Notes under the pieces: model-generated
Database searches by the model: none
Told to the model about the DNA's origin: nothing
The model's input: the letters and a program-made list of their open reading frames with translations, nothing else
Part shown: positions 1 to 64,000 of the stretch, piece after piece
Numbering within the stretch: position 1 is the stretch's first letter
Layout of the letters: every line of letters starts with the position of its first letter
Assembly (NCBI GenBank): GCA_965228735.1
Contig: OZ245838.1
Span: 6,912,001-6,976,000 of the forward strand
Origin: Planctomycetota bacterium
GTDB taxonomy: Bacteria; Planctomycetota; UBA1135; UBA2386
Length of the DNA: 64,000 nucleotides
Direction: 5' to 3'
Position numbers and translations under genes: made by a program

Positions 1-693
1 CCGGCCGTCGAACAGCTGCAGGTTGGAGTAGACCGCGAAGTTGGAGCTGTTGATCGGGAACGGACCGCGCCAGGGCTCATCGGCTGCGTTCGGATCATGG
101 ATGAACAACCCCGTGCTCCAGCCGCTCGGCCACGGCGGCTGTCGTGGACGCCGGTGGGTCGTGACGAGGATGTTGACGCGGCTGGCCGCGTCGATGCCGA
201 GATCGGAGACCCCGAACTGGTCCTCGGCGCCGCGGCCGCGCTGCAGAATCGTCGGCTCGCCGAGCCAGCGATCCTGCCCGGTATCGAAGCGCTGGTGGAC
301 GGCGCTATGAACGTCGTCGTTGTCGACCTTGGCGGCCCAGGCGACGTGCAGAACGGCGGAGTCAGGACTGCCCGCGGCCGCGCCCCAGACGGACTCGCGC
401 AGCGGCGTCCGGCCGATGCGACGCCACGTCTGCCCGCGGTCGGTGGAGCGATGGATCGTCAGCCGCCGGGTCGTCTGGTCGTCACCCCGACGTTCGTGGA
501 CCAGCGCATACAGCCGGCCCTGGCCGTCGGCCGTCACCCCGTCGGAGAACGATCGCATCGGCGAGGCGTGCCAGCCGGGCTCGGGACGCACGACGATCGG
601 CAGGCCGTCAGGGCTGGTTGCGGTGTCCGATTGGGCGACGACGAGGGTTGCCAGGGAGAGGCCGCTCGCGAGCAGTTGGAGGACGCTTGGCAT
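1..693 (-). CDS. Secreted BNR/Asp-box repeat protein (3' end runs off the window)
   Basis: Hand-translated from ATG at 693 and open to base 1: signal-like MPSVLQLLASGLSLATLVVAQ, Asp-box HRSTDRGQTW. Absent from the ORF track because it has no stop inside the window. Confidence 0.7.
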   Translation of the reverse strand, partial: MPSVLQLLASGLSLATLVVAQSDTATSPDGLPIVVRPEPGWHASPMRSFSDGVTADGQGRLYALVHERRGDDQTTRRLTIHRSTDRGQTWRRIGRTPLRESVWGAAAGSPDSAVLHVAWAAKVDNDDVHSAVHQRFDTGQDRWLGEPTILQRGRGAEDQFGVSDLGIDAASRVNILVTTHRRPRQPPWPSGWSTGLFIHDPNAADEPWRGPFPINSSNFAVYSNLQLFDGR

Positions 694-797
694 GGTGGAG
701 GTCCGCTGCAGGTGAGAGTCGCGTTGCGACCGCGATGTCAGGCGGAAAGCCGGCACGGTTTCCACGACGCAGCATCCTCCGTAAGCTCCCGAACTTC

Positions 798-1604
798 ATG
801 TCTCGGCCCGTTTTCGTCGTCTGCGGTCCCCGTTCGGGGTCGACCTTCGTCGTCGCGCTGCTCGGCGGCCACGGTCGCATCCAGATGACGAACGAGGCGG
901 CGTGGGTGACCTACCTGCGCAAGACGTTCCTGCTCGCGAGCACGCCTTCGAGCCAGCAGATCGAGGACGGCGAGGGCTTCGCGACGCCCGGCATCCTGCC
1001 CGAGAAGTACACGGAGGCGATCGCGCGCTCGCACCTGTCCGTGATGCGTCTGTTCGTGACCCGGTTCTATCGGCGCGCGGGATCGCCGATCGATGGCGAC
1101 GACTGTGCGTTCTACGGCGACAAGGTGATGTCGGTGAACGATCTGCGCTTCGCGGCGGAGTGGTTCGACGAGGCGGTGTTCGTGCACCTCGTGCGTGATC
1201 CGCGCGACGTGATCGCGTCGACGTTCGCGTTCTCGCAGAAACACAAGATGCTCTGGGACAGCGCCACGTTCGACACGCGCGTGTCGCACATGGCGGAGTT
1301 CCTCGGCAAGACCGGCGACATCCTGCGGGATCGGCGGAGCCTGCTGTTGCGCTACGAGGACCTGCTGGAGGATCCGGAGCGCCGGGTCGCGGAGCTGTTC
1401 GCGTTCCTCGAGCTCGACGTCGACGGCGGCGTGCGCGAGTTCCTCGACGGCGAGTCGCAGCGGCTCTTCGCCAATCACGGCACGAGCGCAAGCCCGACGG
1501 CGAGCATCGGGCGCTGGCGCCGCGACCTGTCGGCCGAGCAACAGACGCAGGCGACGGCCGGGCTCGCGGCCGAACTCGCGCGCTACGGCTACGAGTCGGC
1601 CTGA
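798..1604 (+). CDS. Sulfotransferase family protein
   Basis: 5'-PSB-like loop VCGPRSGST, 3'-PB-like motif LVRDPRDVIAS, LRYEDLL, SIGRWR. Confidence 0.85.
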   Translation: MSRPVFVVCGPRSGSTFVVALLGGHGRIQMTNEAAWVTYLRKTFLLASTPSSQQIEDGEGFATPGILPEKYTEAIARSHLSVMRLFVTRFYRRAGSPIDGDDCAFYGDKVMSVNDLRFAAEWFDEAVFVHLVRDPRDVIASTFAFSQKHKMLWDSATFDTRVSHMAEFLGKTGDILRDRRSLLLRYEDLLEDPERRVAELFAFLELDVDGGVREFLDGESQRLFANHGTSASPTASIGRWRRDLSAEQQTQATAGLAAELARYGYESA

Positions 1605-1617
1605 CGGCGCGTCGAAC

Positions 1618-4600
1618 TCAGGTGCCGATGAGGAGCTGGACGCCGTTCGAGGTCACCAGCCCGAGCGCGTTGAGCGACGGCGCGAGCGCGGCCGACTGCG
1701 CGTTGAAGCGCACGCCCATGAGGTTGGTGTCGTTCGGGATCGGGCCCGTGTAGATGCCCTGACCGCCGCTCGGCACGAGGATGACCGTCGCGTTGTTGCT
1801 GACGAACTGGTGGCAGCCCGGCATGCCGAACGACGACAGCTCGATCCCCGGACTGAACTGCTGGAAGCCGAGCAGCTGGAACCCGAGGCCGGAGCCCTGC
1901 GGGAACTCGGTCGTCGTCATCACCGAGCTGCCGCCGAGAACCGGCGGCGTCGCGGTGAGCGTCAGACCGAGCTTGTTCTGCGCGGCGGTCGAGAACCCGG
2001 CGCCCGCGAGCTCGGCCGTGAGGTCGAGGTTGCCGGCGTCGAAGTTGGGCGCCACGTGCGAGTAGCCGACGAGCACCGAGGTGCCCACGCCCGACATCGT
2101 CTGCCACGCGTAGGTGACGGTGCCGCTCTGCGGGTCGAACTGCAGCTGGAACGTGCGCGGCGTCGTCGTGCCAGCGGAGTAGACCCCGTCCCACGTGATG
2201 TGGGCGATGCCGCCGATCTCCTCGAACAGCACCGAACCGCCGCCGGAGGCCGACGGATCGAAGTCGTGCCAGCAACCCCAGCGCGCGACCGTGCCGTTGA
2301 GCCAGTCGGTGGGCGAGATCAGCGGCGAGGTGCCGTTGCCGGCCGCGACCGAGACGAAGCCGTTCGAGCAGACCTCGAGCGTCGACGTCGTGCCGCCCGG
2401 GTAGTTGAACGGCGTCGTCAGGTTGACCGTGACCGCGTCGTCGTCCTGCAGAGCCAGCGTCGTCGCGCTGGCCGTCGGGGCCACGAACGAACCGCCCGTC
2501 AGGCCGAAGTAGGCGTTGCCGAGGCTGATGAGCTGGAACGCCTGGTTGTCGAGGTCGAAGTTCGAGGTGCTGTTGAAGAACTCGTAGAACGCCTTGCTCT
2601 GGCGGTAGCAGCCGTCGCCGAACACGATCGCCCCGGCCGGGTTGCCGCTCGGCCCCTCGATGTCGAGGTTGAAGCCGCCCGGCGCGCCGTTGCTGCCGAC
2701 GCGGATGTAGTAGGTGCCGGGCGAGACCGGGATCGAGAGCGACGACTGCGTGCCGCAGGCGTCGTCATTGCAGCCGACGCTCGTGAGGTTGCCGCAGCTG
2801 CCCGAGAACACCTCGATCACCGTGTCGAACGCCGCGAGGAAGCACGTGTCGACGTCGAGCGTGCCGAAGTTGGTCACGTTGTAGGAGAACCACACGTCGT
2901 TGGCACCGTTGCCGCACGGCCAGGCCGGCGCCGAGGTCGACGCGCCCTGACAGGTGAACGGGCCGTGGACGCCGTTGAGCAGCGGGATCGCCGTCGCGCA
3001 GGAGTCGTTCGTGACGGCCAGCCCCGTGTTCGGGTAGGGGATCGAGTGCCGCAGCGCGGCATAGGTGAGCTCGTTGCTGTGCGGGGTGCCGTTCAGCAGG
3101 TTGGCGTCGTTGTCGTCCGCGAGGAAGATCTCGAGGACCGCGCTCGGCTGATCCTGCGCGTTCGCCGCGATGCTGCCGAGCACGATCCGGTTCGTGATCT
3201 GGATCGCCTGCGACCGGCTCGACAGCGTCTGCGCGAGGCGGTCGCGAAGCTTCCACGCGAAGCCCATGAACGACTCGCCCTGGCTGTGCACGCCGCTGCC
3301 GTTCGGGTACTGCCGCGTGTTGGTGCCCGCCCGGAGGTAGCCGCCGGCCGAGAGGAAGTCCTGGCCGATGATCGCGTCGTCGAGCAGGTACATCCCGCAG
3401 ATGTCGGCCCAGCCCTCGCTCAGACCGTTGGTCTGCGAGATGCCGCCGTAGCGGTCATCGAGTCCGTGACCCCACTCGTGGGCCACGACCGACGAATAGG
3501 CCGAGTTCCGGCAGCCGCCGCCGGCCTGGTAGAAGTTCATCGTGTTGTTGAGGTAGTACGCGTTGCACGTGAAGTTGAGATTCACGCGCGACTGGATCCC
3601 GTCGAGGGACGCGAGCTGGCTCGTGTTGCCGAGCGTCGCGCGGGCCCATTCGTTGACCTCGTTGGTGAAGTAGTAGACGTTGGTGTGCGCCGCGAAGTCC
3701 GGCGTCGCGGTCTGCCACAGGATCTGGAACGTCGTCGTGAGGCCCGGGACGAGCGGGTTCTGCGCCGTCGGCGCGTTGGGGCCCTGGATCAGCTGGCAGT
3801 GGACGCCGTCGAGGTCGACGGTCACGTTGACGTTGTTCTGGATGTTGACGGTGAACATCCCCTGGTTGTCGGTGACCACGGTGCCGACGCCGGGGACGTC
3901 GACCTCGACGTTCGGCAGCGGGACGTTGATGAGCGGGTCGAGCGCGCCCTTCCCGAGCCGGACCCACGCCCGCACGATGCCCGTCGCGATCGGCATCGAC
4001 GCGTTCGCCGTTGCCGCCGCGCTCGGCTGGTCGTCGTCGCCGCCGCTCGCGATCGGGGCCGCGATCGGTGCAACAACGGGGGCCTTGTCAGCGCCCGGGC
4101 GCCGCAGCATGCCGGCCATGCCGAGGCGCGTCGCCGCCGCATCGGTGTCGACCTCACGGTTCGAGCAGCCGAAGCCGCACTCGTGCTTGTCGTTGCGGAA
4201 GTGCAGGACGTCGCCGTTCACCGCCGAGACGTAGTAGCGGCCGGCCTTGCCCTGACCGGTGGCGTCGATCGCGCTGACCGGGATCTCCCACGCGAGGTGC
4301 GGCGTCGCGAGCTTCGGTGCGTGCATGTCCGCCCAGATCACGAGGCGCGGTGCGCGCGGCTTGCCGGGCTGTTCCGCCGTCGGGATCGTCTCGATCTGCG
4401 ACCACGCGATGCGCTTCGCTTCGAGCTCGGCGATCGCCGGCACGGTCGGCAGATCGGCCGGGATCTGGATCGCCAGGCTGCCGAACATCGACACCTGACC
4501 GACGCGGTGCACGCGCACGTCGGCGCGACCGTTCAGGACCGGCAGGCCGCGGTAGTACTGATCGAAGACGAAGCTGTAGTTGTTGCCGATCGGTTGGGCG

Positions 4601-5028
4601 ATCGCTTCGCGAAACTCACAGAGCCCGAGGCCGAGCAGTTCCGACTGCCGCTCGAGCAGGAGCAGCGCGTGTCGCCGGGCTTCGCTCATCGAGTCCTCGA
4701 GCCACGTGTCGACCGTGAGGCCCGGACCGTAGATGTGTTGCGGGGTGCCGGTCGCGGTGCTCCAGCGGGTCTGCCAGTTGCCCGGGTGCTGCACCAGGAA
4801 GCGCTGGAACGCCGCGCTCTCGGCCTCGTACTTCGCCGCGAACTGCCGGGCCGGGTCGGCGATGGCGTTCTGATACTCGTTCTGCGAACGGCCGGGTTGC
4901 TCGGATCCCGCTTGCGCGCGGATCTCGGAGATCCCGATCCCGGAGATCGCGAGGGTCAGGGTCAGCGAGGAGGTGACGATGGCCCGCGAGAGGGCGGCCC
5001 CGGACGGGGCGGAGGGAAGGGTTCTCAT
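1618..5028 (-). CDS. Secreted zinc metalloprotease (M4/M36-like) with propeptide, PPC-like domain and C-terminal beta domain
   Basis: Signal peptide ending IRAQ; FTP/PepSY-like propeptide (FDQYYRGLPV, YYVSAVNGDVL); NAYY, HEWGH, LSEGWAD catalytic motifs; PGTYYIRV. Confidence 0.8.
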   Translation of the reverse strand: MRTLPSAPSGAALSRAIVTSSLTLTLAISGIGISEIRAQAGSEQPGRSQNEYQNAIADPARQFAAKYEAESAAFQRFLVQHPGNWQTRWSTATGTPQHIYGPGLTVDTWLEDSMSEARRHALLLLERQSELLGLGLCEFREAIAQPIGNNYSFVFDQYYRGLPVLNGRADVRVHRVGQVSMFGSLAIQIPADLPTVPAIAELEAKRIAWSQIETIPTAEQPGKPRAPRLVIWADMHAPKLATPHLAWEIPVSAIDATGQGKAGRYYVSAVNGDVLHFRNDKHECGFGCSNREVDTDAAATRLGMAGMLRRPGADKAPVVAPIAAPIASGGDDDQPSAAATANASMPIATGIVRAWVRLGKGALDPLINVPLPNVEVDVPGVGTVVTDNQGMFTVNIQNNVNVTVDLDGVHCQLIQGPNAPTAQNPLVPGLTTTFQILWQTATPDFAAHTNVYYFTNEVNEWARATLGNTSQLASLDGIQSRVNLNFTCNAYYLNNTMNFYQAGGGCRNSAYSSVVAHEWGHGLDDRYGGISQTNGLSEGWADICGMYLLDDAIIGQDFLSAGGYLRAGTNTRQYPNGSGVHSQGESFMGFAWKLRDRLAQTLSSRSQAIQITNRIVLGSIAANAQDQPSAVLEIFLADDNDANLLNGTPHSNELTYAALRHSIPYPNTGLAVTNDSCATAIPLLNGVHGPFTCQGASTSAPAWPCGNGANDVWFSYNVTNFGTLDVDTCFLAAFDTVIEVFSGSCGNLTSVGCNDDACGTQSSLSIPVSPGTYYIRVGSNGAPGGFNLDIEGPSGNPAGAIVFGDGCYRQSKAFYEFFNSTSNFDLDNQAFQLISLGNAYFGLTGGSFVAPTASATTLALQDDDAVTVNLTTPFNYPGGTTSTLEVCSNGFVSVAAGNGTSPLISPTDWLNGTVARWGCWHDFDPSASGGGSVLFEEIGGIAHITWDGVYSAGTTTPRTFQLQFDPQSGTVTYAWQTMSGVGTSVLVGYSHVAPNFDAGNLDLTAELAGAGFSTAAQNKLGLTLTATPPVLGGSSVMTTTEFPQGSGLGFQLLGFQQFSPGIELSSFGMPGCHQFVSNNATVILVPSGGQGIYTGPIPNDTNLMGVRFNAQSAALAPSLNALGLVTSNGVQLLIGT

Positions 5029-5378
5029 GGCAGTGCTGGGGCGGCAGAAAACGCGGGGTAGAACGGTTTTCTTCCGGAATCGGCGATCGTCGCGTGCGGG
5101 CTGCGGACCGTCAAGGCGGGCGACGGCCCGCCGCACGGGCTCCGGGGCCCCCGATCGGCTCGCAACGCGGGTCGGCGTGCTGCTGCTAGGAGTGTAGCTG
5201 CAAGGGGTTGGCGAGGTCACCGGGAAGGGAAACAGGCCCTGCGGGTTGACCCGAATCCCGATCCCGGACGAGATCACAGAGTCGCCGGCGCCACCGGGGG
5301 GAGCGCCCGACTCGCCCGGATCTGCCCGGGCGGTCGCGGTCGGTCGGCGGACCGTCGTTTCGATACCTTGCGAAGGTC

Positions 5379-7574
5379 ATGGCCTCGCAGGACGACAACA
5401 CCATCGGGCGCCGCGGTGGCGGGCTGCGGTCCGTCGCACTCGCGGGTGGGATCGGCGTTCTCACCGCGTGTTCGGGATCGGGCCCCGCGACCGACTACGG
5501 GATCGCGCAGCGCACGGAGGTCGCGCCGCTGCCGTTCCCCACCGGCCTGCCGTCGCCGATCCCGGTCGACTTCGACGTGGCGTTCCCCGGCCTGCTCTTC
5601 GACGCGCCCGTCGCGCTCACCGCGCCACCCGATGGCACCGACCGCATCGCGGTGGTGGAGCAGCGCGGCCGCATCCGCGTCTTCGCCAACGACCCGAACG
5701 TCACGGCAGCGGCCATGTCGGACTACCTCGACATCCAGTCGCAGGTGCGCTACGGCGGCGAGGAGGGGTTGCTCGGGTTCACGTTCCACCCCGACTACGC
5801 GACGAACGGGTGGTTCTACGTCTACTACACCGCGGACGCGCCGCGCCGTTCCGTCCTGTCGCGCTTCACCGTGAGCAGCGGCGACCCCAACGCGGCCGAC
5901 CCGGGCAGCGAGGTCGTGTTGCTCGAGGTGGCGCAGCCGTTCGGCAACCACAACTCGGGTGCGCTCGCGTTCGGCCCCGACGGCAAGCTCTACGTCGCGT
6001 GCGGTGACGGCGGGGCGGGTGACGACCCGCACGACAACGGGCAGAACCTCACGACGCTGCTCGGCAACATCCTGCGGTTGAACGACGACGGCAGCGTGCC
6101 CGCGGACAATCCGTTCGTCGGCGGGACCAACGGCGAACGCCCGGAGATCTGGGCCTACGGCCTGCGCAACCCGTGGCGCATGAGCTTCGACCGCGACTCC
6201 GGGCGGCTCTGGGTCGGCGACGTCGGGCAGGGCGCGCGCGAGGAGATCGACGTCATCGTGCGCGGCGGCAACTACGGCTGGCGCGTGTTCGAGGGGCGGC
6301 GCGAGAACATCAACCCCGACAACCTCAGCGCTGCGTCGTTCATCGACCCGGTGCACGACTACGGCCGCGAGTCGGGTTCGAGCGTCACGGGCGGCTACGT
6401 CTATCGCGGCACCGCCGTGCCGACGCTGGCCGGAGCCTACGTGTATGCCGACTTCGGCAGCGGGCGCGTGTGGGCGCTCGTCTACGACGGCACGCAGGCG
6501 GTCAGCAACGTTCACATCGCGACGGTGACGCAGCCGAGCTCGTTCGGCGAGGACGAGGCCGGTGAGCTCTACGTCTGCTGCTTCGACGGTCGCATCCGCA
6601 AGTTGCAGGCGGACGCGACGACACCGACCGTCACCGAGATCCCGACGACGTTGTCCGCGACCGGACTGTTCGACGACGTCGCGGCGCTCGCCCCCGCGCC
6701 GGGTGTGCTCGAGTACGACGTCAACGCGCCGTTCTGGTCGGACGGCGCCGAGAAGCGCCGCTGGCTCGCGCTGCCCGGCAGTGCGCGGATGGCGTTCGAT
6801 GCGACGGGGTCGTGGCAGTTCCCGGTCGGCACGGTGCTCGTCAAACACTTCGAGATCGCGCCCACGCCGCTGCCCGTGTCGCGCCTGCGGCTCGAGACCC
6901 GGGTGTTACTGCACCAGGAGAGCGGGTGGGTCGGCTACACGTATCGCTGGAACGCGGCCGGGACCGACGCCGATCTCGTCGCGGACGCCGGCGACTCGAT
7001 GACGTTCACCGTGACCGACGCCGGCGGGGCGACGCGGCAGCAGACGTGGCAGTTCCCGAGCCGCGCGAGCTGTCTGTCGTGCCACACCGCCGCGGCCGGG
7101 CACGTGCTCGGTGTGCGCACGCGGCAGATCAACCGCGACTTCGCGTTCCCGTTGCGCACCGACAACCAGCTGCGAACGTGGAACCACCTCGGGCTGTTCA
7201 CGACCCCCCTTCTGTCGGCCGCGAGTTACCCGGCGTTCGTCGATCCGCACGACAGCGCGGCAGCACTCGACGATCGCGCGCGCGCGTGGCTCGACGTCAA
7301 CTGCGCGCAGTGTCACCGCCCTGGCGGTCCGACGCCCGTCGATCTCGATCTGACGATCGATGTCGCCGAGGGCGCCATGAACCTGTTCGGTGTCGGCGCG
7401 ACCGTGCCCGTGCCGGGCGGCGCGGGCGTGCGCGCCGTCGCCGGGTCGGCGGCGACGAGCGATCTGTGGCTGCGGATCATGCGCCGCGACGGCTACGGGA
7501 TGCCGCCGCTCGGCAGCTCGGAGATCGATCAGGCCGGCGTCGAGCTGCTGCGCGCGTTCCTCGACTCGCGCTGA
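5379..7574 (+). CDS. PQQ-dependent glucose/sorbosone dehydrogenase-family lipoprotein fused to a diheme cytochrome c domain
   Basis: Lipobox VLTAC; EEGLLG..FHPDY, NHNSG.LAFGPDG.LY, AYGLRNPWR, YGW; two CxxCH (CLSCH, CAQCH); MPP axial-ligand motif. Confidence 0.85.
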   Translation: MASQDDNTIGRRGGGLRSVALAGGIGVLTACSGSGPATDYGIAQRTEVAPLPFPTGLPSPIPVDFDVAFPGLLFDAPVALTAPPDGTDRIAVVEQRGRIRVFANDPNVTAAAMSDYLDIQSQVRYGGEEGLLGFTFHPDYATNGWFYVYYTADAPRRSVLSRFTVSSGDPNAADPGSEVVLLEVAQPFGNHNSGALAFGPDGKLYVACGDGGAGDDPHDNGQNLTTLLGNILRLNDDGSVPADNPFVGGTNGERPEIWAYGLRNPWRMSFDRDSGRLWVGDVGQGAREEIDVIVRGGNYGWRVFEGRRENINPDNLSAASFIDPVHDYGRESGSSVTGGYVYRGTAVPTLAGAYVYADFGSGRVWALVYDGTQAVSNVHIATVTQPSSFGEDEAGELYVCCFDGRIRKLQADATTPTVTEIPTTLSATGLFDDVAALAPAPGVLEYDVNAPFWSDGAEKRRWLALPGSARMAFDATGSWQFPVGTVLVKHFEIAPTPLPVSRLRLETRVLLHQESGWVGYTYRWNAAGTDADLVADAGDSMTFTVTDAGGATRQQTWQFPSRASCLSCHTAAAGHVLGVRTRQINRDFAFPLRTDNQLRTWNHLGLFTTPLLSAASYPAFVDPHDSAAALDDRARAWLDVNCAQCHRPGGPTPVDLDLTIDVAEGAMNLFGVGATVPVPGGAGVRAVAGSAATSDLWLRIMRRDGYGMPPLGSSEIDQAGVELLRAFLDSR

Positions 7575-7586
7575 ACGCGGCGCCGC

Positions 7587-9041
7587 TCAGCGCAGGAGCG
7601 GCATGAGGATCGGCGCGGGCTTCACTTCGCCGAGGTCCTGGGACGTCGGGTTGCCGAAGTCATCGACCGGAACGCCGTTCGTGTCGCGGAAGCCGCGCCA
7701 GCCGAGCGCCCGGGTCTTCTGGGCGCCCGTGAGCGGGACACCCAGGCGCAGGATGCGAATGCCGTCGTCGAGCACCGTGTTGGTGTTGTCGAGGTTGCCG
7801 CCTGGTGGGGTGGCGAGCTGGATCACACCGTTGCCGCCCAGGCCACCGAGCGGCGCGGAGTCGTAGTTCGCGCCGAACGTCGGGCCGATCGCCACGCCGT
7901 TCGCGGGATACTTGCCGGTCACGATCGGCGAGCTGAACAGTCCGGTCTGGCTGATGCCGCCGTCCGCCGAGAGCGCGAACTGGTAGTCGTCGTTCGAGAA
8001 CAGGTCGCCTTGCGCGTGGAGATCGATGCGGGTCTCCGACGCCAGCACGATCATGCCGCCGGAGCCGCCGCCGCCGCCACCGCCGTTGCTGCTCGAGCCG
8101 GCGATCTCACCGCCGCCCCCGTTGCCGCCGTTGGCCTGGATCGCGCCGCTGACGACGATCTCGCCGAGCGCGTAGACCACGACGCAGCCACCGCCACCGC
8201 CGCCGCCGCCGCCGCGAGCGTCGTTCACGAACGTGCCGGAGCCGAGTGGCGATGCCGCCTCATCACCACCGCCACCGCCGCCACTCCCCCCGGTCGGAAG
8301 CGGGAGCTCACCACGAATCAAGCGCGCGCGGTTCACGTCGTAGGCGGTGCCGAAGAAGTCGTTGTCCGGGTCGCCATCGCTGAACGGGCTGCCGCCGGGG
8401 CCGCCGCCGACGAGGGCGCGGGTTGCCGAGCCGCTCACGCCGAGGCCGCCGAAGCCGCCGAGCCCGAGCTGCTGCACGAATGCCGTGCCACCGATCCACG
8501 ACGCCGGGTAATCCGGGTCGCCCTGGGTCGCGAACGCGCCGCCGGCACCACCGGAGCCGCGGCGGGTTGGCAGGAGCGCAATGATCCCGCCGGAGCCGCC
8601 GGCACCGGGCAGGTTGCGCGGTCCGTTGCCGCTCTGACCGGCGTACGATCGACCGGTCGTCCGGGGGCTGCCCGTGCCGCCGCGACCGCCGTTCGGCCCG
8701 CCAACGCCGCCTTCGGTCGAGAAGTTCGCAGCCTGCAGCGTCGTGACTCGCTCACCGTCACCACCCGAGACGTCGAGCACGCCGTGCACCGTCATCCTCC
8801 CCGTGACGAGAAACACCAGTGGTTTGCTGCCCGTCCCGCGCACGGTGATCCCCTGCGCTATGTTCACGTCGCGAAACACGAACACGCCGCCCGTCACGGG
8901 GTAGGGCGCGCCGAACGCCGGCGTCACGATCGTGAAGTCGGTGTCGAGGACGACGTTCGCCGTCGGATCGAAGCTCGGTTGCGCGACCAGCAGATCGCAG
9001 AGGACGGCCACGGTTGTGACCCCGGACAGGAGGCGGACCAT
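7587..9041 (-). CDS. Glycine-rich secreted protein
   Basis: N-terminal hydrophobic segment ending LVAQ; repeated GGGGGGGSGG.I / I.ANGG.GG beta-helix-like tracts. Confidence 0.7.
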   Translation of the reverse strand: MVRLLSGVTTVAVLCDLLVAQPSFDPTANVVLDTDFTIVTPAFGAPYPVTGGVFVFRDVNIAQGITVRGTGSKPLVFLVTGRMTVHGVLDVSGGDGERVTTLQAANFSTEGGVGGPNGGRGGTGSPRTTGRSYAGQSGNGPRNLPGAGGSGGIIALLPTRRGSGGAGGAFATQGDPDYPASWIGGTAFVQQLGLGGFGGLGVSGSATRALVGGGPGGSPFSDGDPDNDFFGTAYDVNRARLIRGELPLPTGGSGGGGGGDEAASPLGSGTFVNDARGGGGGGGGGCVVVYALGEIVVSGAIQANGGNGGGGEIAGSSSNGGGGGGGSGGMIVLASETRIDLHAQGDLFSNDDYQFALSADGGISQTGLFSSPIVTGKYPANGVAIGPTFGANYDSAPLGGLGGNGVIQLATPPGGNLDNTNTVLDDGIRILRLGVPLTGAQKTRALGWRGFRDTNGVPVDDFGNPTSQDLGEVKPAPILMPLLR

Positions 9042-9163
9042 GTCAGGCCGATAGCCCGCCATCACGTCGGCGTAACGTCACGACCATGGGATTGGGGCTT
9101 CCCAAGCGGTGCACGTTTGCCGATCCTCGCACGGGCCCGGTCGTTCGGGCGTCGGAGGTCAGC

Positions 9164-10888
9164 ATGCATCGCATCCGTTTCGTCGTCGCCGCGAGCCTCG
9201 TCGGTCTGGCCACCGGCACTCACCGGTTGCCGGCCCAGGAGCCTGCGGCGCAGTCCGGGCCCTACCGGTCGCTCGTGCCGTACGGCGCGTTCGTCGATCT
9301 CGACAGCGGCGTGATCCTGCCGCGCGCGCGTGTCGGTGACCTGGTCGCGGACCTGCGCTGCGGTCGTGATGGCGGCGGGTTGTTCGTCGAAGGGTTGCGC
9401 CGCGGATTGCAGCTCGCCGAGTTCGGCCTCGTTTCGCCGAAAGCCGATGGCTGGCAGCAGGAACGGTTTCGGATCCGCCGCCAGGCGAAGCTCGAGCCCT
9501 TCTTCGCCGTGACGGACCGCGGCGTCGCTCGGGTGAACGTCACCGTCCTCGATCACTACAGCGCCGCGCCGCTGGCCTTGGACTGGGTCATCGCTCCGGC
9601 CGCGGTGGCCCACTTCGCTCCCGCCCCGGTCGACCTCACGCGGCGGCTCGACGGCGACGAGCTCACGTTGGCGTGGTCCGACGCCGCGACGAGCTGGATC
9701 GTCGACGTGCACGGCAAGGACTCCGAGACCGGCGCGCCCACCGTTGCGCGACATGTGGTGGCCGAGCCGAAGTTCGCGCTGCCCGGCCTCGGACCCGAGC
9801 AGTCGCGGCGCGTGCTCGTGCGTGGCATCACCGGTTTCGGCGAGTCGGGCGATGGACCGACGGCGCCCGCGACCTCACTGCCCGCCGAGTTCATCGTTCA
9901 CGGCGCGCCGCGTCCGGCCCGACGGGCGGTGACCGAGTTCCACTCGGGGTTCTACGACCGGATCGGCGGCCTCCGGCTGACGGGCGAACGGCCGGAACCC
10001 GCGACGGCTGCCGAGGTGGTGTTCTTCCTCTACGGCGTCCACGTGCCGGGCGGCGGCGTTGCGAGGATCGGTGCTGGCGAGCATGACTATCGGCGGATCA
10101 GCAAGCTGCCCGAGCTGCCGATGCCGCCGGTCTACGATCGGCTCGACGCGAACACCGTGCTGGCCGTCGAACTCGCGGATGGACGCTGCGCCAAGCTCTG
10201 GCTCGAGCCGATCGCGGATGACGATCTGCGCGCGGGGATGCGGGTGCACAGCACGTTCCTCGCGGACGGCCGTCGGGCGATGCAGGCGCCGCCACGGCAG
10301 GTCACGGCCGAGATGGAGGACGGGGTCATCACGGTGTCGTGGCAGCCGGCGCCCGGGGCGGTCGAATATCGCGCGGAGGCGAGCGGGATGAACCCGGTGA
10401 ACGTGAGGACGACGTCGGCGCGCTGGCCGGCGCTCGCCGATCGGCTCATCGACGTCCGCGTCGTCGCGCGATCCGCGATCGGTGAGGTCTCCGAACCGGC
10501 GACCACGCGGGTTCACACGTTCGGCGACGGGGTTCAGCTGCGGCGGGCGACGCTGACCGTCGGTACCGGCATCGCCTTCGCGACCGGGCTGGCGCTCGGT
10601 CGCGGGCGCGGCGCCGATCTGACGTTGATCGGGGGAGCTGGCGGATCGCAGGTCCTGAACTTCCGCTCGACGGGCAGCATCCACGACGCCGACGATCGCG
10701 CGTTCGACGACCTGTCGGTGCTCGGCGAACCGGAGGGCGGCCAGCGGTGGTCCAGCGATGCCAGAAGGCGGGGCGCGGACCGCTTCTACGTGCACACCGA
10801 GAACGGCGGCTGCGCGAGCGTGCGCATCGTCGAGCGCGGTTGGCCGAAGACGATCATCGAATACCTCTACCGACCGAAGCCCGAGTAG
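9164..10888 (+). CDS. Secreted hypothetical protein with two FnIII-like segments
   Basis: GGAGG RBS before ATG 9164; signal peptide; LTLAWS and ITVSWQPAPGAVEYR...VRVVARS..SEP are FnIII-like. Confidence 0.6.
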   Translation: MHRIRFVVAASLVGLATGTHRLPAQEPAAQSGPYRSLVPYGAFVDLDSGVILPRARVGDLVADLRCGRDGGGLFVEGLRRGLQLAEFGLVSPKADGWQQERFRIRRQAKLEPFFAVTDRGVARVNVTVLDHYSAAPLALDWVIAPAAVAHFAPAPVDLTRRLDGDELTLAWSDAATSWIVDVHGKDSETGAPTVARHVVAEPKFALPGLGPEQSRRVLVRGITGFGESGDGPTAPATSLPAEFIVHGAPRPARRAVTEFHSGFYDRIGGLRLTGERPEPATAAEVVFFLYGVHVPGGGVARIGAGEHDYRRISKLPELPMPPVYDRLDANTVLAVELADGRCAKLWLEPIADDDLRAGMRVHSTFLADGRRAMQAPPRQVTAEMEDGVITVSWQPAPGAVEYRAEASGMNPVNVRTTSARWPALADRLIDVRVVARSAIGEVSEPATTRVHTFGDGVQLRRATLTVGTGIAFATGLALGRGRGADLTLIGGAGGSQVLNFRSTGSIHDADDRAFDDLSVLGEPEGGQRWSSDARRRGADRFYVHTENGGCASVRIVERGWPKTIIEYLYRPKPE

Positions 10889-10894
10889 CGCGCC

Positions 10895-11713
10895 TCAGCC
10901 GCGCCAGATCGAGTCCAGCAGGAATCGCATCGCGGCGAACGCGCGATCGTTGCTGCGCTGATGGAAGCGCGCGCCCTCGCTCGCGGCCGCTGGATCGGTG
11001 AAGCTGTGCACCGTGCCGCCGAACTGCAGCAGCTGCCAGTCGACGCGCGTCTTGGCGTAGACCTTGATCCACTGCTCGACGTCCTGCTGCGGCACGTACG
11101 GATCGTCGGCGCCGTGGCACACCAGGACCCGGGCCTTCGTCTTGCCCGCGTCGTTCGCGAGCGTCGGTGACATCAGATCGCCGTGGAACGAGACGATCGC
11201 CGCGAGGTCCGCACCGCTGCGGCCGAGTTCGAGGACCGTGCCGCCGCCGAAGCAGAAGCCGATGGCCGCGACCCGGCCCGGGTCGAGCCCGAGCTCGGCG
11301 CCAGCCTCGCGGAACATGCTCAGCGCCTTGCTGGCGCGGGCGCGCATCATCGCCCGATCGCCGCGCACCGCGCCGGCCGCGGCGCTGGCTTCGCCCGCGT
11401 TGGTCGGCCGCACGTCCGTGCCGTACATGTCGACCATCATCACGACGTAGCCGTTCGCCGCCACGGCCTTGGCCTTCTCGAGCGATGCCGCGGTCGGGCC
11501 GAGCCAGTTCGGCACCATGAGAATGCCGGGCCGCGGCGGCATGTGATCGCCGTGGTGCACGATCGTGCTCTCGAATCGGGTCTCTCCGATCGAGTACTCC
11601 ACGACCTGGGTCGGCAACGAGGTCGGGTCGGCAGGGTCCATGGCGTGATCGTCGGTCAGCGCGCAGGCGCCGAGACCGAGCAGCAGGGAGACCACGAGGG
11701 TGCGGGCGATCAT
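10895..11713 (-). CDS. Dienelactone hydrolase family protein (possible lipoprotein)
   Basis: GFCFGG nucleophile motif, HGADDP, HSFT; lipobox-like LGAC. Confidence 0.9.
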   Translation of the reverse strand: MIARTLVVSLLLGLGACALTDDHAMDPADPTSLPTQVVEYSIGETRFESTIVHHGDHMPPRPGILMVPNWLGPTAASLEKAKAVAANGYVVMMVDMYGTDVRPTNAGEASAAAGAVRGDRAMMRARASKALSMFREAGAELGLDPGRVAAIGFCFGGGTVLELGRSGADLAAIVSFHGDLMSPTLANDAGKTKARVLVCHGADDPYVPQQDVEQWIKVYAKTRVDWQLLQFGGTVHSFTDPAAASEGARFHQRSNDRAFAAMRFLLDSIWRG

Positions 11714-11761
11714 GGCCCGACCATAGATCATCGGCTCTGCCGGGCAACGGTTGCGGGCAGG

Positions 11762-13966
11762 CTACCGCAACGCCTGCAGCGCGAGCATCGCGGAAGCCGT
11801 CGTGTAGACCTCCATCCCGGGGTGGGCCCAGGCGTCGATCGCGGGCCAGTGCGCGGCGCCATCGGCCGTGATGCGGTTCGGCACGAGCGCTTCGTGCAGC
11901 GCGTTGCGCCAGCGTTCGAGCGTGACCGGTTCGATCTGCGGCGTTTCGGCCGCCGCGGCGAGCGCGATGGCCTCGGCACCGAAGTGCCAGTAGGCGAGGT
12001 CGATCGAGCCCTTGTCGGTGTGCCATTCGGGCGGCAACGCGGCCACGAGTTCGAGGCCACGCAAGTTGGTGTCCTTCTCGAGTGCGCTCTGGTCGTGAGC
12101 CGCCCGCGCCAGGAGCGTGAGGGCCGTCGGTTCCTCCGACAGCTCGCCCGGGAAGTCGGCCTTCTTGGCCACGAAGCGCGACATCGGACCGCCGCGCCTC
12201 ACGAAGCCGACCCGCCCGTTCTGCGGGTTGGTGAGCTCGTCGAGCAGCAGCATCGCGACCGTGATGCTGCGCTCTTTCGGCTCGATACCGCACTTGCTGG
12301 CGTCGCCGAGCGCGAGCAGCATCATCGACGTGATCTTGCTGTCGTTGTCGTTGTCGCGCACGCCGTAGCGCCACCCGGAGTACGGGTTCTGCGCGAAGTA
12401 GCAGTAGTCCGTCGCGAGTTCGATGCGGCTGCGGCGTTCCTCCGTCGGCCACTCCAGCTGCACCGCGGCGAGCGCGCGCAACGCGAACGCGTGGGCGTAG
12501 TGCGCGGCCATCGGGTCGTTCGGACCGATGCGGCCATTGGCCTGTTGCTGCGTCTCGAGGAACGCGGCTGCGCGCTGCACGGCTTTGGCGATCGGGAGCG
12601 GTTCCGTGCGCAGGCCGGGCAGCAGCGCGAGGATCGCCATCGCGGTAACGCAAGTCGAGTTGTGATCGCGGACGTTCTTGCCCGCCGGATCCGGGCCGAC
12701 GACCCAGCCGCCGTCTGCCTGTTGGTTCTGCAGCAGCCAGCGTGTGCCCTCCGTCAACGCCGTGCCGACCGCTTGCCGTTGCCGGGACGTCGGGTTCTTC
12801 ACCACGACCGGGGCGTCGGCTGCCGGTGCCGTGGCGGCCGCGCCGGGCCGCGGGGGGGCTTCGGATTGGGCGAGGGTGACGGTCCCGAGCAGGGTCAGGA
12901 GGAGCAGCGGTGCCGCTGCGGCGGTCAGGCGGGGCCGCGCGCGGAAGCGCGGGTCGAGAATGCGGAGCAGGCGGGTCTTCATGAACGTTCTCTCGGACAG
13001 GAGGTACGCGTGGGACAGCGCCGGCGTAGGGGTGTTGCAGGCGCGTTCGATCAGGGTGAGCAGGGAATCGGCGAGGGCGCCGCGGTCGACGTTGCTGCGC
13101 GCGAGCGCGGCCTCGTCGCAGGCGTATTCGCGCCAGCGCGCATGCAGCGCGGCGGCGAGCCAGAAGCCGGGGAAGAACCAGAAGGCGCAGCGCAGCCCCT
13201 CGATGAACGCGCCGATCGCGACGTCGTGGCGCGCCACGTGTGCGAGTTCGTGGCGCAACACGAAGTGCAGTTCGGTCCCCGCCATCGTTCTGGTGGCGTC
13301 GCTCGGCACCCACACGATCGGGCGGCGCACGCCGCTCGTGAGCGGCGACTCGAGCCCGTCGACGAAGCGTAGGTTCACGGGTCGTCGGATGCCGCTCTCG
13401 CGGACGAAGAGGCGGAACCGTGCCGCGAGCTCCGCGTCGGGTTCGCGGCTCCGGCGTTCGAGGCCGGCGATCGCCGCGCGCTGGCGGTAGATCAGGCGGA
13501 CCAACAGGCCGGACAGAGCGGCGAGCCAGATCGCCGCGAGGAGCGTGCGCCACGGCACTACGACCGGCTCGGTGCGCAGGCGTGCCGTGTCGTTCGGCTC
13601 CGGGGCACCGCCCGTCGGAGTGTCCGACTCGCCGAACGTCGGGTTGCTCGCGGTCGTGGACTCCGGCAGAGCGGGCGCCTGCGCGACGGACTCTGGTTCC
13701 GCTGCGACCCAGCTCGCGAACGGTAGCTGCAGCGTCGCCGGCGCGGGCAGCAGTCGGTCGATCGGCAGGACGAGCAGAACGAGCGGCAACAGCAGCAGGC
13801 AACTCGGCAGGTGGGCCGAACCGTGGCTGCGTCCGCGGCGGCTCGCTCGCAGGAGGCCGAGAACGAGCACGACGACGGTGAGCGCGAGCGCGCTGACGAC
13901 CATGCGCGCCGTGATCCAGTCCAGCCAGGCGTGCCCCAGCAGGTCCGCGTTCGAGGTGCCGATCAC
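11762..13966 (-). CDS. BlaR1/M56 membrane peptidase fused to a prenyltransferase/squalene-cyclase-like repeat domain
   Basis: TM helices, SPLTSGVRRPIVWVP, HELAH, REYACDE; C-terminal WLLQNQQADGGW, QNPYSGWRY, YWHFG repeats. Confidence 0.85.
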   Translation of the reverse strand: MIGTSNADLLGHAWLDWITARMVVSALALTVVVLVLGLLRASRRGRSHGSAHLPSCLLLLPLVLLVLPIDRLLPAPATLQLPFASWVAAEPESVAQAPALPESTTASNPTFGESDTPTGGAPEPNDTARLRTEPVVVPWRTLLAAIWLAALSGLLVRLIYRQRAAIAGLERRSREPDAELAARFRLFVRESGIRRPVNLRFVDGLESPLTSGVRRPIVWVPSDATRTMAGTELHFVLRHELAHVARHDVAIGAFIEGLRCAFWFFPGFWLAAALHARWREYACDEAALARSNVDRGALADSLLTLIERACNTPTPALSHAYLLSERTFMKTRLLRILDPRFRARPRLTAAAAPLLLLTLLGTVTLAQSEAPPRPGAAATAPAADAPVVVKNPTSRQRQAVGTALTEGTRWLLQNQQADGGWVVGPDPAGKNVRDHNSTCVTAMAILALLPGLRTEPLPIAKAVQRAAAFLETQQQANGRIGPNDPMAAHYAHAFALRALAAVQLEWPTEERRSRIELATDYCYFAQNPYSGWRYGVRDNDNDSKITSMMLLALGDASKCGIEPKERSITVAMLLLDELTNPQNGRVGFVRRGGPMSRFVAKKADFPGELSEEPTALTLLARAAHDQSALEKDTNLRGLELVAALPPEWHTDKGSIDLAYWHFGAEAIALAAAAETPQIEPVTLERWRNALHEALVPNRITADGAAHWPAIDAWAHPGMEVYTTASAMLALQALR

Positions 13967-14355
13967 GACTCGTCCTCCGAACGGCGGCGTTGGTCGATGA
14001 GGTCCCGCAGGGCGTCGAGGTCCTGTGGGCTGAGCTTGCTGCGCTTGACCATGTACTGCAGGAGCGGGCCGACGGTGCCCTCGACCGCGCGGTCCATGAG
14101 CTGGTCCGCGGACTCACGCAGCGCCTTGTGAATCGATCGGTTGGGGCGGTAGAGCAGCGAGTTGCCGACCGCGCGGGTCTTGAGCAGGCCCTTGTCGACG
14201 AGCCGCCGGAGCAGCGTCTTGATCGTGCTGTCGGACCAGCCGTGCCGGGCGCTCGCATCGGCGATCACGTCGCGCGCCGCGCAGCTTCGGTGCGCGAACA
14301 CGATCTTCAGGATCTTCCATTCCGCCTCGGTGGGCTGATTCGCTTCGGGTGCCAT
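13963..14355 (-). CDS. BlaI/MecI/CopY family repressor
   Basis: TEAEWKILKIV, WSDSTIKTLLRRLVDKG; overlaps the M56 start by 4 nt. Confidence 0.92.
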   Translation of the reverse strand: MAPEANQPTEAEWKILKIVFAHRSCAARDVIADASARHGWSDSTIKTLLRRLVDKGLLKTRAVGNSLLYRPNRSIHKALRESADQLMDRAVEGTVGPLLQYMVKRSKLSPQDLDALRDLIDQRRRSEDES

Positions 14356-14361
14356 CGTTCG

Positions 14362-14375
14362 TCTACAGATGTAGA
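14362..14375. promoter_or_regulatory. BlaI/CopY-type operator
   Basis: Palindrome TCTACA-GA-TGTAGA, containing the TACAnnTGTA box, 6 bp upstream of the repressor ATG. Confidence 0.75.
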
Positions 14376-14431
14376 TGGTGGATGACGCCTGTGAACGGCG
14401 GTCCAGCGGCGGGGTTCAGCGTCCGCCCGGA

Positions 14432-17137
14432 TTATTCGCGCGCCCCGCCAGGCGAACCCGGGGCCGGGCTCGCCGGGCGGGGCGCTGCGTCCGATCGCGG
14501 TTCGGTCGCGTCACCGGCGCGGGCCAACAGGCTGTCGACGAGCTCGACCAACTCGGTGCCGGCAAACGGTTTGGGCAGGATCGCGTCGACCTCGACGGCG
14601 CCGAGTCCCGCGCGGATCGTGTCCTCGTCGTGGCCGCTCATGATCACGACCTTGAGGTCCGGCAACTGCTCGCGGAGCCGGCAAGTCAGTTGGCCGCCGT
14701 CCTGATCCGGCAGCGTCATGTCGATGACGGCGAGCACCGGCTTCGGTTCGGCCTCCTCCGATCCGCGCAGCGCTTCGCTGCCGCGGCTCGCCTCGATCAC
14801 CTCATAGCCCCGTTGCGTGAGTGACAGCCGCGTGAACGCGAGCAGCCAGTCCTGGTCGTCGACCACGAGGATCGGGCCCGATCGCCGGGCGATCGGGGGA
14901 CGCGGCATCGCCACCGGTGGCTCCGCGGCTCGATCCTGCGGCAGGTAGATCGCGAACGTGCTCTTCGTCTTGCCGTCGGCGACGAACCGGAACGCGCCGC
15001 CGAACCCCGTCGCGATCGTGCGCGCTGCGGTGAGGCCGGGGTCGGCACGGCTGGCCTCCACCCCGGTGGCGGGGTCGAAGATCCGTGGCAGGCTGGCCTC
15101 GGAGGTGCCGCCGCCGTCGTCGGTGATCTGCAGCACGGCGTACGACGGCGCCCGGCGCGGCGTGCCGAACCACGTCGCGCCCGGTCCGGTACCCGGCAGG
15201 GTTGCGACCTCGGCCAGCTCGATCACGATGCGGCGGCCGCCGGGGGGGGCGCCTCGAACGAGCCGCGCGACTTCCACGAGCAAGCGGCGGATCGCGCCGG
15301 TGTCGACGGTGGCGCGGATCGGTCGCGGCGGCAGTTCGATGCGCACGGCGACCGTCTGGTCGACCGAAGTGAGCAGCTCCTCGTGGGCCGCCGTCACGAC
15401 GTCGCGCAGGTCGACATCGTGTTCGATCGACCGGCTGCCGCAATCGCGCACGTTGGAGTAGTCGAACATGCGGGTGCACAGTTCGGCGGACTCTTCGGTC
15501 GTGGTGCGGATGCGCTCGAGGCGTTGGCGGTGGGGGTCGCCCGCCGGGATCTCATCGAGCAGCAGGTCGACCTGCGCCCGGACGGCGGCGAGTGTAGTCC
15601 CGAACTGTCGGGCCCAGCTCGCGGCCAGCGCGCGCACGCCCAGCAGGCGCTCGCGTCCCGTGTCGCCGCCGGCCTGACCGCCACTCGCACGCGACGGTTT
15701 CGTCGCTGCGGCACCTGTCGCTGCGGCCCGCACCGGTCCGTCGGCCCGGGACGAACCGGGATCGGTTGACCGTTCGACCGCCTCGGCAGGGCGTTCACGA
15801 CGCTCGCCGCGGCGGCGCCCGAAGCGGTAGGCGGCGACCGCCAAGCCGATCGCGGTCACGGTCGCGAGGCCGAGCAGGTCGCGGATCGTCCGGTTCGTCT
15901 CGTTCTTCGTGGCTGCCGTGCTCGCCGCCACGGCGTCGTCGATGAGCTGCGCGATGCGGTCGTTGCGGGTCGCGGTGCGAGCATCCCGCAGCCGACTCAG
16001 CGTTCGTCGGGCGGCATCGCGGTCGGCGTTTCGGCGGGGTGGCTCGAGCTCGGCGAGTCGGTTCGCGTGGTGCATCAGACCGGCGTCCAGTTCGCGCTGG
16101 CGGTCGAACTCGATGAGCGACCGCAACACGAGCCTCTCCAACTCGGGGCGGGCGAGCCGTTCGGCGAGGGCCATGGCTTCCTCGAGTGCCGGCTCTGCGC
16201 CGTCGGGATCGTCGAGCAGCAGATGCGTGCTCGCAGCCGCGTTCAGTGCCCGCGCCAACCGGGCGGGGCTGCCGAGCGCGCGGGCAACGTCGACGCGGCG
16301 TTCCGCGACGGCCAGGGCGCGGTCGGTATCACCCACCGCCAGCGCTGCCTCGAATCGACGGGCCAGGCAGTCGAGTACCGCCTGGCGATCGCCGAGTTCC
16401 TCGGCGGCACGCAGCACGTCGTGTCGGGCTGCCTCGGCATCGGCGTCGCGGCCCTGCCACTGCCACGCGTCGGCCTGGCGCAGTCGTGTTCGGAGCTGTC
16501 CGCGCACGTTCTGCGCAGCCGCGAAGAGTTGCGCCGCCGTGCGCAGGATCGCGTTGGGCTCGAGTCCCATCGATGTCGCTCGCAGCTGATCGTGCAGTGA
16601 CAACAGGCAGTCGCCGAGGACAGCGTCCGCGCCGGCGTCCGTTGCGAGGTCGGTCGCGCGCTCGAGGTTGAGCGCGGCGTTGCTGAGGTCGTGGTCGACG
16701 AAGCAGATCGTCGATTCGATCAAGAGCACGACCGCCCGCGTGACCACCGATGCGTCGGCTGGCAGTTCGGCCCGCGCCTGCTCCATCAGCCGTCGCCCGC
16801 GCGCCGTGCTCCCCAACTCGCAAGTCGCGGCGGCGGCCGTCGCGAGCGCGATCGCGGTCTCGCTGGCGCGACCGAGGCGTTTGGCTGCGGCCGCTGCGCG
16901 TTGTGCCGCGACGCGGGCCTTGGGCAGGTCATACGCGAGCAAGGCGCGGGCCCGCTGCAGCATCAGCTCGAGGCGCGCGTCGTCGGCCAGCGTCGGGTCG
17001 CCGAGTCGCTGTTCCGCGGCTTCGGCCACGCTGCGTTGGGCAGCGAGTGCGGTCGCGAACGTGAACGCGAGGGCCATCGCGCCCGACGCGCGGCCGCGCG
17101 CGAGCCGAACCGCGAACGGGAGGAGACGTGAGGGCAT
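14432..17137 (-). CDS. Membrane hybrid sensor: TPR-like periplasmic region, degenerate histidine-kinase module, intact receiver domain
   Basis: H-box position reads LAASWARQFGT (no His); G1-like ITDDGGG..RIFDP; receiver LVVDD, VIDMTLP, IMSG, LPKPF. Confidence 0.75.
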   Translation of the reverse strand: MPSRLLPFAVRLARGRASGAMALAFTFATALAAQRSVAEAAEQRLGDPTLADDARLELMLQRARALLAYDLPKARVAAQRAAAAAKRLGRASETAIALATAAAATCELGSTARGRRLMEQARAELPADASVVTRAVVLLIESTICFVDHDLSNAALNLERATDLATDAGADAVLGDCLLSLHDQLRATSMGLEPNAILRTAAQLFAAAQNVRGQLRTRLRQADAWQWQGRDADAEAARHDVLRAAEELGDRQAVLDCLARRFEAALAVGDTDRALAVAERRVDVARALGSPARLARALNAAASTHLLLDDPDGAEPALEEAMALAERLARPELERLVLRSLIEFDRQRELDAGLMHHANRLAELEPPRRNADRDAARRTLSRLRDARTATRNDRIAQLIDDAVAASTAATKNETNRTIRDLLGLATVTAIGLAVAAYRFGRRRGERRERPAEAVERSTDPGSSRADGPVRAAATGAAATKPSRASGGQAGGDTGRERLLGVRALAASWARQFGTTLAAVRAQVDLLLDEIPAGDPHRQRLERIRTTTEESAELCTRMFDYSNVRDCGSRSIEHDVDLRDVVTAAHEELLTSVDQTVAVRIELPPRPIRATVDTGAIRRLLVEVARLVRGAPPGGRRIVIELAEVATLPGTGPGATWFGTPRRAPSYAVLQITDDGGGTSEASLPRIFDPATGVEASRADPGLTAARTIATGFGGAFRFVADGKTKSTFAIYLPQDRAAEPPVAMPRPPIARRSGPILVVDDQDWLLAFTRLSLTQRGYEVIEASRGSEALRGSEEAEPKPVLAVIDMTLPDQDGGQLTCRLREQLPDLKVVIMSGHDEDTIRAGLGAVEVDAILPKPFAGTELVELVDSLLARAGDATEPRSDAAPRPASPAPGSPGGARE

Positions 17138-17272
17138 CCGTCGGGGCTAGGTGCCGGCGGGCTCGCACACGGCGAACACCGCGGGCGTGCATCCTACGGT
17201 CGTACCGGTCATCGCGCCCGCCACTTTAGCGAGCAACTGCGACCGGCAGTGGCCGTGGCTATATTTCGCCAG

Positions 17273-18526
17273 ATGTTGCTCGCCTCCGTCGTTCTCGCCT
17301 GCCCGCCGCAAGGACCCGGTCCATCGCTGATGCAGAGCTTCCAGCGCGGCGACTTCGGTCGCCAGCTCCGGGCGATCGTGCCCGCCGCAGATGACCGCGC
17401 GTGGCAGGCCGTGCCGTGGGGCTCCGAGTTTCGCCGCGCTCTCGTCGCCGGAGCCGAGCAGGACAAACCCGTGTTGCTCTGGGCGATGAACGGGCACCCG
17501 CTCGGCCAGACTTGAAACAACGGCGTGCGGGCCAGGCGGTCGGTCTGGACGGATCCGCACGTGCAGGAGTTGACGGCGAGGTTCGTGACGGTCGCCGACG
17601 AAGTCGGGCGACTGCAGCGTGGCAAGGACGCGGAGAGCGCGATGTTTCGCTCGTTCTGCGAAGAAGGTCATTACGGCGGTCGCTCGCGTCCGACGGGCAC
17701 GCGGCAGGGGATCTACGCCGTTGCGCCGTCGGGCCGCTTCCTGGCGTCGATCAACACGACGCAGCCGCAGCGGATGGTGAAGATGCTCGAGACGGCGCTC
17801 GCGCGTTGGGCGGAGCTCGCTCCGACAGAGCGTGCGCTCCCGCCCGACATGCGGGAGCGGCTGCTCGGCGCCGAACGATTCGAAGACCGCTACCCCGACG
17901 ACGGGCTCGTTCTCGCCGAGTACTGCCGCGACCTCGAGCCGGCCGGTGCCGAGATCCCGCAGTGGCAGGCCGGCGCATGGAACGAGGATCAGGCCTGGTT
18001 CACGGCCGCCGAAGCCAGCCGCTTCGTGCCCGAGGAACTCGCGGTCGGCGCGAGCCGCGACGTCCCGGCGCGACTCGCGAGCAGGCTCGCGCGCCTGCAC
18101 CTCCTCGACGTCGTGCGTGGGCAGACGGCCGCGTTCCGCAAGAACCACGTCGAACGCGCCGAACTTCGCAGTGTGATCACCGGCGTCACCGACGGGCGCG
18201 TCGAGTTGCGCTTGACCGGCCACACCGCGACGCGGCACCGCGGCAGATGGCGCGTGCGCGACGGCCGTTCGTACACCGAGCCGGTCGAACACGAGCGCGG
18301 CGTGCGCACGGAGCTGCGCGGCCGCGCGACGTGGGATCCGGCGGAGCGGCGCTTCACCGCGTTCGAGCTGGTCGCGCTCGGGGAACGCTGGGGCGCGACG
18401 CAGTACAACGGCCGCCCGAACGACCTCGAGCCGACCCCGATCGGGTTCGCGTTCGTGCTCGCGCCGCCAGACCACCCACGCGTCGCTCCGGCGTTCTATT
18501 GGCACTACACGCTGCGCAGCGAATAG
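17273..18526 (+). CDS. Thioredoxin-fold secreted protein, candidate selenoprotein (in-frame TGA at 17513-17515)
   Basis: ORFs 17249-17515 and 17525-18526 are in the same frame and joined by TGA-AAC-AAC-GGC. The Trx-like pattern W..EFRRAL....DKPVLLW...GQT*NN...VWTDPHVQELTARFVTV spans the TGA. A SECIS-like hairpin follows. Confidence 0.75.
17524..17561 (+). promoter_or_regulatory. Bacterial SECIS-like stem-loop
   Basis: Lower stem CGTGCGG/CCGCACG, upper stem CCAGGC/GTCTGG (one G-U), apical loop GGTCG separated from the TGA by 22 nt. Confidence 0.65.
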
Positions 18527-18536
18527 GTGTTCGGTA

Positions 18537-18551
18537 CGGTGCCTGGCACCG
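18537..18551. repeat. REP-like palindrome CGGTGCC-T-GGCACCG
   Basis: Lies between convergent genes; same core as the palindromes at 46385-46526. Confidence 0.55.
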
Positions 18552-18562
18552 ACAACGGAGTG

Positions 18563-21500
18563 TCAGTCGTCGCCGCCGGTCAGTCCGGCGAGCATCTGTT
18601 GGGCGGCGTTCAGCATGCCGTGGCCGGGATGGGTGCGGCCCATGCGTTCGACCAGGCTCTCCAACAGTTCGATCGCGGCCTTCTTGTTCTCGCCGTCTGG
18701 GGTCATCGCGAGCGCGCGCGCGAGCCAGAACTCCGCATGGTAGGTCTGGAGGTTCTCCGGGCCGAGCGCGGTGTGGTTGAGCGTCGCGCCGCCCCGCAGG
18801 TGGGGGATCGCGTCGTCCGGGCGCTGCAGTCGCACGAACGTGATCCCGAGGCCGATGCGGGGCCGCGCCTGGGTCGGATGGTCCGCCGGCAGCGTGCGAC
18901 CGAACATCGCGATCGACTCCTCGAACAACGGGATCGCCTCGTCGTAGCGCCGCTGGCGTGAGATCGCGGTCGCGAGGCTCAACAGGCTGCCGGCGGTCTG
19001 GGAGTGTTCGCCGAGCTTCGCGCGCCTGGCGTCGAGCACCGCGCGAAACTCGTTCTCGGCGGCGGCGTGATTGCCGCGATCGAGTTCGCCGACGGCGACC
19101 GAGTTGCGCGCCGTCAAGACCACCGGGTGCAGCGCGTCGTAGACCGCGCTGCGGATCGCGAGCGACTCGCGATACATCGCGACGGCCTCGTCGATCCTGC
19201 CGGTCCGCCTGAGCAGGTTGGCGAAGTTGGACAGCGTCGTCGCGAGCTCGGGGTGGGCGGCGGGCAGAGCCGCGCGCTGAATCGCGAGGGCGTCGCGGAA
19301 CAGCGTTTCGGCTTCTTCGAGCTCGTCGAGCCGTCCGAGGCACGCGGCGAGCTGGCCCATCGTCAGTGCCGGATACGGGTGGTCGTCGTCGAACCGTGCG
19401 CGGTCGTGCGCGAGGATCTCGCGCAACAGCTCGATCGCGCGGTCGTCGTTGCCGTAGTCGATCTCGAGCATCGCGAGTTCGAACAGCATCGTGTCGACGT
19501 CCGGGTGATCGGGGCCGGTGAACTCGCGCGTCAGCTCGAGGGTCCGTTCGAACGCCGTGCGAGCCGACTCGAGATCCTCGAGCTCCTTGTAGGCCCGGCC
19601 GCGCTCCGTGTGCAGCATCAGGAACCGCGGGTCGTCGACCGCCGAGGCGTCCGGGGCGTCGCCGACGGCTTCTCGCTGGGTCGCTTCGAGCAACTCCGCG
19701 GCCTGCTCGGGACGGCCCCGTTCGCGCAGCACCTGCGCGCGCGTGACCGCGACGCCGAACGTCCGGTCCGTGACGTCGTTCTCCGCGGCGAGCCGCGCGG
19801 CCCGGTCGAGGAGCTGCTCGGCTTCGTCATAGCGGCCGGGCTCACGCAGCCAGGAGGCGAGCGTCGTGAGCCGGAGAACGCGCTCGAGCACCGGCGCCGG
19901 ACCGCCGCGTGCCGGAGGTTCGATCGACGCGCGGATGAGCCGTTCGCCGGCCGCGTCGTCGCCGTCGTGGAACGCCTGCACGCCGGCCCAGTACTGGGCG
20001 CGACGATGGGCCGAACCGTCGCCGGCATGCTCGCGCAGCACGCGTTCGGCTTCGGCCATGAGCGGGCGCGACGCGTCGTAGAGTCCGAGTCCGATGTAGG
20101 CCCGCGCCATCGTCATCTGCAGCTGCGCGCGCTGTGCGGGCGCCACGGTGAGGTCACGATCGATGCGGCGCGCGCCGCGGTCGAGCAGCTGGCGCGCACG
20201 CAGAGTCTCGGCGCGTTCGGGATCGGGCGACGCCATGTCGAACAGGTCGACGAGGAAGCCCGTCATCTCGTCCGCCAGGCGACGTTGCGTGATCGCGTTG
20301 TCTCGCTCCTGCGCGATCCGCTGGTTCTGTAGGAACGTCGTGATCGCGAACGCGACGACGAGGCCGAGCACGACGACCGCCGCGCCGAGCGCGATGCGAT
20401 GGCGCGCGACGAACTTCCGCGCGCGATAGCCGATGGTGTCCCCCTGGGCCGTGACCGGCAGCCCGTCGAGATAGTTGCCGAGGTCGGCGGCGAGCGCCGC
20501 GGCCGACTCGTACCGCCGTTCGGGCTCCTTGCGCATCGCGCACGCGACGATCGTGTCGAGGTCGCCGCGCAGCAGACGCGTCGAGTGCGGCGCGCTCGGG
20601 CCGCGCGTGTTCGCGATGGCGCTCGGGGGTGGGGGCGTGCGCTCGCACACGACTTCGATGAGCTGGGTCAGCGACCGGTTCTCGAGCGGCTGCGCGCGCT
20701 CTCCGGACAGCAGTTCGTAGAGCAGAGCGCCGAGCGCGTAGACGTCGGTCGCCGTCGTGATCGGTTCGCCGCGCACTTGTTCGGGGCTGCTGTACTCCGG
20801 CGTGAGCAGCATGTTGCCGGTGCGGGTGAGGGCGAGCGAGGCCTCGCCGTGCTCCTCCGGCAGCAGCAGCTTGGCGATGCCGAAGTCGAGCAACTTCGGT
20901 TCGCCGTCCGTCGACACGAGGATGTTGCTCGGCTTGAGATCGCGGTGCACGACGAGCGCGCGGTGCGCGTGCGCGACGCCGCGGCAGACCTTGATGAACA
21001 GGCGCAGCCGGTCGTGCAGCGAGAGCCGAGCTTCGCGGCAGAACGTGAGCAGGTCGGGCCCGTCGACGTACTCCATGACGACGTAGGGCTGACCGGTGTC
21101 CGTCGTGCCGCCGTCGAACAGTGCCGCGATGTTGGGATGCTGGAGGCCGGCGAGGATGCGGCGCTCGGTGCGGAAGCGGCGCTGCATCTCGCTGTCGTCG
21201 AGCGGCGCGCGCAGCAGCTTGATCGCGACGCGGTTCTTGAAGTCGCTGTCCTGCCGCTCGCAAAGGTAGACGACACCCATGCCGCCGCGGCCGAGCTCGC
21301 GCGTGACGCGGTAGCTGCCGATCTGCTCGGGCGGCGGCCCGGCGGCCTCGTTCTCGGCGTCCTGCATCGCGCCCGCGACCTCGGCCTCGCCGAACGCCTG
21401 CGCCGGCGAACCGAGCTCTTCGGGGTCGTCGTTGTGCTGCGCGAACAGCCGCCGCAGCTCCGTCGCGAGCGTCGGCGTCTCGGCCGCCAACCGCTCCAGC

Positions 21501-21619
21501 GCGGCGGCGCGGGCCGTTTCGGAGAGCGCCCGCAGCGCCTCGAACTCCGTCGCGATGCGACCGAAGTCGAGTTCCCCGCTATGCTTCGTGGGGCGTCCGG
21601 GCGTGGCGTCGTCGTTCAT
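18563..21619 (-). CDS. Serine/threonine protein kinase with TM helix and TPR repeats
   Basis: LGRGGMGVVY, VAIK, HRDLKPSN, DFG, TPEYSSPEQ, DVYALG; kinesin-light-chain-like TPRs (HPELATTLSN). Confidence 0.95.
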   Translation of the reverse strand: MNDDATPGRPTKHSGELDFGRIATEFEALRALSETARAAALERLAAETPTLATELRRLFAQHNDDPEELGSPAQAFGEAEVAGAMQDAENEAAGPPPEQIGSYRVTRELGRGGMGVVYLCERQDSDFKNRVAIKLLRAPLDDSEMQRRFRTERRILAGLQHPNIAALFDGGTTDTGQPYVVMEYVDGPDLLTFCREARLSLHDRLRLFIKVCRGVAHAHRALVVHRDLKPSNILVSTDGEPKLLDFGIAKLLLPEEHGEASLALTRTGNMLLTPEYSSPEQVRGEPITTATDVYALGALLYELLSGERAQPLENRSLTQLIEVVCERTPPPPSAIANTRGPSAPHSTRLLRGDLDTIVACAMRKEPERRYESAAALAADLGNYLDGLPVTAQGDTIGYRARKFVARHRIALGAAVVVLGLVVAFAITTFLQNQRIAQERDNAITQRRLADEMTGFLVDLFDMASPDPERAETLRARQLLDRGARRIDRDLTVAPAQRAQLQMTMARAYIGLGLYDASRPLMAEAERVLREHAGDGSAHRRAQYWAGVQAFHDGDDAAGERLIRASIEPPARGGPAPVLERVLRLTTLASWLREPGRYDEAEQLLDRAARLAAENDVTDRTFGVAVTRAQVLRERGRPEQAAELLEATQREAVGDAPDASAVDDPRFLMLHTERGRAYKELEDLESARTAFERTLELTREFTGPDHPDVDTMLFELAMLEIDYGNDDRAIELLREILAHDRARFDDDHPYPALTMGQLAACLGRLDELEEAETLFRDALAIQRAALPAAHPELATTLSNFANLLRRTGRIDEAVAMYRESLAIRSAVYDALHPVVLTARNSVAVGELDRGNHAAAENEFRAVLDARRAKLGEHSQTAGSLLSLATAISRQRRYDEAIPLFEESIAMFGRTLPADHPTQARPRIGLGITFVRLQRPDDAIPHLRGGATLNHTALGPENLQTYHAEFWLARALAMTPDGENKKAAIELLESLVERMGRTHPGHGMLNAAQQMLAGLTGGDD

Positions 21620-22190
21620 GTCAAGCGATCGCGAGTCGTTCACCGAGATGCTGCAGCGCCACCGCGGCGGCGAGGACGTCGCCCTCGGCGCGTTCCTGCC
21701 CGCGGTCTACGACGAACTGCGCGGCCTCGCCCGGCAGCAGCTGCAGCGCGAGGCCAAGGCGGCGCTCGAGCCGACTGCGCTCGTGCACGAAGTCTACCTC
21801 CGGCTCGTGGATCAGCGGCTCGCAGGGGTGGCGGATCGAACGCATTTTCGGCGGCTCTGTGCGCGGGTCATGCGGCAGGTCCTCGTGGACCAGGCCCGCA
21901 AACGCGATGCGCAGAAACGCGGTGGCGACCGCGAAGAAACCCTCAAAACCTGGCTCGAACCCGCGGCCCCCGATGCCGCGGGCGGCGGCCTGCCCGTGCT
22001 CGCGCTCGACGAGGCCCTCGAACGCCTCACCGCGCTCGATGAACGCAAGGCCCAGGTCGTCGAGCTGCGCTGCTTCGGCGGCCTGTCGATGGCCGAGGTC
22101 GCGGCCGCGCTCGAGGTGTCGCTGCGCACGATCGAGGCGGATTGGTACTTCGCCCGCGCCTGGCTCAAGGCCGAGCTCGCGCCGGAGTAG
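21618..22190 (+). CDS. ECF sigma factor, kinase-associated (TIGR02999-like)
   Basis: VYDELRGLA, LEPTALVHEVYLRL, MRQVLVDQARKR.AQKRGG, VVELRCFGGLS..EVA. Confidence 0.92.
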   Translation: MSSDRESFTEMLQRHRGGEDVALGAFLPAVYDELRGLARQQLQREAKAALEPTALVHEVYLRLVDQRLAGVADRTHFRRLCARVMRQVLVDQARKRDAQKRGGDREETLKTWLEPAAPDAAGGGLPVLALDEALERLTALDERKAQVVELRCFGGLSMAEVAAALEVSLRTIEADWYFARAWLKAELAPE

Positions 22191-22256
22191 CCGCGAGAGT
22201 CGCTGGGGGAGCGGCGCTGGACTTCGCAGTCGGTGCGGCTATCGTCCCGTGCGAGT

Positions 22257-22332
22257 TACCCCGTGGTGTAATTGGTAGCACATCTGGTTTTGGTCCAGTC
22301 GGTTCCTGGTTCGAGTCCAGGCGGGGTAACCA
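22257..22332 (+). tRNA. tRNA-Gln (TTG)
   Basis: Acceptor TACCCCG/CGGGGTA, anticodon arm CTGG-TTTTGGT-CCAG, T arm CCTGG-TTCGAGT-CCAGG, encoded CCA. Confidence 0.95.
22288..22332 (+). repeat. attL core (3' 45 bp of tRNA-Gln)
   Basis: TTTTGGTCCAGTCGGTTCCTGGTTCGAGTCCAGGCGGGGTAACCA, identical to 30568-30612. Confidence 0.95.
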
Positions 22333-22411
22333 CTCTCAAGAACTGCTGAGCGTCGCACTTGCGACGAACCGGCTTCGGGCCGTGCGGCACCTGGATTCGC
22401 CCTTCGGGTCA

Positions 22412-22436
22412 GTGTCCAGCCATTTGTGTCCAGCCA
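22412..22436 (+). repeat. Putative integrase arm-type sites (2 x GTGTCCAGCCA)
   Basis: Direct repeats at 22412-22422 and 22426-22436; the same 11-mer occurs inverted at 30403-30413 and 28534-28544. Confidence 0.7.
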
Positions 22437-22455
22437 GAGCACCGGAGGCTTCCCG

Positions 22456-23877
22456 ATGCCGTCCAGCAGTCGCCGCACCAAGCGGTCCAAGTTCCATCCC
22501 CGCACGCCGCAGTTGCGCCGCCACAGTCGCGGCCGCGCGATCGTCACCTTGTCCGGTGAGACCCACTTCCTCGGCGCGTGGCCACCTGACGCGGCGGCCC
22601 ACCGCGCGTACGCGGAGCTCCTCGAGCAGTGGGAGGCGAACGGCCGGCAGCCCATCAAGTCCGTCGTGGAGACGTGCGCGAGTGCTCAGCGCGACGCGGA
22701 ACGGCTCGCCGAGCGGTTGGGCGTGACCGTTGACCAGGCGGAGCGGGTGCGCGTGCTGGCGATCGAGATGAGCCTGAGCCACGCCGAGGCGCTGGCGCTC
22801 GCGCGCGTGCGGCACGTCGACCTGTTCGAGCCGCAGGAGCCGGTCGCCTCGGTGCGGGACGCGCTCGCGGACTACGAGGCGCACATCGACGGCATCGGCA
22901 AGTACACCAAGGGCGGCGCGCGGACGACGGAGCGGTCACTTATCGACCGAGTCGTCCGCGAGTTCGTCGAGCAGTACGGCGACGTGCCCGTGAGCGAGCT
23001 CGGCAAGCGCCACCTGGTCGGCTACCGCCGCTGGCTCGAGGTGGACAACCCGCACTTGACGGTGAGCGGCATCCGCAGGAAGACCGCGACCATCAAGCGC
23101 GCCCTGGCGTGGCTCTACGAGGGCGAGGTGCTGACGCCCGAGCAGTGGCTCGCCGTCGACTCCGTGCGGCAGCTTCGGCGCAGCGACCTCCCCGAGCGCG
23201 ACGTGCGCAAGCCGAAGCGCGAGGTGACGCTCGAGGAGGCCGAGGCCGTCGCCGAGAATGCCGGGCGGGTCATCGGGGCGATGGTGCTCACGCAAGCGTT
23301 GACGGCGTGCCGGCCTGGCGAGGTGGTCGCGATGAAGCACGGCGACATCGACCGCACGCCGGTCGTCGGCCCTGACGGCGTGAGCTACTGGACGTGGCAC
23401 CTGCGCACGCACAAGACCTCGCACCACGACCCCGAGGCTCGGACCATTCCGCTCGGACCGCGGGCGCAGCAGATTCTCGGCCAGTTCCGCGGCTTCGGCG
23501 CCGCGTTCGTGTTCCAGCCGCGCGACATGGTCGCCGACCGTCGCCGTGAGCAGCGCGAGCGCCGGAAGACTCCCGTGCAGCCGAGCCAGCAGGCACGCGA
23601 CAGAAGGCCGAAGCGCCCCGTTGCCGCGCAGTTCGACACCGACCTCTACAACCGATGCGTGCTGCGAGCCATCGCGCGCACGAAGGGCGTGGCGAGGTTC
23701 ACGGTCCACCAGCTTCGGCACGGCGCGTTGTCGCGCATCGCACGGACCGAGGGTCCGCTCGCGGCGCAGGCCATCGCAGGGCACAAGCACCTGACGACGA
23801 CGCAGGGCTACGTGCACCACGCACGCGACGACGCATTGCGTGCGGCGGCGTGCCTGGACGGCGCGCAGGTCGGCTAG
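22456..23877 (+). CDS. Tyrosine recombinase/integrase
   Basis: GGAGG RBS; N-terminal arm-binding-like GRAIVTLSGETHFLG; catalytic R (CRPGE), K (THKT), HQLRH, AGH, Y (TTQGY). Confidence 0.93.
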   Translation: MPSSSRRTKRSKFHPRTPQLRRHSRGRAIVTLSGETHFLGAWPPDAAAHRAYAELLEQWEANGRQPIKSVVETCASAQRDAERLAERLGVTVDQAERVRVLAIEMSLSHAEALALARVRHVDLFEPQEPVASVRDALADYEAHIDGIGKYTKGGARTTERSLIDRVVREFVEQYGDVPVSELGKRHLVGYRRWLEVDNPHLTVSGIRRKTATIKRALAWLYEGEVLTPEQWLAVDSVRQLRRSDLPERDVRKPKREVTLEEAEAVAENAGRVIGAMVLTQALTACRPGEVVAMKHGDIDRTPVVGPDGVSYWTWHLRTHKTSHHDPEARTIPLGPRAQQILGQFRGFGAAFVFQPRDMVADRRREQRERRKTPVQPSQQARDRRPKRPVAAQFDTDLYNRCVLRAIARTKGVARFTVHQLRHGALSRIARTEGPLAAQAIAGHKHLTTTQGYVHHARDDALRAAACLDGAQVG

Positions 23878-23980
23878 CATTCACCGCGAGGGGCAACGGT
23901 CCGGGTCGCTCTCGGTCCGTAGGCGGTGGAGCCTCACCGCCGCGCCCCTCGCATTTCAACGAGGCTGCACGGAGGTTCCC

Positions 23981-24610
23981 GTGGCGATTGACTGGACCGC
24001 AGTGATTCACGCCGTCGACGACGACGACGGCATTCGACGATTGCACAAGCGGTGGGCGCACCGCCTCGGAGTCGCCGCAGAGGGCGAGTTCGGGCGGCAG
24101 CTGTTCGACGTGTTGGACGAAGCCGACGACGACCTGCTCGATTCGCAGGCTGAGTTGCGCGTGCGCGTCGATGGCTTCGCGGAACTCGTCTCGCAGGGCG
24201 ACCACGCAGCGCGGTACGACGAGTGTGCGGACTCCACGCTGTTCCTCTCGTTGTTCGTGTCGGCGTCCCCCTCGACGGGTGTGACGGTTGCGGACGTGCT
24301 CGCGCAGGGGCGGAAGATGCTCGCGGAGGTGGGCAAGTGGGTCGCGCGTGCCGAGAACCTAGGGCGGCGATCGGCGACCACGATGACCGCGGCGGAGGAC
24401 CGGCAGATCCAGCGCCGGAATGCTCTGCTGCGATGCGTGCCTGCGCGGTGCGCTGAGGAAGGTCGGCCACCTAGGACCATGACCGAGGTAGTGGGGTGGT
24501 TGAGCGCCGACGAGGGTCTCAACGCCAGCGATAAGACGGTGAAACTCGACCTGCTGGCCTTGCGCGATGACGGCCGCCTGACGCCGGACCAACTACCGCC
24601 GCTCGGCTGA
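23981..24610 (+). CDS. Hypothetical protein with C-terminal HTH-like segment
   Basis: GGAGG plus GTG start; C-terminal TMTEVVGWLSADEGLNASDKTVKLDLLALRDDG resembles a winged HTH. Confidence 0.6.
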   Translation: MAIDWTAVIHAVDDDDGIRRLHKRWAHRLGVAAEGEFGRQLFDVLDEADDDLLDSQAELRVRVDGFAELVSQGDHAARYDECADSTLFLSLFVSASPSTGVTVADVLAQGRKMLAEVGKWVARAENLGRRSATTMTAAEDRQIQRRNALLRCVPARCAEEGRPPRTMTEVVGWLSADEGLNASDKTVKLDLLALRDDGRLTPDQLPPLG

Positions 24611-24612
24611 GG

Positions 24613-24638
24613 CTCGGAGTTCTCGGAGTGCTCGGAGT
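24613..24638 (+). repeat. Three tandem CTCGGAGT boxes (9-bp period), putative operator
   Basis: Copies at 24613, 24622 and 24631 in the gap before the Xis-like/Rep operon. Confidence 0.6.
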
Positions 24639-24687
24639 TGCACCGGGGTAGCCGGCGAGCATCGATATGGGAGGGGGCACTCAGCCA

Positions 24688-24996
24688 ATGAGCACCCCGA
24701 CCAAACACCGTGGCGCGACCGGCGCCCTCTCGACTCTCGAGTCGCCCTGGTGGGTAGACGACGGCGAGCCTCTCACGCTCGCGGCGGCTACCCGCCTGTT
24801 CCCGAGGCGCGCCGATGGGAAGCGCATCAGCCTTTGGACGCTGCATCGGTATCGCGAGCAGGGCGTCGCGTTGGGGCGCGGCCGTCGCCTCCGCCTGCGC
24901 TGCTTTCGCGGGGACGCGAGTTCGTGGGCGACGACGACCGGCGAGATCGGGCGATTCCAACTCGCGCTGACGGAGGCGCGCGGGGGCGACGCCTGA
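24688..24996 (+). CDS. DUF1580-like / excisionase-like HTH protein
   Basis: PLTLAAATRLFPRR.DGKRISLWTLHRYREQGV...RLRCFR...TT...IGRF matches the DUF1580 pattern by eye. Confidence 0.7.
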   Translation: MSTPTKHRGATGALSTLESPWWVDDGEPLTLAAATRLFPRRADGKRISLWTLHRYREQGVALGRGRRLRLRCFRGDASSWATTTGEIGRFQLALTEARGGDA

Positions 24997-24997
24997 G

Positions 24998-26500
24998 ATG
25001 CCCCAGTTCCGCGACTTGCTGGTCGGCCACAGCCCGGGCGCGTCCCCCGAGGCGACGCTCGTGCTCTCCGCGCGCGCGGCGTTCGCCGGCTTGCTGGCCG
25101 CCGGCCGGGCGATGCCGAACCGTTCTCCGCGGGTGCCGACGATAGTCGAGGTCGCGGCCGAGCTCGGCCTCTCTCGTGACGCTGTCCGACGCGGTGACCG
25201 CGAACTGCTCGAGCGCGGCGAGCTCGTGAACGGATCTGACGGGCCTGAGGTCGTTCCTGCCGCTCTGGCGCGGCGTGCCGCTGACCGTCGACGGCTCATC
25301 CGCCTCGACCGCGACGTTCGGTCCCGCGGTCTCCGGCCGAGGACGTTGCTGCTCGCCGGCCTCGTGCGTGCCCAGGCGCGCCCACGCGGCCAGTTCTGGG
25401 CCGGGGTGCCCGTGCTGTCCGACCGACTCGGGCTGCCACCTCGGACGACCGAGCGCGCCCTCGCGGCGGCCCGAAAGGCGGGCGTCGTTCGGTCTCACGT
25501 CGTTCCCGGCTCATGGCGACTCGTGCTGTCGCCAACCGGCGGAAGCAGTGCGTCGCAAAGCGGCGGAAGCAGTGACCCGCAGCCGAGCACTCCGGACGGC
25601 CACCCGGAGCCGACGTCGCGAATGGGCGGGAGCAGTGACGCCGGCCCGGTGTCGCGAAGCGGCGGTCCGAGCGTTGCGAATCGGCGGCCCCCGTGTCGTG
25701 AATCGGCGGCCGGAGTGTCGCGATCCGGCGGAAGCTCTGCGGAAGTGCGGAGTACGGACTCACCTCCGGAACGCGTGGGCGCGCGCGAGACGCCGCCACG
25801 GGCGGCGGGTGAAACCAGAGCCCTGCACGACAGCCGGCAGCAGCAGAGGCCGAACCCGACAGCGGGGCGGGTCGATGTTCGATGGGTCGCCGGCGAGTGG
25901 GCGGTCCGGATGATCGTCGGCAACGGGCGGGAGCAGCTGACCGAAGTCGACGCGGCCCACCTGGCGGCCCTGCTCGATGAGCTCGAACCGCCCGAGGCCG
26001 ACCCCTACGTGCGCGACCCGCGGGCCGTTCGCCGGGAGCGGCTGTCGTTCGCACGGAGCGTCATTCGGTGGGGGCCTTCGCCCGAGATGCTGGCCCGATG
26101 GCTGGCGGTGGCGGTGCCTGTCTACGGCGTCCGAGGGGCTGGCCAGTACCTGCGTCGCACGGTCGAGGGTGGCGGCGACCCTGGCACGCTACTCAGCCGC
26201 CACGGCGGCGGTGAGCAGGCTCTCTACCCCGAGCACGAGGCCGCTCTGCTCGGCGACAGGGCGCGCGAGGTCGCGGGACTGGTGGCGGCCACGGCGGCGG
26301 TCGTTGGTGCTGACGGCGACGCCCGCGAACAACTTGCCACCCAGCTTCGCGACGCCATCGATGCCGGCGACCTGGCGGTTGCTCGCGTGGCGGTGCTCGC
26401 GTTGCTCGACGGCCTACCCGCGCACCCGCTGCGTGTGGCCCGCATCGCAGAGCGAGTCGGCGTGGAGCCCGAACGCATCACGGAGGCGCTGGCGGCATGA
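24998..26500 (+). CDS. Putative replication initiator (two HTH motifs, iteron-containing linker)
   Basis: HTH-like PTIVEVAAELGLSRDAVRR and GVPVLSDRLGLPPRTTERALAAARKAGVV; internal DNA repeats. Confidence 0.6.
   Translation: MPQFRDLLVGHSPGASPEATLVLSARAAFAGLLAAGRAMPNRSPRVPTIVEVAAELGLSRDAVRRGDRELLERGELVNGSDGPEVVPAALARRAADRRRLIRLDRDVRSRGLRPRTLLLAGLVRAQARPRGQFWAGVPVLSDRLGLPPRTTERALAAARKAGVVRSHVVPGSWRLVLSPTGGSSASQSGGSSDPQPSTPDGHPEPTSRMGGSSDAGPVSRSGGPSVANRRPPCRESAAGVSRSGGSSAEVRSTDSPPERVGARETPPRAAGETRALHDSRQQQRPNPTAGRVDVRWVAGEWAVRMIVGNGREQLTEVDAAHLAALLDELEPPEADPYVRDPRAVRRERLSFARSVIRWGPSPEMLARWLAVAVPVYGVRGAGQYLRRTVEGGGDPGTLLSRHGGGEQALYPEHEAALLGDRAREVAGLVAATAAVVGADGDAREQLATQLRDAIDAGDLAVARVAVLALLDGLPAHPLRVARIAERVGVEPERITEALAA
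25528..25731 (+). repeat. Seven iteron-like 15-mers (consensus GTCGCGAATCGGCGG)
   Basis: Copies at 25528, 25552, 25615, 25651, 25673, 25695 and 25717; the last four are exactly 22 bp apart. Confidence 0.75.
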
Positions 26501-26697
26501 TGATCACGCAGCCGAGGCCCGCGTCGTTCAAGTGCGCGAGGTGCGGGCGGCCGACGCTCGCGAAGGACGGGGTTCCCGCTGACCGGTGTTGCACGGCCTG
26601 CAGGCGGGGGAGTGCCGACGCGTCGCTGGCAGCGTGGCGGCATCGGTCTGGCGTGACGCCGACATGGCCGACGAAGCGACCCGAGGGGACGGCATGA
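26497..26697 (+). CDS. Small putative zinc-finger protein
   Basis: CARC...CTAC; ATGA coupling to both neighbours. Confidence 0.55.
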   Translation: MMITQPRPASFKCARCGRPTLAKDGVPADRCCTACRRGSADASLAAWRHRSGVTPTWPTKRPEGTA

Positions 26698-27026
26698 CCG
26701 ATCAGCGAAACATGCGGCGGCTTTCGCGCGTGCTCGTGGGGCTCTACCGCGACACCGTCCCCGGCGTCGATTCGGACGGCGCTCCGACCGTCGTGGGGTG
26801 GACTCCGTCCGACCTCGAGGGCGATGCGCTGATTGCAGCCGTCGATCGGGCCGACCCGGCGCTTCGGTGGCTGTCGTGGCCGGAGCCGTTTGAGGCGGTC
26901 GTGTTCCGCGCGTGGTCGGTACTTCACCGAGAGTCCGCGCGCCGCGTGATCGACGAGGCCGAAGCGCAGGGCGCATCGCCCGAGGATGTCGCTCGGTGGC
27001 GGCGGAAGCTGGAGACGGGCGCATGA
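26694..27026 (+). CDS. Hypothetical protein
   Basis: GAGGGG RBS; ATGA overlaps with upstream and downstream genes. Confidence 0.6.
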   Translation: MTDQRNMRRLSRVLVGLYRDTVPGVDSDGAPTVVGWTPSDLEGDALIAAVDRADPALRWLSWPEPFEAVVFRAWSVLHRESARRVIDEAEAQGASPEDVARWRRKLETGA

Positions 27027-27256
27027 CAGCCACCATCGCCGACCTGGTCCGCTCGCGGATGGTGGACCTCGGCGCCGACCGCGACGACGTTCTCGCGGCG
27101 GGTCACGCACTCGACCACGAGCGCGGACCGCATGCGCTGTCGCAACTCGTCGCGGAGGTGCGCGCGTGGACACGCACCGGATGGATGCCGCTCGACCCGC
27201 TCGCGTACTACGTCATCTCGCGGCTGCGCCAGGCCGGCGTGTGGAGGGCGACGTGA
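27023..27256 (+). CDS. Hypothetical protein
   Basis: GGAG RBS; ATGA overlap upstream and GTGA overlap downstream. Confidence 0.6.
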   Translation: MTATIADLVRSRMVDLGADRDDVLAAGHALDHERGPHALSQLVAEVRAWTRTGWMPLDPLAYYVISRLRQAGVWRAT

Positions 27257-27552
27257 GCGAACCTCGAGCCGTTTCGATCGACACGCTCGTCCGGGCACGG
27301 CAGCGACGGGCCGCCGCCGAACGTCAGGTCGCACAACTGAAGGCGACCGTTGCCCAGCTGCACGAAGAACTCGCCGACGCGCGGCGCGAGATCCGCCGCC
27401 TGCAACAGATCAACCAGACCAACCAGGCCGGCACCGTGCCGGTCGCAACCGAGAGAAGCGATGAAGGCGAAGACCAAGAGCACGAAACCGACCCACCCAG
27501 ACCCGAGGCCGGGCAGCAGCAACGCCGCCCAGGACCACGGTCAGCGCCGTAG
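27253..27552 (+). CDS. Small coiled-coil protein
   Basis: GGAGG RBS, GTGA overlap; heptad pattern AERQVAQLKATVAQLHEELADARREIRRL. Confidence 0.55.
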   Translation: MSEPRAVSIDTLVRARQRRAAAERQVAQLKATVAQLHEELADARREIRRLQQINQTNQAGTVPVATERSDEGEDQEHETDPPRPEAGQQQRRPGPRSAP

Positions 27553-27676
27553 CCACGAGTCCTTGAACGCCACGCCGAAGACGGCGGGCAAGGAGTGGCA
27601 ACGCGCAATCGCCGAGTCCGGCGGCTCGACGGTGCACGGCCAGTTCGACGGCCGCACCGGCAAGCGCAAGCAGTAG
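27461..27676 (+). CDS. Possible small basic hydrophilic protein
   Basis: GAGAG before ATG; overlaps the previous ORF by 92 nt, so uncertain. Confidence 0.3.
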   Translation: MKAKTKSTKPTHPDPRPGSSNAAQDHGQRRSHESLNATPKTAGKEWQRAIAESGGSTVHGQFDGRTGKRKQ

Positions 27677-27708
27677 ATCCACCACCAACCCGAACCAGGA
27701 GAATCCCA

Positions 27709-28206
27709 ATGACCGAAGAACACGACGACGACATCGACAACCCCGACGACCGCTCGCAGATGAGCGTCACCGAGCGACTGGCGAAGCTCGAGTCCGAGCG
27801 TGTCCTCGCGCGACTCGAGCGCGATCACCAACTCGGCGGCGAGCACGCGCAGGAAGTCCTCGACATCGTCGCGTCCAGCGGCGGAACCATCAGTGAGGGC
27901 GAGGCCGTCCGCGTAGTCGAGGAGCGGCACGCGCTCGGCTCCGTTCGACCAATGCACAGCCACGGGCAGATGCGCGCGCAGTCTCGGGGTGGTCCTCGCC
28001 CTCGGCAGAGCCCGCGAGCGGCGCAGCGGGAGCGACTGGCAGCGATCCGCGAACTTGCCCAGCGCGACAAGCGAGCAGCAGCGGCCGAGGCCAGGCTCGA
28101 GCACGGCTCCATGTTGGCCTCCGCAATGAACTGGTCGCATGGCGCGAGCGAGGGACGAGACGCGGGGACGATTCGGTCCCGCCACGGCCTCGTCGCGCAG
28201 CAGTGA
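27709..28206 (+). CDS. Hypothetical helical protein with acidic N-terminus
   Basis: AGGAG RBS; MTEEHDDDIDNPDD followed by predicted helices. Confidence 0.6.
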   Translation: MTEEHDDDIDNPDDRSQMSVTERLAKLESERVLARLERDHQLGGEHAQEVLDIVASSGGTISEGEAVRVVEERHALGSVRPMHSHGQMRAQSRGGPRPRQSPRAAQRERLAAIRELAQRDKRAAAAEARLEHGSMLASAMNWSHGASEGRDAGTIRSRHGLVAQQ

Positions 28207-28216
28207 CCGCGCAAAC

Positions 28217-28625
28217 GGCATCCCCGGAGTCCCGGAGGGGCACCTGGTTCCATCAGGGCCGGGGGTGCTGTTCGCGATGCGCACGGCGACTCGCGGGCAA
28301 CCCCGACCTCGAGCCGGAGTCCCAGCGCGGCGGAGCTCCCCCCGGGTATGGGGGGGCGACCGCTCCGCCCTTCCCCGCGGCCGACCGGCAGGCTCGCCGC
28401 CTGGTGCCCAGGACGCACTCCTGGCAGCGGCTCCCTCGCACGAACTCGCGAGGGGCCTGCCATGGGTCGCCCAACGAGATCGGCGCTCAGAACGCCTCTG
28501 GCGCTGTGCGTCCACGGCCCCGCTTGGACACAATGGCTGGACACAGCGCCTCTCGGCGCCTGCCCGGCACCTCGACGATGACCTGACCGGCTCGCCAGCC
28601 CTGCAACCATCGGGCTTGCAGCCGA
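28217..28625 (+). ncRNA. Candidate structured RNA or cis-acting site inside the element
   Basis: Consecutive nested stems, including multiway junctions; G-U pairs favour the + strand. Confidence 0.35.
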
Positions 28626-28658
28626 CCACCTGAACCGACGACCGTCTGCTACAGAGCC

Positions 28659-29432
28659 ATGGCCATCCGCTTCCGTGAACGTGCCCGAGGCCACTGGCTC
28701 GACCGAGCCCGGCCGCAGCCTGCGCCGTCGTGGCGCGCGCCGGCCGCCTACATCTTCCCGGGCGAGACCGACAGCGCCGGCAACGTGCTGAAGCCGCTCG
28801 CTGCGCCCGCGGCGCCAACCGTCCCGGAATCTTCGGCTGATGGCGTCGGCCTTTCGGCCACAGCCGCCCCAGCCCTCACATGGCGAGCGCTGGAACGCCA
28901 TCCGGAGGGTGAACAGTCGGGCAGCAACCGCGAGCGGACAGGGGGTCGCAAGAGACCACGCGAACCGCGGTCCGGGAGCAACCGGCCACTGCGCCCGATA
29001 CCCACCGATCCGGTGCGGATCGATTGCGTTCTGCGGACGCTCCAGGGGCAGACGGTCCGCGCATCCAAGTGGCACCGGCTGCGGTCGCGGGCGTTGTTGG
29101 CGGCGTGCGTGTCGGCGAGCCCGTCGACGACGTTTGCGGCCCTAACGCGGATGACGCACCAGCAGGTCAGGAGCGAGCTTCGTGCGCCGCGCGAGGGCTG
29201 GCGCTGGATTCGCGGGTGGTTGGCCCTTCGCGCGCAGGCGCTGGGTGCGGCGGCTGAGTCGTCGCCGTGGACGTCGTTCCCGCCGCTCTCGGCCGGCAAC
29301 TATCGCAAGCTGGCCGAGGGCTTGGTGCGGCTGCTTGAGTCGTCGAAGGTGCCGGCGTGGCGCCCGTCCGCGCTGCTGCTCGCGACCTGGGGCGGGCTGA
29401 CGATCTACTCGCACTCCGAGGTCTCGCGATGA
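28659..29432 (+). CDS. Hypothetical protein (start uncertain)
   Basis: 257-codon ORF, ATGA-coupled to the next gene; the N-terminal half is low complexity. Confidence 0.4.
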   Translation: MAIRFRERARGHWLDRARPQPAPSWRAPAAYIFPGETDSAGNVLKPLAAPAAPTVPESSADGVGLSATAAPALTWRALERHPEGEQSGSNRERTGGRKRPREPRSGSNRPLRPIPTDPVRIDCVLRTLQGQTVRASKWHRLRSRALLAACVSASPSTTFAALTRMTHQQVRSELRAPREGWRWIRGWLALRAQALGAAAESSPWTSFPPLSAGNYRKLAEGLVRLLESSKVPAWRPSALLLATWGGLTIYSHSEVSR

Positions 29433-29653
29433 CGGCGGCTGGCGTTCCGTATCACCGGGCCGACCCGAAGGCCGAGAAGGCCGGCCCGAGCTTCGCGCGT
29501 GAGTTGCGGGAACTCGAACTGCGATACCGCGACGAATCGGTCCGGCTGCTCGAGGAGTCCAAGCGGTTGGCGGCGGAGGCTGTGGACGCAAAGAGGTCCG
29601 CCGAATCGTGCGCCACATGGCGTCGAAGCCTGGGGACCGAGCCCGACGCTTGA
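29429..29653 (+). CDS. Small coiled-coil hypothetical protein
   Basis: GAGG RBS, ATGA overlap, FARELRELELRYRDESVRLLEESKRL. Confidence 0.5.
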   Translation: MTAAGVPYHRADPKAEKAGPSFARELRELELRYRDESVRLLEESKRLAAEAVDAKRSAESCATWRRSLGTEPDA

Positions 29654-29657
29654 GGGG

Positions 29658-30449
29658 CTACACCCGCAGGACCCAGTTCAGGTTCATGGAGAAGATCCAA
29701 CCGATTCCGAGCGCTCCCAGAGCGAACATCGCCGTGGCGACATGGAGAGCCACGGGGTTGTGCCTCCCAGCGGCATCGAAGACGGCCCAGAACACGGCGT
29801 CCCAATCGACCTCCTCCGTATCCCTATCCGCGAAGTCCGCCCACTGCTCACCGTTCTTGACGAGGCCGAACTCGTGGAACTTCTCCGGCAGCTTCTCCTC
29901 GCTCGGATACGAGAACAGGTAAAGCGACTGGGACGTGCCGATGCGTCGCCCGGCGGAAAAGCCGAGGGGTCGCCCGATCTGTTCCGGACCATGTGCGATG
30001 CGTTGCGCGTAGCGCATGAGGTGCTGGGGCTGCTTCCTCGACGCCTTGAACGAGCCCACGTCCGCATGGTCCTTGATGACCTCCGGACAGCGCCAGTCGA
30101 ACAGCAAGTGCGCCAACGTGAAAGCCACCGCGGTTCCGAACAGCACCTGCCATCGGAACGGCAACTGGAGGCTCTGCACGAAGTCAGCAGCCCACTCCGG
30201 TTCGGTCACCCGTTCCCGGAGTTCCAGCACGACTCGAGCGGCGATCGGAACGGCGCCGATCCAGATCATCGAGCTGCGAACGAGTCGGTTCTGCCCCCAT
30301 GCGCGTAGGCGCTGCCATTCGAGCCACGGTCGCTTCTCGGCGAGTGTCGCGTCTGGGTTGACCGGGTGCCGAACGATCGACTTCACGGCGTCACTGTAGC
30401 CATGGCTGGACACGGGGCCCAGTTGTGTCCACCGGGCATGCTCAGACAT
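29658..30449 (-). CDS. Cargo membrane protein (about 3 TM segments; start may be GTG 30386)
   Basis: Hydrophobic segments MIWIGAVPIAARVV, VLFGTAVAFTLAHLLF, VATAMFALGALGIGWIF; the only element gene on the minus strand. Confidence 0.65.
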   Translation of the reverse strand: MSEHARWTQLGPVSSHGYSDAVKSIVRHPVNPDATLAEKRPWLEWQRLRAWGQNRLVRSSMIWIGAVPIAARVVLELRERVTEPEWAADFVQSLQLPFRWQVLFGTAVAFTLAHLLFDWRCPEVIKDHADVGSFKASRKQPQHLMRYAQRIAHGPEQIGRPLGFSAGRRIGTSQSLYLFSYPSEEKLPEKFHEFGLVKNGEQWADFADRDTEEVDWDAVFWAVFDAAGRHNPVALHVATAMFALGALGIGWIFSMNLNWVLRV

Positions 30450-30567
30450 GCACACCCTTGCACGTCACCGGGCTTCTGGTAGGCTGAGAAGGTCGACCCG
30501 ACATCGCGGGTCTAGGTGCTGTTTCGAGACCGATTCCGAGGGTTTGACTCTCCGTGGCTGGCCGAGA

Positions 30568-30612
30568 TTTTGGTCCAGTCGGTTCCTGGTTCGAGTCCAG
30601 GCGGGGTAACCA
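30568..30612 (+). repeat. attR core (duplicated tRNA-Gln 3' portion)
   Basis: 45-bp identity to 22288-22332; the 5' half of the tRNA is absent here. Confidence 0.95.
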
Positions 30613-30706
30613 TTCGACGCTGACCCAGCGTTGCTGCGATCGCTGGCCGGTTGGTGTTCGGGTCGTTGTCGATCGTTCCCTCGGTGGCCATCCAATCGTC
30701 CCAGTT

Positions 30707-32467
30707 ATGCTGCCGGCGGTGGAGTCGCTCCGAAACGATGCGCTGGCGTGGCCTCGGTGGCGCGTTGTCGGGGCGATCATCGGCTGCCTCGTCGCTACGG
30801 CGGTGGTGTTCTGGCCGGCGCTGCGCGCCGAACTCGTCTACGACGACGAGTTGATCATTCGGCGCAACGCGGCGTTGCGCGACGCCGATTGGGTCGGGCT
30901 CATCACGGAACCGTTCTTCGTCGCGCAGGCCGGCTACTGGCGACCCGTGACGTCGATTGCGATGGCCGGTGCGTATGCCGCGGCTGGCGTCGTCGGCGTT
31001 CACCTGCTCGCGCTGTTGGCGCACGCGTTCACGGGGGCGGTCGTGTTCTTGCTCGGGCGACGGTGGCTCGCGTCGGAGCTCGGCGCCGGTGCGGCCGCCC
31101 TGGTGTTCTTGTGGCACCCGGTCCAGGTCGAGAGCGTTGCGTGGGCATCGGCAGTGAGTGGTTCGATCGCTGCGTCGTTCGGGCTGCTCGCCGTTCTGGC
31201 GCTCGGGCGCAGCGAAGAACGCGGCGCCGCCTGGCCGTGGCTGCCGGCCGGGCTCTGGTTGCTCGCGGTGCTCGCGAAGGAGAGCGCCGTGGCCCTGCTG
31301 CCGATCCTGTTCGCCGTTGCTCGATGGGGGCCGTCGCGCGAACGCGCCCGATCCTCACTCCGGCTGCTCGCGCTTCTCGGCGCTACGCTCGGCGTCTGGG
31401 TCGTCCTGCGTGTCGTCGTGCTCGCGCAACCGATCGGGGTCACGGGCGGCGACGGCACCGGCGCCGGCATCTGGCGCGAGGTCAGCGCGCCGGCCGAACT
31501 GCTCCTGCGGCACCTACAGTTGCTGCTCGTGCCGTGGCCGTTGACCCCGTTCCACCCCTTCTCGGCGACGATCTCCGTGAGCGGTGCGGTCGCGCTGTTG
31601 CTGGGTGCGATCGCGGTCGTCGCCGCGATCGTCGTCGGCTGGCGCGTTGGCGGTAGCCGCCTCGCGCCGCAGCGGGCGTTCGTCGTGCGCCTCGGGCTCC
31701 TCCTGGTCATCCTGCCGATCCTGCCGCACGCCGCGTCGTTTCGGGTGGTCGGCGCCTACCCGCTCGCGGAGCGCTACCTCTACGTGTCGACGGTCGGGTT
31801 CGCGCTGCTCGTCGCCGTGAGCCTGCGAGGGCGATGGCGGTGGCTGCTGTGGGGTGGTTGCGTGCTGGCTGCGGTCATGAGCAGCGCGCAGACCTGGGTC
31901 TGGCACGACCAGCGCGCGCTCGTGGAACACGGGCTGCGGCACGCTCCCGAGGATCCGCTGCTGCACGTCATGGCGGGCAACCTGGAACTCGTCGGCTGGC
32001 AGAACGGGGAGGAGCGCGCTCTGGGACGAGCCAGAGCCCACTTCTTCTCTGCCACGGATGCGGCGAAGGCCATGCCCGCGGACAACCAGAAGGCCAGGAA
32101 AGCGCGCGCCGATGCCGCGTTGGGTCTCGCATGGGGCTTGTTGTTCGACCAGCAACGGACCGGATCGGTGGATCCTGATCAGATCACCGGCGCGTTCGAA
32201 CGCGCGTTGGCCCGCGACGACCGCGTTGCCGCCGCGTGGGTCGGCATGGGCGTCGCGCACGAGGTCGCCGGCCGCGCGGATGCCGCCGAGTCGGCGTGGC
32301 GCCAGGCCGTCGAGCTCTTCCCGCGATGCGCGGAGGCCTGGTTCTATCTCGGTCGATTGCAGGTGAACCGTGGTCAGATCAGTGCGGCGCGGAGCAGTCT
32401 CGAACGGGCCGTGACCGCGAATCCGGATCTCGCGCCCGCGAGAGTCCTGCTCGATCGATTGCGGTAG
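30707..32467 (+). CDS. TMTC-like GT-C membrane glycosyltransferase with C-terminal TPRs
   Basis: LVYDD...I.RN, YWRPV, HPVQVESVAW, LAKESA, AERYLY, many TM helices, TPRs. Confidence 0.85.
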   Translation: MLPAVESLRNDALAWPRWRVVGAIIGCLVATAVVFWPALRAELVYDDELIIRRNAALRDADWVGLITEPFFVAQAGYWRPVTSIAMAGAYAAAGVVGVHLLALLAHAFTGAVVFLLGRRWLASELGAGAAALVFLWHPVQVESVAWASAVSGSIAASFGLLAVLALGRSEERGAAWPWLPAGLWLLAVLAKESAVALLPILFAVARWGPSRERARSSLRLLALLGATLGVWVVLRVVVLAQPIGVTGGDGTGAGIWREVSAPAELLLRHLQLLLVPWPLTPFHPFSATISVSGAVALLLGAIAVVAAIVVGWRVGGSRLAPQRAFVVRLGLLLVILPILPHAASFRVVGAYPLAERYLYVSTVGFALLVAVSLRGRWRWLLWGGCVLAAVMSSAQTWVWHDQRALVEHGLRHAPEDPLLHVMAGNLELVGWQNGEERALGRARAHFFSATDAAKAMPADNQKARKARADAALGLAWGLLFDQQRTGSVDPDQITGAFERALARDDRVAAAWVGMGVAHEVAGRADAAESAWRQAVELFPRCAEAWFYLGRLQVNRGQISAARSSLERAVTANPDLAPARVLLDRLR

Positions 32468-32541
32468 CAGCGGGTGGCCCGATACTCGCGCAACCGCCCG
32501 GAGGGCTGGCGGCGCCGATCCGAATGCCGCACCATCGGGGC

Positions 32542-33483
32542 ATGCCCAGTTGCCGTCACCGCGCTCGCCTCTTCGCCGCCGCGATTCTCGTGACGCCGGC
32601 GTTGTCCATCGGCGCGCAGAGTCTCGCCGATCTCGCGCGGAGCAAGGACGCGATCCAGTCGGCGTCGGTGAGCATCGATCTGCTCGTCGCGAAGACGCAA
32701 GAGCTGCAGCAGCAGATCGACGTGACGTTGAAGGCGCTCGAACAGAGCAAGAAGGACGTCGAACGGGTGCAAAACACGCCGGCCGCCACCGAGATCGGTG
32801 CGCTGGCGCATGCCGTCGAGCAGCTGCAGAAGCGCCTCGCCGAGCAAGTGGCGACGATCACCCGGATCCAGCGCGACGGCGCGGGCGCGAAGGGGGATCC
32901 GGTCGGCGCGACGATGAAGGCGATCGACGAAGCGCTCGCGGGCGACGATGCCGCGGCGCAGGCGAAGCGGTTGCGGCGGCTGGCGCGCGAGGTCGAGGAC
33001 GAACGCGGTCGCGCGCTGGTGCACTATCACGTGGGGGAGGCGCATCGCCGGATCGCGGAGGTCGAGCAGAGCCGCGGGCGCGTGCAGCAGGCGCTCGGTG
33101 AACTCAAGCGGGCGGCCGACCACTACGAGAAGTCGGCGGCGTGCGATGAGGATCTCGACAGCGCGGTCGGCACGTCGCTGCTCGGTTCGGCGCGTTGCCG
33201 GCTCGTTCAGGTCGAGAGCGCGATGTGCCGGGCCTATTGGGACAGCTTCAAGCGATCGGGCAATCGCACGGCGCGATCGCACGCGAACCGGCTGCGCCGG
33301 TCGGTGAGCGAGCACTTCGCGGTCCTCGAGGAACGGCATCTCGAGGACTGGCTCGACGAGAAGGAGAACGTCGTCCACACCGCCTACGCGGACGTTCACC
33401 GGTTGGCGAACGAGCTCGGGGTGCAGGCCCCGCCGGTCCCGCCGCGGCCGACCGAGCCGCCGCCTCGGAAGAAGCAGCGCTGA
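32542..33483 (+). CDS. Secreted coiled-coil/TPR-like hypothetical protein
   Basis: Signal peptide ending IGAQ; long heptad-repeat region. Confidence 0.65.
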   Translation: MPSCRHRARLFAAAILVTPALSIGAQSLADLARSKDAIQSASVSIDLLVAKTQELQQQIDVTLKALEQSKKDVERVQNTPAATEIGALAHAVEQLQKRLAEQVATITRIQRDGAGAKGDPVGATMKAIDEALAGDDAAAQAKRLRRLAREVEDERGRALVHYHVGEAHRRIAEVEQSRGRVQQALGELKRAADHYEKSAACDEDLDSAVGTSLLGSARCRLVQVESAMCRAYWDSFKRSGNRTARSHANRLRRSVSEHFAVLEERHLEDWLDEKENVVHTAYADVHRLANELGVQAPPVPPRPTEPPPRKKQR

Positions 33484-33509
33484 GTCGAGCGGAACCCGGC
33501 GCCACCCCC

Positions 33510-33540
33510 TTGACATCAAAACCTAATCATTTAAGCTTAA
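33510..33540 (+). promoter_or_regulatory. Sigma70-type promoter with overlapping AT-rich palindrome (likely BlaI-family operator)
   Basis: TTGACA (33510)-16 bp-TAAGCT; palindrome TTAAGCTTAA at 33531-33540; no RBS before ATG 33548, so possibly leaderless. Confidence 0.55.
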
Positions 33541-33547
33541 GGCATAC

Positions 33548-33928
33548 ATGGAGCCGACCGAACGCGAGCTGCAGATCCTCAAGGTCCTCTGGGAACGTGG
33601 GGAGGCGACCGTGCGCGACGTCTACGAGGCGTTGCGTGAGGAGCTGCCGATCGTGCAGAACACGGTCCAGACCTTCCTCCGCATCATGGAAGGCAAGGGT
33701 TTCGTCGAGCACCGCAAGGAGGGGCGGTCGTTCGTCTACCGGCCGTTGCGCCGGCGTGAGCGCACGAGCCGCGAGGTGCTGTCCGGCGTGCTCGAGGACT
33801 TATTCGACGGCGCGCTCGACGCGCTCGTGACGAGCGCGTTCAAGGTCAAGAAGCCGACGGCTGCCGAACTCGACAAGCTGCGCGAACTGCTCGGCGAACA
33901 CGAACGCCGCCGGAGGAAGAAGTCGTGA
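33548..33928 (+). CDS. BlaI/MecI/CopY family repressor
   Basis: PTERELQILKVLWERGEATVRDV, NTVQTFLRIMEGKG. Confidence 0.93.
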   Translation: MEPTERELQILKVLWERGEATVRDVYEALREELPIVQNTVQTFLRIMEGKGFVEHRKEGRSFVYRPLRRRERTSREVLSGVLEDLFDGALDALVTSAFKVKKPTAAELDKLRELLGEHERRRRKKS

Positions 33929-36174
33929 ACGTCGTCGCCGAACTGGCCGAGATCGTGCGCGATCACGGCGTCACGGTGCTGGTCGGGAGCACGATCGTGC
34001 TCGGTGGGATCGCGGCCGTGGCCGCGGCGACGCGATCCGTCGTGGCGGAGCGGCAGCTGCTGCGGTGGGGGCTCGTCGCCGGTGGGCTCTATCTGCTGGT
34101 GGCGCTCGTGCCGCTGCCGCGGTGGTCGTTGCCCGACCCGTTCGGGACTCGGGACGGGGCGGGACCGGTGGTTCGGGTTGCGCTGCCGCCCGCCGCGTTC
34201 ACGGGCGACGTTGCGAACGCGGAGCGCGGTTCGCCGTCGCGCGACGACACCGTGACCTCCGAGCCCCTGCCTGCGCGTGAACCGCCGCGGCGTGAACTGC
34301 CCGCGCGTCAACCGCTCCCGCTCGAATCGTCCGCCACGCGGTCAACCGAGCCGCGAGCCCCATCGCGTGCGCCTGCGGCCGCGCCGGTCACGATCGCGGC
34401 CGCCGAAAAGCGCGGGAGCGCCGCGTTCGACGTTGCCGAATGGCTCGCGATCACACTCCTGATCGGCAGTGGCCTCGTGGCATTGCACGCGGGTCTCGGC
34501 TGGTGGCGACTGCGCCGTCTGCTGGCCCGTTGCCGACGCGCGCCCGCGTCGCTGATCGAAGCGCTCGACACGGCCTTGCCGCGCGGCACGCGGCTCTGGG
34601 TCGCGGATGGCCCTGTGCGACCGTTCTGCGTCGGGGTCCTGCGACGGCACGTCGTCGTGCCGCCCGAGCTGGCCAGGCCGACCGCGGCCGCGCGGTTCGT
34701 GCTGCGGCACGAGCTCGCGCACGTCAGCACCGGCGACACGCGCTGGTGCGCGCTCGAGTCGCTGCTGCGGCCGGTCCTGTGCTGGCAGCCGCTGTTCTGG
34801 TGGCTGCGCGCGCGGCTGCGTTTCTGCGACGAACTGCTCGCCGACGACGCCGCCGCGAGCGGCGACGCGTCGGGTTACGTGCGCGCGATGCTCGCGCTGT
34901 CGTGCGGCGATCGCCAGCCGGTTCGCGGCGCGCAGGCCGCGTTCGTGTTCCAACGTCCAACCGAACTCTATCGGAGGTGTCAGATGATCCTGCAACGAGA
35001 GAACGTCCTGAAGAAGTCGATGTCCGTATCCCGTCGTGCCGGGCAAGCACTCGGGGTGAGCGCGCTGCTCGCGGTTGCCGCCGCGAGCTTCGGTGTCGAG
35101 CGCGTCGTCGCGCAGGATCCGGGGGCCGCGCGCGAACTGCGGGCCGAGGTCAACCGGCTGCGGGCCGAGAACGAGAAGCTGCGCGAGCTGCTGGAGAACG
35201 CCGTCACGAAGGCGGACCCCGAGGGCTCCGGTGATGCGCGCGGAGCGCTGTGGCAGCTCGTTCATGGGGGCGCGATCTCGAGCGCGGCGGCCGACCTGCT
35301 GGCGAGTGCGGCGCGCGACGACCTGCTGGCCCATTCCGCGGCCGACGAACTGCTCGCGGGCGCGATGTCCGAAGCGGTCAAGCTCGTGCGCTACACCGTC
35401 AAGGAGGGGGACACTCTCGCGAGCATCGCGCGGACGTTCTACGCCGATGAAGCCGGCCTCGACCGCATCCGCCGACTCAACCCGGGGCTCGACCCGCGTC
35501 AGCTCGTCGTCGGCACGGCGATCGTCGTCGCCGCGGACCCCGAGTCGTCGCCGGGCGACCCCGCCGCGAGCGGGGAGTCGCCTGCGGATCCCGGCGAACG
35601 CGTGACTTACCGGGTAAGAAAGGGCGACAGCCTGCATCGGATCGCGAACCAGTTCTTCAGGAATCGGGACGGCGTCGATCGGCTGCGCCGACTCAACCCC
35701 GGACTCGATCCCGATCGTCTGCGGGTCGGTCAGGTGATCGTGATCGCCGGCGACCCTGCCACCGTCGCCGAGAGCGAGGTTCCGCCCGGCGCGATCGATC
35801 CGACGCAGCCGCGTCCCGAGCCCGCTGGGTCACTCGGGTCGACCCGCGGTCGTTCCCTCGACGACGTCGCGCGCGTCGTGACTCGCTGCATCGAACTGCG
35901 CGGCGAGGTCCGCATCGCCGAGATCGAGCTCGCGCGCGCGGAGCGCGGCAAGCAGAACGGTGTCGTCGACCCGTTCGATCTCGAGATCGCGCGCATCCGG
36001 CTGGAGACGTCCAAGGCCCAGCTCGACGCGATCACGAACATGCTCGAGACGGAACTCGAGGCCGCGCAGGCGGAGCTGCAGCGTTTGCAGGCGCTCGCCA
36101 ACGCCGGTGCGATCGGCAGGCACGAGGTCGCCGAGGTCAGCTCGTTCGTGCAGGTGCTGCTCGGCGTGTTCTGA
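33925..36174 (+). CDS. BlaR1/M56 membrane peptidase with two LysM domains and a coiled-coil tail
   Basis: HELAH, ELLADD; LysM YTVKEGDTLASIA...NPGLDPRQL.VG and YRVRKGDSLHRIA...NPGLDPDRLRVGQ. Confidence 0.88.
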   Translation: MNVVAELAEIVRDHGVTVLVGSTIVLGGIAAVAAATRSVVAERQLLRWGLVAGGLYLLVALVPLPRWSLPDPFGTRDGAGPVVRVALPPAAFTGDVANAERGSPSRDDTVTSEPLPAREPPRRELPARQPLPLESSATRSTEPRAPSRAPAAAPVTIAAAEKRGSAAFDVAEWLAITLLIGSGLVALHAGLGWWRLRRLLARCRRAPASLIEALDTALPRGTRLWVADGPVRPFCVGVLRRHVVVPPELARPTAAARFVLRHELAHVSTGDTRWCALESLLRPVLCWQPLFWWLRARLRFCDELLADDAAASGDASGYVRAMLALSCGDRQPVRGAQAAFVFQRPTELYRRCQMILQRENVLKKSMSVSRRAGQALGVSALLAVAAASFGVERVVAQDPGAARELRAEVNRLRAENEKLRELLENAVTKADPEGSGDARGALWQLVHGGAISSAAADLLASAARDDLLAHSAADELLAGAMSEAVKLVRYTVKEGDTLASIARTFYADEAGLDRIRRLNPGLDPRQLVVGTAIVVAADPESSPGDPAASGESPADPGERVTYRVRKGDSLHRIANQFFRNRDGVDRLRRLNPGLDPDRLRVGQVIVIAGDPATVAESEVPPGAIDPTQPRPEPAGSLGSTRGRSLDDVARVVTRCIELRGEVRIAEIELARAERGKQNGVVDPFDLEIARIRLETSKAQLDAITNMLETELEAAQAELQRLQALANAGAIGRHEVAEVSSFVQVLLGVF

Positions 36175-36299
36175 TCGCGTTTGGCGGCGACCTCGAACCA
36201 GAAGGTCAAACCGGGCTTGCGAATTGCCCGCCGGCCGCTACGGTTCTCGTTCCGAAAACGCCGATATCGTCGGCGGACGCGGCTCCAGACGAGCTCCAC

Positions 36300-36373
36300 T
36301 GCCCCGTGGTGTAACGGTAGCACAACAGATTCTGGTTCTGTTTGTCAAGGTTCGAATCCTTGCGGGGTAACCA
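36300..36373 (+). tRNA. tRNA-Gln (CTG)
   Basis: Acceptor TGCCCCG/CGGGGTA, anticodon arm ACAGA-TTCTGGT-TCTGT, T arm CAAGG-TTCGAAT-CCTTG, CCA. Confidence 0.95.
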
Positions 36374-36374
36374 C

Positions 36375-38531
36375 TTACCGCCATACCGCGGTCCACTCGC
36401 GGACGTTCGCCGGGACGTCGAACGTGCGGCTGACCCCATCGCTCGTCAGCACGAGCGTCAACGCGCCGAGCGGCACCCGCTCGATGCTCGGCGCCGCGGT
36501 CGGTGAGCAACCCACCGAGTATTCGCGGCCCTGCGCGTCGCTGCACCGCGCGTCGGTGACCGGCACGTCGGTGCCCGCCGCGTCGACGACCCGGAGCTGC
36601 AAGGTGCGCGCGGGTTCGAGGCGGTAGAGGCCGTCGGGTTCCGGTTCCTGCCACGTGCGCGGCAGGTGCGTCGGATGCAGCAGCGTGAGTTCGCTGTTGG
36701 CCGCGAGCTGCAGGTCCAGGGTCGAGTCGGCGACCTTCGTCTCGCGCAGCATCGGCCACCAGCCCGACGTCTTGTACGTTGCGCCGTCGAGTCGGGCACC
36801 GTTCGACAGGCTCACGACCTGGCCGACGAAGCGCTTGACCGTCGGCGCGGGCAGTTCGGCGCGGGTGCGTCGGCCCGGCTGTAGCTGCACGCTCAGCTCG
36901 ATGCCCGTGTCGGCGCCGGATCCGTCCTGCACCTTCAGGTGAACGGTGCTGCTCGGGCGGAGCATGCCGATCAGTTCGAGCTCGCGATCGGCGGCGAGTT
37001 CGAAGGACTGGGAGTAGGTCGAGCCCCGCGGTGCGATCACGACGTCGTCGTCGTTGCCGCCGACGCCGAACCCGGACCAGCTCGAGGCGGTGCCGCTCGA
37101 CGGGTCCGAGCACCAGAGACCCAGGTAGTGTTCTCGGAGCGCGCTGCTCGTCGCCGGTTGGAACTCACCGCGGAGCTCGACCTGGCATCCCGGCAGAGCT
37201 CGGGCGGCGGCCCGGCCGTCGATCACGAGTCCGGTTGCGGTCCGCAGCGTGATCACCGGATCGCGCTGCAGCTCGGCGGGCGTGACCTCCGCGTAGTCGT
37301 AGCTCTTCGCGACGACCTCGACCGACCCCGCGAGCGCGGGCTGGATCCACGCTTGGCCGCGTTCGTCCGTGACGCCGAGCAGGTCGTTCCATACGGCGAG
37401 CATCGCGCCGGCGACGGGCATGCCGCTCTCGTTCTGGACTGTGACCCGGAGCCGGCCGCGGCCGATCTCGAGGCGCAGATCCTCGTCACCGCCGCGCAGG
37501 ATGACGCGCTTCGCCGCCGCGACGAGGACGGGTCCCTCGTCGGCGATCGTGGTCCCGCGTCCGACGACGCGGGCGTCCACGCGGCGCGCACCGCCGACCA
37601 ACGGGATCACCTCGGTCACGCCGAGTCTGGCTGGCACGTCGACGACGTCGATCGAACCGCCGCGCTTCTCGAACTGCTCGACGTGGAGCCGCGCCGCTCT
37701 GGGCAGCGCACCGTCGACGAGCACGGGCGTGACGCGGAGCACCGGTGCGTCGCCGAGTTCGATGCGCGCGGTGAGGTTCGGCAGCGGGCTCTGCCACGTC
37801 TTGAGAACGTGGCCGTCCGGTCGGCGGAAGAGCAGTTCGCCGGCGTTGTCGAGCACGATGGCGTCGCCCGTCAGGCCACCGATCTCGAGCCGGCCGCCCC
37901 GGCAGTCCAGCGGCAGGTGGCGCGTCGAGAACGCCGGCTGGTGATCGATGGCAGCGGCCGGCAACGTGGCGGCACCGAGGTCGTCCCAGCCCGTGAAGGG
38001 GGGCCCCGTCACCTGCAGTCGCAGCCGGACCTCCGCGAGCCGGTCGTGCGGCGCGATCACGTCGGCGACGAAGACGGGGGGCGGCAGCTGCACGTGGACG
38101 AGTTCGCGGTCGTCGTTCCCACCGCCGCTGCGCCGCACCGCGTCGGGTCCGAACCGAACGGGCAGCCAGTTCTCCTTCCTGACCGCGACCTCGCGCCACG
38201 CCGTCGGGACCGGAGTGCCCTCCGTGTCACAGTGGATTGGCACGAGGCCGGCTGGCGTGCGCCAGCACAGGCGCGCCGCGGTCGGCCGACTGTTGGAATC
38301 CAGCACGCGGAGCAGCGGGCGCGCGGCGGCGGTGCGGGTTGGCGGATCGTGCGGGCGGTCCGGCGAAGGTCGCGCGGCGGCGTGGCCAGGCGCGTTACCT
38401 GGGGTCGCGGCCGTTCGCGGTTGCGCGGGGCCGGGGGCCGGCGCGGGCAACTCGTCTCGCGGCGACGAGCTCACCGCCAGCAGCAGCAATCCCACGGCGC
38501 AGAGCACCGCGACCAGAGCGACGCGATTCAC
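36375..38531 (-). CDS. Membrane-anchored protein with carboxypeptidase-regulatory-like beta repeats
   Basis: N-terminal TM, Pro-rich linker, repeated V.nesG.PVAGA...TDERG motifs. Confidence 0.65.
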   Translation of the reverse strand: MNRVALVAVLCAVGLLLLAVSSSPRDELPAPAPGPAQPRTAATPGNAPGHAAARPSPDRPHDPPTRTAAARPLLRVLDSNSRPTAARLCWRTPAGLVPIHCDTEGTPVPTAWREVAVRKENWLPVRFGPDAVRRSGGGNDDRELVHVQLPPPVFVADVIAPHDRLAEVRLRLQVTGPPFTGWDDLGAATLPAAAIDHQPAFSTRHLPLDCRGGRLEIGGLTGDAIVLDNAGELLFRRPDGHVLKTWQSPLPNLTARIELGDAPVLRVTPVLVDGALPRAARLHVEQFEKRGGSIDVVDVPARLGVTEVIPLVGGARRVDARVVGRGTTIADEGPVLVAAAKRVILRGGDEDLRLEIGRGRLRVTVQNESGMPVAGAMLAVWNDLLGVTDERGQAWIQPALAGSVEVVAKSYDYAEVTPAELQRDPVITLRTATGLVIDGRAAARALPGCQVELRGEFQPATSSALREHYLGLWCSDPSSGTASSWSGFGVGGNDDDVVIAPRGSTYSQSFELAADRELELIGMLRPSSTVHLKVQDGSGADTGIELSVQLQPGRRTRAELPAPTVKRFVGQVVSLSNGARLDGATYKTSGWWPMLRETKVADSTLDLQLAANSELTLLHPTHLPRTWQEPEPDGLYRLEPARTLQLRVVDAAGTDVPVTDARCSDAQGREYSVGCSPTAAPSIERVPLGALTLVLTSDGVSRTFDVPANVREWTAVWR

Positions 38532-38579
38532 ATGACCGATGATACCGCGCCTGGTCCGGCGCCGCGGGGAGCCGCGCGA

Positions 38580-39383
38580 CTAGGCGCCGTCGCCGAACAT
38601 CACGAGGATCGCTTCGGCCGGCTCGTCGTGCTCGTTCCACCATTCGTACGGTGTCATTGCGGGGATGAACACCATCTCGCCCTGCGCGACGGTCGTGGGT
38701 TGGCCGCCGACGGTGCCGCTGCACTCACCGCGGATCGCGATCACCATGACGGGGAAAGGCACGCGCATCGGCTGGCCGGGGCCGTTCTGCACGCGGTCGC
38801 CCTGCTCGAGCATCGACCACACCGTGCGCAGGCCCTTCTCGTAGTAGAAGATCGCGTTCTTCGCGCCGTGGGCCTCGCGCGTCAGCTTGGGGCCGAAGCG
38901 GACCTTCTCGGGAAACCCCCGGGTCCAGAAGTGGAACGACAGCGGGTTGACGTCGAACCGTTCGGCGTCGGGACTCCACTGCATGTCGAACGGCGCGGAA
39001 TCGCCGTAGAACTCCTTCGCGGCCGCGGTCAGGGCGCTGCACTCGCCGGCGTCGATCCTGGCCAGGGTCGCGGTGTCGGTGGTGTAGACGAACGCGGCGT
39101 CCGCCGGTTCTCGGCGATCGAGATCGACGCGCCAGCGGCCGTCGTCGTCCTGCCGACCATGCACGGTGACGAGCCAGGCGCCGCCGTTGTCGCCCGTGAC
39201 GCGCACGCCGAACGTGCGGGGCGTGCCGGCGGCAGGATCGGAACGGAAGTCCTCGACGTAGGTCCTCAGGATCCGCTCGGGATCGGTCGGCGGCGACGCA
39301 GCCGGGTCGGAGCGGCCCGGCAGGAGTGCGAAGGAGCCGGCGGTCAGGCCGGCGGACAGGAGGCAGAGGATCGGAGTACGCAC
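38580..39383 (-). CDS. Exported protein, SCP2-like plus cupin-like domains
   Basis: Signal-like start; TTDTATLARIDAG..SALTA is SCP2-like; IRGE...VGG....VAQGEMVFIPA..PYEWWN is cupin-like. Confidence 0.6.
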   Translation of the reverse strand: MRTPILCLLSAGLTAGSFALLPGRSDPAASPPTDPERILRTYVEDFRSDPAAGTPRTFGVRVTGDNGGAWLVTVHGRQDDDGRWRVDLDRREPADAAFVYTTDTATLARIDAGECSALTAAAKEFYGDSAPFDMQWSPDAERFDVNPLSFHFWTRGFPEKVRFGPKLTREAHGAKNAIFYYEKGLRTVWSMLEQGDRVQNGPGQPMRVPFPVMVIAIRGECSGTVGGQPTTVAQGEMVFIPAMTPYEWWNEHDEPAEAILVMFGDGA

Positions 39384-39567
39384 GGTTCGGTTCGGTTGGT
39401 CAGGGTCGGAGGAGGCGCGATGCGAGGTGCAGACGACGTTCGGCTGCAGCGGCATGCCAGCTAGTGCAAGATTGCTATAGCAGAAATGCTGTAGTTCGGC
39501 AACGGGCACGGGGCCGCGTGGACGGGGGGAGGCCGGCCGCGGGCGGCCGGGCGGCCGGGCCGCGGGG

Positions 39568-40221
39568 TCAGCGGATCGCGGAGTCTTCGGCCGCGAACGC
39601 CCGCAGCAGGGTCTCGCTCGGGTTGGTCGGCCGAACAGCGACGTAGCCCACGATTCCGGCCATGCCGGAGATCAGCACGGCGGCCTCGTCGAGTTGCAGC
39701 CGATACGCCCCGGCGGCCGCCGCGACCAGCGCGCCGGCCAACGCGAGGACCAGCGTGTTGCGGCGGCTCCACGGCGACACGGTGCGGCCCGGGCTGCCGC
39801 GGCGCCGGTCACGGACGACCCAGGTCAGGGCGCCGAGAAGGGTCGCGATCGTGACGACCGGTCCGAGCAACTCGATCGAGACGACGAGGTCGATCCCGGC
39901 GCACTCGGCGCGCCACGGTCCTTCCGCCACGGCCGCGGTCGTGGTCACCACGGCGAGCGTGGCGTGCCAGATCAGCAGCAGCCAGGAAAACGCGCGACCC
40001 GCTCCTCGCCAGCCGAGAGCCGCGATCGTCAGGCCGAGGCCGGTCGCGAGGAGCAGCACCCAGAGATCGCCGGTCGCGCCGACGCCGCCGAAGGGGCCGA
40101 TGCGCCACTCCGTCGCCGGCAGGCAGAGGCAGCGCAGGACCAGCGTGGCGCCGACCACCGGCAGCAGCCAGGTGATCGCGAGCACGACGCGCAGCAGCGG
40201 ATCCGGATACCACCTAAGCAC
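39568..40221 (-). CDS. Integral membrane protein
   Basis: About 6 hydrophobic helices; overlaps the PadR-family gene stop. Confidence 0.65.
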   Translation of the reverse strand: MLRWYPDPLLRVVLAITWLLPVVGATLVLRCLCLPATEWRIGPFGGVGATGDLWVLLLATGLGLTIAALGWRGAGRAFSWLLLIWHATLAVVTTTAAVAEGPWRAECAGIDLVVSIELLGPVVTIATLLGALTWVVRDRRRGSPGRTVSPWSRRNTLVLALAGALVAAAAGAYRLQLDEAAVLISGMAGIVGYVAVRPTNPSETLLRAFAAEDSAIR

Positions 40222-40765
40222 GGCGCGGCCTCCCGGCCCGCGTCAGCAGCCCGAGCTTCGCGATCGCCTCGTCGCACCACTCGACGCGCGCGCGCAGCGT
40301 CTTCAGGCCGAGGTCGAGGGCGAGGTTGCCGAGGAGATCGGCTTTCGGGTCGTCGTGCTCCACGGCCGAGCGGCGCGCTTCGTATTGCGCGAGTCGCGCG
40401 GCGAACCGTTCGCGCACCCGCTGCAGGAACGTGCGCGCCTCGGCGGGGTCGCGGGCGCGGCAGAGGAAGTGGATCTGGGCGAGTACCGACAGGCGTTCCT
40501 GGCCAACCTCCGGGTCGCTGTCCAGCCACTCGTCGAGCGTGCTCTGGCCCGCTCGGGTGCGCGAATAGACGCGGCGGTCCGGGCCCTTCTCCGACTTCTG
40601 AGGCTTGCTGCGCAGCAAGCCGTCCCGCTCGAGGCCGCGCAGGGTGCCGTAGATCTGGCTGCTCTCCGCGGCCCAGAGGTGACTCATCGAGTCGATCTTC
40701 TGCTTGAGGTCGTAGCCGCTCGCGGGGTTCTCCAGCAGACCGAGAAGCAGATAGCGCAGGCTCAT
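40214..40765 (-). CDS. PadR family transcriptional regulator
   Basis: MSLRYLLLGLL..PASGYDL, SQIYGTLRGLERDG, PDRRVYSRTRAG. Confidence 0.92.
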   Translation of the reverse strand: MSLRYLLLGLLENPASGYDLKQKIDSMSHLWAAESSQIYGTLRGLERDGLLRSKPQKSEKGPDRRVYSRTRAGQSTLDEWLDSDPEVGQERLSVLAQIHFLCRARDPAEARTFLQRVRERFAARLAQYEARRSAVEHDDPKADLLGNLALDLGLKTLRARVEWCDEAIAKLGLLTRAGRPRRA

Positions 40766-40835
40766 CCACAATCAGTATAGCGAATGTAGAATAGCTGGGC
40801 GAGCCCGGGGCCGGGGCAGGTCGTGCGATGCGCTC

Positions 40836-41945
40836 TCAGCTCGTCGCGCGGTGCAGGAACCGGTCGGTCATCCCGGCGATGTAGTCGCAGACCGTGCGCT
40901 CGACGCCGTCCGTCGAAAACCGCGCCCGGAAGCGTTCGGGCAGCGGTGACGGGTCCGCGCACCAGGCCGCGAACAGCCGCCGGATCCGGGCGGCGCCGTC
41001 GTTCATCACCGCGAGCACGCGGGCGCTGCGGTAGAAGCGGGTGCGCAAGAACTCGAGCACCTCCTGCGCGAGCACCGTGATCTCGTCGGAGTGGCGCAGG
41101 CGTGGCGTCGCGTCGCCCGGCTCGGCGGCGGCCGCCGCGAGGTCGCGGTCGGCGTGCTCCACGAGGTCGTGGATCAAGAGCGACGTGAACTCACTCACGA
41201 CGCGCAGTCGGTTGCTCGTCGCGGCGGCCTCGCGCGCGCGCGCCCAGAGCCGCAGTTCGCCGGCCTCGTCCTCGGTGAACAGGCCCGCACGCAGGCCGTC
41301 GTCGAGGTCGTGACTCAGGTAGGCGATCTTGTCGCAGAGGTCGACGAGCTGGGCCTCGATCGGCAGCGGCGGGCGCGGCGAGGTCGCGCGTTCGTGCCGC
41401 AGGTCGTCGCTCAGCGGAAAGCCGTCGGGCACGCGGCCCTTGAGCAGGCTCCGGCGCACGGCGTAGGTCAGGTTGAGGCCGTAGCCGTGGCCGTAGCGGC
41501 TGGCGAGCCGGTCGACGATACGCGCGCCCTGCGCGTTGTGGCGGAAGCCGCCGTGATCCTGCATCGCCTCGTCGAGCGCTTCCTCGCCGACGTGCCCGAA
41601 CGGCGGATGCCCGAGGTCGTGCGCCAGCGCGATCGCCTCGCTGAGGTCCTCGTTGAGGCGCAGCGCGCGCGCGACGCTGCGCGCCATCTGCGAGACCTCG
41701 AGCGAGTGCGTCATCCGGCTGCGGAAGTGGTCGCCCTCGAACGCGGCCATCACCTGCGTCTTGTGCTGCAGCCGGCGGAACGCGGAGCAGTGCAGGATCC
41801 GATCACGGTCGCGCTGGAAGACCGTGCGCAGCGGGTCCTCGCTCTCGTCGAGCCGCCGGCCGCCGGCGTTGCGGCTGGCCGTGGCGAACGGGCTCAGGCC
41901 GTGAAGCTCGCGGTCTTCCTGGTCCTCGCGGCGAAGCCAGACCAT
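40836..41945 (-). CDS. dgt: Deoxyguanosinetriphosphate triphosphohydrolase (dGTPase)
   Basis: RTVFQRDRDRILH..AFRRLQHKTQV, THSLEV, AHDLGHPPFGH, DYIAGMTD. Confidence 0.93.
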   Translation of the reverse strand: MVWLRREDQEDRELHGLSPFATASRNAGGRRLDESEDPLRTVFQRDRDRILHCSAFRRLQHKTQVMAAFEGDHFRSRMTHSLEVSQMARSVARALRLNEDLSEAIALAHDLGHPPFGHVGEEALDEAMQDHGGFRHNAQGARIVDRLASRYGHGYGLNLTYAVRRSLLKGRVPDGFPLSDDLRHERATSPRPPLPIEAQLVDLCDKIAYLSHDLDDGLRAGLFTEDEAGELRLWARAREAAATSNRLRVVSEFTSLLIHDLVEHADRDLAAAAAEPGDATPRLRHSDEITVLAQEVLEFLRTRFYRSARVLAVMNDGAARIRRLFAAWCADPSPLPERFRARFSTDGVERTVCDYIAGMTDRFLHRATS

Positions 41946-42055
41946 CTCAGTTCGCCTCCGGGCGCTCGCAAAGCGGGAGCCGCCGAGCGCAAGAGGCTCT
42001 ACCGTCGCTGCTTGGGTATGCCAGCAAAGCCGAATCCGGGCGTTCGACCCGGGCC

Positions 42056-42092
42056 AAAAGAAACGCCCGACAGGCCGTCGGCCTGCCGGGCG
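42056..42092 (-). terminator. Intrinsic terminator after tRNA-Glu
   Basis: Minus strand CGCCCGGCAGGCC-GAC-GGCCTGTCGGGCG followed by TTTCTTTT. Confidence 0.75.
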
Positions 42093-42094
42093 AG

Positions 42095-42170
42095 TGGTAC
42101 CCCCTAGGGGATTTGAACCCCTGTCGCATGGATGAGAACCATGAATCCTAGGCCACTAGACGAAGGGGGC
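42095..42170 (-). tRNA. tRNA-Glu (CTC)
   Basis: Reverse complement GCCCCCT...CATGG-TTCTCAT-CCATG...AGGGG-TTCAAAT-CCCCT-AGGGGGT-ACCA. Confidence 0.95.
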
Positions 42171-42365
42171 CTGTGCTGTCGGGTGAAGACAAGTACGGTG
42201 CGGGCTCGCTCGGGTCAAGTCGGCACCACCGGAATGGCGATCCCGGAATGTTCCCGAAGATCCCGCGTTGGACGGTGTCCGTGCGTATCGCCCGGATCCC
42301 GGATCTGATTCCTTCCTCTCTTCCCCCCGGGGCGCCGCGTGGCGCCCGCCAACCAGAGGACCTCT

Positions 42366-43412
42366 ATGCACTCCATTCTCGCGTCATTCCTCGGTCTCGC
42401 GCTGCTCGTCATGCCCGGCGGCGGCTGGCTCGGCGTCTACCTCGACGCCAGCGACGGCACGGCCAAGATCTCCGAAGTCGTACCCGATTCGCCGGCTCAG
42501 AAGGCCGGTCTGCGTTCCGGTGACGTCATCGTCGCCGTCGGCGACGAGAAGACGGCCACGACCGAAGACCTCATCAAGACGATCGGCGGCAAGGACCCCG
42601 GCGAACGGGTCAAGCTCAAGGTGAAGCGCGGGGACGGCCACACGATGGTCGTCGTCAAGCTCGGCAAGCGCCCGAGCGAGACCGCGGTTGCCGAGAGCGC
42701 GCCGCCGGTGGCGCGTCGCGGTGGTCGCCCGGGCGTCGCGGCCGTGGAGTCGCGCCCCAGCAAGGTGAGCAAGGCGAACAAGGCAAGCAAGGCGAGCAAG
42801 GCAAGCCAGCGGAGCAAGCCGCGCGGGCCGAGCACGATGCAAGAGCCGAGCAAGCCCGACGTGGCGAAGCCGACGGCCGCCCCGGAGCGCCCGAGCGTGT
42901 TCCTCGGCGTGCGCGTCGTCGAAGAGGACGGCCGTCTGCTGATCGACGGCGTGCTCGACGACAGCCCCGCCGCGAAGGCCGGGTTCCGCGAAGGAGACAC
43001 GTTCGCCGCGATCGGCCGTCGGCGCCTGCGCAGCCTGCGCGACCTCGATGCCGCGATCAAGACCCTGCGCGTCGGTCGGCCCGTGCCGGTCGCGCTCATG
43101 AATGGCGACGAACGTCGCAGCGTCGTTCTGAAGCCGGCTGCGGCGCGCGGCGCCGACGCGCCGGCGAAGGAGCACGAGCACGCCGAGGCCCACGACCACG
43201 GCGAAGGCCATGCCGCCCGCGAGCACGGGGAGCACGGCAAGGAGCACGGCGAGCGCGAAGGTCACGGGCGCAGCGAGAAGCACGAGCACGAGGCCGAACT
43301 CGAGCGCGAGATCGAGGCCATGCGGCAGGAGATCCGCAACGTGCGCAAGGAGCTCGAGCAGCTGCGCCGGCAGCTCCGGCGCGAGGGCGGCGGGCGCGGT
43401 CGCAAGGACTGA
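42366..43412 (+). CDS. Exported double-PDZ protein with His/Glu-rich tract and coiled coil
   Basis: GWLGV...VVPDSPAQKAGLRSGDVI and FLGV...DSPAAKAGFREGD. Confidence 0.85.
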   Translation: MHSILASFLGLALLVMPGGGWLGVYLDASDGTAKISEVVPDSPAQKAGLRSGDVIVAVGDEKTATTEDLIKTIGGKDPGERVKLKVKRGDGHTMVVVKLGKRPSETAVAESAPPVARRGGRPGVAAVESRPSKVSKANKASKASKASQRSKPRGPSTMQEPSKPDVAKPTAAPERPSVFLGVRVVEEDGRLLIDGVLDDSPAAKAGFREGDTFAAIGRRRLRSLRDLDAAIKTLRVGRPVPVALMNGDERRSVVLKPAAARGADAPAKEHEHAEAHDHGEGHAAREHGEHGKEHGEREGHGRSEKHEHEAELEREIEAMRQEIRNVRKELEQLRRQLRREGGGRGRKD

Positions 43413-43582
43413 ATCCAGCTCGCGACCGCAGGGCCCGGGCCGCGGTCACCCGACCGCGGCCCGGGTCCGGCACGTACGGCCACAAGTCCGGGAATAGACC
43501 GGCGCTTCGGTCGTCCGATCCGGCGCGATTGTGGCGGTCCGCAGTGGACGCGCGCCCGGTCGCGACCGAGGATTTCGTGCCG

Positions 43583-44614
43583 ATGACCCGCCCGCCGTTG
43601 CCCGATCGCCCCGCCGAGCCGCTGCTGCGGCCCGCGGACCGGGGCGGGCTCGTGGTCGTCACCGGGGGCGCGGGTTTCATCGGCTCTCATCTCGTCGACG
43701 AGTTGCTGGCGCGCGGCTTCCGGGTTCGGGTGGTCGACGACCTGTCGACGGGGCGGCGCGACAACCTCACGGCAGCGATCGCGGCCGGCTCCGAGCTCGT
43801 GGTCGGGTCGATCGCCGATCGCGCCACGGCCGAACGCGCGTTGGCCGACGCCGCGATGGTGTTCCATCTCGCCGGCGTCGTCGGAGTGCGGCTGCTCGCC
43901 GAGCAGCCGCTGGCCGTGATGGAGCGCAACCTCGACGGCACGCGGACGCTCCTCGCGGCCGCGGCGCGCGCGGGGGTCCCCGTCCTGTTCACGTCGAGCT
44001 CCGAGGTCTACGGCGACGGACCGGTGCCGTTCTGCGAACGCACCACCGTGCGACCCGGCGTCACCGAGGGCCGGCGCGGCGGCTACGCGTGCGCGAAGGC
44101 GATGAGCGAGTGGCTCGCGTTCGGCCACGGCGAGCAGGCGGATCTGCCCGTCGTCGTCGCACGGCTGTTCAACACCGTCGGGCCGCGGCAGACCGGCGAG
44201 CACGGCATGGTGCTGCCGCGATTCGTGCAGCAGGCGGTCGCGGGCGAGCCGATCACGGTCTACGGCTCGGGCGATCAGACGCGCTGCTTCGCGCATGTCG
44301 GTGAGGTCGCGCGCGCGCTCGCCGATCTCGCCGCGGCGCCGGGCTGTCGCGGGCGCGTGTTCAACGTCGGCGCCGCCGTCGAGACGACGGTGCTCGAACT
44401 CGCCGAACTCGTGCGTCGGGTGGCCGGCAGCAGTTCCGAGATCGCGCGCGTGCCGTTCCATCGCGTGTTCCCGCAGGGCTTCGTCGATCCGCCGCGCCGC
44501 GTGCCGAGTCTCGACCGGCTCGAACGCGCGATCGGCTGGGCGCCGGCGCGGGAACTCGAGTCGATCGTCGCCGAACTCGTCGAACTCGCGCGCCACGCGC
44601 CGTTGCTGGGCTGA
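43583..44614 (+). CDS. NAD-dependent nucleotide-sugar epimerase/dehydratase
   Basis: TGGAGFIGSHL, SSSEVYG, YACAK, RLFNTVGPRQ. Confidence 0.93.
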   Translation: MTRPPLPDRPAEPLLRPADRGGLVVVTGGAGFIGSHLVDELLARGFRVRVVDDLSTGRRDNLTAAIAAGSELVVGSIADRATAERALADAAMVFHLAGVVGVRLLAEQPLAVMERNLDGTRTLLAAAARAGVPVLFTSSSEVYGDGPVPFCERTTVRPGVTEGRRGGYACAKAMSEWLAFGHGEQADLPVVVARLFNTVGPRQTGEHGMVLPRFVQQAVAGEPITVYGSGDQTRCFAHVGEVARALADLAAAPGCRGRVFNVGAAVETTVLELAELVRRVAGSSSEIARVPFHRVFPQGFVDPPRRVPSLDRLERAIGWAPARELESIVAELVELARHAPLLG

Positions 44615-44654
44615 GGCCGGACGGCCGCCCGGGGCGGGCAGCGAGTCGGGGCCG

Positions 44655-46040
44655 TCAGACCCCGGCGGGATGCCGCTGCCGGAACGCGGCGAGGTTCTGC
44701 CGCGGGACCGGGTGTTCGGGCAGCAGCACGCAAGCGCGCTCGAACAGCTCGGCCGCGCGTTCGTAGTGGCCCGCCTGCATCTCGCAGATCGCGAGGTTGG
44801 TGTGGGCGAGCGCGTGGTCGTGCTCCATCGCGGTCCGGAACGACTCGGTCGCGGCCTCGAGCTTGCCGTCCGCGAGCAGACACGAACCGAGCCAGTTGTG
44901 CAGTTCGCCGCTTCCGGGATCGAGCGCCAGCGCGTCGCGGAAGCTCTCGGCCGCGGCCGCGGTGCGGCCCTTCCCGTAGAGGTGTTCGCCGATCCGGCAC
45001 AAGGTGTTCGCGAGCGCGTCGGGCGCGAGGGCGCAATGGGTGCTGGCCCATTGCAGCTGCGCGCCGGCGCCAGCCTCGTCACCGCCGGCAAGTCGCGCGA
45101 CGGCGAGTTCGAGCGCGGCGTCGCTGTGGCGCGGGCAGCGGTGCAGCAGGCGCTCCAGGTGTTCGATCGCGCGGACGTGGTCGCCGCACTCATTGTGGAA
45201 CCGACCGAGGTACCAATCGCCGTCCGGCCAGTGGGGCCAAACGCTGCGCGCGTTCGCGCTCGCCGCGGCCGCGCCGGCGTGGTCGCCGCGGATCTGTGCG
45301 AGGACCGCCTGGCCGGCGGGGTCGTGCTCCCACTTGCTCGCGAACTGCGCGAGCCGTTGTTGCAGCTCCGACGCGAGGTCGAGGCCGAGCGCCTTGAACG
45401 TAGCGTGCCCTTCGTGGTGCAGGAACGCGCGCCGCGCGATCACGAGCCGGTGACCGAGCAGTCGCAACCGCAGGCAGAAGTCGTCGTCCTCGAAGTTGCC
45501 GTTGCCGAACCGCTCGTCGAACTCGCCGACCTCGGCCAGCGTCTCGCGCCGCAGCATGAGGCACAACCCGGCGAGCGTGTCGACGTCCTGTACCTCGCAC
45601 GGCTCGTCCGCGAGTGCGTCGCGCACCTCGGCGCGCACGGAGGCTGCGTCCGTGCCGCTCACGGGCAACTGCGCCGGCCCCTTCACGAAGTTGCTCATGG
45701 GTGCGACGGCCCCGATCGCGGCATCGCTGGTCAGCACGCGATGCTGTTCCTGGAGCATGTTCTCGGCGGCCTGCGTGTCGTTGTTGAGCACGAGCACGAA
45801 CGGCAACCGCGCGGCTCGCAACCCGACGTTCACCCCGCCGGCGAACCCCAGGTTCTGCTCCTGGCGCAGCACCCGAATCACCGGCGACATCGCCGCGAGC
45901 TCCGCCGTCCCATCCGAACTCGCGTTGTCGACGAGCAACACCTCGAGCTCCTCGACCCCGCGCTGCTCCAACAGGCTCGCCAAACACGCCCGGGTCAACT
46001 CCACACCGCCATGGCAAGGAATGACCACCGAACAACGCAT
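44655..46040 (-). CDS. GT2 glycosyltransferase with C-terminal TPRs
   Basis: SVVIP, VDNASSDGT, NLGFAGGVN.G, LNND, FDERF..GNFEDDD. Confidence 0.92.
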   Translation of the reverse strand: MRCSVVIPCHGGVELTRACLASLLEQRGVEELEVLLVDNASSDGTAELAAMSPVIRVLRQEQNLGFAGGVNVGLRAARLPFVLVLNNDTQAAENMLQEQHRVLTSDAAIGAVAPMSNFVKGPAQLPVSGTDAASVRAEVRDALADEPCEVQDVDTLAGLCLMLRRETLAEVGEFDERFGNGNFEDDDFCLRLRLLGHRLVIARRAFLHHEGHATFKALGLDLASELQQRLAQFASKWEHDPAGQAVLAQIRGDHAGAAAASANARSVWPHWPDGDWYLGRFHNECGDHVRAIEHLERLLHRCPRHSDAALELAVARLAGGDEAGAGAQLQWASTHCALAPDALANTLCRIGEHLYGKGRTAAAAESFRDALALDPGSGELHNWLGSCLLADGKLEAATESFRTAMEHDHALAHTNLAICEMQAGHYERAAELFERACVLLPEHPVPRQNLAAFRQRHPAGV

Positions 46041-46116
46041 GTCAGAGGCATCGACACTTCCCGACCGCCAACCCGAAGAAAACCGCACCGGACCAGCCCA
46101 TCGAGCCCACCGGATA

Positions 46117-46271
46117 CTGATGTCCTGAGTGTGGATTCTCCGGATCGCGCCGCGCGCAAGAGCCGGTCGGTCGCGCTCTTGCAGTGGCGGGTCTCAGTCG
46201 GGACGGACAAGTCTCCGGGATTGCATTGCAGGCAACGAGTTACGGTTGTTCGACCACACGCAAGGCATCAG
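46117..46271. repeat. MITE-like element, copy B (CTGATG...CATCAG ends)
   Basis: CTGATGTCCTGAGTGTGG ... CCACACGCAAGGCATCAG; ends shared with 60548-60693. Confidence 0.55.
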
Positions 46272-46384
46272 CTCCGGGTGGGGTTGCGCTGCCGTTCCCC
46301 TGGCCCCCGCGTCCGGCCCCAAAGGCCTCCGAACCCCCTCGCGCGTTCCGCAGCCGGAGCCGTCAGGGAACCGGCCTACGCCGC

Positions 46385-46438
46385 CCTAGGCACCGACCAG
46401 CTGCGCGCAGCGCAAGAGAACCACTCGGTGCCTAGGCA
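46385..46438. repeat. REP-like inverted repeat
   Basis: CCTAGGCACCGA (46385-46396) / TCGGTGCCTAGG (46425-46436); 46419-46438 is a direct repeat of 46497-46516. Confidence 0.65.
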
Positions 46439-46490
46439 GTCCGCCGTAGCCGCGTGAATCATCGGCCCAGCCACCGACCCGAGGCCGCAT

Positions 46491-46526
46491 AAAAAAAACC
46501 ACTCGGTGCCTAGGCACCGAGTGGTT
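46491..46526 (-). terminator. Intrinsic terminator built on a perfect 30-bp palindrome
   Basis: AACCACTCGGTGCCT|AGGCACCGAGTGGTT (46497-46526) with a T8 run on the minus strand (46491-46498). Confidence 0.75.
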
Positions 46527-46761
46527 GGGGAAAGGGGTTGGAACCCCCCGTGATCCACGGCGACGGTGAGCGCTCTCGCCTGAAACTCATGCACACTTCG
46601 CTCCGAGAACGCGCGGGCTCGCCTCCCACACGCTCTCTCCGCCACGCGGACCGAGCTGAACCGGATCTCGCCTTCCCAGTTCAGCCCTTCATTGTTTTCA
46701 AACAGCTCTCGTTCTCTGTACTCGTTCGGGCGGCCTCTGACCGAGGCACTCCCGAAGGACG
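46491..46761 (-). ncRNA. Candidate sigma54-dependent sRNA with three AGGCGAG hairpin loops
   Basis: Promoter, C(UUCG)G hairpin, three stems with the same loop motif and minus-strand G-U pairs, terminator; no credible ORF. Confidence 0.65.
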
Positions 46762-46772
46762 ACGGCCTGGTC

Positions 46773-46788
46773 GCGAAAGGCGTGCCAA
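46773..46788 (-). promoter_or_regulatory. Sigma54 (-24/-12) promoter
   Basis: Minus strand TTGGCACG-CCTT-TCGC with exact GG-N10-GC spacing; one mismatch to TGGCACG-N4-TTGC. Confidence 0.65.
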
Positions 46789-46969
46789 ACGTCCGCGTTT
46801 GTAGCCGGGGTGCCGTAAGTGGGCCGCTGTGCGCATCGTGTGGTGTTGTTCACGCCCCTGACTTACAGCGGGATCCCATTCCAGAGATCGAGATGGGACG
46901 ATAGCGGGAATTGAGACGAGACGGGAAGCTCGCCGTGGACGCGCGTTTCCTCCGAAACCAGGGGACCTT

Positions 46970-48016
46970 GTGCGTGATCCCGCGCGCCGTATCGTCCTCG
47001 CGGTGTCCCGGCGTGCAGACCCCAGCGATCACGTATTCGTCGTCGAGCCCGATGCGCGCGGGTTGCGGCTGCTGGCGCTCCTGGAGCAGCAATTGCCGCA
47101 GATCCACCGCGCTGAGCTCCGGGCCCATCTCGCCGACGGGAACGTCTCGCTCAACGGTGAAACAGTAGTCAGTGATCGGCGGCTCCGGTCCGGTGATGTC
47201 GTGCTCGCGAGTCCGCTGCCACCCGGGGTTCGGGCGGCGCCCGGGGTCACGGGGGCCGCGTCGCCAGGGGGCCTGACGGCAGCGTCGCTGGCGATCTTGT
47301 TCGAGTCAGAGACCGCGCTGGTCGTCGCCAAGCCCGCCGGGATCCCGACAGTGCCCGATCGCAGTGGTCGCGAACGGGGCGTGCACGGACTGCTGACCGA
47401 CCTGCGCCCGGACGGCGATCTGCGCGTGGCCCACCGGCTCGACCGTCAGACCTCGGGTTGCCTGCTGCTCGCGAAGGGGCTGGACGCCGCGCGCCACTTC
47501 GACGCCGCGTTCCGGGCGGGCACGGTGCAGAAGCACTACCAGGCCCTCGTGCAAGGCGTCGTGCGGGACGGCGAGTTCATGATCGATCGCTGGCTCGGCC
47601 CGGATCCGCGGCGGCCCGGCAAGGTGATCCAGGGGCCGGCCGGGAAGAAGGGCTTTCGCGAGGCCGTGACCGTGGTGCGGCGGGCCCGGATCTTCGCGGC
47701 CCATTCGGTCGTGGATCTCTTTCCGCGGACCGGACGGGGGCACCAGCTGCGGGTCCACCTGAGCTCGCGCGGGCACCCGATCGTCGGCGATCGTGACTAC
47801 GGCGGCCAACCGCTGCTGTTGTCGCAGATCAAACGCGGATACAAACCTCGGCTCGGATTCGACGAGAAGCCGGTGCTCGCGCGCACCTTCCTGCACGCGC
47901 TCGGCCTGTCGTTCCGAGACGTCGACGGCCGCGAGGTGGCCGTCGAGACCCCGCTCCCCGAGGATCTGGCGCAGGCCCTCGGCAAGCTCGAACGCTTCAG
48001 TCCGCCGCGGCCCTGA
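46970..48016 (+). CDS. RluA/RluD family pseudouridine synthase with S4-like domain
   Basis: VAKPAG, HRLDRQTSG, TGRGHQLRVHL...GHPIVGD..YG, FLHA. Confidence 0.92.
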   Translation: MRDPARRIVLAVSRRADPSDHVFVVEPDARGLRLLALLEQQLPQIHRAELRAHLADGNVSLNGETVVSDRRLRSGDVVLASPLPPGVRAAPGVTGAASPGGLTAASLAILFESETALVVAKPAGIPTVPDRSGRERGVHGLLTDLRPDGDLRVAHRLDRQTSGCLLLAKGLDAARHFDAAFRAGTVQKHYQALVQGVVRDGEFMIDRWLGPDPRRPGKVIQGPAGKKGFREAVTVVRRARIFAAHSVVDLFPRTGRGHQLRVHLSSRGHPIVGDRDYGGQPLLLSQIKRGYKPRLGFDEKPVLARTFLHALGLSFRDVDGREVAVETPLPEDLAQALGKLERFSPPRP

Positions 48017-48069
48017 GTCCGCGTCGCCTCTCTCAGCGCCACTAGCCCAGGGCAGTCGCCCGCGTCAGC

Positions 48070-49791
48070 ATGCGTCTCAAGACCACTCCCCAAGACTTCC
48101 GCGTCCGCGAACTGCTCGAGTGGCCCGAGGTCAAGGACGGCGACTACGTCGTGCACTCGCTCCACAAGGAGAAGCTGTCGACGGCGGAGGCGCTGTCGAT
48201 GCTCGCGACCCAGTGCAAGGTCGACCGCTCCACGATCGCCTACGCCGGTCTCAAGGATCGGCAGGCCGTGACCGACCAGTTTCTCACGATCGAGCGGCGT
48301 GCCGTCAACCTGTCGCTGCCCAACCTCAAGGTGCAGCCCGTCGGCACGACGGACCGGCCGATCACGAGCAAGATGAGCGCGGGGAACGCCTTCACGATCG
48401 TCGTCCGCGATCTGCGGCCGACGCAGGCGACGCAGGTGCGCCGGTCGCTGCCGAGCCTCGTGAAGGCGGGGTTTCCGAACTACTTCGACGACCAACGCTT
48501 CGGCTGCCTGCGCCACGGCCAGGGATTCGCGATGGAGAGCGTGCTGCACGGCGACTACGAACGCGCGTTGCAGCAGCTGATCGGCGAGCCGTCGCCCGTC
48601 GCGATCACCGGTGACGTCAAGCTCAAGCAGACGATCCGGGCGCGCTGGGGTGACTGGGAGATGCTGTCCAAGGTCGCGCGCGGCCCGGTGTACGAACCCA
48701 TGTTCCTGCACCTCGTGAGCCGCCCCGACGACTTCCGTGGGGCGCTCGAGTTCGTGCCGTTGCGCCAGCGGGTGATCCAGGCGTTCGCGTATCAATCCTT
48801 CCTTTGGAACCGCGCGGTGAGTCAGCTGCTGCACCGCGGCATCGCGTCGGCGCAGCGCCTGCGGATCCATACGCTGGCCGGCGACATCATGGCCTGGAAG
48901 TACCTCGCGCCCGAACGCGAGGAGAAGCTCGTCGCGATGCGCACGCCGCTCTACGGTCCGGACGGGGACGGCGGCAGCACGCCGTTCCGGCGGTCGATGG
49001 AGCGACAGCTCGAGCGGGCGGGGCTGAGGCGCGACAGCTTCTTGCAGAACGAAGTGCCCGGGATGATCTGGCGGGAAGAACAGCGCGACGTGTTCATCAA
49101 GCCGCGCGACGTCAAGGACGTGCGCATCGAGCCCGACGACGAGAACCCGGGCAAGGTGTGCGCGCATCTGGCGTTCGCGTTGCCGCGTGGCGCCTACGCG
49201 ACGATGCTGATCAAGCGGTTGTTCGCGCACAGCTGGTACGACAAGTTCGACGAACGTGGCGGGGGGCGTGGTCCGGGCGGGCCGCGCGGTGGCTACCGCG
49301 ATCGCGACGACCGGCCCCGTGACGATCGGCCGCGTGATGACCGGCGCCGCGATGACCGGCCCCGCGATGACTTCCGTGGCGATCGGCCGCGCTTTGATCG
49401 CCCGCGTGACGACCGTCCGCGACAGGATCGGCCGCGACGCGACCGCTCACGCGACGATCGGCCGCGCCGCGACCGCCCGCGCGACGACCGTCCGCATCGC
49501 GACCGCCACGATGACGCTACGGCGATCGATGGTCCGCCGGCGATCTTCGACGCCCGCGCGGCCAACAACCCCGAGCCGCCGGTCGACGGGCGGGCGCGCG
49601 GAACTGTGGGTGACGGACCGGTGGGTGACGCGGCCCCGACCGAGCGCGACGACGCACCGCCGCCGGCCAGGCCACCGCGCTCGCGGCAGCGGCTCGACGC
49701 TGGCTTCGAAGGCCTCGACGAGTTCGTGCAACGGTCCGACGAGAGCGGCGGTACGACCGACGACTCCGCGCCCGAATCCGACGAATCATGA
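48070..49791 (+). CDS. truD: tRNA pseudouridine(13) synthase TruD with an RD-rich disordered tail
   Basis: PQDFRVRE, YAGLKDRQAVT.Q, GNAF.I, PNYFDDQRFG, AYQS.LWN, F.LPRGAYAT. Confidence 0.92.
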   Translation: MRLKTTPQDFRVRELLEWPEVKDGDYVVHSLHKEKLSTAEALSMLATQCKVDRSTIAYAGLKDRQAVTDQFLTIERRAVNLSLPNLKVQPVGTTDRPITSKMSAGNAFTIVVRDLRPTQATQVRRSLPSLVKAGFPNYFDDQRFGCLRHGQGFAMESVLHGDYERALQQLIGEPSPVAITGDVKLKQTIRARWGDWEMLSKVARGPVYEPMFLHLVSRPDDFRGALEFVPLRQRVIQAFAYQSFLWNRAVSQLLHRGIASAQRLRIHTLAGDIMAWKYLAPEREEKLVAMRTPLYGPDGDGGSTPFRRSMERQLERAGLRRDSFLQNEVPGMIWREEQRDVFIKPRDVKDVRIEPDDENPGKVCAHLAFALPRGAYATMLIKRLFAHSWYDKFDERGGGRGPGGPRGGYRDRDDRPRDDRPRDDRRRDDRPRDDFRGDRPRFDRPRDDRPRQDRPRRDRSRDDRPRRDRPRDDRPHRDRHDDATAIDGPPAIFDARAANNPEPPVDGRARGTVGDGPVGDAAPTERDDAPPPARPPRSRQRLDAGFEGLDEFVQRSDESGGTTDDSAPESDES

Positions 49792-50657
49792 GCGAGAAGA
49801 CCCTGGGAATCATCGGCGGCTCCGGCCTCTACGATCTGCCCGAGCTGGAAGAACGCGAGGAGGTCGTGCTCGACACGCCCTACGGCAGCCCGAGCGATGC
49901 GTTCATCACCGGCCGTTTGTTCGGCGTGAAGATGGCATTCCTGCCGCGGCACGGTCGTGGCCATCGGCTGTCGCCGAGCGAGTTGCCGTTCCGCGCCAAC
50001 CTCTACGGCATGAAGCAGCTCGGCATGGACTGCGTCGTCGGCGTGTCGGCCGTCGGGTCGATGAAGGAGAACATCAAGCCGGGTGAGCTCGTGCTCGTCG
50101 ACCAGTTCATCGATCGCACGCGCGGTCGGACCGAGGAGTCGACGTTCTTCGGCAACGGCTGCGTCGCGCACGCGCACTTCGCCGATCCGATCTGGGAACC
50201 GCTGCGCAAGCGCGCGCTCGGCGCTGCCAAGGCGGCGGGCGCGGTCGCGCACGATGGCGGGACCTACGTCTGCATGGAGGGGCCGCTGTTCAGCACGCGC
50301 GCCGAGAGCAAACTGTATCGCAGCTGGGGCGTCGACGTGATCGGCATGACCAACCTGCAGGAGGCCAAGCTCGCGCGCGAGGCGGAGATCGCCTACTCCA
50401 CGGTCGCGCTCGTCACCGACTACGACTGCTGGCACGAGGGCGAGGCCGACGTCGACGTCGCCGCGGTCATCGCCGTCCTCAAGGCCAACGTCGACATGGC
50501 GCGCCGCGTCGTCGTCGAACTCGCGAAGGCCACCGCCGAGGGCGAGCCGATCTCGGCCGCCGGTGCGATGGAGCACGCGATCATGACCGACAAGAAGCTC
50601 GTCGGCGCCGACGCGCGGCGGCGGCTCGAGATCCTCGCGAGCAAGTATCTCGGCTAG
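49788..50657 (+). CDS. mtnP: S-methyl-5'-thioadenosine phosphorylase
   Basis: GIIGGSG, TPYG.PS, FLPRHGRGH, EGPLFSTRAES, IGMT, VTDYDCW. Confidence 0.93.
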   Translation: MSEKTLGIIGGSGLYDLPELEEREEVVLDTPYGSPSDAFITGRLFGVKMAFLPRHGRGHRLSPSELPFRANLYGMKQLGMDCVVGVSAVGSMKENIKPGELVLVDQFIDRTRGRTEESTFFGNGCVAHAHFADPIWEPLRKRALGAAKAAGAVAHDGGTYVCMEGPLFSTRAESKLYRSWGVDVIGMTNLQEAKLAREAEIAYSTVALVTDYDCWHEGEADVDVAAVIAVLKANVDMARRVVVELAKATAEGEPISAAGAMEHAIMTDKKLVGADARRRLEILASKYLG

Positions 50658-50658
50658 A

Positions 50659-50781
50659 CCCGCGGCGGTACCGAACCCGTTTCAAATCCGCCACCGAGCC
50701 ACCGGCGCAACTGGCGTTACACTGCGGCGTTTGCGCGGAACTGCCGTGGCGGATTCGAAACGGGTTCGGTACCGCCGCGGG
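50659..50781. repeat. 123-bp MITE-like hairpin with 36-bp inverted repeats
   Basis: 50659-50694 and 50746-50781 are complementary at 35 of 36 positions; between convergent genes. Confidence 0.75.
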
Positions 50782-50796
50782 CGGTGGGTCATGGCG

Positions 50797-52560
50797 TCAG
50801 CGCTTCTTCGGGCGCGACGAGATGTCGTCGGCGGTCCCGAACTTGCCGTCCGGGCCAGCGCTCACAACAGTGAACTTCGAAACTGTCTTGCCCGTGAGGC
50901 GGAACGGGTTGCCCCACGCGTCGGTCGGCAGCTTGGTGAGGAAGCGCTCGGCACCGGTCGTCAGTTCGGTGAGCGACTTCGGCAAACGTCCGTGGCGGGT
51001 CGCGTGGGCGGCGACGCCCTTGGCGAGGATCGCCGCCGTATTCTGCGCCGCGATTCGACGGGTGCTGGCGGCCATGCGCCGGAACGCCGCGGCCTGCTCC
51101 TTCAGCTCCGCGTTGTCATATTCGGCCGCGATGCGCGCCTGCTCCGTGGCCGTGCGTTCGAAGTCACGCGCGCTCTCGTGAGCGAGGGCGACCCGTTCGA
51201 GTTCGAGATCAGCACCCGTCGGCGTTCGCTTGATCGTCGGCTCCTTGGGCTCGGCTGCGCTCTGCTCCGCGGCGCGTACGAGGTCAGCGATCAGCTGGTT
51301 CGTCTCGCCTGATTCGTCTGGGTTCGACGGCTCGTCCATTGCCGCGATCCGGCGTTCGAACTCGCTTTCTTTCTCTTGCCACTCCTGCATGGCCCGTTCG
51401 AAGTCCCGATCGAACTGCGCTCGCCGCCCAAGTGCCGCCGCCGCCCCCGCCGTGACATCATCCCGCGTGTCGATCTCCCCGTCGCTGCCGAGCGACCGCA
51501 CGTCCGGCTCACCGTCGATCAACCGCAGCGCGTAGGGGCGACCCCACGGATCGACGCCGTCCTTGCGGCCGGGCAGCTTGCCGTTCTCCTGGGCCTGCCG
51601 CACGGCTGCCCAGGTCGGCGTCGTGCCCGGGTTCTGCGCGCAGAACTTCACGACCGCGGCCCGCAGCTTCTGCACGTCGCGCCGTGCGCGCCAGCGCTTC
51701 TGCTTGAGCCCCTTCTCGACGGTCGGGAAGCGCTTGCGGTCGCAGTCCCACGCCGTGATCCACTCCTCGCGCACGAACTCGAACCCGAAGTCGGTGAGCA
51801 AGCGCCGCTCCATGTGCTCCATGTGGGCAGCGCCGTAGTAGATGCCGATGTTCTGCACGCCCGCGTCGAGCTGTTCCTGCAGCACCGCGAGGCACTTGTC
51901 GTTGCGGCCCTCGATGATGACGGTCGGCTTGCGGGTTGGCGGCTCAGGCGTAGCCATCAAGCGCGCGCCCATCACCCGCATCCCGTGGGCGCCGCGGCCG
52001 CTGCGGAACGCCTCGACGAGGTCGACCCTGCCGCGACGCTTCTCGGCCTCGCGGTCGACCTCGGCGGTCGGATTACTCATGACCTCGCCGATGATGCTGC
52101 TGTTGTGCCGTGTCATTGCCGCGTCGAACTCTTCGATCGTCATGTCGGCGTGAACGAAGTTGGCCTGTCGGTAATCGAGCACGTCCGCTTGTTGATGCAG
52201 CGAGAACCCGCGGCCCATGCTGGACATCAGGATCGACAGCCAGTCGTCCTCGAACTCCATGCCCGGGTGGGGGCGCAGGCCGGGATCCGTGACGAACTCG
52301 TAGAGCAGCTTGTCGTAAGTCGCGAACCGGCGCTGTAGCTCTTCGTAATGCTCGCGGTCGGCGATGTGCAGCGACGCGAGCAGCGTGACGGTCACGTCAC
52401 CGCGGCGGTAGGTCGCGATCGCCGTCTCGAGCTGGCCACCGTCCGGCTCGTCGACGAAGCGGGTGAACGGCCGGCGCTCGGGCTCGCCCGTCGCGTCCTG
52501 CGCGGACGTCGCCGTGGCCAGGGCGGCGAGGAGACAGCTCGTGATCGCGAGGAGTCGCAC
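50797..52560 (-). CDS. Secreted TraB/GumN-like protein fused to two GspG (T2SS pseudopilin)-like domains
   Basis: Signal ending TSAQ; SLHIAD..HY, IEGRN, YYGAAHM; DPWGRPY...SLGSDG...DD and DAWGNPF...SAGPDG.FGTADDI. Confidence 0.65.
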   Translation of the reverse strand: MRLLAITSCLLAALATATSAQDATGEPERRPFTRFVDEPDGGQLETAIATYRRGDVTVTLLASLHIADREHYEELQRRFATYDKLLYEFVTDPGLRPHPGMEFEDDWLSILMSSMGRGFSLHQQADVLDYRQANFVHADMTIEEFDAAMTRHNSSIIGEVMSNPTAEVDREAEKRRGRVDLVEAFRSGRGAHGMRVMGARLMATPEPPTRKPTVIIEGRNDKCLAVLQEQLDAGVQNIGIYYGAAHMEHMERRLLTDFGFEFVREEWITAWDCDRKRFPTVEKGLKQKRWRARRDVQKLRAAVVKFCAQNPGTTPTWAAVRQAQENGKLPGRKDGVDPWGRPYALRLIDGEPDVRSLGSDGEIDTRDDVTAGAAAALGRRAQFDRDFERAMQEWQEKESEFERRIAAMDEPSNPDESGETNQLIADLVRAAEQSAAEPKEPTIKRTPTGADLELERVALAHESARDFERTATEQARIAAEYDNAELKEQAAAFRRMAASTRRIAAQNTAAILAKGVAAHATRHGRLPKSLTELTTGAERFLTKLPTDAWGNPFRLTGKTVSKFTVVSAGPDGKFGTADDISSRPKKR

Positions 52561-52586
52561 CCCCGGATGATAGCCGTTCGGCCCGG

Positions 52587-53414
52587 TCAGGCGCGCTTCC
52601 GCGCGATCACCTCGTACACCGGCGGGCAGTGCACGATGACGTTCGGGTCGCCGCGGCCGTCCGCGAACTCGCGGAGCAGCGTGTCGCACGTGCTCTGCTC
52701 CAGCCGCTGCATCGCGACGAGCTTGGGGCCGAACGTGTGCCACCAGGTGTCGACCCACCCGTACATGCTGTCGGTGCCGCGCGCGACGCGCAGCTGGCAC
52801 TCGATGTGCTCGAGCTCGAAGCCGTGGCGTTGGAGCATGGCCGGCAGGCGGCCGACGACGTCGGGGTCACCGCCGCGTTCGTGCCACGAGTCGACGGTCG
52901 CCGCGATCGCCTGGCTCTGCGCGTCCGAGTGCGGGCTCATCGCGAGCGTCGCGTAGTTGAAGTAGTCGTGCACGACGAAGCGGCCACCCGGCGCGAGCGC
53001 CGCCGCGACGCCGGCGACGACGGCCTCCGGGTCGCGCACGAAGCACAGGACCCAGCGCGCATAGGCGAGGTCGAACGGCGGCTCGTCGCCGAGCAACGGG
53101 CCGAGCTGCTGCACGTCGCCGAGCCGGGCCGTGATCCAGGGCAGGTCCTGCGTCTGGCGCTGCTCGCGCAGGTGCGCGAGGAACGGCTCCGACTCGTCGA
53201 TCGCGACGACGGCGCCGCGGCTCGTGACGAGGCGCGCGAGGTCGAACGCGGCGTAGCCCGGACCGCAGCCGACGTCAAGCACACGGTGTCCGATGCGGAT
53301 GCCGGCGCGACGGCAGGCCGCGAGCATCGCGTCACCCCAGAGCCGCGACTGCAGGCCGAGGCGCTCGAGCTCGTCGTCGCCGGTTCCGAGGACGTAAGGC
53401 CGGGCGTCGGTCAT
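52587..53414 (-). CDS. Class I SAM-dependent methyltransferase
   Basis: YVLG...ELERL..Q, VLDVGCGPG, FDLAYARWVL, LAPGG. Confidence 0.9.
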   Translation of the reverse strand: MTDARPYVLGTGDDELERLGLQSRLWGDAMLAACRRAGIRIGHRVLDVGCGPGYAAFDLARLVTSRGAVVAIDESEPFLAHLREQRQTQDLPWITARLGDVQQLGPLLGDEPPFDLAYARWVLCFVRDPEAVVAGVAAALAPGGRFVVHDYFNYATLAMSPHSDAQSQAIAATVDSWHERGGDPDVVGRLPAMLQRHGFELEHIECQLRVARGTDSMYGWVDTWWHTFGPKLVAMQRLEQSTCDTLLREFADGRGDPNVIVHCPPVYEVIARKRA

Positions 53415-53439
53415 GCCCTTTCGTATACATTCCGGCCCC

Positions 53440-54492
53440 ATGAGCGACCTCTCTCGACGCAAGTTTCTCGGGGCCTCCGCGGCGGCCGCGAGCCTGCCCG
53501 CCTGTGCTGACATGACGGCGCGGCTCTCGATCCATCGCCGGCAGTCGCCGGTCGCGGTCGCGAGCGCCAACGGCCTCGAGGCGGTGCGGATCGCCGTCGA
53601 ACGCATGCAGGCCGGCATGCGGCCGGTCGATGCCGCAGTGGCCGGGGTCGAGGTCGTCGAGAACGACCCGAAGGACGACAGCGTCGGGCTCGGCGGCCTG
53701 CCGAACGAGGACGGCGTCGTCACGCTCGACGCGTGCGTCATGGACGGGCCGTCGGGGCTCGGCGGCGCCGTCGCGCACCTGCGCAACATCAAGAACCCGG
53801 CGCAGGTCGCGCTCAAGGTCATGCGACGCACGGATCACGTGTTGCTCGTCGACGAGGGCGCGCTCGAGTTCGCGCGGGCGCACGGCTTCGTCGAGGAGAA
53901 CCTGCTGACCGAGGAGTCGCGCAAGAAGTGGTTGCGCTGGAAGGAGCGGCGGTCGTCGATCGACGACTGGATCTCGCCCGAGGAGAACGGCGAGCACGGC
54001 ACCGAGTGGTTCGACGAGTTCAAGGACAAGACCGGCACGATCCACCTCGGCGCGGTGAACGGCAGCGGCGACGTCGGCAGCGTGACGACGACGTCGGGGC
54101 TCGCGTTCAAGCTGCGGGGCCGGGTCGGCGACTCGCCGCTGCTCGGGTGCGGCAACTACTGCGACAACGACGTCGGCACGGGCGGTTCGACGGGGCGCGG
54201 CGAGGCCTGCATCCTGAGCAACGGCGGCTCGTTCATCGTGCACCAGATGGCGCTCGGCAAGTCGCCGACCGACGCGTGCCTCGAGACCGTGAAGCGCGTC
54301 GCGCGCATGACCAAGGTCAAGCGGCTGCTCGACGACCGCGGGCGCCCGAACTTCCAGGTCAAGTTCTACGCGACCGACAAGCAGGGGCGGTACGGCGGCG
54401 CGGCGATGTATCCCGGCAAGTTCGCGGTGTGCGACGACAACGGGCCGCGGCACGAGGATCTCGCGCCGTTGTTCGAATCGCGGCGGCGCTGA
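53440..54492 (+). CDS. Tat-exported N(4)-(beta-N-acetylglucosaminyl)-L-asparaginase (Ntn hydrolase)
   Basis: SRRKFL Tat motif; SVGLGGLPN, LDACVMDG, GTI nucleophile region, TTSG..FK.RGRVGDSP, TGRGE. Confidence 0.9.
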   Translation: MSDLSRRKFLGASAAAASLPACADMTARLSIHRRQSPVAVASANGLEAVRIAVERMQAGMRPVDAAVAGVEVVENDPKDDSVGLGGLPNEDGVVTLDACVMDGPSGLGGAVAHLRNIKNPAQVALKVMRRTDHVLLVDEGALEFARAHGFVEENLLTEESRKKWLRWKERRSSIDDWISPEENGEHGTEWFDEFKDKTGTIHLGAVNGSGDVGSVTTTSGLAFKLRGRVGDSPLLGCGNYCDNDVGTGGSTGRGEACILSNGGSFIVHQMALGKSPTDACLETVKRVARMTKVKRLLDDRGRPNFQVKFYATDKQGRYGGAAMYPGKFAVCDDNGPRHEDLAPLFESRRR

Positions 54493-54514
54493 TTGCCCGA
54501 TTCCGGAGCCGGCG

Positions 54515-55435
54515 TCAGAGCGTGGTCGGCGACGCCGCCCCTGGCAACGCGAGCTCGGGTGCCGACAGTTTGCCGTCGCGGTTCTTGTCGAGCTTCGCGA
54601 GGATCTGCGCTGCCCAGCGCAAGAGCGCCGGATCGAGTTTGCGCAGCGCGCCTTCGAGTTCGGCGCGACTGATCATGCCGTTGCCGTCGCCGTCGACCTC
54701 GCCCCACGGGGCAGGCAGTCCCGACGGTGGCGGCGCCTGCTCGAGGCCGGGCAGCGCAACGGCACTCCGCAGCTGTTCGAAGATCGGCGCGAGTTCGGCT
54801 GCTTCGACCTGGCCCGACTGGTTGACGTCGAGCATGCGCAGCTGCGCTTCGAACGCCGGCAGCAGCTTGATGTCACGCGCGATCTTGCTGATCTCCTCGG
54901 GGTCGAGGCCGCCGTTCTCGTTGCGATCGTTGAGCTGGATGAACAGTTCGAGCGGCGTCGCCTTGCGCGCGGCCTGCAGCTCCTTGGCCTGTCGGACGAA
55001 GCGCCGACACGTGCGCACGTGGAACTCGCCGTTCTTCTCGATCAACTCGCGGTAGTGGGCGTCGAACTCCGGCCACTGCAGATAGCCGTCACGGCTCGTG
55101 TCGAATCGCAGGAACGCGGCCGAGTCCTTCGGGCTCGCGAGGGTCTCGAGGGCGTCGCACGCCTCGAACAGGTCGAGGCGATCGTCGCTGTCGGCGTCAC
55201 AGGCCGAGAACAGCTCGCGGCTCGTCGACTCGGTGTAGGCGTCGAGCGACGTGCGGCCGCCGTTCTCCGGGACCGTCGGCGCCGCGGGCTCGCCTTTGCC
55301 GACCGGCGTCGCGGGCGACGGCGGGTTGGGCGACGTCGGGTTTGGCGAAACCGGGCTCTGTGCCAGTCCGACCGCGGCGCTCGCGATGCCGGCGAGCAGC
55401 AGGTGCAGGATCCGGTTGTCGGTCGTCGGTCGCAT
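54515..55435 (-). CDS. Secreted EF-hand protein
   Basis: Signal ending GLAQ; six EF-hand-like loops (DADSDDRLD, DTSRDGYL, DRNENGGLD, DVNQSGQV, DGDGNGMI, DKNRDGKL). Confidence 0.85.
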   Translation of the reverse strand: MRPTTDNRILHLLLAGIASAAVGLAQSPVSPNPTSPNPPSPATPVGKGEPAAPTVPENGGRTSLDAYTESTSRELFSACDADSDDRLDLFEACDALETLASPKDSAAFLRFDTSRDGYLQWPEFDAHYRELIEKNGEFHVRTCRRFVRQAKELQAARKATPLELFIQLNDRNENGGLDPEEISKIARDIKLLPAFEAQLRMLDVNQSGQVEAAELAPIFEQLRSAVALPGLEQAPPPSGLPAPWGEVDGDGNGMISRAELEGALRKLDPALLRWAAQILAKLDKNRDGKLSAPELALPGAASPTTL

Positions 55436-55560
55436 TCTGCAAAGTTGGAGCGGTCGGCTTCGGGTCCATCGGTCGCCCGGGCCCCGGACTATAGCACCCG
55501 ATCGCGGCGGCTGCCGGAATCGGCCCGGCGGCGTCAAGGGGTTGGCCGGTGCCGCCGGCA

Positions 55561-56556
55561 CTAGCGCTTTTCGTTCGGCGTCGGCCGCAGCAGCCGTTCG
55601 GCGTAGAGCGGGATGCGCCGCACGAGATCGACCGCCGCATCGGGATCGGTCACAGCCAGGGCTTCGAAGCGGCGCTCGAACGCGCGGTGGTCGCGGCGCC
55701 AGATCCCGGTCCATTCCCGCTCCTGGAGCAGGTGTCCGAGGTTGTAGCGGATCCGCGCGACGTCGGTCTGGGGCTCGGGGGCGGGCGGCGGAGGCGTCCA
55801 GTTCGGGAAGTAGAGCGACCGCAGCTCGTTGGCCCGGTCGCGCTGGTCGGCGGCCTCGGCGCGCAGTACGCGACCCGCGAACACGCGGCGCGTGAACGGC
55901 GGTCGGTAGGTCCGGGTCGAGCGCTGGCGGATGCGGTCGAGGCGGCTCGGCATCGCCTGGTCTTCGTACCACCGTTCGGCTGCGGCCACGAGCGGGCGCA
56001 GCGGCGGCGGCGCGGCCTCGGGTTTGCCGAGGACCTCGAACACCGTGTCGGTGTCCTGGCCGCGCAGGGCGTCGAACTGGCTGATCTCGAGCGTCGAGTC
56101 CGCTTCTCGGAACAGCGGGCGCAGGTCCGGCGGCGCGTCGGTGAAGTCGATGCGGTCGCCGCTCGTGAGCTCGATGCGCTGCAGCTCCATGAGTCGAGCG
56201 GCTGCGATCCAACGCTGCAGGTTGCGCGGGCGTTGGGCCGTCAGCACGTCGCGGTACAGCGATTCGGCCGCGCCGACGTCGAGGTCGAGCACTTCGCGCA
56301 GCCAGCCGCGGTGCAGTTCCGACGGCACGGCGGCATCGTCCTGGGTCGCGCTCCTGCGGGTCGGCATCGACGTGACGATCGGTTGGGCCGGTTCGTCATC
56401 GGTCGCGCCGGGGCGTTCCGAGGTCGCGGTCGCCGCCTTTTCCGAGGCGCCGTCCGTCGGTCCCTGCGGCGTGAACGCGAGCAGCGCGGCGGCGATCGCC
56501 GCCATCGTGAGCCCGGCTGCGAAGCGTTCGATGCCAGTCGTCGCGGTGCCGTTCAC
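55561..56556 (-). CDS. Exported hypothetical protein
   Basis: N-terminal hydrophobic segment; directly follows the response regulator; GGAG RBS. Confidence 0.65.
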   Translation of the reverse strand: MNGTATTGIERFAAGLTMAAIAAALLAFTPQGPTDGASEKAATATSERPGATDDEPAQPIVTSMPTRRSATQDDAAVPSELHRGWLREVLDLDVGAAESLYRDVLTAQRPRNLQRWIAAARLMELQRIELTSGDRIDFTDAPPDLRPLFREADSTLEISQFDALRGQDTDTVFEVLGKPEAAPPPLRPLVAAAERWYEDQAMPSRLDRIRQRSTRTYRPPFTRRVFAGRVLRAEAADQRDRANELRSLYFPNWTPPPPAPEPQTDVARIRYNLGHLLQEREWTGIWRRDHRAFERRFEALAVTDPDAAVDLVRRIPLYAERLLRPTPNEKR

Positions 56557-56561
56557 CTTGC

Positions 56562-57296
56562 CTACTCCTCGCCCTCCAGTTGGGACTCGAAGCGGTAGCC
56601 GAGGCCGTGCACGGTCACGACGTGCACCGGGTTCTCGACGTCGCGCTCGACCTTCTTGCGCAGGCGCGCGATGTGGTTGTCCACCGTGCGCGTCGCCGGC
56701 AGGTGGACGTAGCCCCAGACGCGGCGCAGCAGGTCCTGGCGGCTCACGACCTCGCCGCGGCGGTCGATCAGCATGCGCAGGATCTCGGCCTCGTAGCGCG
56801 AGAGCTGCGCTTCCTCGCCGTCGCGCACCACGGTGTAGCGCTTCCAGTCGACGGTCAGGTCCGGGAACTTCATCACCGTCGCCGTCGGCTTGTTGGTCAC
56901 GCCCGCGCGCGCGCCCGCCTGCGTGCGGCGCAGCACGGCCCGGATGCGCGCCGTGAGCTCGCTGAGGCCGAACGGCTTCGTCAGATAGTCGTCGGCGCCG
57001 AGCTCGAGGCCGGCGACCTTGTCGCGGTCCTGCCCCTTCGCCGAGATGATGATGACGGGCGTCTCGTGGCCGGTGTCACGCAGCGTGCGCAGCACCTCGA
57101 GGCCGGGCATCACGGGCAGCATGAGGTCGAGCAGGATGAGCGAAGCCCGACCCTCGCGCGCCTTGCGCAGCCCCTCGTTGCCGTCGGCCGCGGTGTCCAC
57201 CGTGTAGCCCTCGAGCTCGAGGTTGTGCTGCAGGCCCTCCCGCAGGTCGGGCTCGTCCTCGATCACGAGGACCGTCGTGTCACTGAGATTGCTCAT
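56562..57296 (-). CDS. OmpR/PhoB family response regulator
   Basis: VIEDE, LLDLMLP, GADDYLTKPF, TRTVDNHIARLRKK, TVHGLGYRF. Confidence 0.95.
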   Translation of the reverse strand: MSNLSDTTVLVIEDEPDLREGLQHNLELEGYTVDTAADGNEGLRKAREGRASLILLDLMLPVMPGLEVLRTLRDTGHETPVIIISAKGQDRDKVAGLELGADDYLTKPFGLSELTARIRAVLRRTQAGARAGVTNKPTATVMKFPDLTVDWKRYTVVRDGEEAQLSRYEAEILRMLIDRRGEVVSRQDLLRRVWGYVHLPATRTVDNHIARLRKKVERDVENPVHVVTVHGLGYRFESQLEGEE

Positions 57297-59482
57297 GAGT
57301 CGTCGTTTCGATTCTTGGCTGCGCTGCCGGCCCTGCGGGCGAGCGGGAGCACGATACGAAAGATCGCGCCGCCGCCCTCGCGTTCTTCGGCCTCCGCGTC
57401 GCCGTCGTGGCTCTGCGCGAAATGCCGAACGAGGCTGAGGCCGATGCCAGCGCCGCGAACTTCGCCCGAATTGCTAGCGCGAAAGAACGCGTCGAACACC
57501 TGGTCACATTCTTGTTGCGGGATCCCGCGGCCGTGGTCCCGCACCTCGATGGTCGCTCGTGAGCGCGCTTCGTCGACGCGCAGGTCGAGTTCGATCTCGT
57601 TGTCGTCGTCGCCCTCGAGCGAGTACTTCGCCGCGTTCTCGAGCAGGTTGAGCACCGCGCTCTCGCACGCGTTCTGATCGCACCGCACCCAGGCACTGCC
57701 GTGCACCGTGTCGGACAGCATCACGCCGCGCGATTCGAGGTGTGGGGCGTAGGCGTCGGCGATCTCGCGCAGCAGCTCGCCGAGATCGAACTCGGTGGGG
57801 CTGTAGGTCAGCGTGCCGGCCTGCTGCCGCGAGAAGTCGAGGATCCGCTGGATCATCGTCGTGAGCCGCTCGGACTCGCGCGTGATGATTCCGCCGAAGT
57901 GCTGCGACTGCTCGTCGTCGCGCACGCGGCCGAGCATCAGGGTCTCGCCGTACATCCGGATCAGCGCGATCGGGGTCTTGAGCTCGTGCGACACGCGCGA
58001 GACGAGGTCGACCTTGAGCGCGGCGAGCTCCGACTCGCGGTTGACGGAGCGCCACAGCCACAGCGCGCCGGCCATCGCCGCGACGAACAGCACGAGGAAC
58101 AAGAGCAGGCGATTGCGCGTCCGCGCGTTGCTCTCGGCGAGCAGGCGTCGCGAGTCGGCGGGGTAGACGCTGAGCTTGATGCCGCGGTGCACCACCGACG
58201 GGGGCACCCAGTCGGGCGGCACGTCGACGGGCGGCGGCACGATCGTGCCGGCCGCGCTGTCCTCGGGATCGCCGATCGCGATCACGAACTCATTGTCCTC
58301 ATCGCCGCTGTCGAGGAACTCGCCGAGGGCGGGCGCCATCAGGGCGCCGAGGTCGACGTGCAGGCCGATGCGCGCGGCCCCATCGTAGCGTTCCTTCTCC
58401 ACCGGCTCGGCGTCGCGCACCCAGAGCATCGTCGTGGCCTGCCCGAGCGTCGCGACGATCTGGACGTCGCCGCCGGCCTCCGGGCCCGCCCCTTCGTCGT
58501 CGGGTGGGGGTGTTCTCCCGTCGGGCGGCTCGGACTGCCGCAGCCGCAGGCGCAGGTCACCCTTGAGGATCGCGTCGTAGTCCGCGGCGAACGCGCGGGT
58601 CTGGGCGCGCTGTCGTTCCTTCGCGAGCGCGATCTGGGCCTCGGTGAAGTAGCGCGAACCGCGATCGATGCCCTCGACGATGCGTTCGACGACCGCGGTC
58701 TGGAAACCGTCCTCGATCGCGGTGTAGCGCCGATCGCTCGCCATCCTGGCCAGCAGGTCCATCCGGTCGGCATCGTCGCCGTACTCGGCGAGCGCGATCT
58801 CGCACATGAGCCCGACGGGTTCCCAGCCCCGGATGCGGCGGCTGCTCTTCGGGAACGTGATATCCCGGACGGTCTCGAAGCCGGCGATCGCCTCGGTCTC
58901 GCGACCGAGTCGGCGGTGCGCTGTCGCCAGCTTGAAGCGGGCGCGCAGGTACGATCGCGTCCGCGTCTCCTTGGCCTTCTCCAGCTTTGCTGTCAGCGCC
59001 TCGAGCAACTCGGCGCCCTTCTCGAAGTGCCCCTGCGCGAGCCACAGCTCGGCGAGGTTGAGACTGTTGTACGGCAGCACGTCCGGGCCGCGGCCCTTCG
59101 GTTCGTCCGCGAACGGCAGCGCCATCGACGACGGGGATGCAGGCGGGTAGAGCACGACGCTCTGCTCGTCGAGCACGACGATGTCGAGCAGCGCCGAGTA
59201 CCGCCCCTGCAGCTGCTGCGTCGCCTCGATCGCACCGATGTGCCCGACGAGATCGCGTGACTCCGCGACCAGCTCCTGCATGAGGAAGTCGATCTGCCCC
59301 TCGAGCGCGGATTCGGCGTTCTCCAGGTAGAGCTGCGCCTCCGCCAGGAGTCCGGCCTCGATCTGATCGCCCTGCCGCCGCAGCTCGCTCCACCCGAGGA
59401 TCGCCAGCACGGCGAGCGGGATCAGGAACGAGCACAGGGCCAGCAGATGCCGGCGGCTGAAGCGGGAGCGGGAGGGGGTCAT
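57293..59482 (-). CDS. Membrane sensor histidine kinase
   Basis: Two TM helices; VSHELKTPI, NLLENAAKYS, DHGRGIP, GAGIGL. Confidence 0.93.
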   Translation of the reverse strand: MTPSRSRFSRRHLLALCSFLIPLAVLAILGWSELRRQGDQIEAGLLAEAQLYLENAESALEGQIDFLMQELVAESRDLVGHIGAIEATQQLQGRYSALLDIVVLDEQSVVLYPPASPSSMALPFADEPKGRGPDVLPYNSLNLAELWLAQGHFEKGAELLEALTAKLEKAKETRTRSYLRARFKLATAHRRLGRETEAIAGFETVRDITFPKSSRRIRGWEPVGLMCEIALAEYGDDADRMDLLARMASDRRYTAIEDGFQTAVVERIVEGIDRGSRYFTEAQIALAKERQRAQTRAFAADYDAILKGDLRLRLRQSEPPDGRTPPPDDEGAGPEAGGDVQIVATLGQATTMLWVRDAEPVEKERYDGAARIGLHVDLGALMAPALGEFLDSGDEDNEFVIAIGDPEDSAAGTIVPPPVDVPPDWVPPSVVHRGIKLSVYPADSRRLLAESNARTRNRLLLFLVLFVAAMAGALWLWRSVNRESELAALKVDLVSRVSHELKTPIALIRMYGETLMLGRVRDDEQSQHFGGIITRESERLTTMIQRILDFSRQQAGTLTYSPTEFDLGELLREIADAYAPHLESRGVMLSDTVHGSAWVRCDQNACESAVLNLLENAAKYSLEGDDDNEIELDLRVDEARSRATIEVRDHGRGIPQQECDQVFDAFFRASNSGEVRGAGIGLSLVRHFAQSHDGDAEAEEREGGGAIFRIVLPLARRAGSAAKNRNDDS

Positions 59483-59545
59483 GCGGAGCACGTGCCGTGG
59501 CGGGGAACGGGCGCGATCCGCCAGAGCCCACCGAGCCCCCAAAGC

Positions 59546-60442
59546 CTACTGGGCGCGCGGGTTCGGCGCGAGGCGTGGCGCGGGCCCGGCAGCCTCGACC
59601 AGGGTGCCGCCGAACGCGACGAGCCGGTCGCGGACCGCCGCGATCGTCGCCGCGGGCGTCGAGGTCCCGGCCGTGAGACCGACGGTGCTGCAGTTGGCGA
59701 ACCACTCCGGTTGCAGTGCCGGGGCCGAATCGACGTGGTAGGCGACCACGCCGCGGCGGCGCGCCGTCTCGGCGAGGGCCCGCGTGTTGTTCGAACCGAG
59801 GCCGCCGACCGCCACGAGCACGTCGACGCGGGCGATCAACTCGTCCAGTGCTTCGATCCGTGCCTTCGTGGGGGCGCAGATCGTGTCGACGAAGCGCACG
59901 TCGCTCGTCGGATTGGCCGCGCGGATCGCGGCGCGAATCGCGGCGGCCTTGGCAACCGGGGTCGTCGTCTGGCAAAGCACGCCGAGGCGCGGTTCGCCCC
60001 AGCTCTCGACGTCCGCCGCCGTCGCGACGACGATCGGGTCGGCCAGGTCCTCGGTCAGGCCGCGGACCTCGACGTGACCGGGTTTGCCGATCACGATGAC
60101 CCGGCGCCCCTCGGCCTGCAGCATGAGCGCGTTCGCGTGCGCCTTCGTCACGAGCGGGCACGTGGTGTCGAGCACCAGCTTGCCCGCGTTCTCGAGCCGC
60201 GACCGTTCGCGGTTGCTCACGCCGTGGGCCGTGACGAGCACGCGCGGCGTCGCCGGCACGGGCCGTTCGTCCTCGGGCGAACGGGCGAACCCGCGCCGGT
60301 CGAGATCGCGCAGCACGTCCTCGTTGTGCACCAACTCGCCGTGGATCGTGACCGTTTCGGGATCCTGGACGTCGTGGATCAGCGCCAGCGCGTCGCGCAC
60401 GCCGAAACACATGCCCATGGCCGCGGCTTCGAGGATCTGCAT
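59546..60442 (-). CDS. ispH: 4-hydroxy-3-methylbut-2-enyl diphosphate reductase
   Basis: Three Fe-S cysteines (GMCFGV, TTCPLV, DTIC), LVHN, AHGV, GHVEV, QTT, TAGTSTP. Confidence 0.93.
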   Translation of the reverse strand: MQILEAAAMGMCFGVRDALALIHDVQDPETVTIHGELVHNEDVLRDLDRRGFARSPEDERPVPATPRVLVTAHGVSNRERSRLENAGKLVLDTTCPLVTKAHANALMLQAEGRRVIVIGKPGHVEVRGLTEDLADPIVVATAADVESWGEPRLGVLCQTTTPVAKAAAIRAAIRAANPTSDVRFVDTICAPTKARIEALDELIARVDVLVAVGGLGSNNTRALAETARRRGVVAYHVDSAPALQPEWFANCSTVGLTAGTSTPAATIAAVRDRLVAFGGTLVEAAGPAPRLAPNPRAQ

Positions 60443-60547
60443 TGGAGGGGCGGGGAGTGGGGGTGTTCCATCCGGCTTTGCGTCGCAAAGCACTTGTGAA
60501 GACCGAACGCTACCGCGATCACCCCGACCCCTCAACCCCCTCCGGAG

Positions 60548-60693
60548 CTGATGTCGTGCGTGTGGACGGGTCGGCGGCTATGCGTTGCACCACAAATACT
60601 TCTGCAGCTGGCGGGGTCGCAAGGACGACCACCCGGGCGGGAATGGGCCCCGCGCAACGGCGTACCGGCGGCCATCCACACGCAGGACATCAG
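60548..60693. repeat. MITE-like element, copy A (22-bp terminal inverted repeats)
   Basis: CTGATGTCGTGCGTGTGGACGG / CCATCCACACGCAGGACATCAG, complementary at 20 of 22 positions. Confidence 0.65.
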
Positions 60694-60878
60694 TAGGGTG
60701 GGATGCCTTGGCAATCGTCCCGTGGGAAAAGCACAATCCAGGTCGAACCCGGGCGCAGTGCACGACTAGATACCCCCGGCCACCGGTGCGCGTCCCCTCG
60801 GCGTCCGGCTGCCGAACCCATTACCATCGTGCGACGGGCTCCTCCGTGAACCTCGTTGCCCGCAACCCTCTTACTGGC

Positions 60879-62114
60879 ATGACTCAACTCCGGCTCGTTT
60901 CGGCCGCGATGGCGCTCGCTCCGCTGGCCCTCGCATCCCTCGCTTCCGCCCAGAATCCTCTCGGCACGATCACCAACGTCGGTACGACGTGGGCGACGCG
61001 CGGCCTGTCGGCCGCGTCCGAGCAGAACGCGGCGACTCTCTTCACGCGCTACGACAGCGATGCCTACGCGGGCTACACGTCGAGCTCGGCGCCCAACGTG
61101 CGGCAGGTCGTCGGCGTGAGCTTCGTGCTCCAGGACAACGACCTCTCGACGCAGGACTCGTTCAACCTGGTCGTCTGGTCGGGTGATCCGGCCAACCCCA
61201 ACTACCCCGACGTCACCTCGGGCATGGTGAGCGGTGGTCTGCCGTTCGCCTTCCCCGTCGGCTCCGGTGGCGGCGCGTTCTTCGCCAACGCCAACTTCGC
61301 GACGCCGGTCACGCTGCCCGCGACGGAGGACGTTTACGTCGGCCTGCAGTTCAACTCGGCGTGGACGATCGCCGGCGGTCAGATCACCGACGGGCTGTCG
61401 ATCTGGGAGTGCCAGCAGCAGGCGCCGACGACGCCGCAGACGGGGCAGTCCTGGGACGAGCCGGGCGGCGGTGCCGTCGGCCTGCCGATGCCCGAGGACA
61501 CGAACTTCTCGGGCTACTACGTGGCCGCCACCAACCCGGCGACCCCGCCGACCTACCAGACCGAGAACTCGATGTTCAAGATCGAGCCGGTCATCCCCGG
61601 CTCGGGCGGCGTCGCGGGCGCGCTCACCAACCAGGTGACCCACCCCGAGAGCACGCTGACCTCCGCGGCCGGCTTCCAGGTCCAGGTCCCGGGCGCGGGC
61701 ACGGCGTGCATGCACTCGGCGCTCTTCCCCGATGCGGCGACGCCGTCGGTCGGCGCGGGCCGGGCGGACGACCTCGTGCAGTTCTTCCGTGACGACACGA
61801 TCCCGGTGGGCAGCCCGGTCTTCTTCCTGATCGACCTCGGCCAGTTCAACCCGGTCGAGATCGGCCTCGACCAGTTCGTCCCGGGTTCGACGGGCGTCAC
61901 GTGCCTCAACTTCTCGGCTGCCAACCTCGGCTTCGTGCCGACCGCGGCCGTGACCGTCGGCACCGCGACCGAGAATCGGGCGCACCTCGTGACCCAGTTC
62001 CCGGCGACCGCGCGTCCGCTGCTCAGCGGCGTGTCGTGGGTGCGCCAGGCCATCGCGATCGACGTCACGACGAACACGCTGCACGCGACGGCCTGCACGC
62101 GCCAGCGCACGTAG
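60879..62114 (+). CDS. Secreted beta-rich hypothetical protein
   Basis: Signal peptide ending ASAQ; Thr/Gly/Pro/Asn-rich; strong GC3 bias. Confidence 0.75.
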   Translation: MTQLRLVSAAMALAPLALASLASAQNPLGTITNVGTTWATRGLSAASEQNAATLFTRYDSDAYAGYTSSSAPNVRQVVGVSFVLQDNDLSTQDSFNLVVWSGDPANPNYPDVTSGMVSGGLPFAFPVGSGGGAFFANANFATPVTLPATEDVYVGLQFNSAWTIAGGQITDGLSIWECQQQAPTTPQTGQSWDEPGGGAVGLPMPEDTNFSGYYVAATNPATPPTYQTENSMFKIEPVIPGSGGVAGALTNQVTHPESTLTSAAGFQVQVPGAGTACMHSALFPDAATPSVGAGRADDLVQFFRDDTIPVGSPVFFLIDLGQFNPVEIGLDQFVPGSTGVTCLNFSAANLGFVPTAAVTVGTATENRAHLVTQFPATARPLLSGVSWVRQAIAIDVTTNTLHATACTRQRT

Positions 62115-62182
62115 GCGTTCGGCGTTCGTTGCCGGGCCGGGTATCCCGATCCGGGTATCCCGGTCCGTGCGTTCCCCGGCCG

Positions 62183-62683
62183 TTACTTGCCGGGAATGAT
62201 CGCGCCCGGCGGCAGGTCGCTCGTGCGCGGTGCCACCGGCACGGGATCGCGCGGGTGCAGCGAGTAGCTCACCGCGTCCGCGCGGCCGAGGTCCGGGCGG
62301 TAGATCATCATCGTGGTCGAATACGTGCCGTCCGCGTGCACGTACCAGTCGAGCCCCGCGTTGTGCTCCTGGCGGACGATCGGGGACCACTCCGGGTTGT
62401 TCCACAGCAGCTTCGGCGGGTTCTTCACGCCGTTGAGCGGTTCGGCGTAGCCGCCGTCGGGCAGCAGCAGTTTGCCGGCGGCGGGGTCGTTCGGTTCCTC
62501 GGGACCGGGTTCGGCGACGTTGCCGGTGGCGATCGGCGCCGGCTCGGTCTCCTCCTGGGTTGGCGCCGGCTCGGGCGGCTTCGTCGGAGCCGAGTCCTCG
62601 TCGCCCGTCAGGGCGAACCAGGTCACCGCACCGCCGATCGCGGCGGCGCCGAGCAGGGCGAACGACAGACGGGCGGCACTCAC
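62183..62683 (-). CDS. Membrane-anchored hypothetical protein
   Basis: N-terminal TM, Pro/Glu linker, globular C-terminus. Confidence 0.65.
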   Translation of the reverse strand: MSAARLSFALLGAAAIGGAVTWFALTGDEDSAPTKPPEPAPTQEETEPAPIATGNVAEPGPEEPNDPAAGKLLLPDGGYAEPLNGVKNPPKLLWNNPEWSPIVRQEHNAGLDWYVHADGTYSTTMMIYRPDLGRADAVSYSLHPRDPVPVAPRTSDLPPGAIIPGK

Positions 62684-62735
62684 AGCATCAGTGTAGCGCG
62701 CTCGGCGCGCGGGTTACCGGGAATGGCGGGCCAGG

Positions 62736-64000
62736 TCACCGCGAGAGCAGCAGGATCTCCGCTCGGCTCGGGTGGTCGAATGCTGGCTCGGGCAGGTCGA
62801 TCACCCGGAAGCCGAGGGCGCCGAGCTCGGATTCGGTGATGGCGGTTCGGCCCCGTTTCAGCGCCACGTAGCGGCACGCGGGATCGCCGGCGAGGCGCAG
62901 CAGGTCTTCGGATTCGATGCGCCGCGGCGGCGGTGGCGGCAGGCCCGCGAAGTAGACGAGTCGCGGCATGTCGGAGACGACGGTGTCCTTCGGTGCGAGC
63001 CGCGCGGCGAGCGCGCGCCCCAAGACACGTTCGATCGTGCGATCCGCGGGATGGCTGAAGAACAGCTTGGCCTCGCTGGCGAGCACGAGCGCCAGGAGCA
63101 GCAGCGGCGCGACGCGGCCGTGACGGCGCAGTCGTCGCCACAGCAGCGCCAGCGTGATGCCGGCGAACGGCAGCAGCAGGACGCCGAGGCCGGCCGCGAA
63201 GCGATGATGGCTCTTCAGCAGCGGCACGACCGCGAGTTGGGCGAGGAACGGCAGCACGAGTGCCGTTCCCGGGTGGGCGAAGCGGCGCGGTCCGAACCGG
63301 ATCGCCCCGTAGACGAGCAGCGGGAACGCGACGTAGCCCAGCCCTTCCCACGCGTCGCCGGGCCACCGCAGCCACTGGGTCACGTAGTGCCCGAGTGCGC
63401 TGTCGGAACCGCCGGCGCCGACGTCCCAGTTGAACGCGGCCTTCGGCGTGATCGTGAAGCCGTGCCCGCGCACCATCATCCCGAGCGGCAGCAGGCTGCA
63501 GACCAGGGTTCCGGTCGCGGCATGCGCGACCGCCGCGCGACGTTGGCCGGTGGCGATGAGCCATAGCGTGCCGGCGACGATCAGCGCGGCGCCCTCGGGG
63601 CGCGCGAGGAAGGCGAGGCCGCCGAGCAGCGCGCTCGCGCACACCGAAAGGCAGGGGCGGGCATCGCGGGTCGACCGTTCGCCGAGCAGCAGCGCGGCCC
63701 AACTCGTGGCGGCGAGGAAGAACGGACCCTCGCTCATGCACTCCGCCGGATGGCGCACGAACCAGACGCCGATCGCGTAGAGCAGCGCGGTGGCGAACGC
63801 GGCGCGGCGGCCGAACAGGTGCTGCGTGAGCCGCCACAGCGGCAGGATCGCGGCCGCTGCCGTGGCGGCTGCGACGAGTTGCCCGACGGTGACGGGATCG
63901 AGTGTGGGGCCGCAGCGCAGACCGAACGCGATCAGCAGCGGATACAGCGGATGGAACACGCTGTCGAAGAGCGCGCCCGGCTCACCCGTCGCGACGCGTT
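62736..64000 (-). CDS. ArnT/PMT-like (GT-C) membrane glycosyltransferase; 5' end outside the window
   Basis: HPLYPLL, MSEGPF, LAFLARPEG, many TM helices; the frame stays open to the window edge. Confidence 0.75.
   Translation of the reverse strand, partial: RVATGEPGALFDSVFHPLYPLLIAFGLRCGPTLDPVTVGQLVAAATAAAAILPLWRLTQHLFGRRAAFATALLYAIGVWFVRHPAECMSEGPFFLAATSWAALLLGERSTRDARPCLSVCASALLGGLAFLARPEGAALIVAGTLWLIATGQRRAAVAHAATGTLVCSLLPLGMMVRGHGFTITPKAAFNWDVGAGGSDSALGHYVTQWLRWPGDAWEGLGYVAFPLLVYGAIRFGPRRFAHPGTALVLPFLAQLAVVPLLKSHHRFAAGLGVLLLPFAGITLALLWRRLRRHGRVAPLLLLALVLASEAKLFFSHPADRTIERVLGRALAARLAPKDTVVSDMPRLVYFAGLPPPPPRRIESEDLLRLAGDPACRYVALKRGRTAITESELGALGFRVIDLPEPAFDHPSRAEILLLSR

Follow-up and report, generated by a model that had tools for sequence, protein, structure and literature searches.

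A TGA-interrupted thioredoxin-fold gene in a Planctomycetota genome, very probably encoding a selenoprotein of an uncatalogued family

The locus and its genome

The window analysed here is a stretch of 64,000 nucleotides from a Planctomycetota genome. It contains two forward-strand open reading frames, one of 88 aa that starts at GTG 17249 and one of 333 aa that starts at GTG 17525, 10 nt past a TGA codon. The two lie in the same frame, and translation from ATG 17273 through the TGA, which is codon 81 and is followed by AAC AAC GGC, gives a single product of 417 aa terminating at TAG 18524-18526 (Table 1). An earlier note on this DNA had described the frame, the TGA, the split ORFs and the single read-through protein, and its coordinates were reproduced from the sequence. 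The same note had pointed to the missing ribosome-binding site of the second ORF, which is weak evidence because the first ATG likewise lacks a Shine-Dalgarno sequence. A full sigma-70 promoter was not found upstream of the gene, and a leaderless transcript read from the TATATT hexamer is possible. The contigs of all four public runs (4/4) had no other letter at the TGA site, two of them covering the whole stretch and possibly being its source, and the codon is not an assembly error.

Table 1. Positions of the gene, its features and related genes (first seven rows, positions in the window; last two rows, positions of the TGA codons in contig G000:C1)
Feature	Position	Strand	Remark
Predicted single gene, TGA read as Sec	17273..18526	+	417 aa; alternative start GTG 17249
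TATATT, -10-like hexamer	17260..17265	+	7 nt upstream of ATG
Short hydrophobic N-terminus, probable signal peptide	17273..17302	+	hydrophobic 9-mer in family
Thioredoxin-fold domain, approximately residues 39-185, DsbD-gamma/AGR2/Thioredoxin_7-like	17387..17827	+	model and structural match
In-frame TGA, predicted Sec81, context GHPLGQT-U-NNG	17513-17515	+	first-Cys (nucleophile) column of thioredoxin motif
Predicted bacterial SECIS	17523..17562	+	conserved upper stem 17532-17537/17543-17548, loop GGUCG 17538-17542
C-terminal beta-rich domain, no catalogued family	17894..18523	+	model, profile alignment
Three paralogs	3484699, 4855623, 7087946	+, -, -	same layout as window gene
Other Thioredoxin_7-like genes, TGA at attacking-Cys column (L210-L214)	2546238, 5497385, 3235945, 6694255, 4985410	+, +, +, -, -	

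The neighbouring genes at 14432-17137 (-), 18563-21643 (-), 21432-22190 (+) and 11762-14355 (-), which we take to be a receiver-bearing hybrid sensor, a TPR-containing Ser/Thr kinase next to an ECF sigma factor, and a BlaI/BlaR1-like pair, were not conserved next to homologs of the gene. No conserved gene neighbour of the family was detected, the largest cluster (15 loci) consisting of generic ABC ATPases in varying places. Further downstream, a tRNA-Gln gene (22257-22332) precedes an integrase-like ORF and small genes of mobile-element type (22426-23877; labelled by reading the sequence), which together are probably an integrated element.

The host genome encodes the complete set of selenocysteine genes that the earlier note had proposed to look for: selA (454 bits), selB (337) and selD (367), each above the curated cut-off, along with tRNA-SeC(tca). 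The selD gene itself carries an in-frame TGA. Each of the three paralogs in this genome has one TGA in the context GHPLGCT-U-(N/G)NG, with the same two-domain layout and a C-T-U motif. Among the five other Thioredoxin_7-like genes with a TGA, L210 has a C-U motif and is the most similar to selenoprotein N (SelN; SELENON/SEPN1 in animals), and L213 has a VPGU motif; none of L210, L211 and L212 reached an NCBIfam cut-off.

The two-tier hairpin following the TGA was found exactly as the earlier note had drawn it, with arms CGTGCGG/CCGCACG and CCAGGC/GTCTGG and the loop GGTCG 22 nt past the TGA. The bacterial SECIS model given in the Fig. 2 legend of PMC13188914 has a loop of 3-9 nt, an upper stem of 4-16 bp, a distance of 16-37 nt from the UGA, an MFE of -7.5 or lower, and G at loop position one or two; the same paper describes the base after this G as G or U. 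The window hairpin lies within the ranges of that legend (5-nt loop GGUCG, 6-bp upper stem, 22 nt, -23.8 kcal/mol). Its folding was unremarkable by itself, with z of -0.57, -1.22, -1.38 and -2.15 against shuffles in four windows. Moreover, in this genome of 69% GC there are 2938 TGAs in any frame with at least 80 open codons before and at least 330 after, and 704 of these satisfied a loose SECIS pattern, so the local combination of TGA and hairpin is no better than chance. The support for selenocysteine comes from comparison with homologs, not from the local hairpin.

Conservation of the TGA codon and of silent positions behind it

A total of 169 loci were gathered, from genome searches, from 80 metagenome loci matching a pattern located upstream of the codon, and from 20 hand-chosen regions, six of them taken for showing no stop. 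Matches were obtained in 161 of the 169, corresponding to 157 distinct loci; the remaining eight were five from sel-gene searches, one spurious locus and two views of one 5'-truncated copy. The column of the predicted Sec was occupied by TGA in 151 of the 157 distinct loci, and by Ser (three), Cys, Asp and Val (one each) in the others, with neither TAA/TAG nor a Trp codon at any of the 157. The protein was conserved on both sides of the UGA. In unsplit proteins of the wider superfamily, 158 of the 169 stretches aligned had Cys in this column. The existence of Ser, Asp and Val forms shows that the scaffold can persist without redox chemistry. A Ser-form subfamily (L152-L154) was represented by two loci in genomes where selA was not found and one next to a TGA paralog. 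Another locus (L150, G312:C321) has two copies of the two-domain unit, each terminal in a very long ORF; the Sec column holds TGA in one copy and Asp in the other.

A strong match (E<1e-10) was present in 103 of the 301 Planctomycetota genomes sampled. The selA gene was detected in 100 of these 103 genomes versus 127 of the 198 others, counts in which related genomes are not independent, and the three matching genomes without selA had Ser forms (G150, G270) or a copy minus its 5' part (G172). Database searches found 263 homologs, and 119 of the 120 listed, the window's own protein among them, began at or after residue 85, the same place at which the window gene is split. Gene callers split the gene, as the earlier note had expected. 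The named homologs among those listed were mostly from Planctomycetota, with one from Armatimonadetes.

The silent positions behind the TGA were compared in 118 non-redundant TGA loci. Codon +7 encoded Arg in all 118, with AGA used in 31 versus 70 of the 3690 Arg codons in the rest of the genes, and CGC in 6 versus 1946 of 3690. The third base of codon +8 was G in 109 loci when 52 were expected, and third positions of codons +6, +8 and +10 were off expectation with z of 7 to 12. The hairpin occurs in two registers divided by the residue at +8, mostly with loops N-G-U-N-N; these registers were picked after viewing the data (seven axes shown). Such loops agree with the SECIS model of PMC13188914. 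In register 1 (loop at nt 25-29, 92 loci), the pairs were kept in 81, 87, 45 and 86 of 92 loci versus 39, 51, 6 and 50 expected under synonymous recoding, and in register 2 (loop at nt 21-25, 26 loci) pairs were kept at 77% versus 18%. Four of the six non-TGA homologs keep Arg at +7, and all four use CGC. The loose SECIS test was passed by 97 of 118 loci versus 47 by chance, with four of the six non-TGA homologs passing too. Window folding energy hardly separated the post-TGA region (mean z -0.58) from one upstream window (-0.49) in 60 loci. By this comparison, a predicted bacterial SECIS constrains the silent positions just past the TGA.

These observations bear on three other explanations of the split frame. 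The TGA could be a genuine stop between two coupled genes, or between a short secreted peptide and a separate protein, as the database entries for the 3' half and the GTG shortly behind the TGA in the window copy might suggest. The constant identity of the stop argues against this, as do the lack of a conserved restart codon (a start codon lies within 8 codons past the TGA in only 61 of 149 loci), the existence of fused Cys and Ser forms, the co-occurrence of TGA forms with selA, and the fact that the cut would divide one fold; we consider such an arrangement very improbable. Decoding of the TGA as Trp or Cys, through an altered code or leaky reading, could draw on P0043, a database protein of full length in which Trp occupies the Sec column. 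That entry is itself probably a gene call made under a code with TGA as Trp. In addition, TGA also terminates genes of the family, such as paralog L004, no tRNA with a tca anticodon was found apart from the long tRNA-SeC, and no DNA locus had a Trp codon, which makes Trp or Cys insertion highly unlikely as well. A pseudogene or a sequencing artefact is the third explanation, and some homologs are broken (G020, G023, G172). This notion is refuted by the conservation of the TGA, which is shared by the three host paralogs and found in 151 loci, and the public runs showed no variant; its probability is negligible.

We are therefore highly confident, from sequence comparison, that the two ORFs are one frame whose TGA is read as Sec. 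The earlier note's reading of a hidden selenoprotein is supported by the homologs, the decoding machinery and the public runs alike.

Predicted fold, export and function

An AlphaFold model built from 26 sequences (pLDDT 92.5, pTM 0.92) predicted a thioredoxin domain followed by a large beta-rich domain. The thioredoxin domain matched 3f9u_B with Z 12.9 and an rmsd of 2.9 over 122 aligned residues, and the best Foldseek match of the model had an E of 1.4e-3. Sec81 is placed directly ahead of the active-site helix, and the TGA cuts the thioredoxin fold mid-way. In alignments the Sec falls on the first Cys of CxxC proteins, and Gly is at +3 (U-x-x-G). The model thus agrees with the earlier proposal of a thioredoxin fold having the TGA at its redox motif. 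Pfam and NCBIfam scans gave no family over the cut-off, Thioredoxin_7 being the best at E 0.0034 among 26 members, and a PDB sequence search with the window protein or the family alignment A1 returned nothing meaningful. For the beta domain alone, a single-sequence model was poor (pLDDT 43.7) and gave no Foldseek match, which leaves the domain unplaced and does not make it a new fold. An atlas search with this part alone hit only unnamed bacterial clusters.

Upstream of the domain, 119 of the 141 family loci had a hydrophobic 9-mer, compared with a single one of 140 control stretches, and the window protein is predicted to be exported. The missing neighbouring Cys (GQTU), which the earlier note had taken as a trait of the protein, holds for the window copy and not for the family: Cys occurs at -2 in 85 of 110 members, at -1 in 8 and at neither position in 17. 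The GQTU form was seen in 7 of 157 loci, most relatives having C-T-U. A second Cys, Cys122, tends to accompany Cys79 (53/85, versus 6/25 without Cys79), and the window copy has neither.

In bacteria, SelB binds the G-U of the hairpin loop and delivers Sec-tRNA. We infer that SelB acts likewise on the G-U loop of this gene and delivers Sec-tRNA at the TGA. Sec81 would then occupy the place of the attacking Cys of thioredoxins, followed by N-N-G in lieu of a resolving Cys, and may attack a periplasmic or surface protein, bound by the beta domain, at a disulfide or an oxidised thiol. In most family members the Cys at -2 would resolve the resulting mixed selenenyl-sulfide, and in the GQTU window copy an outside thiol or a partner would do so. 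On the predicted structure and the alignments, the product is likely an exported two-domain thiol oxidoreductase with a single selenol; for a specific role as reductase or isomerase we see an even chance.

If Sec is inserted, the protein might instead scavenge peroxide or reactive sulfur, or act as a metal-binding sensor, rather than reduce or isomerise protein thiols. The canonical resolving Cys is absent, the Cys at -2 is dispensable, as the members with Cys at neither position indicate, and the gene stands alone with no redox partner nearby, all of which fit such a role. On the other hand, the nearest structural matches are to DsbD-gamma, AGR, DsbH and ERp19-type proteins rather than to peroxiredoxins, and the large conserved second domain suggests a macromolecular partner. 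We regard a scavenger or sensor as possible, with more doubt than belief.

Relation to selenoprotein N and comparison with known systems

A natural Cys-form homolog gave as its top atlas match a eukaryotic 'Selenoprotein N' cluster (0.91, 196/256 features), a score range in which 0.9 was also reached by 4-10 of 100 shuffled proteins. A broader profile showed that thioredoxin domains bearing a TGA form a large superfamily in Planctomycetota. Individual genomes had up to 30 matches (G325 30, G244 17, G144 16), and tandem arrays were seen at L203 and L207. The SelN order, a long N-terminal region and then D-x-(S/A)-C-U-(G/P)-S-G, was present in 3 of 40 regions examined. Six planctomycete loci (L250, L260, L273, L287, L288, L291) have the SelN order and C-U-(G/P)-S-G, and their hairpins contain the same unusual Arg +7 codons. 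JGI gives the label 'selenoprotein N' to two database relatives (P0332, P0335), and two named relatives are from Ca. Poribacteria. A degenerate DNA pattern for C-U-G-S-G-R was also run over 401 genomes, and all 30 loci examined were chance matches.

Alignment by hhalign of the thioredoxin domains of the window family and six bacterial SelN-order sequences reached 98.2% with Sec and Arg +7 in register, a match that does not imply specificity for SelN. The C-terminal domain of the family aligned with the N-terminal region of the SelN-order proteins at 64-73% (E 3e-5 to 6e-5, colinear over 139-173 columns). The scores of 37.6-39.6 compare with maxima of 20.8 in 20 block shuffles and 25.4 in another 25, and with 14.6 and 18.2 for reversed sequences; with one sequence alone the alignment reached 3.6%. 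In a quick tree of 44 rows, which missed two intended rows and left deep branches unresolved, the SelN-order proteins formed their own branch (100) apart from the window family. From the domain alignments and the separate branch, the window family likely shares both SelN domains in swapped order, as compared with bacterial SelN-order proteins only, and it is not a SelN ortholog. The beta domain, called uncharacterised in the earlier note, does lack a catalogued family; the note missed this likely relation. Animal SelN was encountered neither by word search nor in the profile search, in which the best 150 of 8890 matches all had the domain near the N-terminus.

We tentatively propose, at slightly less than even confidence for the whole, that the window family is a domain-swapped sister of SelN within a very large uncatalogued planctomycete radiation, with TGA in most matches, that animal SelN and its UGA hairpin originated from a bacterial gene of this kind and the SECIS it carries, and that the soluble bacterial proteins offer a tractable model for SelN chemistry. 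If the relation in reversed order is true, a small soluble protein would be at hand for the chemistry of a human muscle-disease protein whose function a 2026 review calls enigmatic (PMC12936836), with natural Sec, Cys and Ser variants, and variants with and without flanking Cys, to draw on.

The family is found in about one-third of the Planctomycetota genomes sampled, yet it is absent from the catalogues checked. Standard selenoprotein searches rely on Cys orthologs. These are almost absent here and gene callers split the gene, which makes the family invisible in the catalogues checked; together with its relatives it would substantially enlarge planctomycete selenoproteomes. Table 1 of the 2026 review, covering 119 families (PMC13188914), lists no SelN-like or GHPLG-type family; the families of Haft and Tolstoy 2025 were compared through this table and NCBIfam. 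Three candidates in Table S9 of PMC4807772, one hypothetical and two thioredoxin-like, are given there with no sequence and may overlap with the wider superfamily. Nothing on bacterial SelN homologs or the window family appeared in the openly available literature searched, including passages of PMC12013277, PMC13326102 and PMC7539508. No family-related term matched in the BSepDB supplement, a null without weight as even 'thioredoxin-like' gave no match.

The nearest models are the VPGUxxT family (NF041383/NF041382) and the Trx7/PDZ selenoprotein (NF041199), which have in common with the window protein a Thioredoxin_7-like domain, Sec at the attacking position, a SECIS right after the UGA and decoding by SelA/B/C/D. 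The window family differs from them in its motif GHPLG-x-T-U-N-N-G, the lack of Cys or Thr at +3, the extra beta domain and the near absence of Cys orthologs. The window protein had no NCBIfam match at E<=1, and its relatives scored at best approximately 26 bits when the cut-off is 275, which places them outside NF041383 and NF041199 (scan of 22 reference sequences; L213 and L214, being out of frame, were excluded). Proteins of the DsbD-gamma/AGR2/DsbH/DUF255 type (3f9u, 3ph9, 2lst, 3ira, 2ju5) share the fold at Z 9.9-12.9; they use Cys (CxxC or CxxS) and are 13-19% identical to the window protein.

Like the window family, bacterial SelN-order proteins have a thioredoxin domain with Sec at the homologous position. 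In SelN, however, the Sec domain lies at the C-terminal end, human Sec462 being placed behind a long N-terminal region (PMC8967691), whereas in the window protein the thioredoxin domain comes before the beta domain and Sec is residue 81 of 417. The SelN motif, given as SCUG in PMC8584023 and PMC12839072, contrasts with Q-T-U-N in the window protein; SCUG is absent, and Cys directly before Sec is confined to the few relatives counted above. SelN has a membrane anchor in place of the probable cleaved signal of the window family, and Pfam scans found no EF-hand in the window protein or the family. In the SelN mRNA, too, a hairpin immediately follows the UGA, and PMC12936836 likens it to a bacterial SECIS. 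Taken together, the locus holds a real and very probably Sec-recoded gene of an uncatalogued family, in which a known decoding mechanism is combined with a new architecture.

Follow-up and report, generated by a model that had tools for sequence, protein, structure and literature searches.

A conserved structured RNA with repeated WGGCGAG loops and a predicted sigma-54-type promoter in one family of Planctomycetota

Several classes of bacterial RNA offer points of comparison for the locus described here. CsrB-type sponges carry many GGA loop motifs, and their cognate protein is CsrA or RsmA. CrcZ antagonises an RNA-binding regulator and has A-rich motifs that are bound by Hfq/Crc. The Qrr RNAs measure about 100 nt, are Hfq-dependent, and work through base pairing. 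ANTAR-type dual hairpins have hexaloops, and the second hairpin overlaps a terminator. Among the small RNAs (sRNAs), CsrB, RsmY, and RsmZ have been described as protein sponges (PMC6546359), and the comparison extends to CrcZ and CrcY of Pseudomonas (PMC5113210, PMC4063720). GlmY and GlmZ of Enterobacteriaceae are sigma-54-dependent, and GlmY has been described as a decoy for the protein RapZ (PMC3045617, PMC7073468). The Qrr sRNAs of Vibrio are likewise driven by sigma-54 and enhancer-binding proteins (PMC10162802).

For the PVC group, Table 1 of a 2022 review gives 8 annotated sRNA families, compared to 345 in Proteobacteria (PMC9029176). The terms sRNA and non-coding are absent from a 2025 comparison of sigma-54 regulons that includes Planctomycetia (PMC12316311). 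No paper on a sigma-54-dependent sRNA of Planctomycetota or on an RNA with GGCGAG loops was found in full-text searches of a literature drawn mostly from outside subscription journals. To our knowledge, regulatory RNAs are almost unknown in Planctomycetota.

The locus is from the genome of a Planctomycetota bacterium (assembly GCA_965228735.1), which consists of a single contig of 7.19 Mb (OZ245838.1). The stretch of this contig that was analyzed, referred to as the window, is 64,000 nt long. A first-pass annotation of its sequence had described a sigma-54-driven orphan sRNA with the same AGGCGAG loop on three hairpins, together with an upstream inverted repeat and a terminator, on the minus strand of 46491–46926. 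Each of the elements that it listed is present where it had been placed. The features of the locus are given below in window coordinates.

44655–46088, minus strand: GT2-TPR glycosyltransferase gene (Pfam), downstream of the RNA, likely start ATG 46040.
46491–46526, minus strand: intrinsic terminator, a palindrome of 13–15 bp (46526–46497) followed by U8 that ends at 46491.
46491–46762, minus strand: predicted transcript of about 270 nt, with the putative +1 about 12 nt past the GC of the promoter box (about 46761).
46527–46685, strand not given: stretch matched with 100% identity by a 161-nt RNA-seq assembly contig (run X17).
46530–46560, minus strand: two short hairpins, CCGUG-GAU-CACGG and GGGG..CCCC, of which GGGG/CCCC is kept family-wide.
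46563–46600, minus strand: subclade-specific block GAGYGARGUGUGCAWGAG..CAGGYGAGA with a weak stem, containing the third AGGCGAG (46581–46575).
46605–46637, minus strand: hairpin 2, 13 bp with the heptaloop AGGCGAG (motif at 46624–46618).
46655–46685, minus strand: hairpin 1, 10 bp with the loop AAGGCGAGA (motif AGGCGAG at 46673–46667).
46702–46710, minus strand: conserved box GAGAGCUGU, invariant or nearly so in 21 sequences.
46747–46733, minus strand: 5' hairpin GCCUC/GAGGC, peculiar to the genus of the window.
46759–46750, minus strand: 5' hairpin UCC-UUCG-GGA, peculiar to the genus of the window.
46773–46788, minus strand: sigma-54-type -24/-12 box TTGGCACGCCTTTCGC, with GG at 46786–85 and GC at 46774–73.
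46874–46898: candidate enhancer (UAS) for a sigma-54 activator, the inverted repeat TCCCAT-N13-ATGGGA, proposed from the sequence and from half-site enrichment.
46970–48016, plus strand: divergent gene for an RluA-type pseudouridine synthase (Pfam), likely start GTG 47003, found upstream of the RNA in 36 of 38 loci.

The RNA gene occupies part of the roughly 880 nt of intergenic DNA between rluA and GT2-TPR (both assigned by Pfam), and a spacer of 450 nt separates its terminator from the latter gene. Downstream of rluA are truD and then an MTAP-like gene (Pfam), and a convergent epimerase gene lies beyond GT2-TPR. The GC3 periodicity that is typical of the flanking genes is absent from the RNA locus. 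Counting both strands of the 7.19-Mb genome, AGGCGAG occurs 1171 times. Three copies within 120 nt are found at only 2 places, and the clustering of the motif in this locus is therefore more than chance.

For Rfam families (Rfam 15), a search over the window at the gathering score returned only three tRNAs and gave no match at the RNA locus, as the first-pass annotation had expected for its structured minus-strand RNA. When the cutoff was relaxed to E ≤ 10 for 46200–47100, nothing meaningful appeared, and the best scores were far under the threshold. The RNA is unique and present in a single copy in the genome of the window, such that a dispersed repeat, which the annotation had named as a possible objection, does not account for it. 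Homologs were found by a first blastn search in 3 of 40 relatives, and all four of these first genomes, including that of the window, have a GG-N10-GC box upstream and a GT2 gene downstream. A covariance model built from these four sequences (R1) matched 15 of the 91 genomes of the family, and a model built from 21 sequences (R2) matched 41 of the 91 with one match each. After curation, four of the 41 matches proved false, being coding DNA, which left 37 true members in the 91 genomes. Three divergent copies (G074, G011, and G014) were detected by R1 alone in the genome-wide search; the locus of G074 (L015) matched R2 as well when loci were searched directly. The RNA is present in 40 of the 91 genomes searched in this Planctomycetota family. 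In nine sister families of the same order, one of 108 genomes gave a match, which was marginal and false, and these families thus yielded no genuine copy. Among the genomes searched, the RNA is confined to part of one family.

Pattern scans extended the search. The scan of genome records returned 27 loci, 17 of them genuine, and nearly all are labelled as Planctomycetota MAGs. The scan of metagenomes returned seven loci, of which five are real and have identical neighbours and two are chance matches in coding DNA. Several candidates were discarded. Neither box, terminator, nor synteny is present at five weak R2 matches (L091–L095), none of which scores above 28 bits. Two of these matches fall within the sequence for the AAA+ domain of an enhancer-binding protein, in which the peptides LDEVGE and QEGEFE are encoded by DNA that includes GGCGAG. 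One further locus from the pattern scan (L048) was also rejected as false.

The homologs, as aligned, show a conserved RNA with covarying stems and near-invariant loops, which bears out the expectation of the annotation for relatives of this genome. In the window, the 275-nt stretch folds with −135.5 kcal/mol on the minus strand (z = −5.1) and −111.8 kcal/mol on the plus strand (z = −3.75). When hairpins 1 and 2 are folded alone, they contain four G-U pairs (one and three, respectively), which would be A-C mismatches if the plus strand were the RNA, and this agrees with the strand assignment proposed at the outset. The alignment of the first four sequences has 59 predicted pairs, 19 of them with compensatory change. 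A MAFFT alignment of 21 sequences was evaluated against a manual structure of 25 pairs. In this alignment, 82.4% of the cells are paired compared to 69.7% after shuffling (a level reached in 0 of 500 shuffles), the covariation score is 0.346 compared to 0.175 (at most 0.173 in slid controls), and double changes are found at 14 of the 25 pairs. The alignment fitted to the model has 43 rows, including five false positives that can only lower the figures, and is biased towards the structure used for fitting; with these properties, it gives 85.3% paired cells compared to 64.6% shuffled, a covariation score of 0.513 compared to 0.190 (slid controls at most 0.129), and double changes at 21 of 25 pairs. 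All 10 pairs in the long helix of hairpin 1 and all eight pairs of hairpin 2 have double changes in the model-fitted alignment. RNAalifold on a plain MAFFT alignment of 22 sequences was set aside, as register shifts in that alignment kept it from detecting hairpins 1 and 2. A hidden small protein was also rejected: the loop-to-loop distance is found in each of the three phases (12, 2, and 7 of the 21 sequences), and therefore no reading frame is conserved.

The family-wide layout, from 5' to 3', consists of the promoter box, a variable 5' part, the invariant box GAGAGCUGU with a mini-hairpin, hairpins 1 and 2, a second variable region, the GGGG/CCCC hairpin, and the terminator. In most clades other than that of the window, the variable 5' part has AUGCAGAUGAGAG at the predicted 5' end and a hairpin with a AGCCCAAGG loop. 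Hairpin 1 is a long three-part helix capped by GGU-UGGCGAG-ACC, and hairpin 2 is capped by WGGCGAG. Among the 38 curated members, GGCGAG is contained in loop 1 of 36 and in loop 2 of 34. The closing pairs differ between the two hairpins, as those of hairpin 2 vary freely and the GGU/ACC of hairpin 1 is kept in sequence. Exact copies of GGCGAG number two per transcript in 27 of the 38 members, three or more in eight, and one in three. The three AGGCGAG hairpins of the first-pass annotation hold in part. Three motifs are indeed present in the window, but the family as a whole has two hairpins, and the third motif (CAGGYGAGA) is restricted to the genus of the window and a few other genera. Its stem is weak and consists of just UGAG/CUCA (4 bp), and the minimum free energy fold pairs part of the motif and leaves no clean apical loop.

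The predicted promoter box in the window (minus strand, 46788–46773) reads TTGGCACG-CCTT-TCGC, and the sequence TGGCACgccttTCGC has the -24 GG and -12 GC with the exact N10 spacing of sigma-54 promoters. The box had been recognized in the annotation and is found in every member: at least 8 of 11 consensus positions are matched in 38 of 38 and at least 9 in 37, and the GG and GC are invariant in the 22 of 22 sequences that were aligned. This conserved GG-N10-GC box predicts transcription that depends on sigma-54 and an enhancer-binding protein. An intrinsic terminator is found in 37 of the 38 members, and its pairs covary. The estimated RNA length in 37 loci ranges from 266 to 379 nt, with a median of 306. 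Upstream of the box, half-sites of the form [GA]TCCC[AG] occur 2.43 times per 210 nt (37 loci), compared to 0.29 in 355 control windows. These TCCCA-type half-sites are 8-fold enriched with a peak at -140 to -80 from the box, in a region that is common to the rluA promoter, and occur either in inverted pairs or as direct repeats spaced by one helical turn. The inverted repeat that had been noted upstream of the RNA in the window is one instance of this conserved cluster. The genome has 175 sigma-54-like boxes, and only the box of the RNA itself is accompanied by three half-sites. A regulon shared with other boxes was therefore rejected, given that none of the others has three half-sites.

The corresponding machinery is encoded in the genome, which the annotation had suggested confirming. 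The genome has two copies of rpoN (two Sigma54_DBD matches) and many genes for enhancer-binding proteins, with 31 Sigma54_activat matches, 23 of them above 149 bits and none inside the window. Across the family, rpoN was detected in 87 of 91 genomes, including 31 of 31 high-quality ones.

DNA of the locus occurs in many public sequencing runs. In an RNA-seq assembly (run X17), the 161-nt contig lies wholly inside the RNA, and nothing else covers 45500–47800; this is one contig of low depth (2.8) from one run, and such contigs carry neither strand nor ends. On the 20 kb from 36001 to 56000, the other pieces listed for X17 are 20–42 nt parts of foreign contigs. These observations hint that, within that 20 kb, no other transcript of the organism is as abundant as the RNA. 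Runs X22–X24 have no pieces on 45500–47800, which does not prove that the transcript is absent. With these data in hand, it is highly improbable that the locus encodes no functional RNA and that the conservation reflects DNA-level sites for rluA or GT2-TPR, or an insertion in decay. The divergent intergenic location and the lack of the element in part of the family would fit such an origin. However, the helices are maintained by compensatory changes, the wobble pairs render the structure strand-specific, the element is flanked by a promoter box in 38 of 38 members and a terminator in 37 of 38, and the RNA-seq contig falls on the element.

As to function, the reading that we infer to be most likely is an RNA that acts in trans through repeated docking loops. 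Specifically, a single-copy RNA with a sigma-54-type promoter would present its near-invariant WGGCGAG loops as docking sites for a putative protein partner, which would be titrated; we assign this reading a probability of about 0.5. The promoter would be turned on by an activator at the TCCCA-type sites, which lie about 80–140 bp upstream, and the terminator would end transcription and free an RNA of about 270–330 nt. The two loops (three in the genus of the window) may then bind the partner in trans. Read-through of the terminator probably also supplies GT2-TPR, which lies 11–108 nt downstream in most genomes. Trans action is favored because five of the 38 genomes keep the RNA without GT2-TPR and because a 450-nt spacer follows the RNA in the window. 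In those five loci, which belong to two genera, the RNA, box, and terminator are kept and a convergent epimerase gene replaces GT2-TPR, a short remnant of which is visible in two of the five genomes. A purely trans-acting picture is weakened, however, because GT2-TPR starts 11–108 nt after the U-tract in 30 loci. The term orphan used in the annotation is doubtful: in 32 of 38 loci, GT2-TPR follows in the same orientation at a median distance of 52 nt.

Alternatively, the RNA may be a cis-acting leader (attenuator) of GT2-TPR only, a serious competing reading to which we nevertheless give rather low confidence. Transcription would start at the sigma-54 promoter upstream, the structure would decide read-through of the terminator, the GGCGAG loops would contact an antitermination factor or give shape to a pocket for a ligand, and the released short RNA would be a by-product. 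The gene order speaks for this arrangement. GT2-TPR is the next gene in the same orientation in 32 of 38 loci (one further contig is too short), and the U-tract and the start codon are 11–108 nt apart in 30 loci (median 52 over all 31 measured), so that a separate promoter for the gene would hardly fit between them. In genera that lack the RNA (G009, G044, and G020), rluA and GT2-TPR are divergent neighbours about 80–190 nt apart, and neither a sigma-54 box nor a GGCGAG hairpin was found in this gap. Where the RNA module is present, it thus separates the gene precisely from its former upstream region. Nevertheless, the intact RNA, box, and terminator in the five genomes without the gene speak against a leader that serves GT2-TPR only, as do the 450 nt that separate terminator and gene in the window. 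In addition, inspection of the alignments by eye revealed no conserved pairing that could form in place of the terminator, and the conserved loops are more than 100 nt away from the terminator.

CsrA (PF02599) had no match in the single-contig genome, with positive controls, and Hfq and ProQ were not found in the same genome. An ANTAR search of the genome also gave no match, but its control was silent as well. The lack of matches to CsrA, Hfq, and ProQ counts against the docking reading and would suit a trans-acting sRNA that titrates no protein and instead acts by base pairing, with its GGCGAG loops as redundant seeds that kiss CUCGCC in mRNAs. Identical single-stranded loops repeated on covarying stems are what such an sRNA might display, and CUCGCC or UUCGCC immediately precedes the start of the divergent rluA in 19 of 36 loci. 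However, a seed of six nt is short in a genome with 69% GC, where GGCGAG occurs 17815 times on both strands. The rluA site is not kept in the other 17 loci, and UUCGCC is found there in one of four relatives without the RNA. The site more plausibly belongs to a sigma-70-like promoter of rluA (TTGAG-N16/17-TATCCT), and rluA was dropped as a base-pairing target on this ground. Moreover, the conservation of the GGU/ACC sequence in hairpin 1 is more in keeping with a hairpin that is recognized in its folded form than with seed pairing. Base pairing as the sole mode of action therefore appears unlikely.

The main reading, in which the loops dock a protein, raises the question of whether similar hairpins mark mRNAs elsewhere in the genome, as the first-pass annotation had proposed looking for. 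WGGCGAG heptaloop hairpins are formed at 57 of 3008 motif sites genome-wide, which ranks 26 of 30 permutations and amounts to no enrichment. The stem of hairpin 2 is the longest among all WGGCGAG-loop hairpins of the genome, and the other long-stem cases were dismissed, as they lie in DNA with coding GC3 periodicity. Given the lack of enrichment and the coding-like nature of the next-best cases, nothing points to a regulon of mRNAs with similar sites. A far-reaching version of the docking model can nevertheless be formulated, and we put it forward only tentatively. In this version, a new RNA-binding protein that reads WGGCGAG heptaloops would be titrated by an RNA under the control of sigma-54 and an enhancer, and the pair would form the first post-transcriptional hub of Planctomycetota, coupling an environmental signal to envelope polysaccharide synthesis through GT2-TPR and to targets elsewhere.

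Should a protein dock at the loops, it would be a new RNA-binding regulator, and the phylum is one in which none of the common ones turned up. A leader role would instead make the RNA a new system of attenuation, with an envelope glycosyltransferase gene under its control. The clear promoter box, candidate enhancer region, fixed loops, and terminator make the RNA ready for experiment, and we regard it as being of solid but specialist interest.

Compared to the described systems, the RNA shares with CsrB, RsmY, and RsmZ a non-coding nature, one short motif that is repeated in hairpin loops, and an intrinsic terminator. As in protein sponges in general, an identical motif is displayed repeatedly on hairpins (38 members). 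It does not belong with the CsrA sponges, however, as its loops read WGGCGAG rather than GGA and no CsrA/RsmA gene was found. It also has two or three copies of the motif compared to many in CsrB, has no sequence or Rfam relation to that RNA, and has a predicted promoter of the sigma-54 type. With CrcZ and CrcY, the RNA has in common its repeated motifs and a dependence on sigma-54 and an enhancer-binding protein, which is predicted here; it differs in that no Hfq was found, the phylum is different, and there is no homology. The likeness to GlmY and GlmZ lies in sigma-54 dependence (again predicted here) and in the tie to cell-envelope sugar metabolism, whereas GlmY lacks a repeated loop motif and the RNA of this study has no Rfam match. 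Unlike the Qrr RNAs, it is about 300 nt long and has repeated loops in a genome where no Hfq was found. Finally, ANTAR-type leaders resemble the RNA in having two hairpins with identical conserved loop residues before a terminator and a gene, but the loops here are heptaloops that lie more than 100 nt from the terminator, and the RNA is kept without the gene in five of 38 loci. On this basis, we rate the RNA as a new family that differs from these groups in motif, phylum, and putative partner, is a member of none of them, and is most like the sigma-54-dependent decoy and sponge RNAs.

In three loci that lack the structured RNA gene (L101, L103, and L104, from genomes G009, G044, and G020, respectively, all members of the family), the RluA-type pseudouridine synthase gene rluA and the glycosyltransferase gene GT2-TPR are close divergent neighbours, about 80–190 nt apart. 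This close spacing in RNA-less family members indicates that the family is polymorphic for the RNA module, through either gain or loss.

In the window, a spacer of 450 nt (46041-46490) separates the RNA terminator from the start of GT2-TPR, compared with 11–108 nt in 30 other loci. Within this spacer, the terminator arm is partially copied, and the arm sequence CCTAGGCACCGA recurs:
46414-46438: partial copy of the terminator arm, 92% match to 46492-46516
46385-46396: recurrence of CCTAGGCACCGA from the terminator arm
The window spacer looks like the product of local insertion with duplication.

For GT2-TPR itself, two start codons were considered:
46038-46088, minus strand: GT2-TPR start region, with candidate starts ATG 46040 and GTG 46088
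The ATG is probably the true start rather than the GTG, which begins the longest ORF; translation from the ATG gives MRCSVVI, which matches the N-terminus of GT2-TPR in relatives. The motif GCCGAUGA(C) is found 8–12 nt 5' of the start codon in L058, L054, and other loci, including the three RNA-less ones, such that it is kept both with and without the RNA. Because this motif is complementary to GUCAUC (Val-Ile) codons just within GT2-TPR, a hairpin pairing the two is possible in the start region.

Most family genomes have two rpoN paralogs, with Sigma54_DBD scores of about 210 and about 180 bits. Weak matches to the RNA covariance model in L092 (1505-1626) and L094 (1567-1688) were rejected as false. 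Both lie within enhancer-binding-protein genes, in which GGCGAG encodes part of the conserved AAA+ domain peptides LDEVGE and QEGEFE.

On the rluA side, a sigma-70-like motif, TTGAG-N16/17-TATCCT, is kept in most loci 8–10 nt before the likely rluA start. Its counterpart in the window is as follows:
46968-47005, plus strand: rluA promoter-like motif, with TTGTGC at 46968-46973, TATCGT at 46990-46995, and GTG at 47003
The reading frame across this motif differs between genomes, so its conservation is not at the protein level. The rluA transcript may be nearly leaderless.
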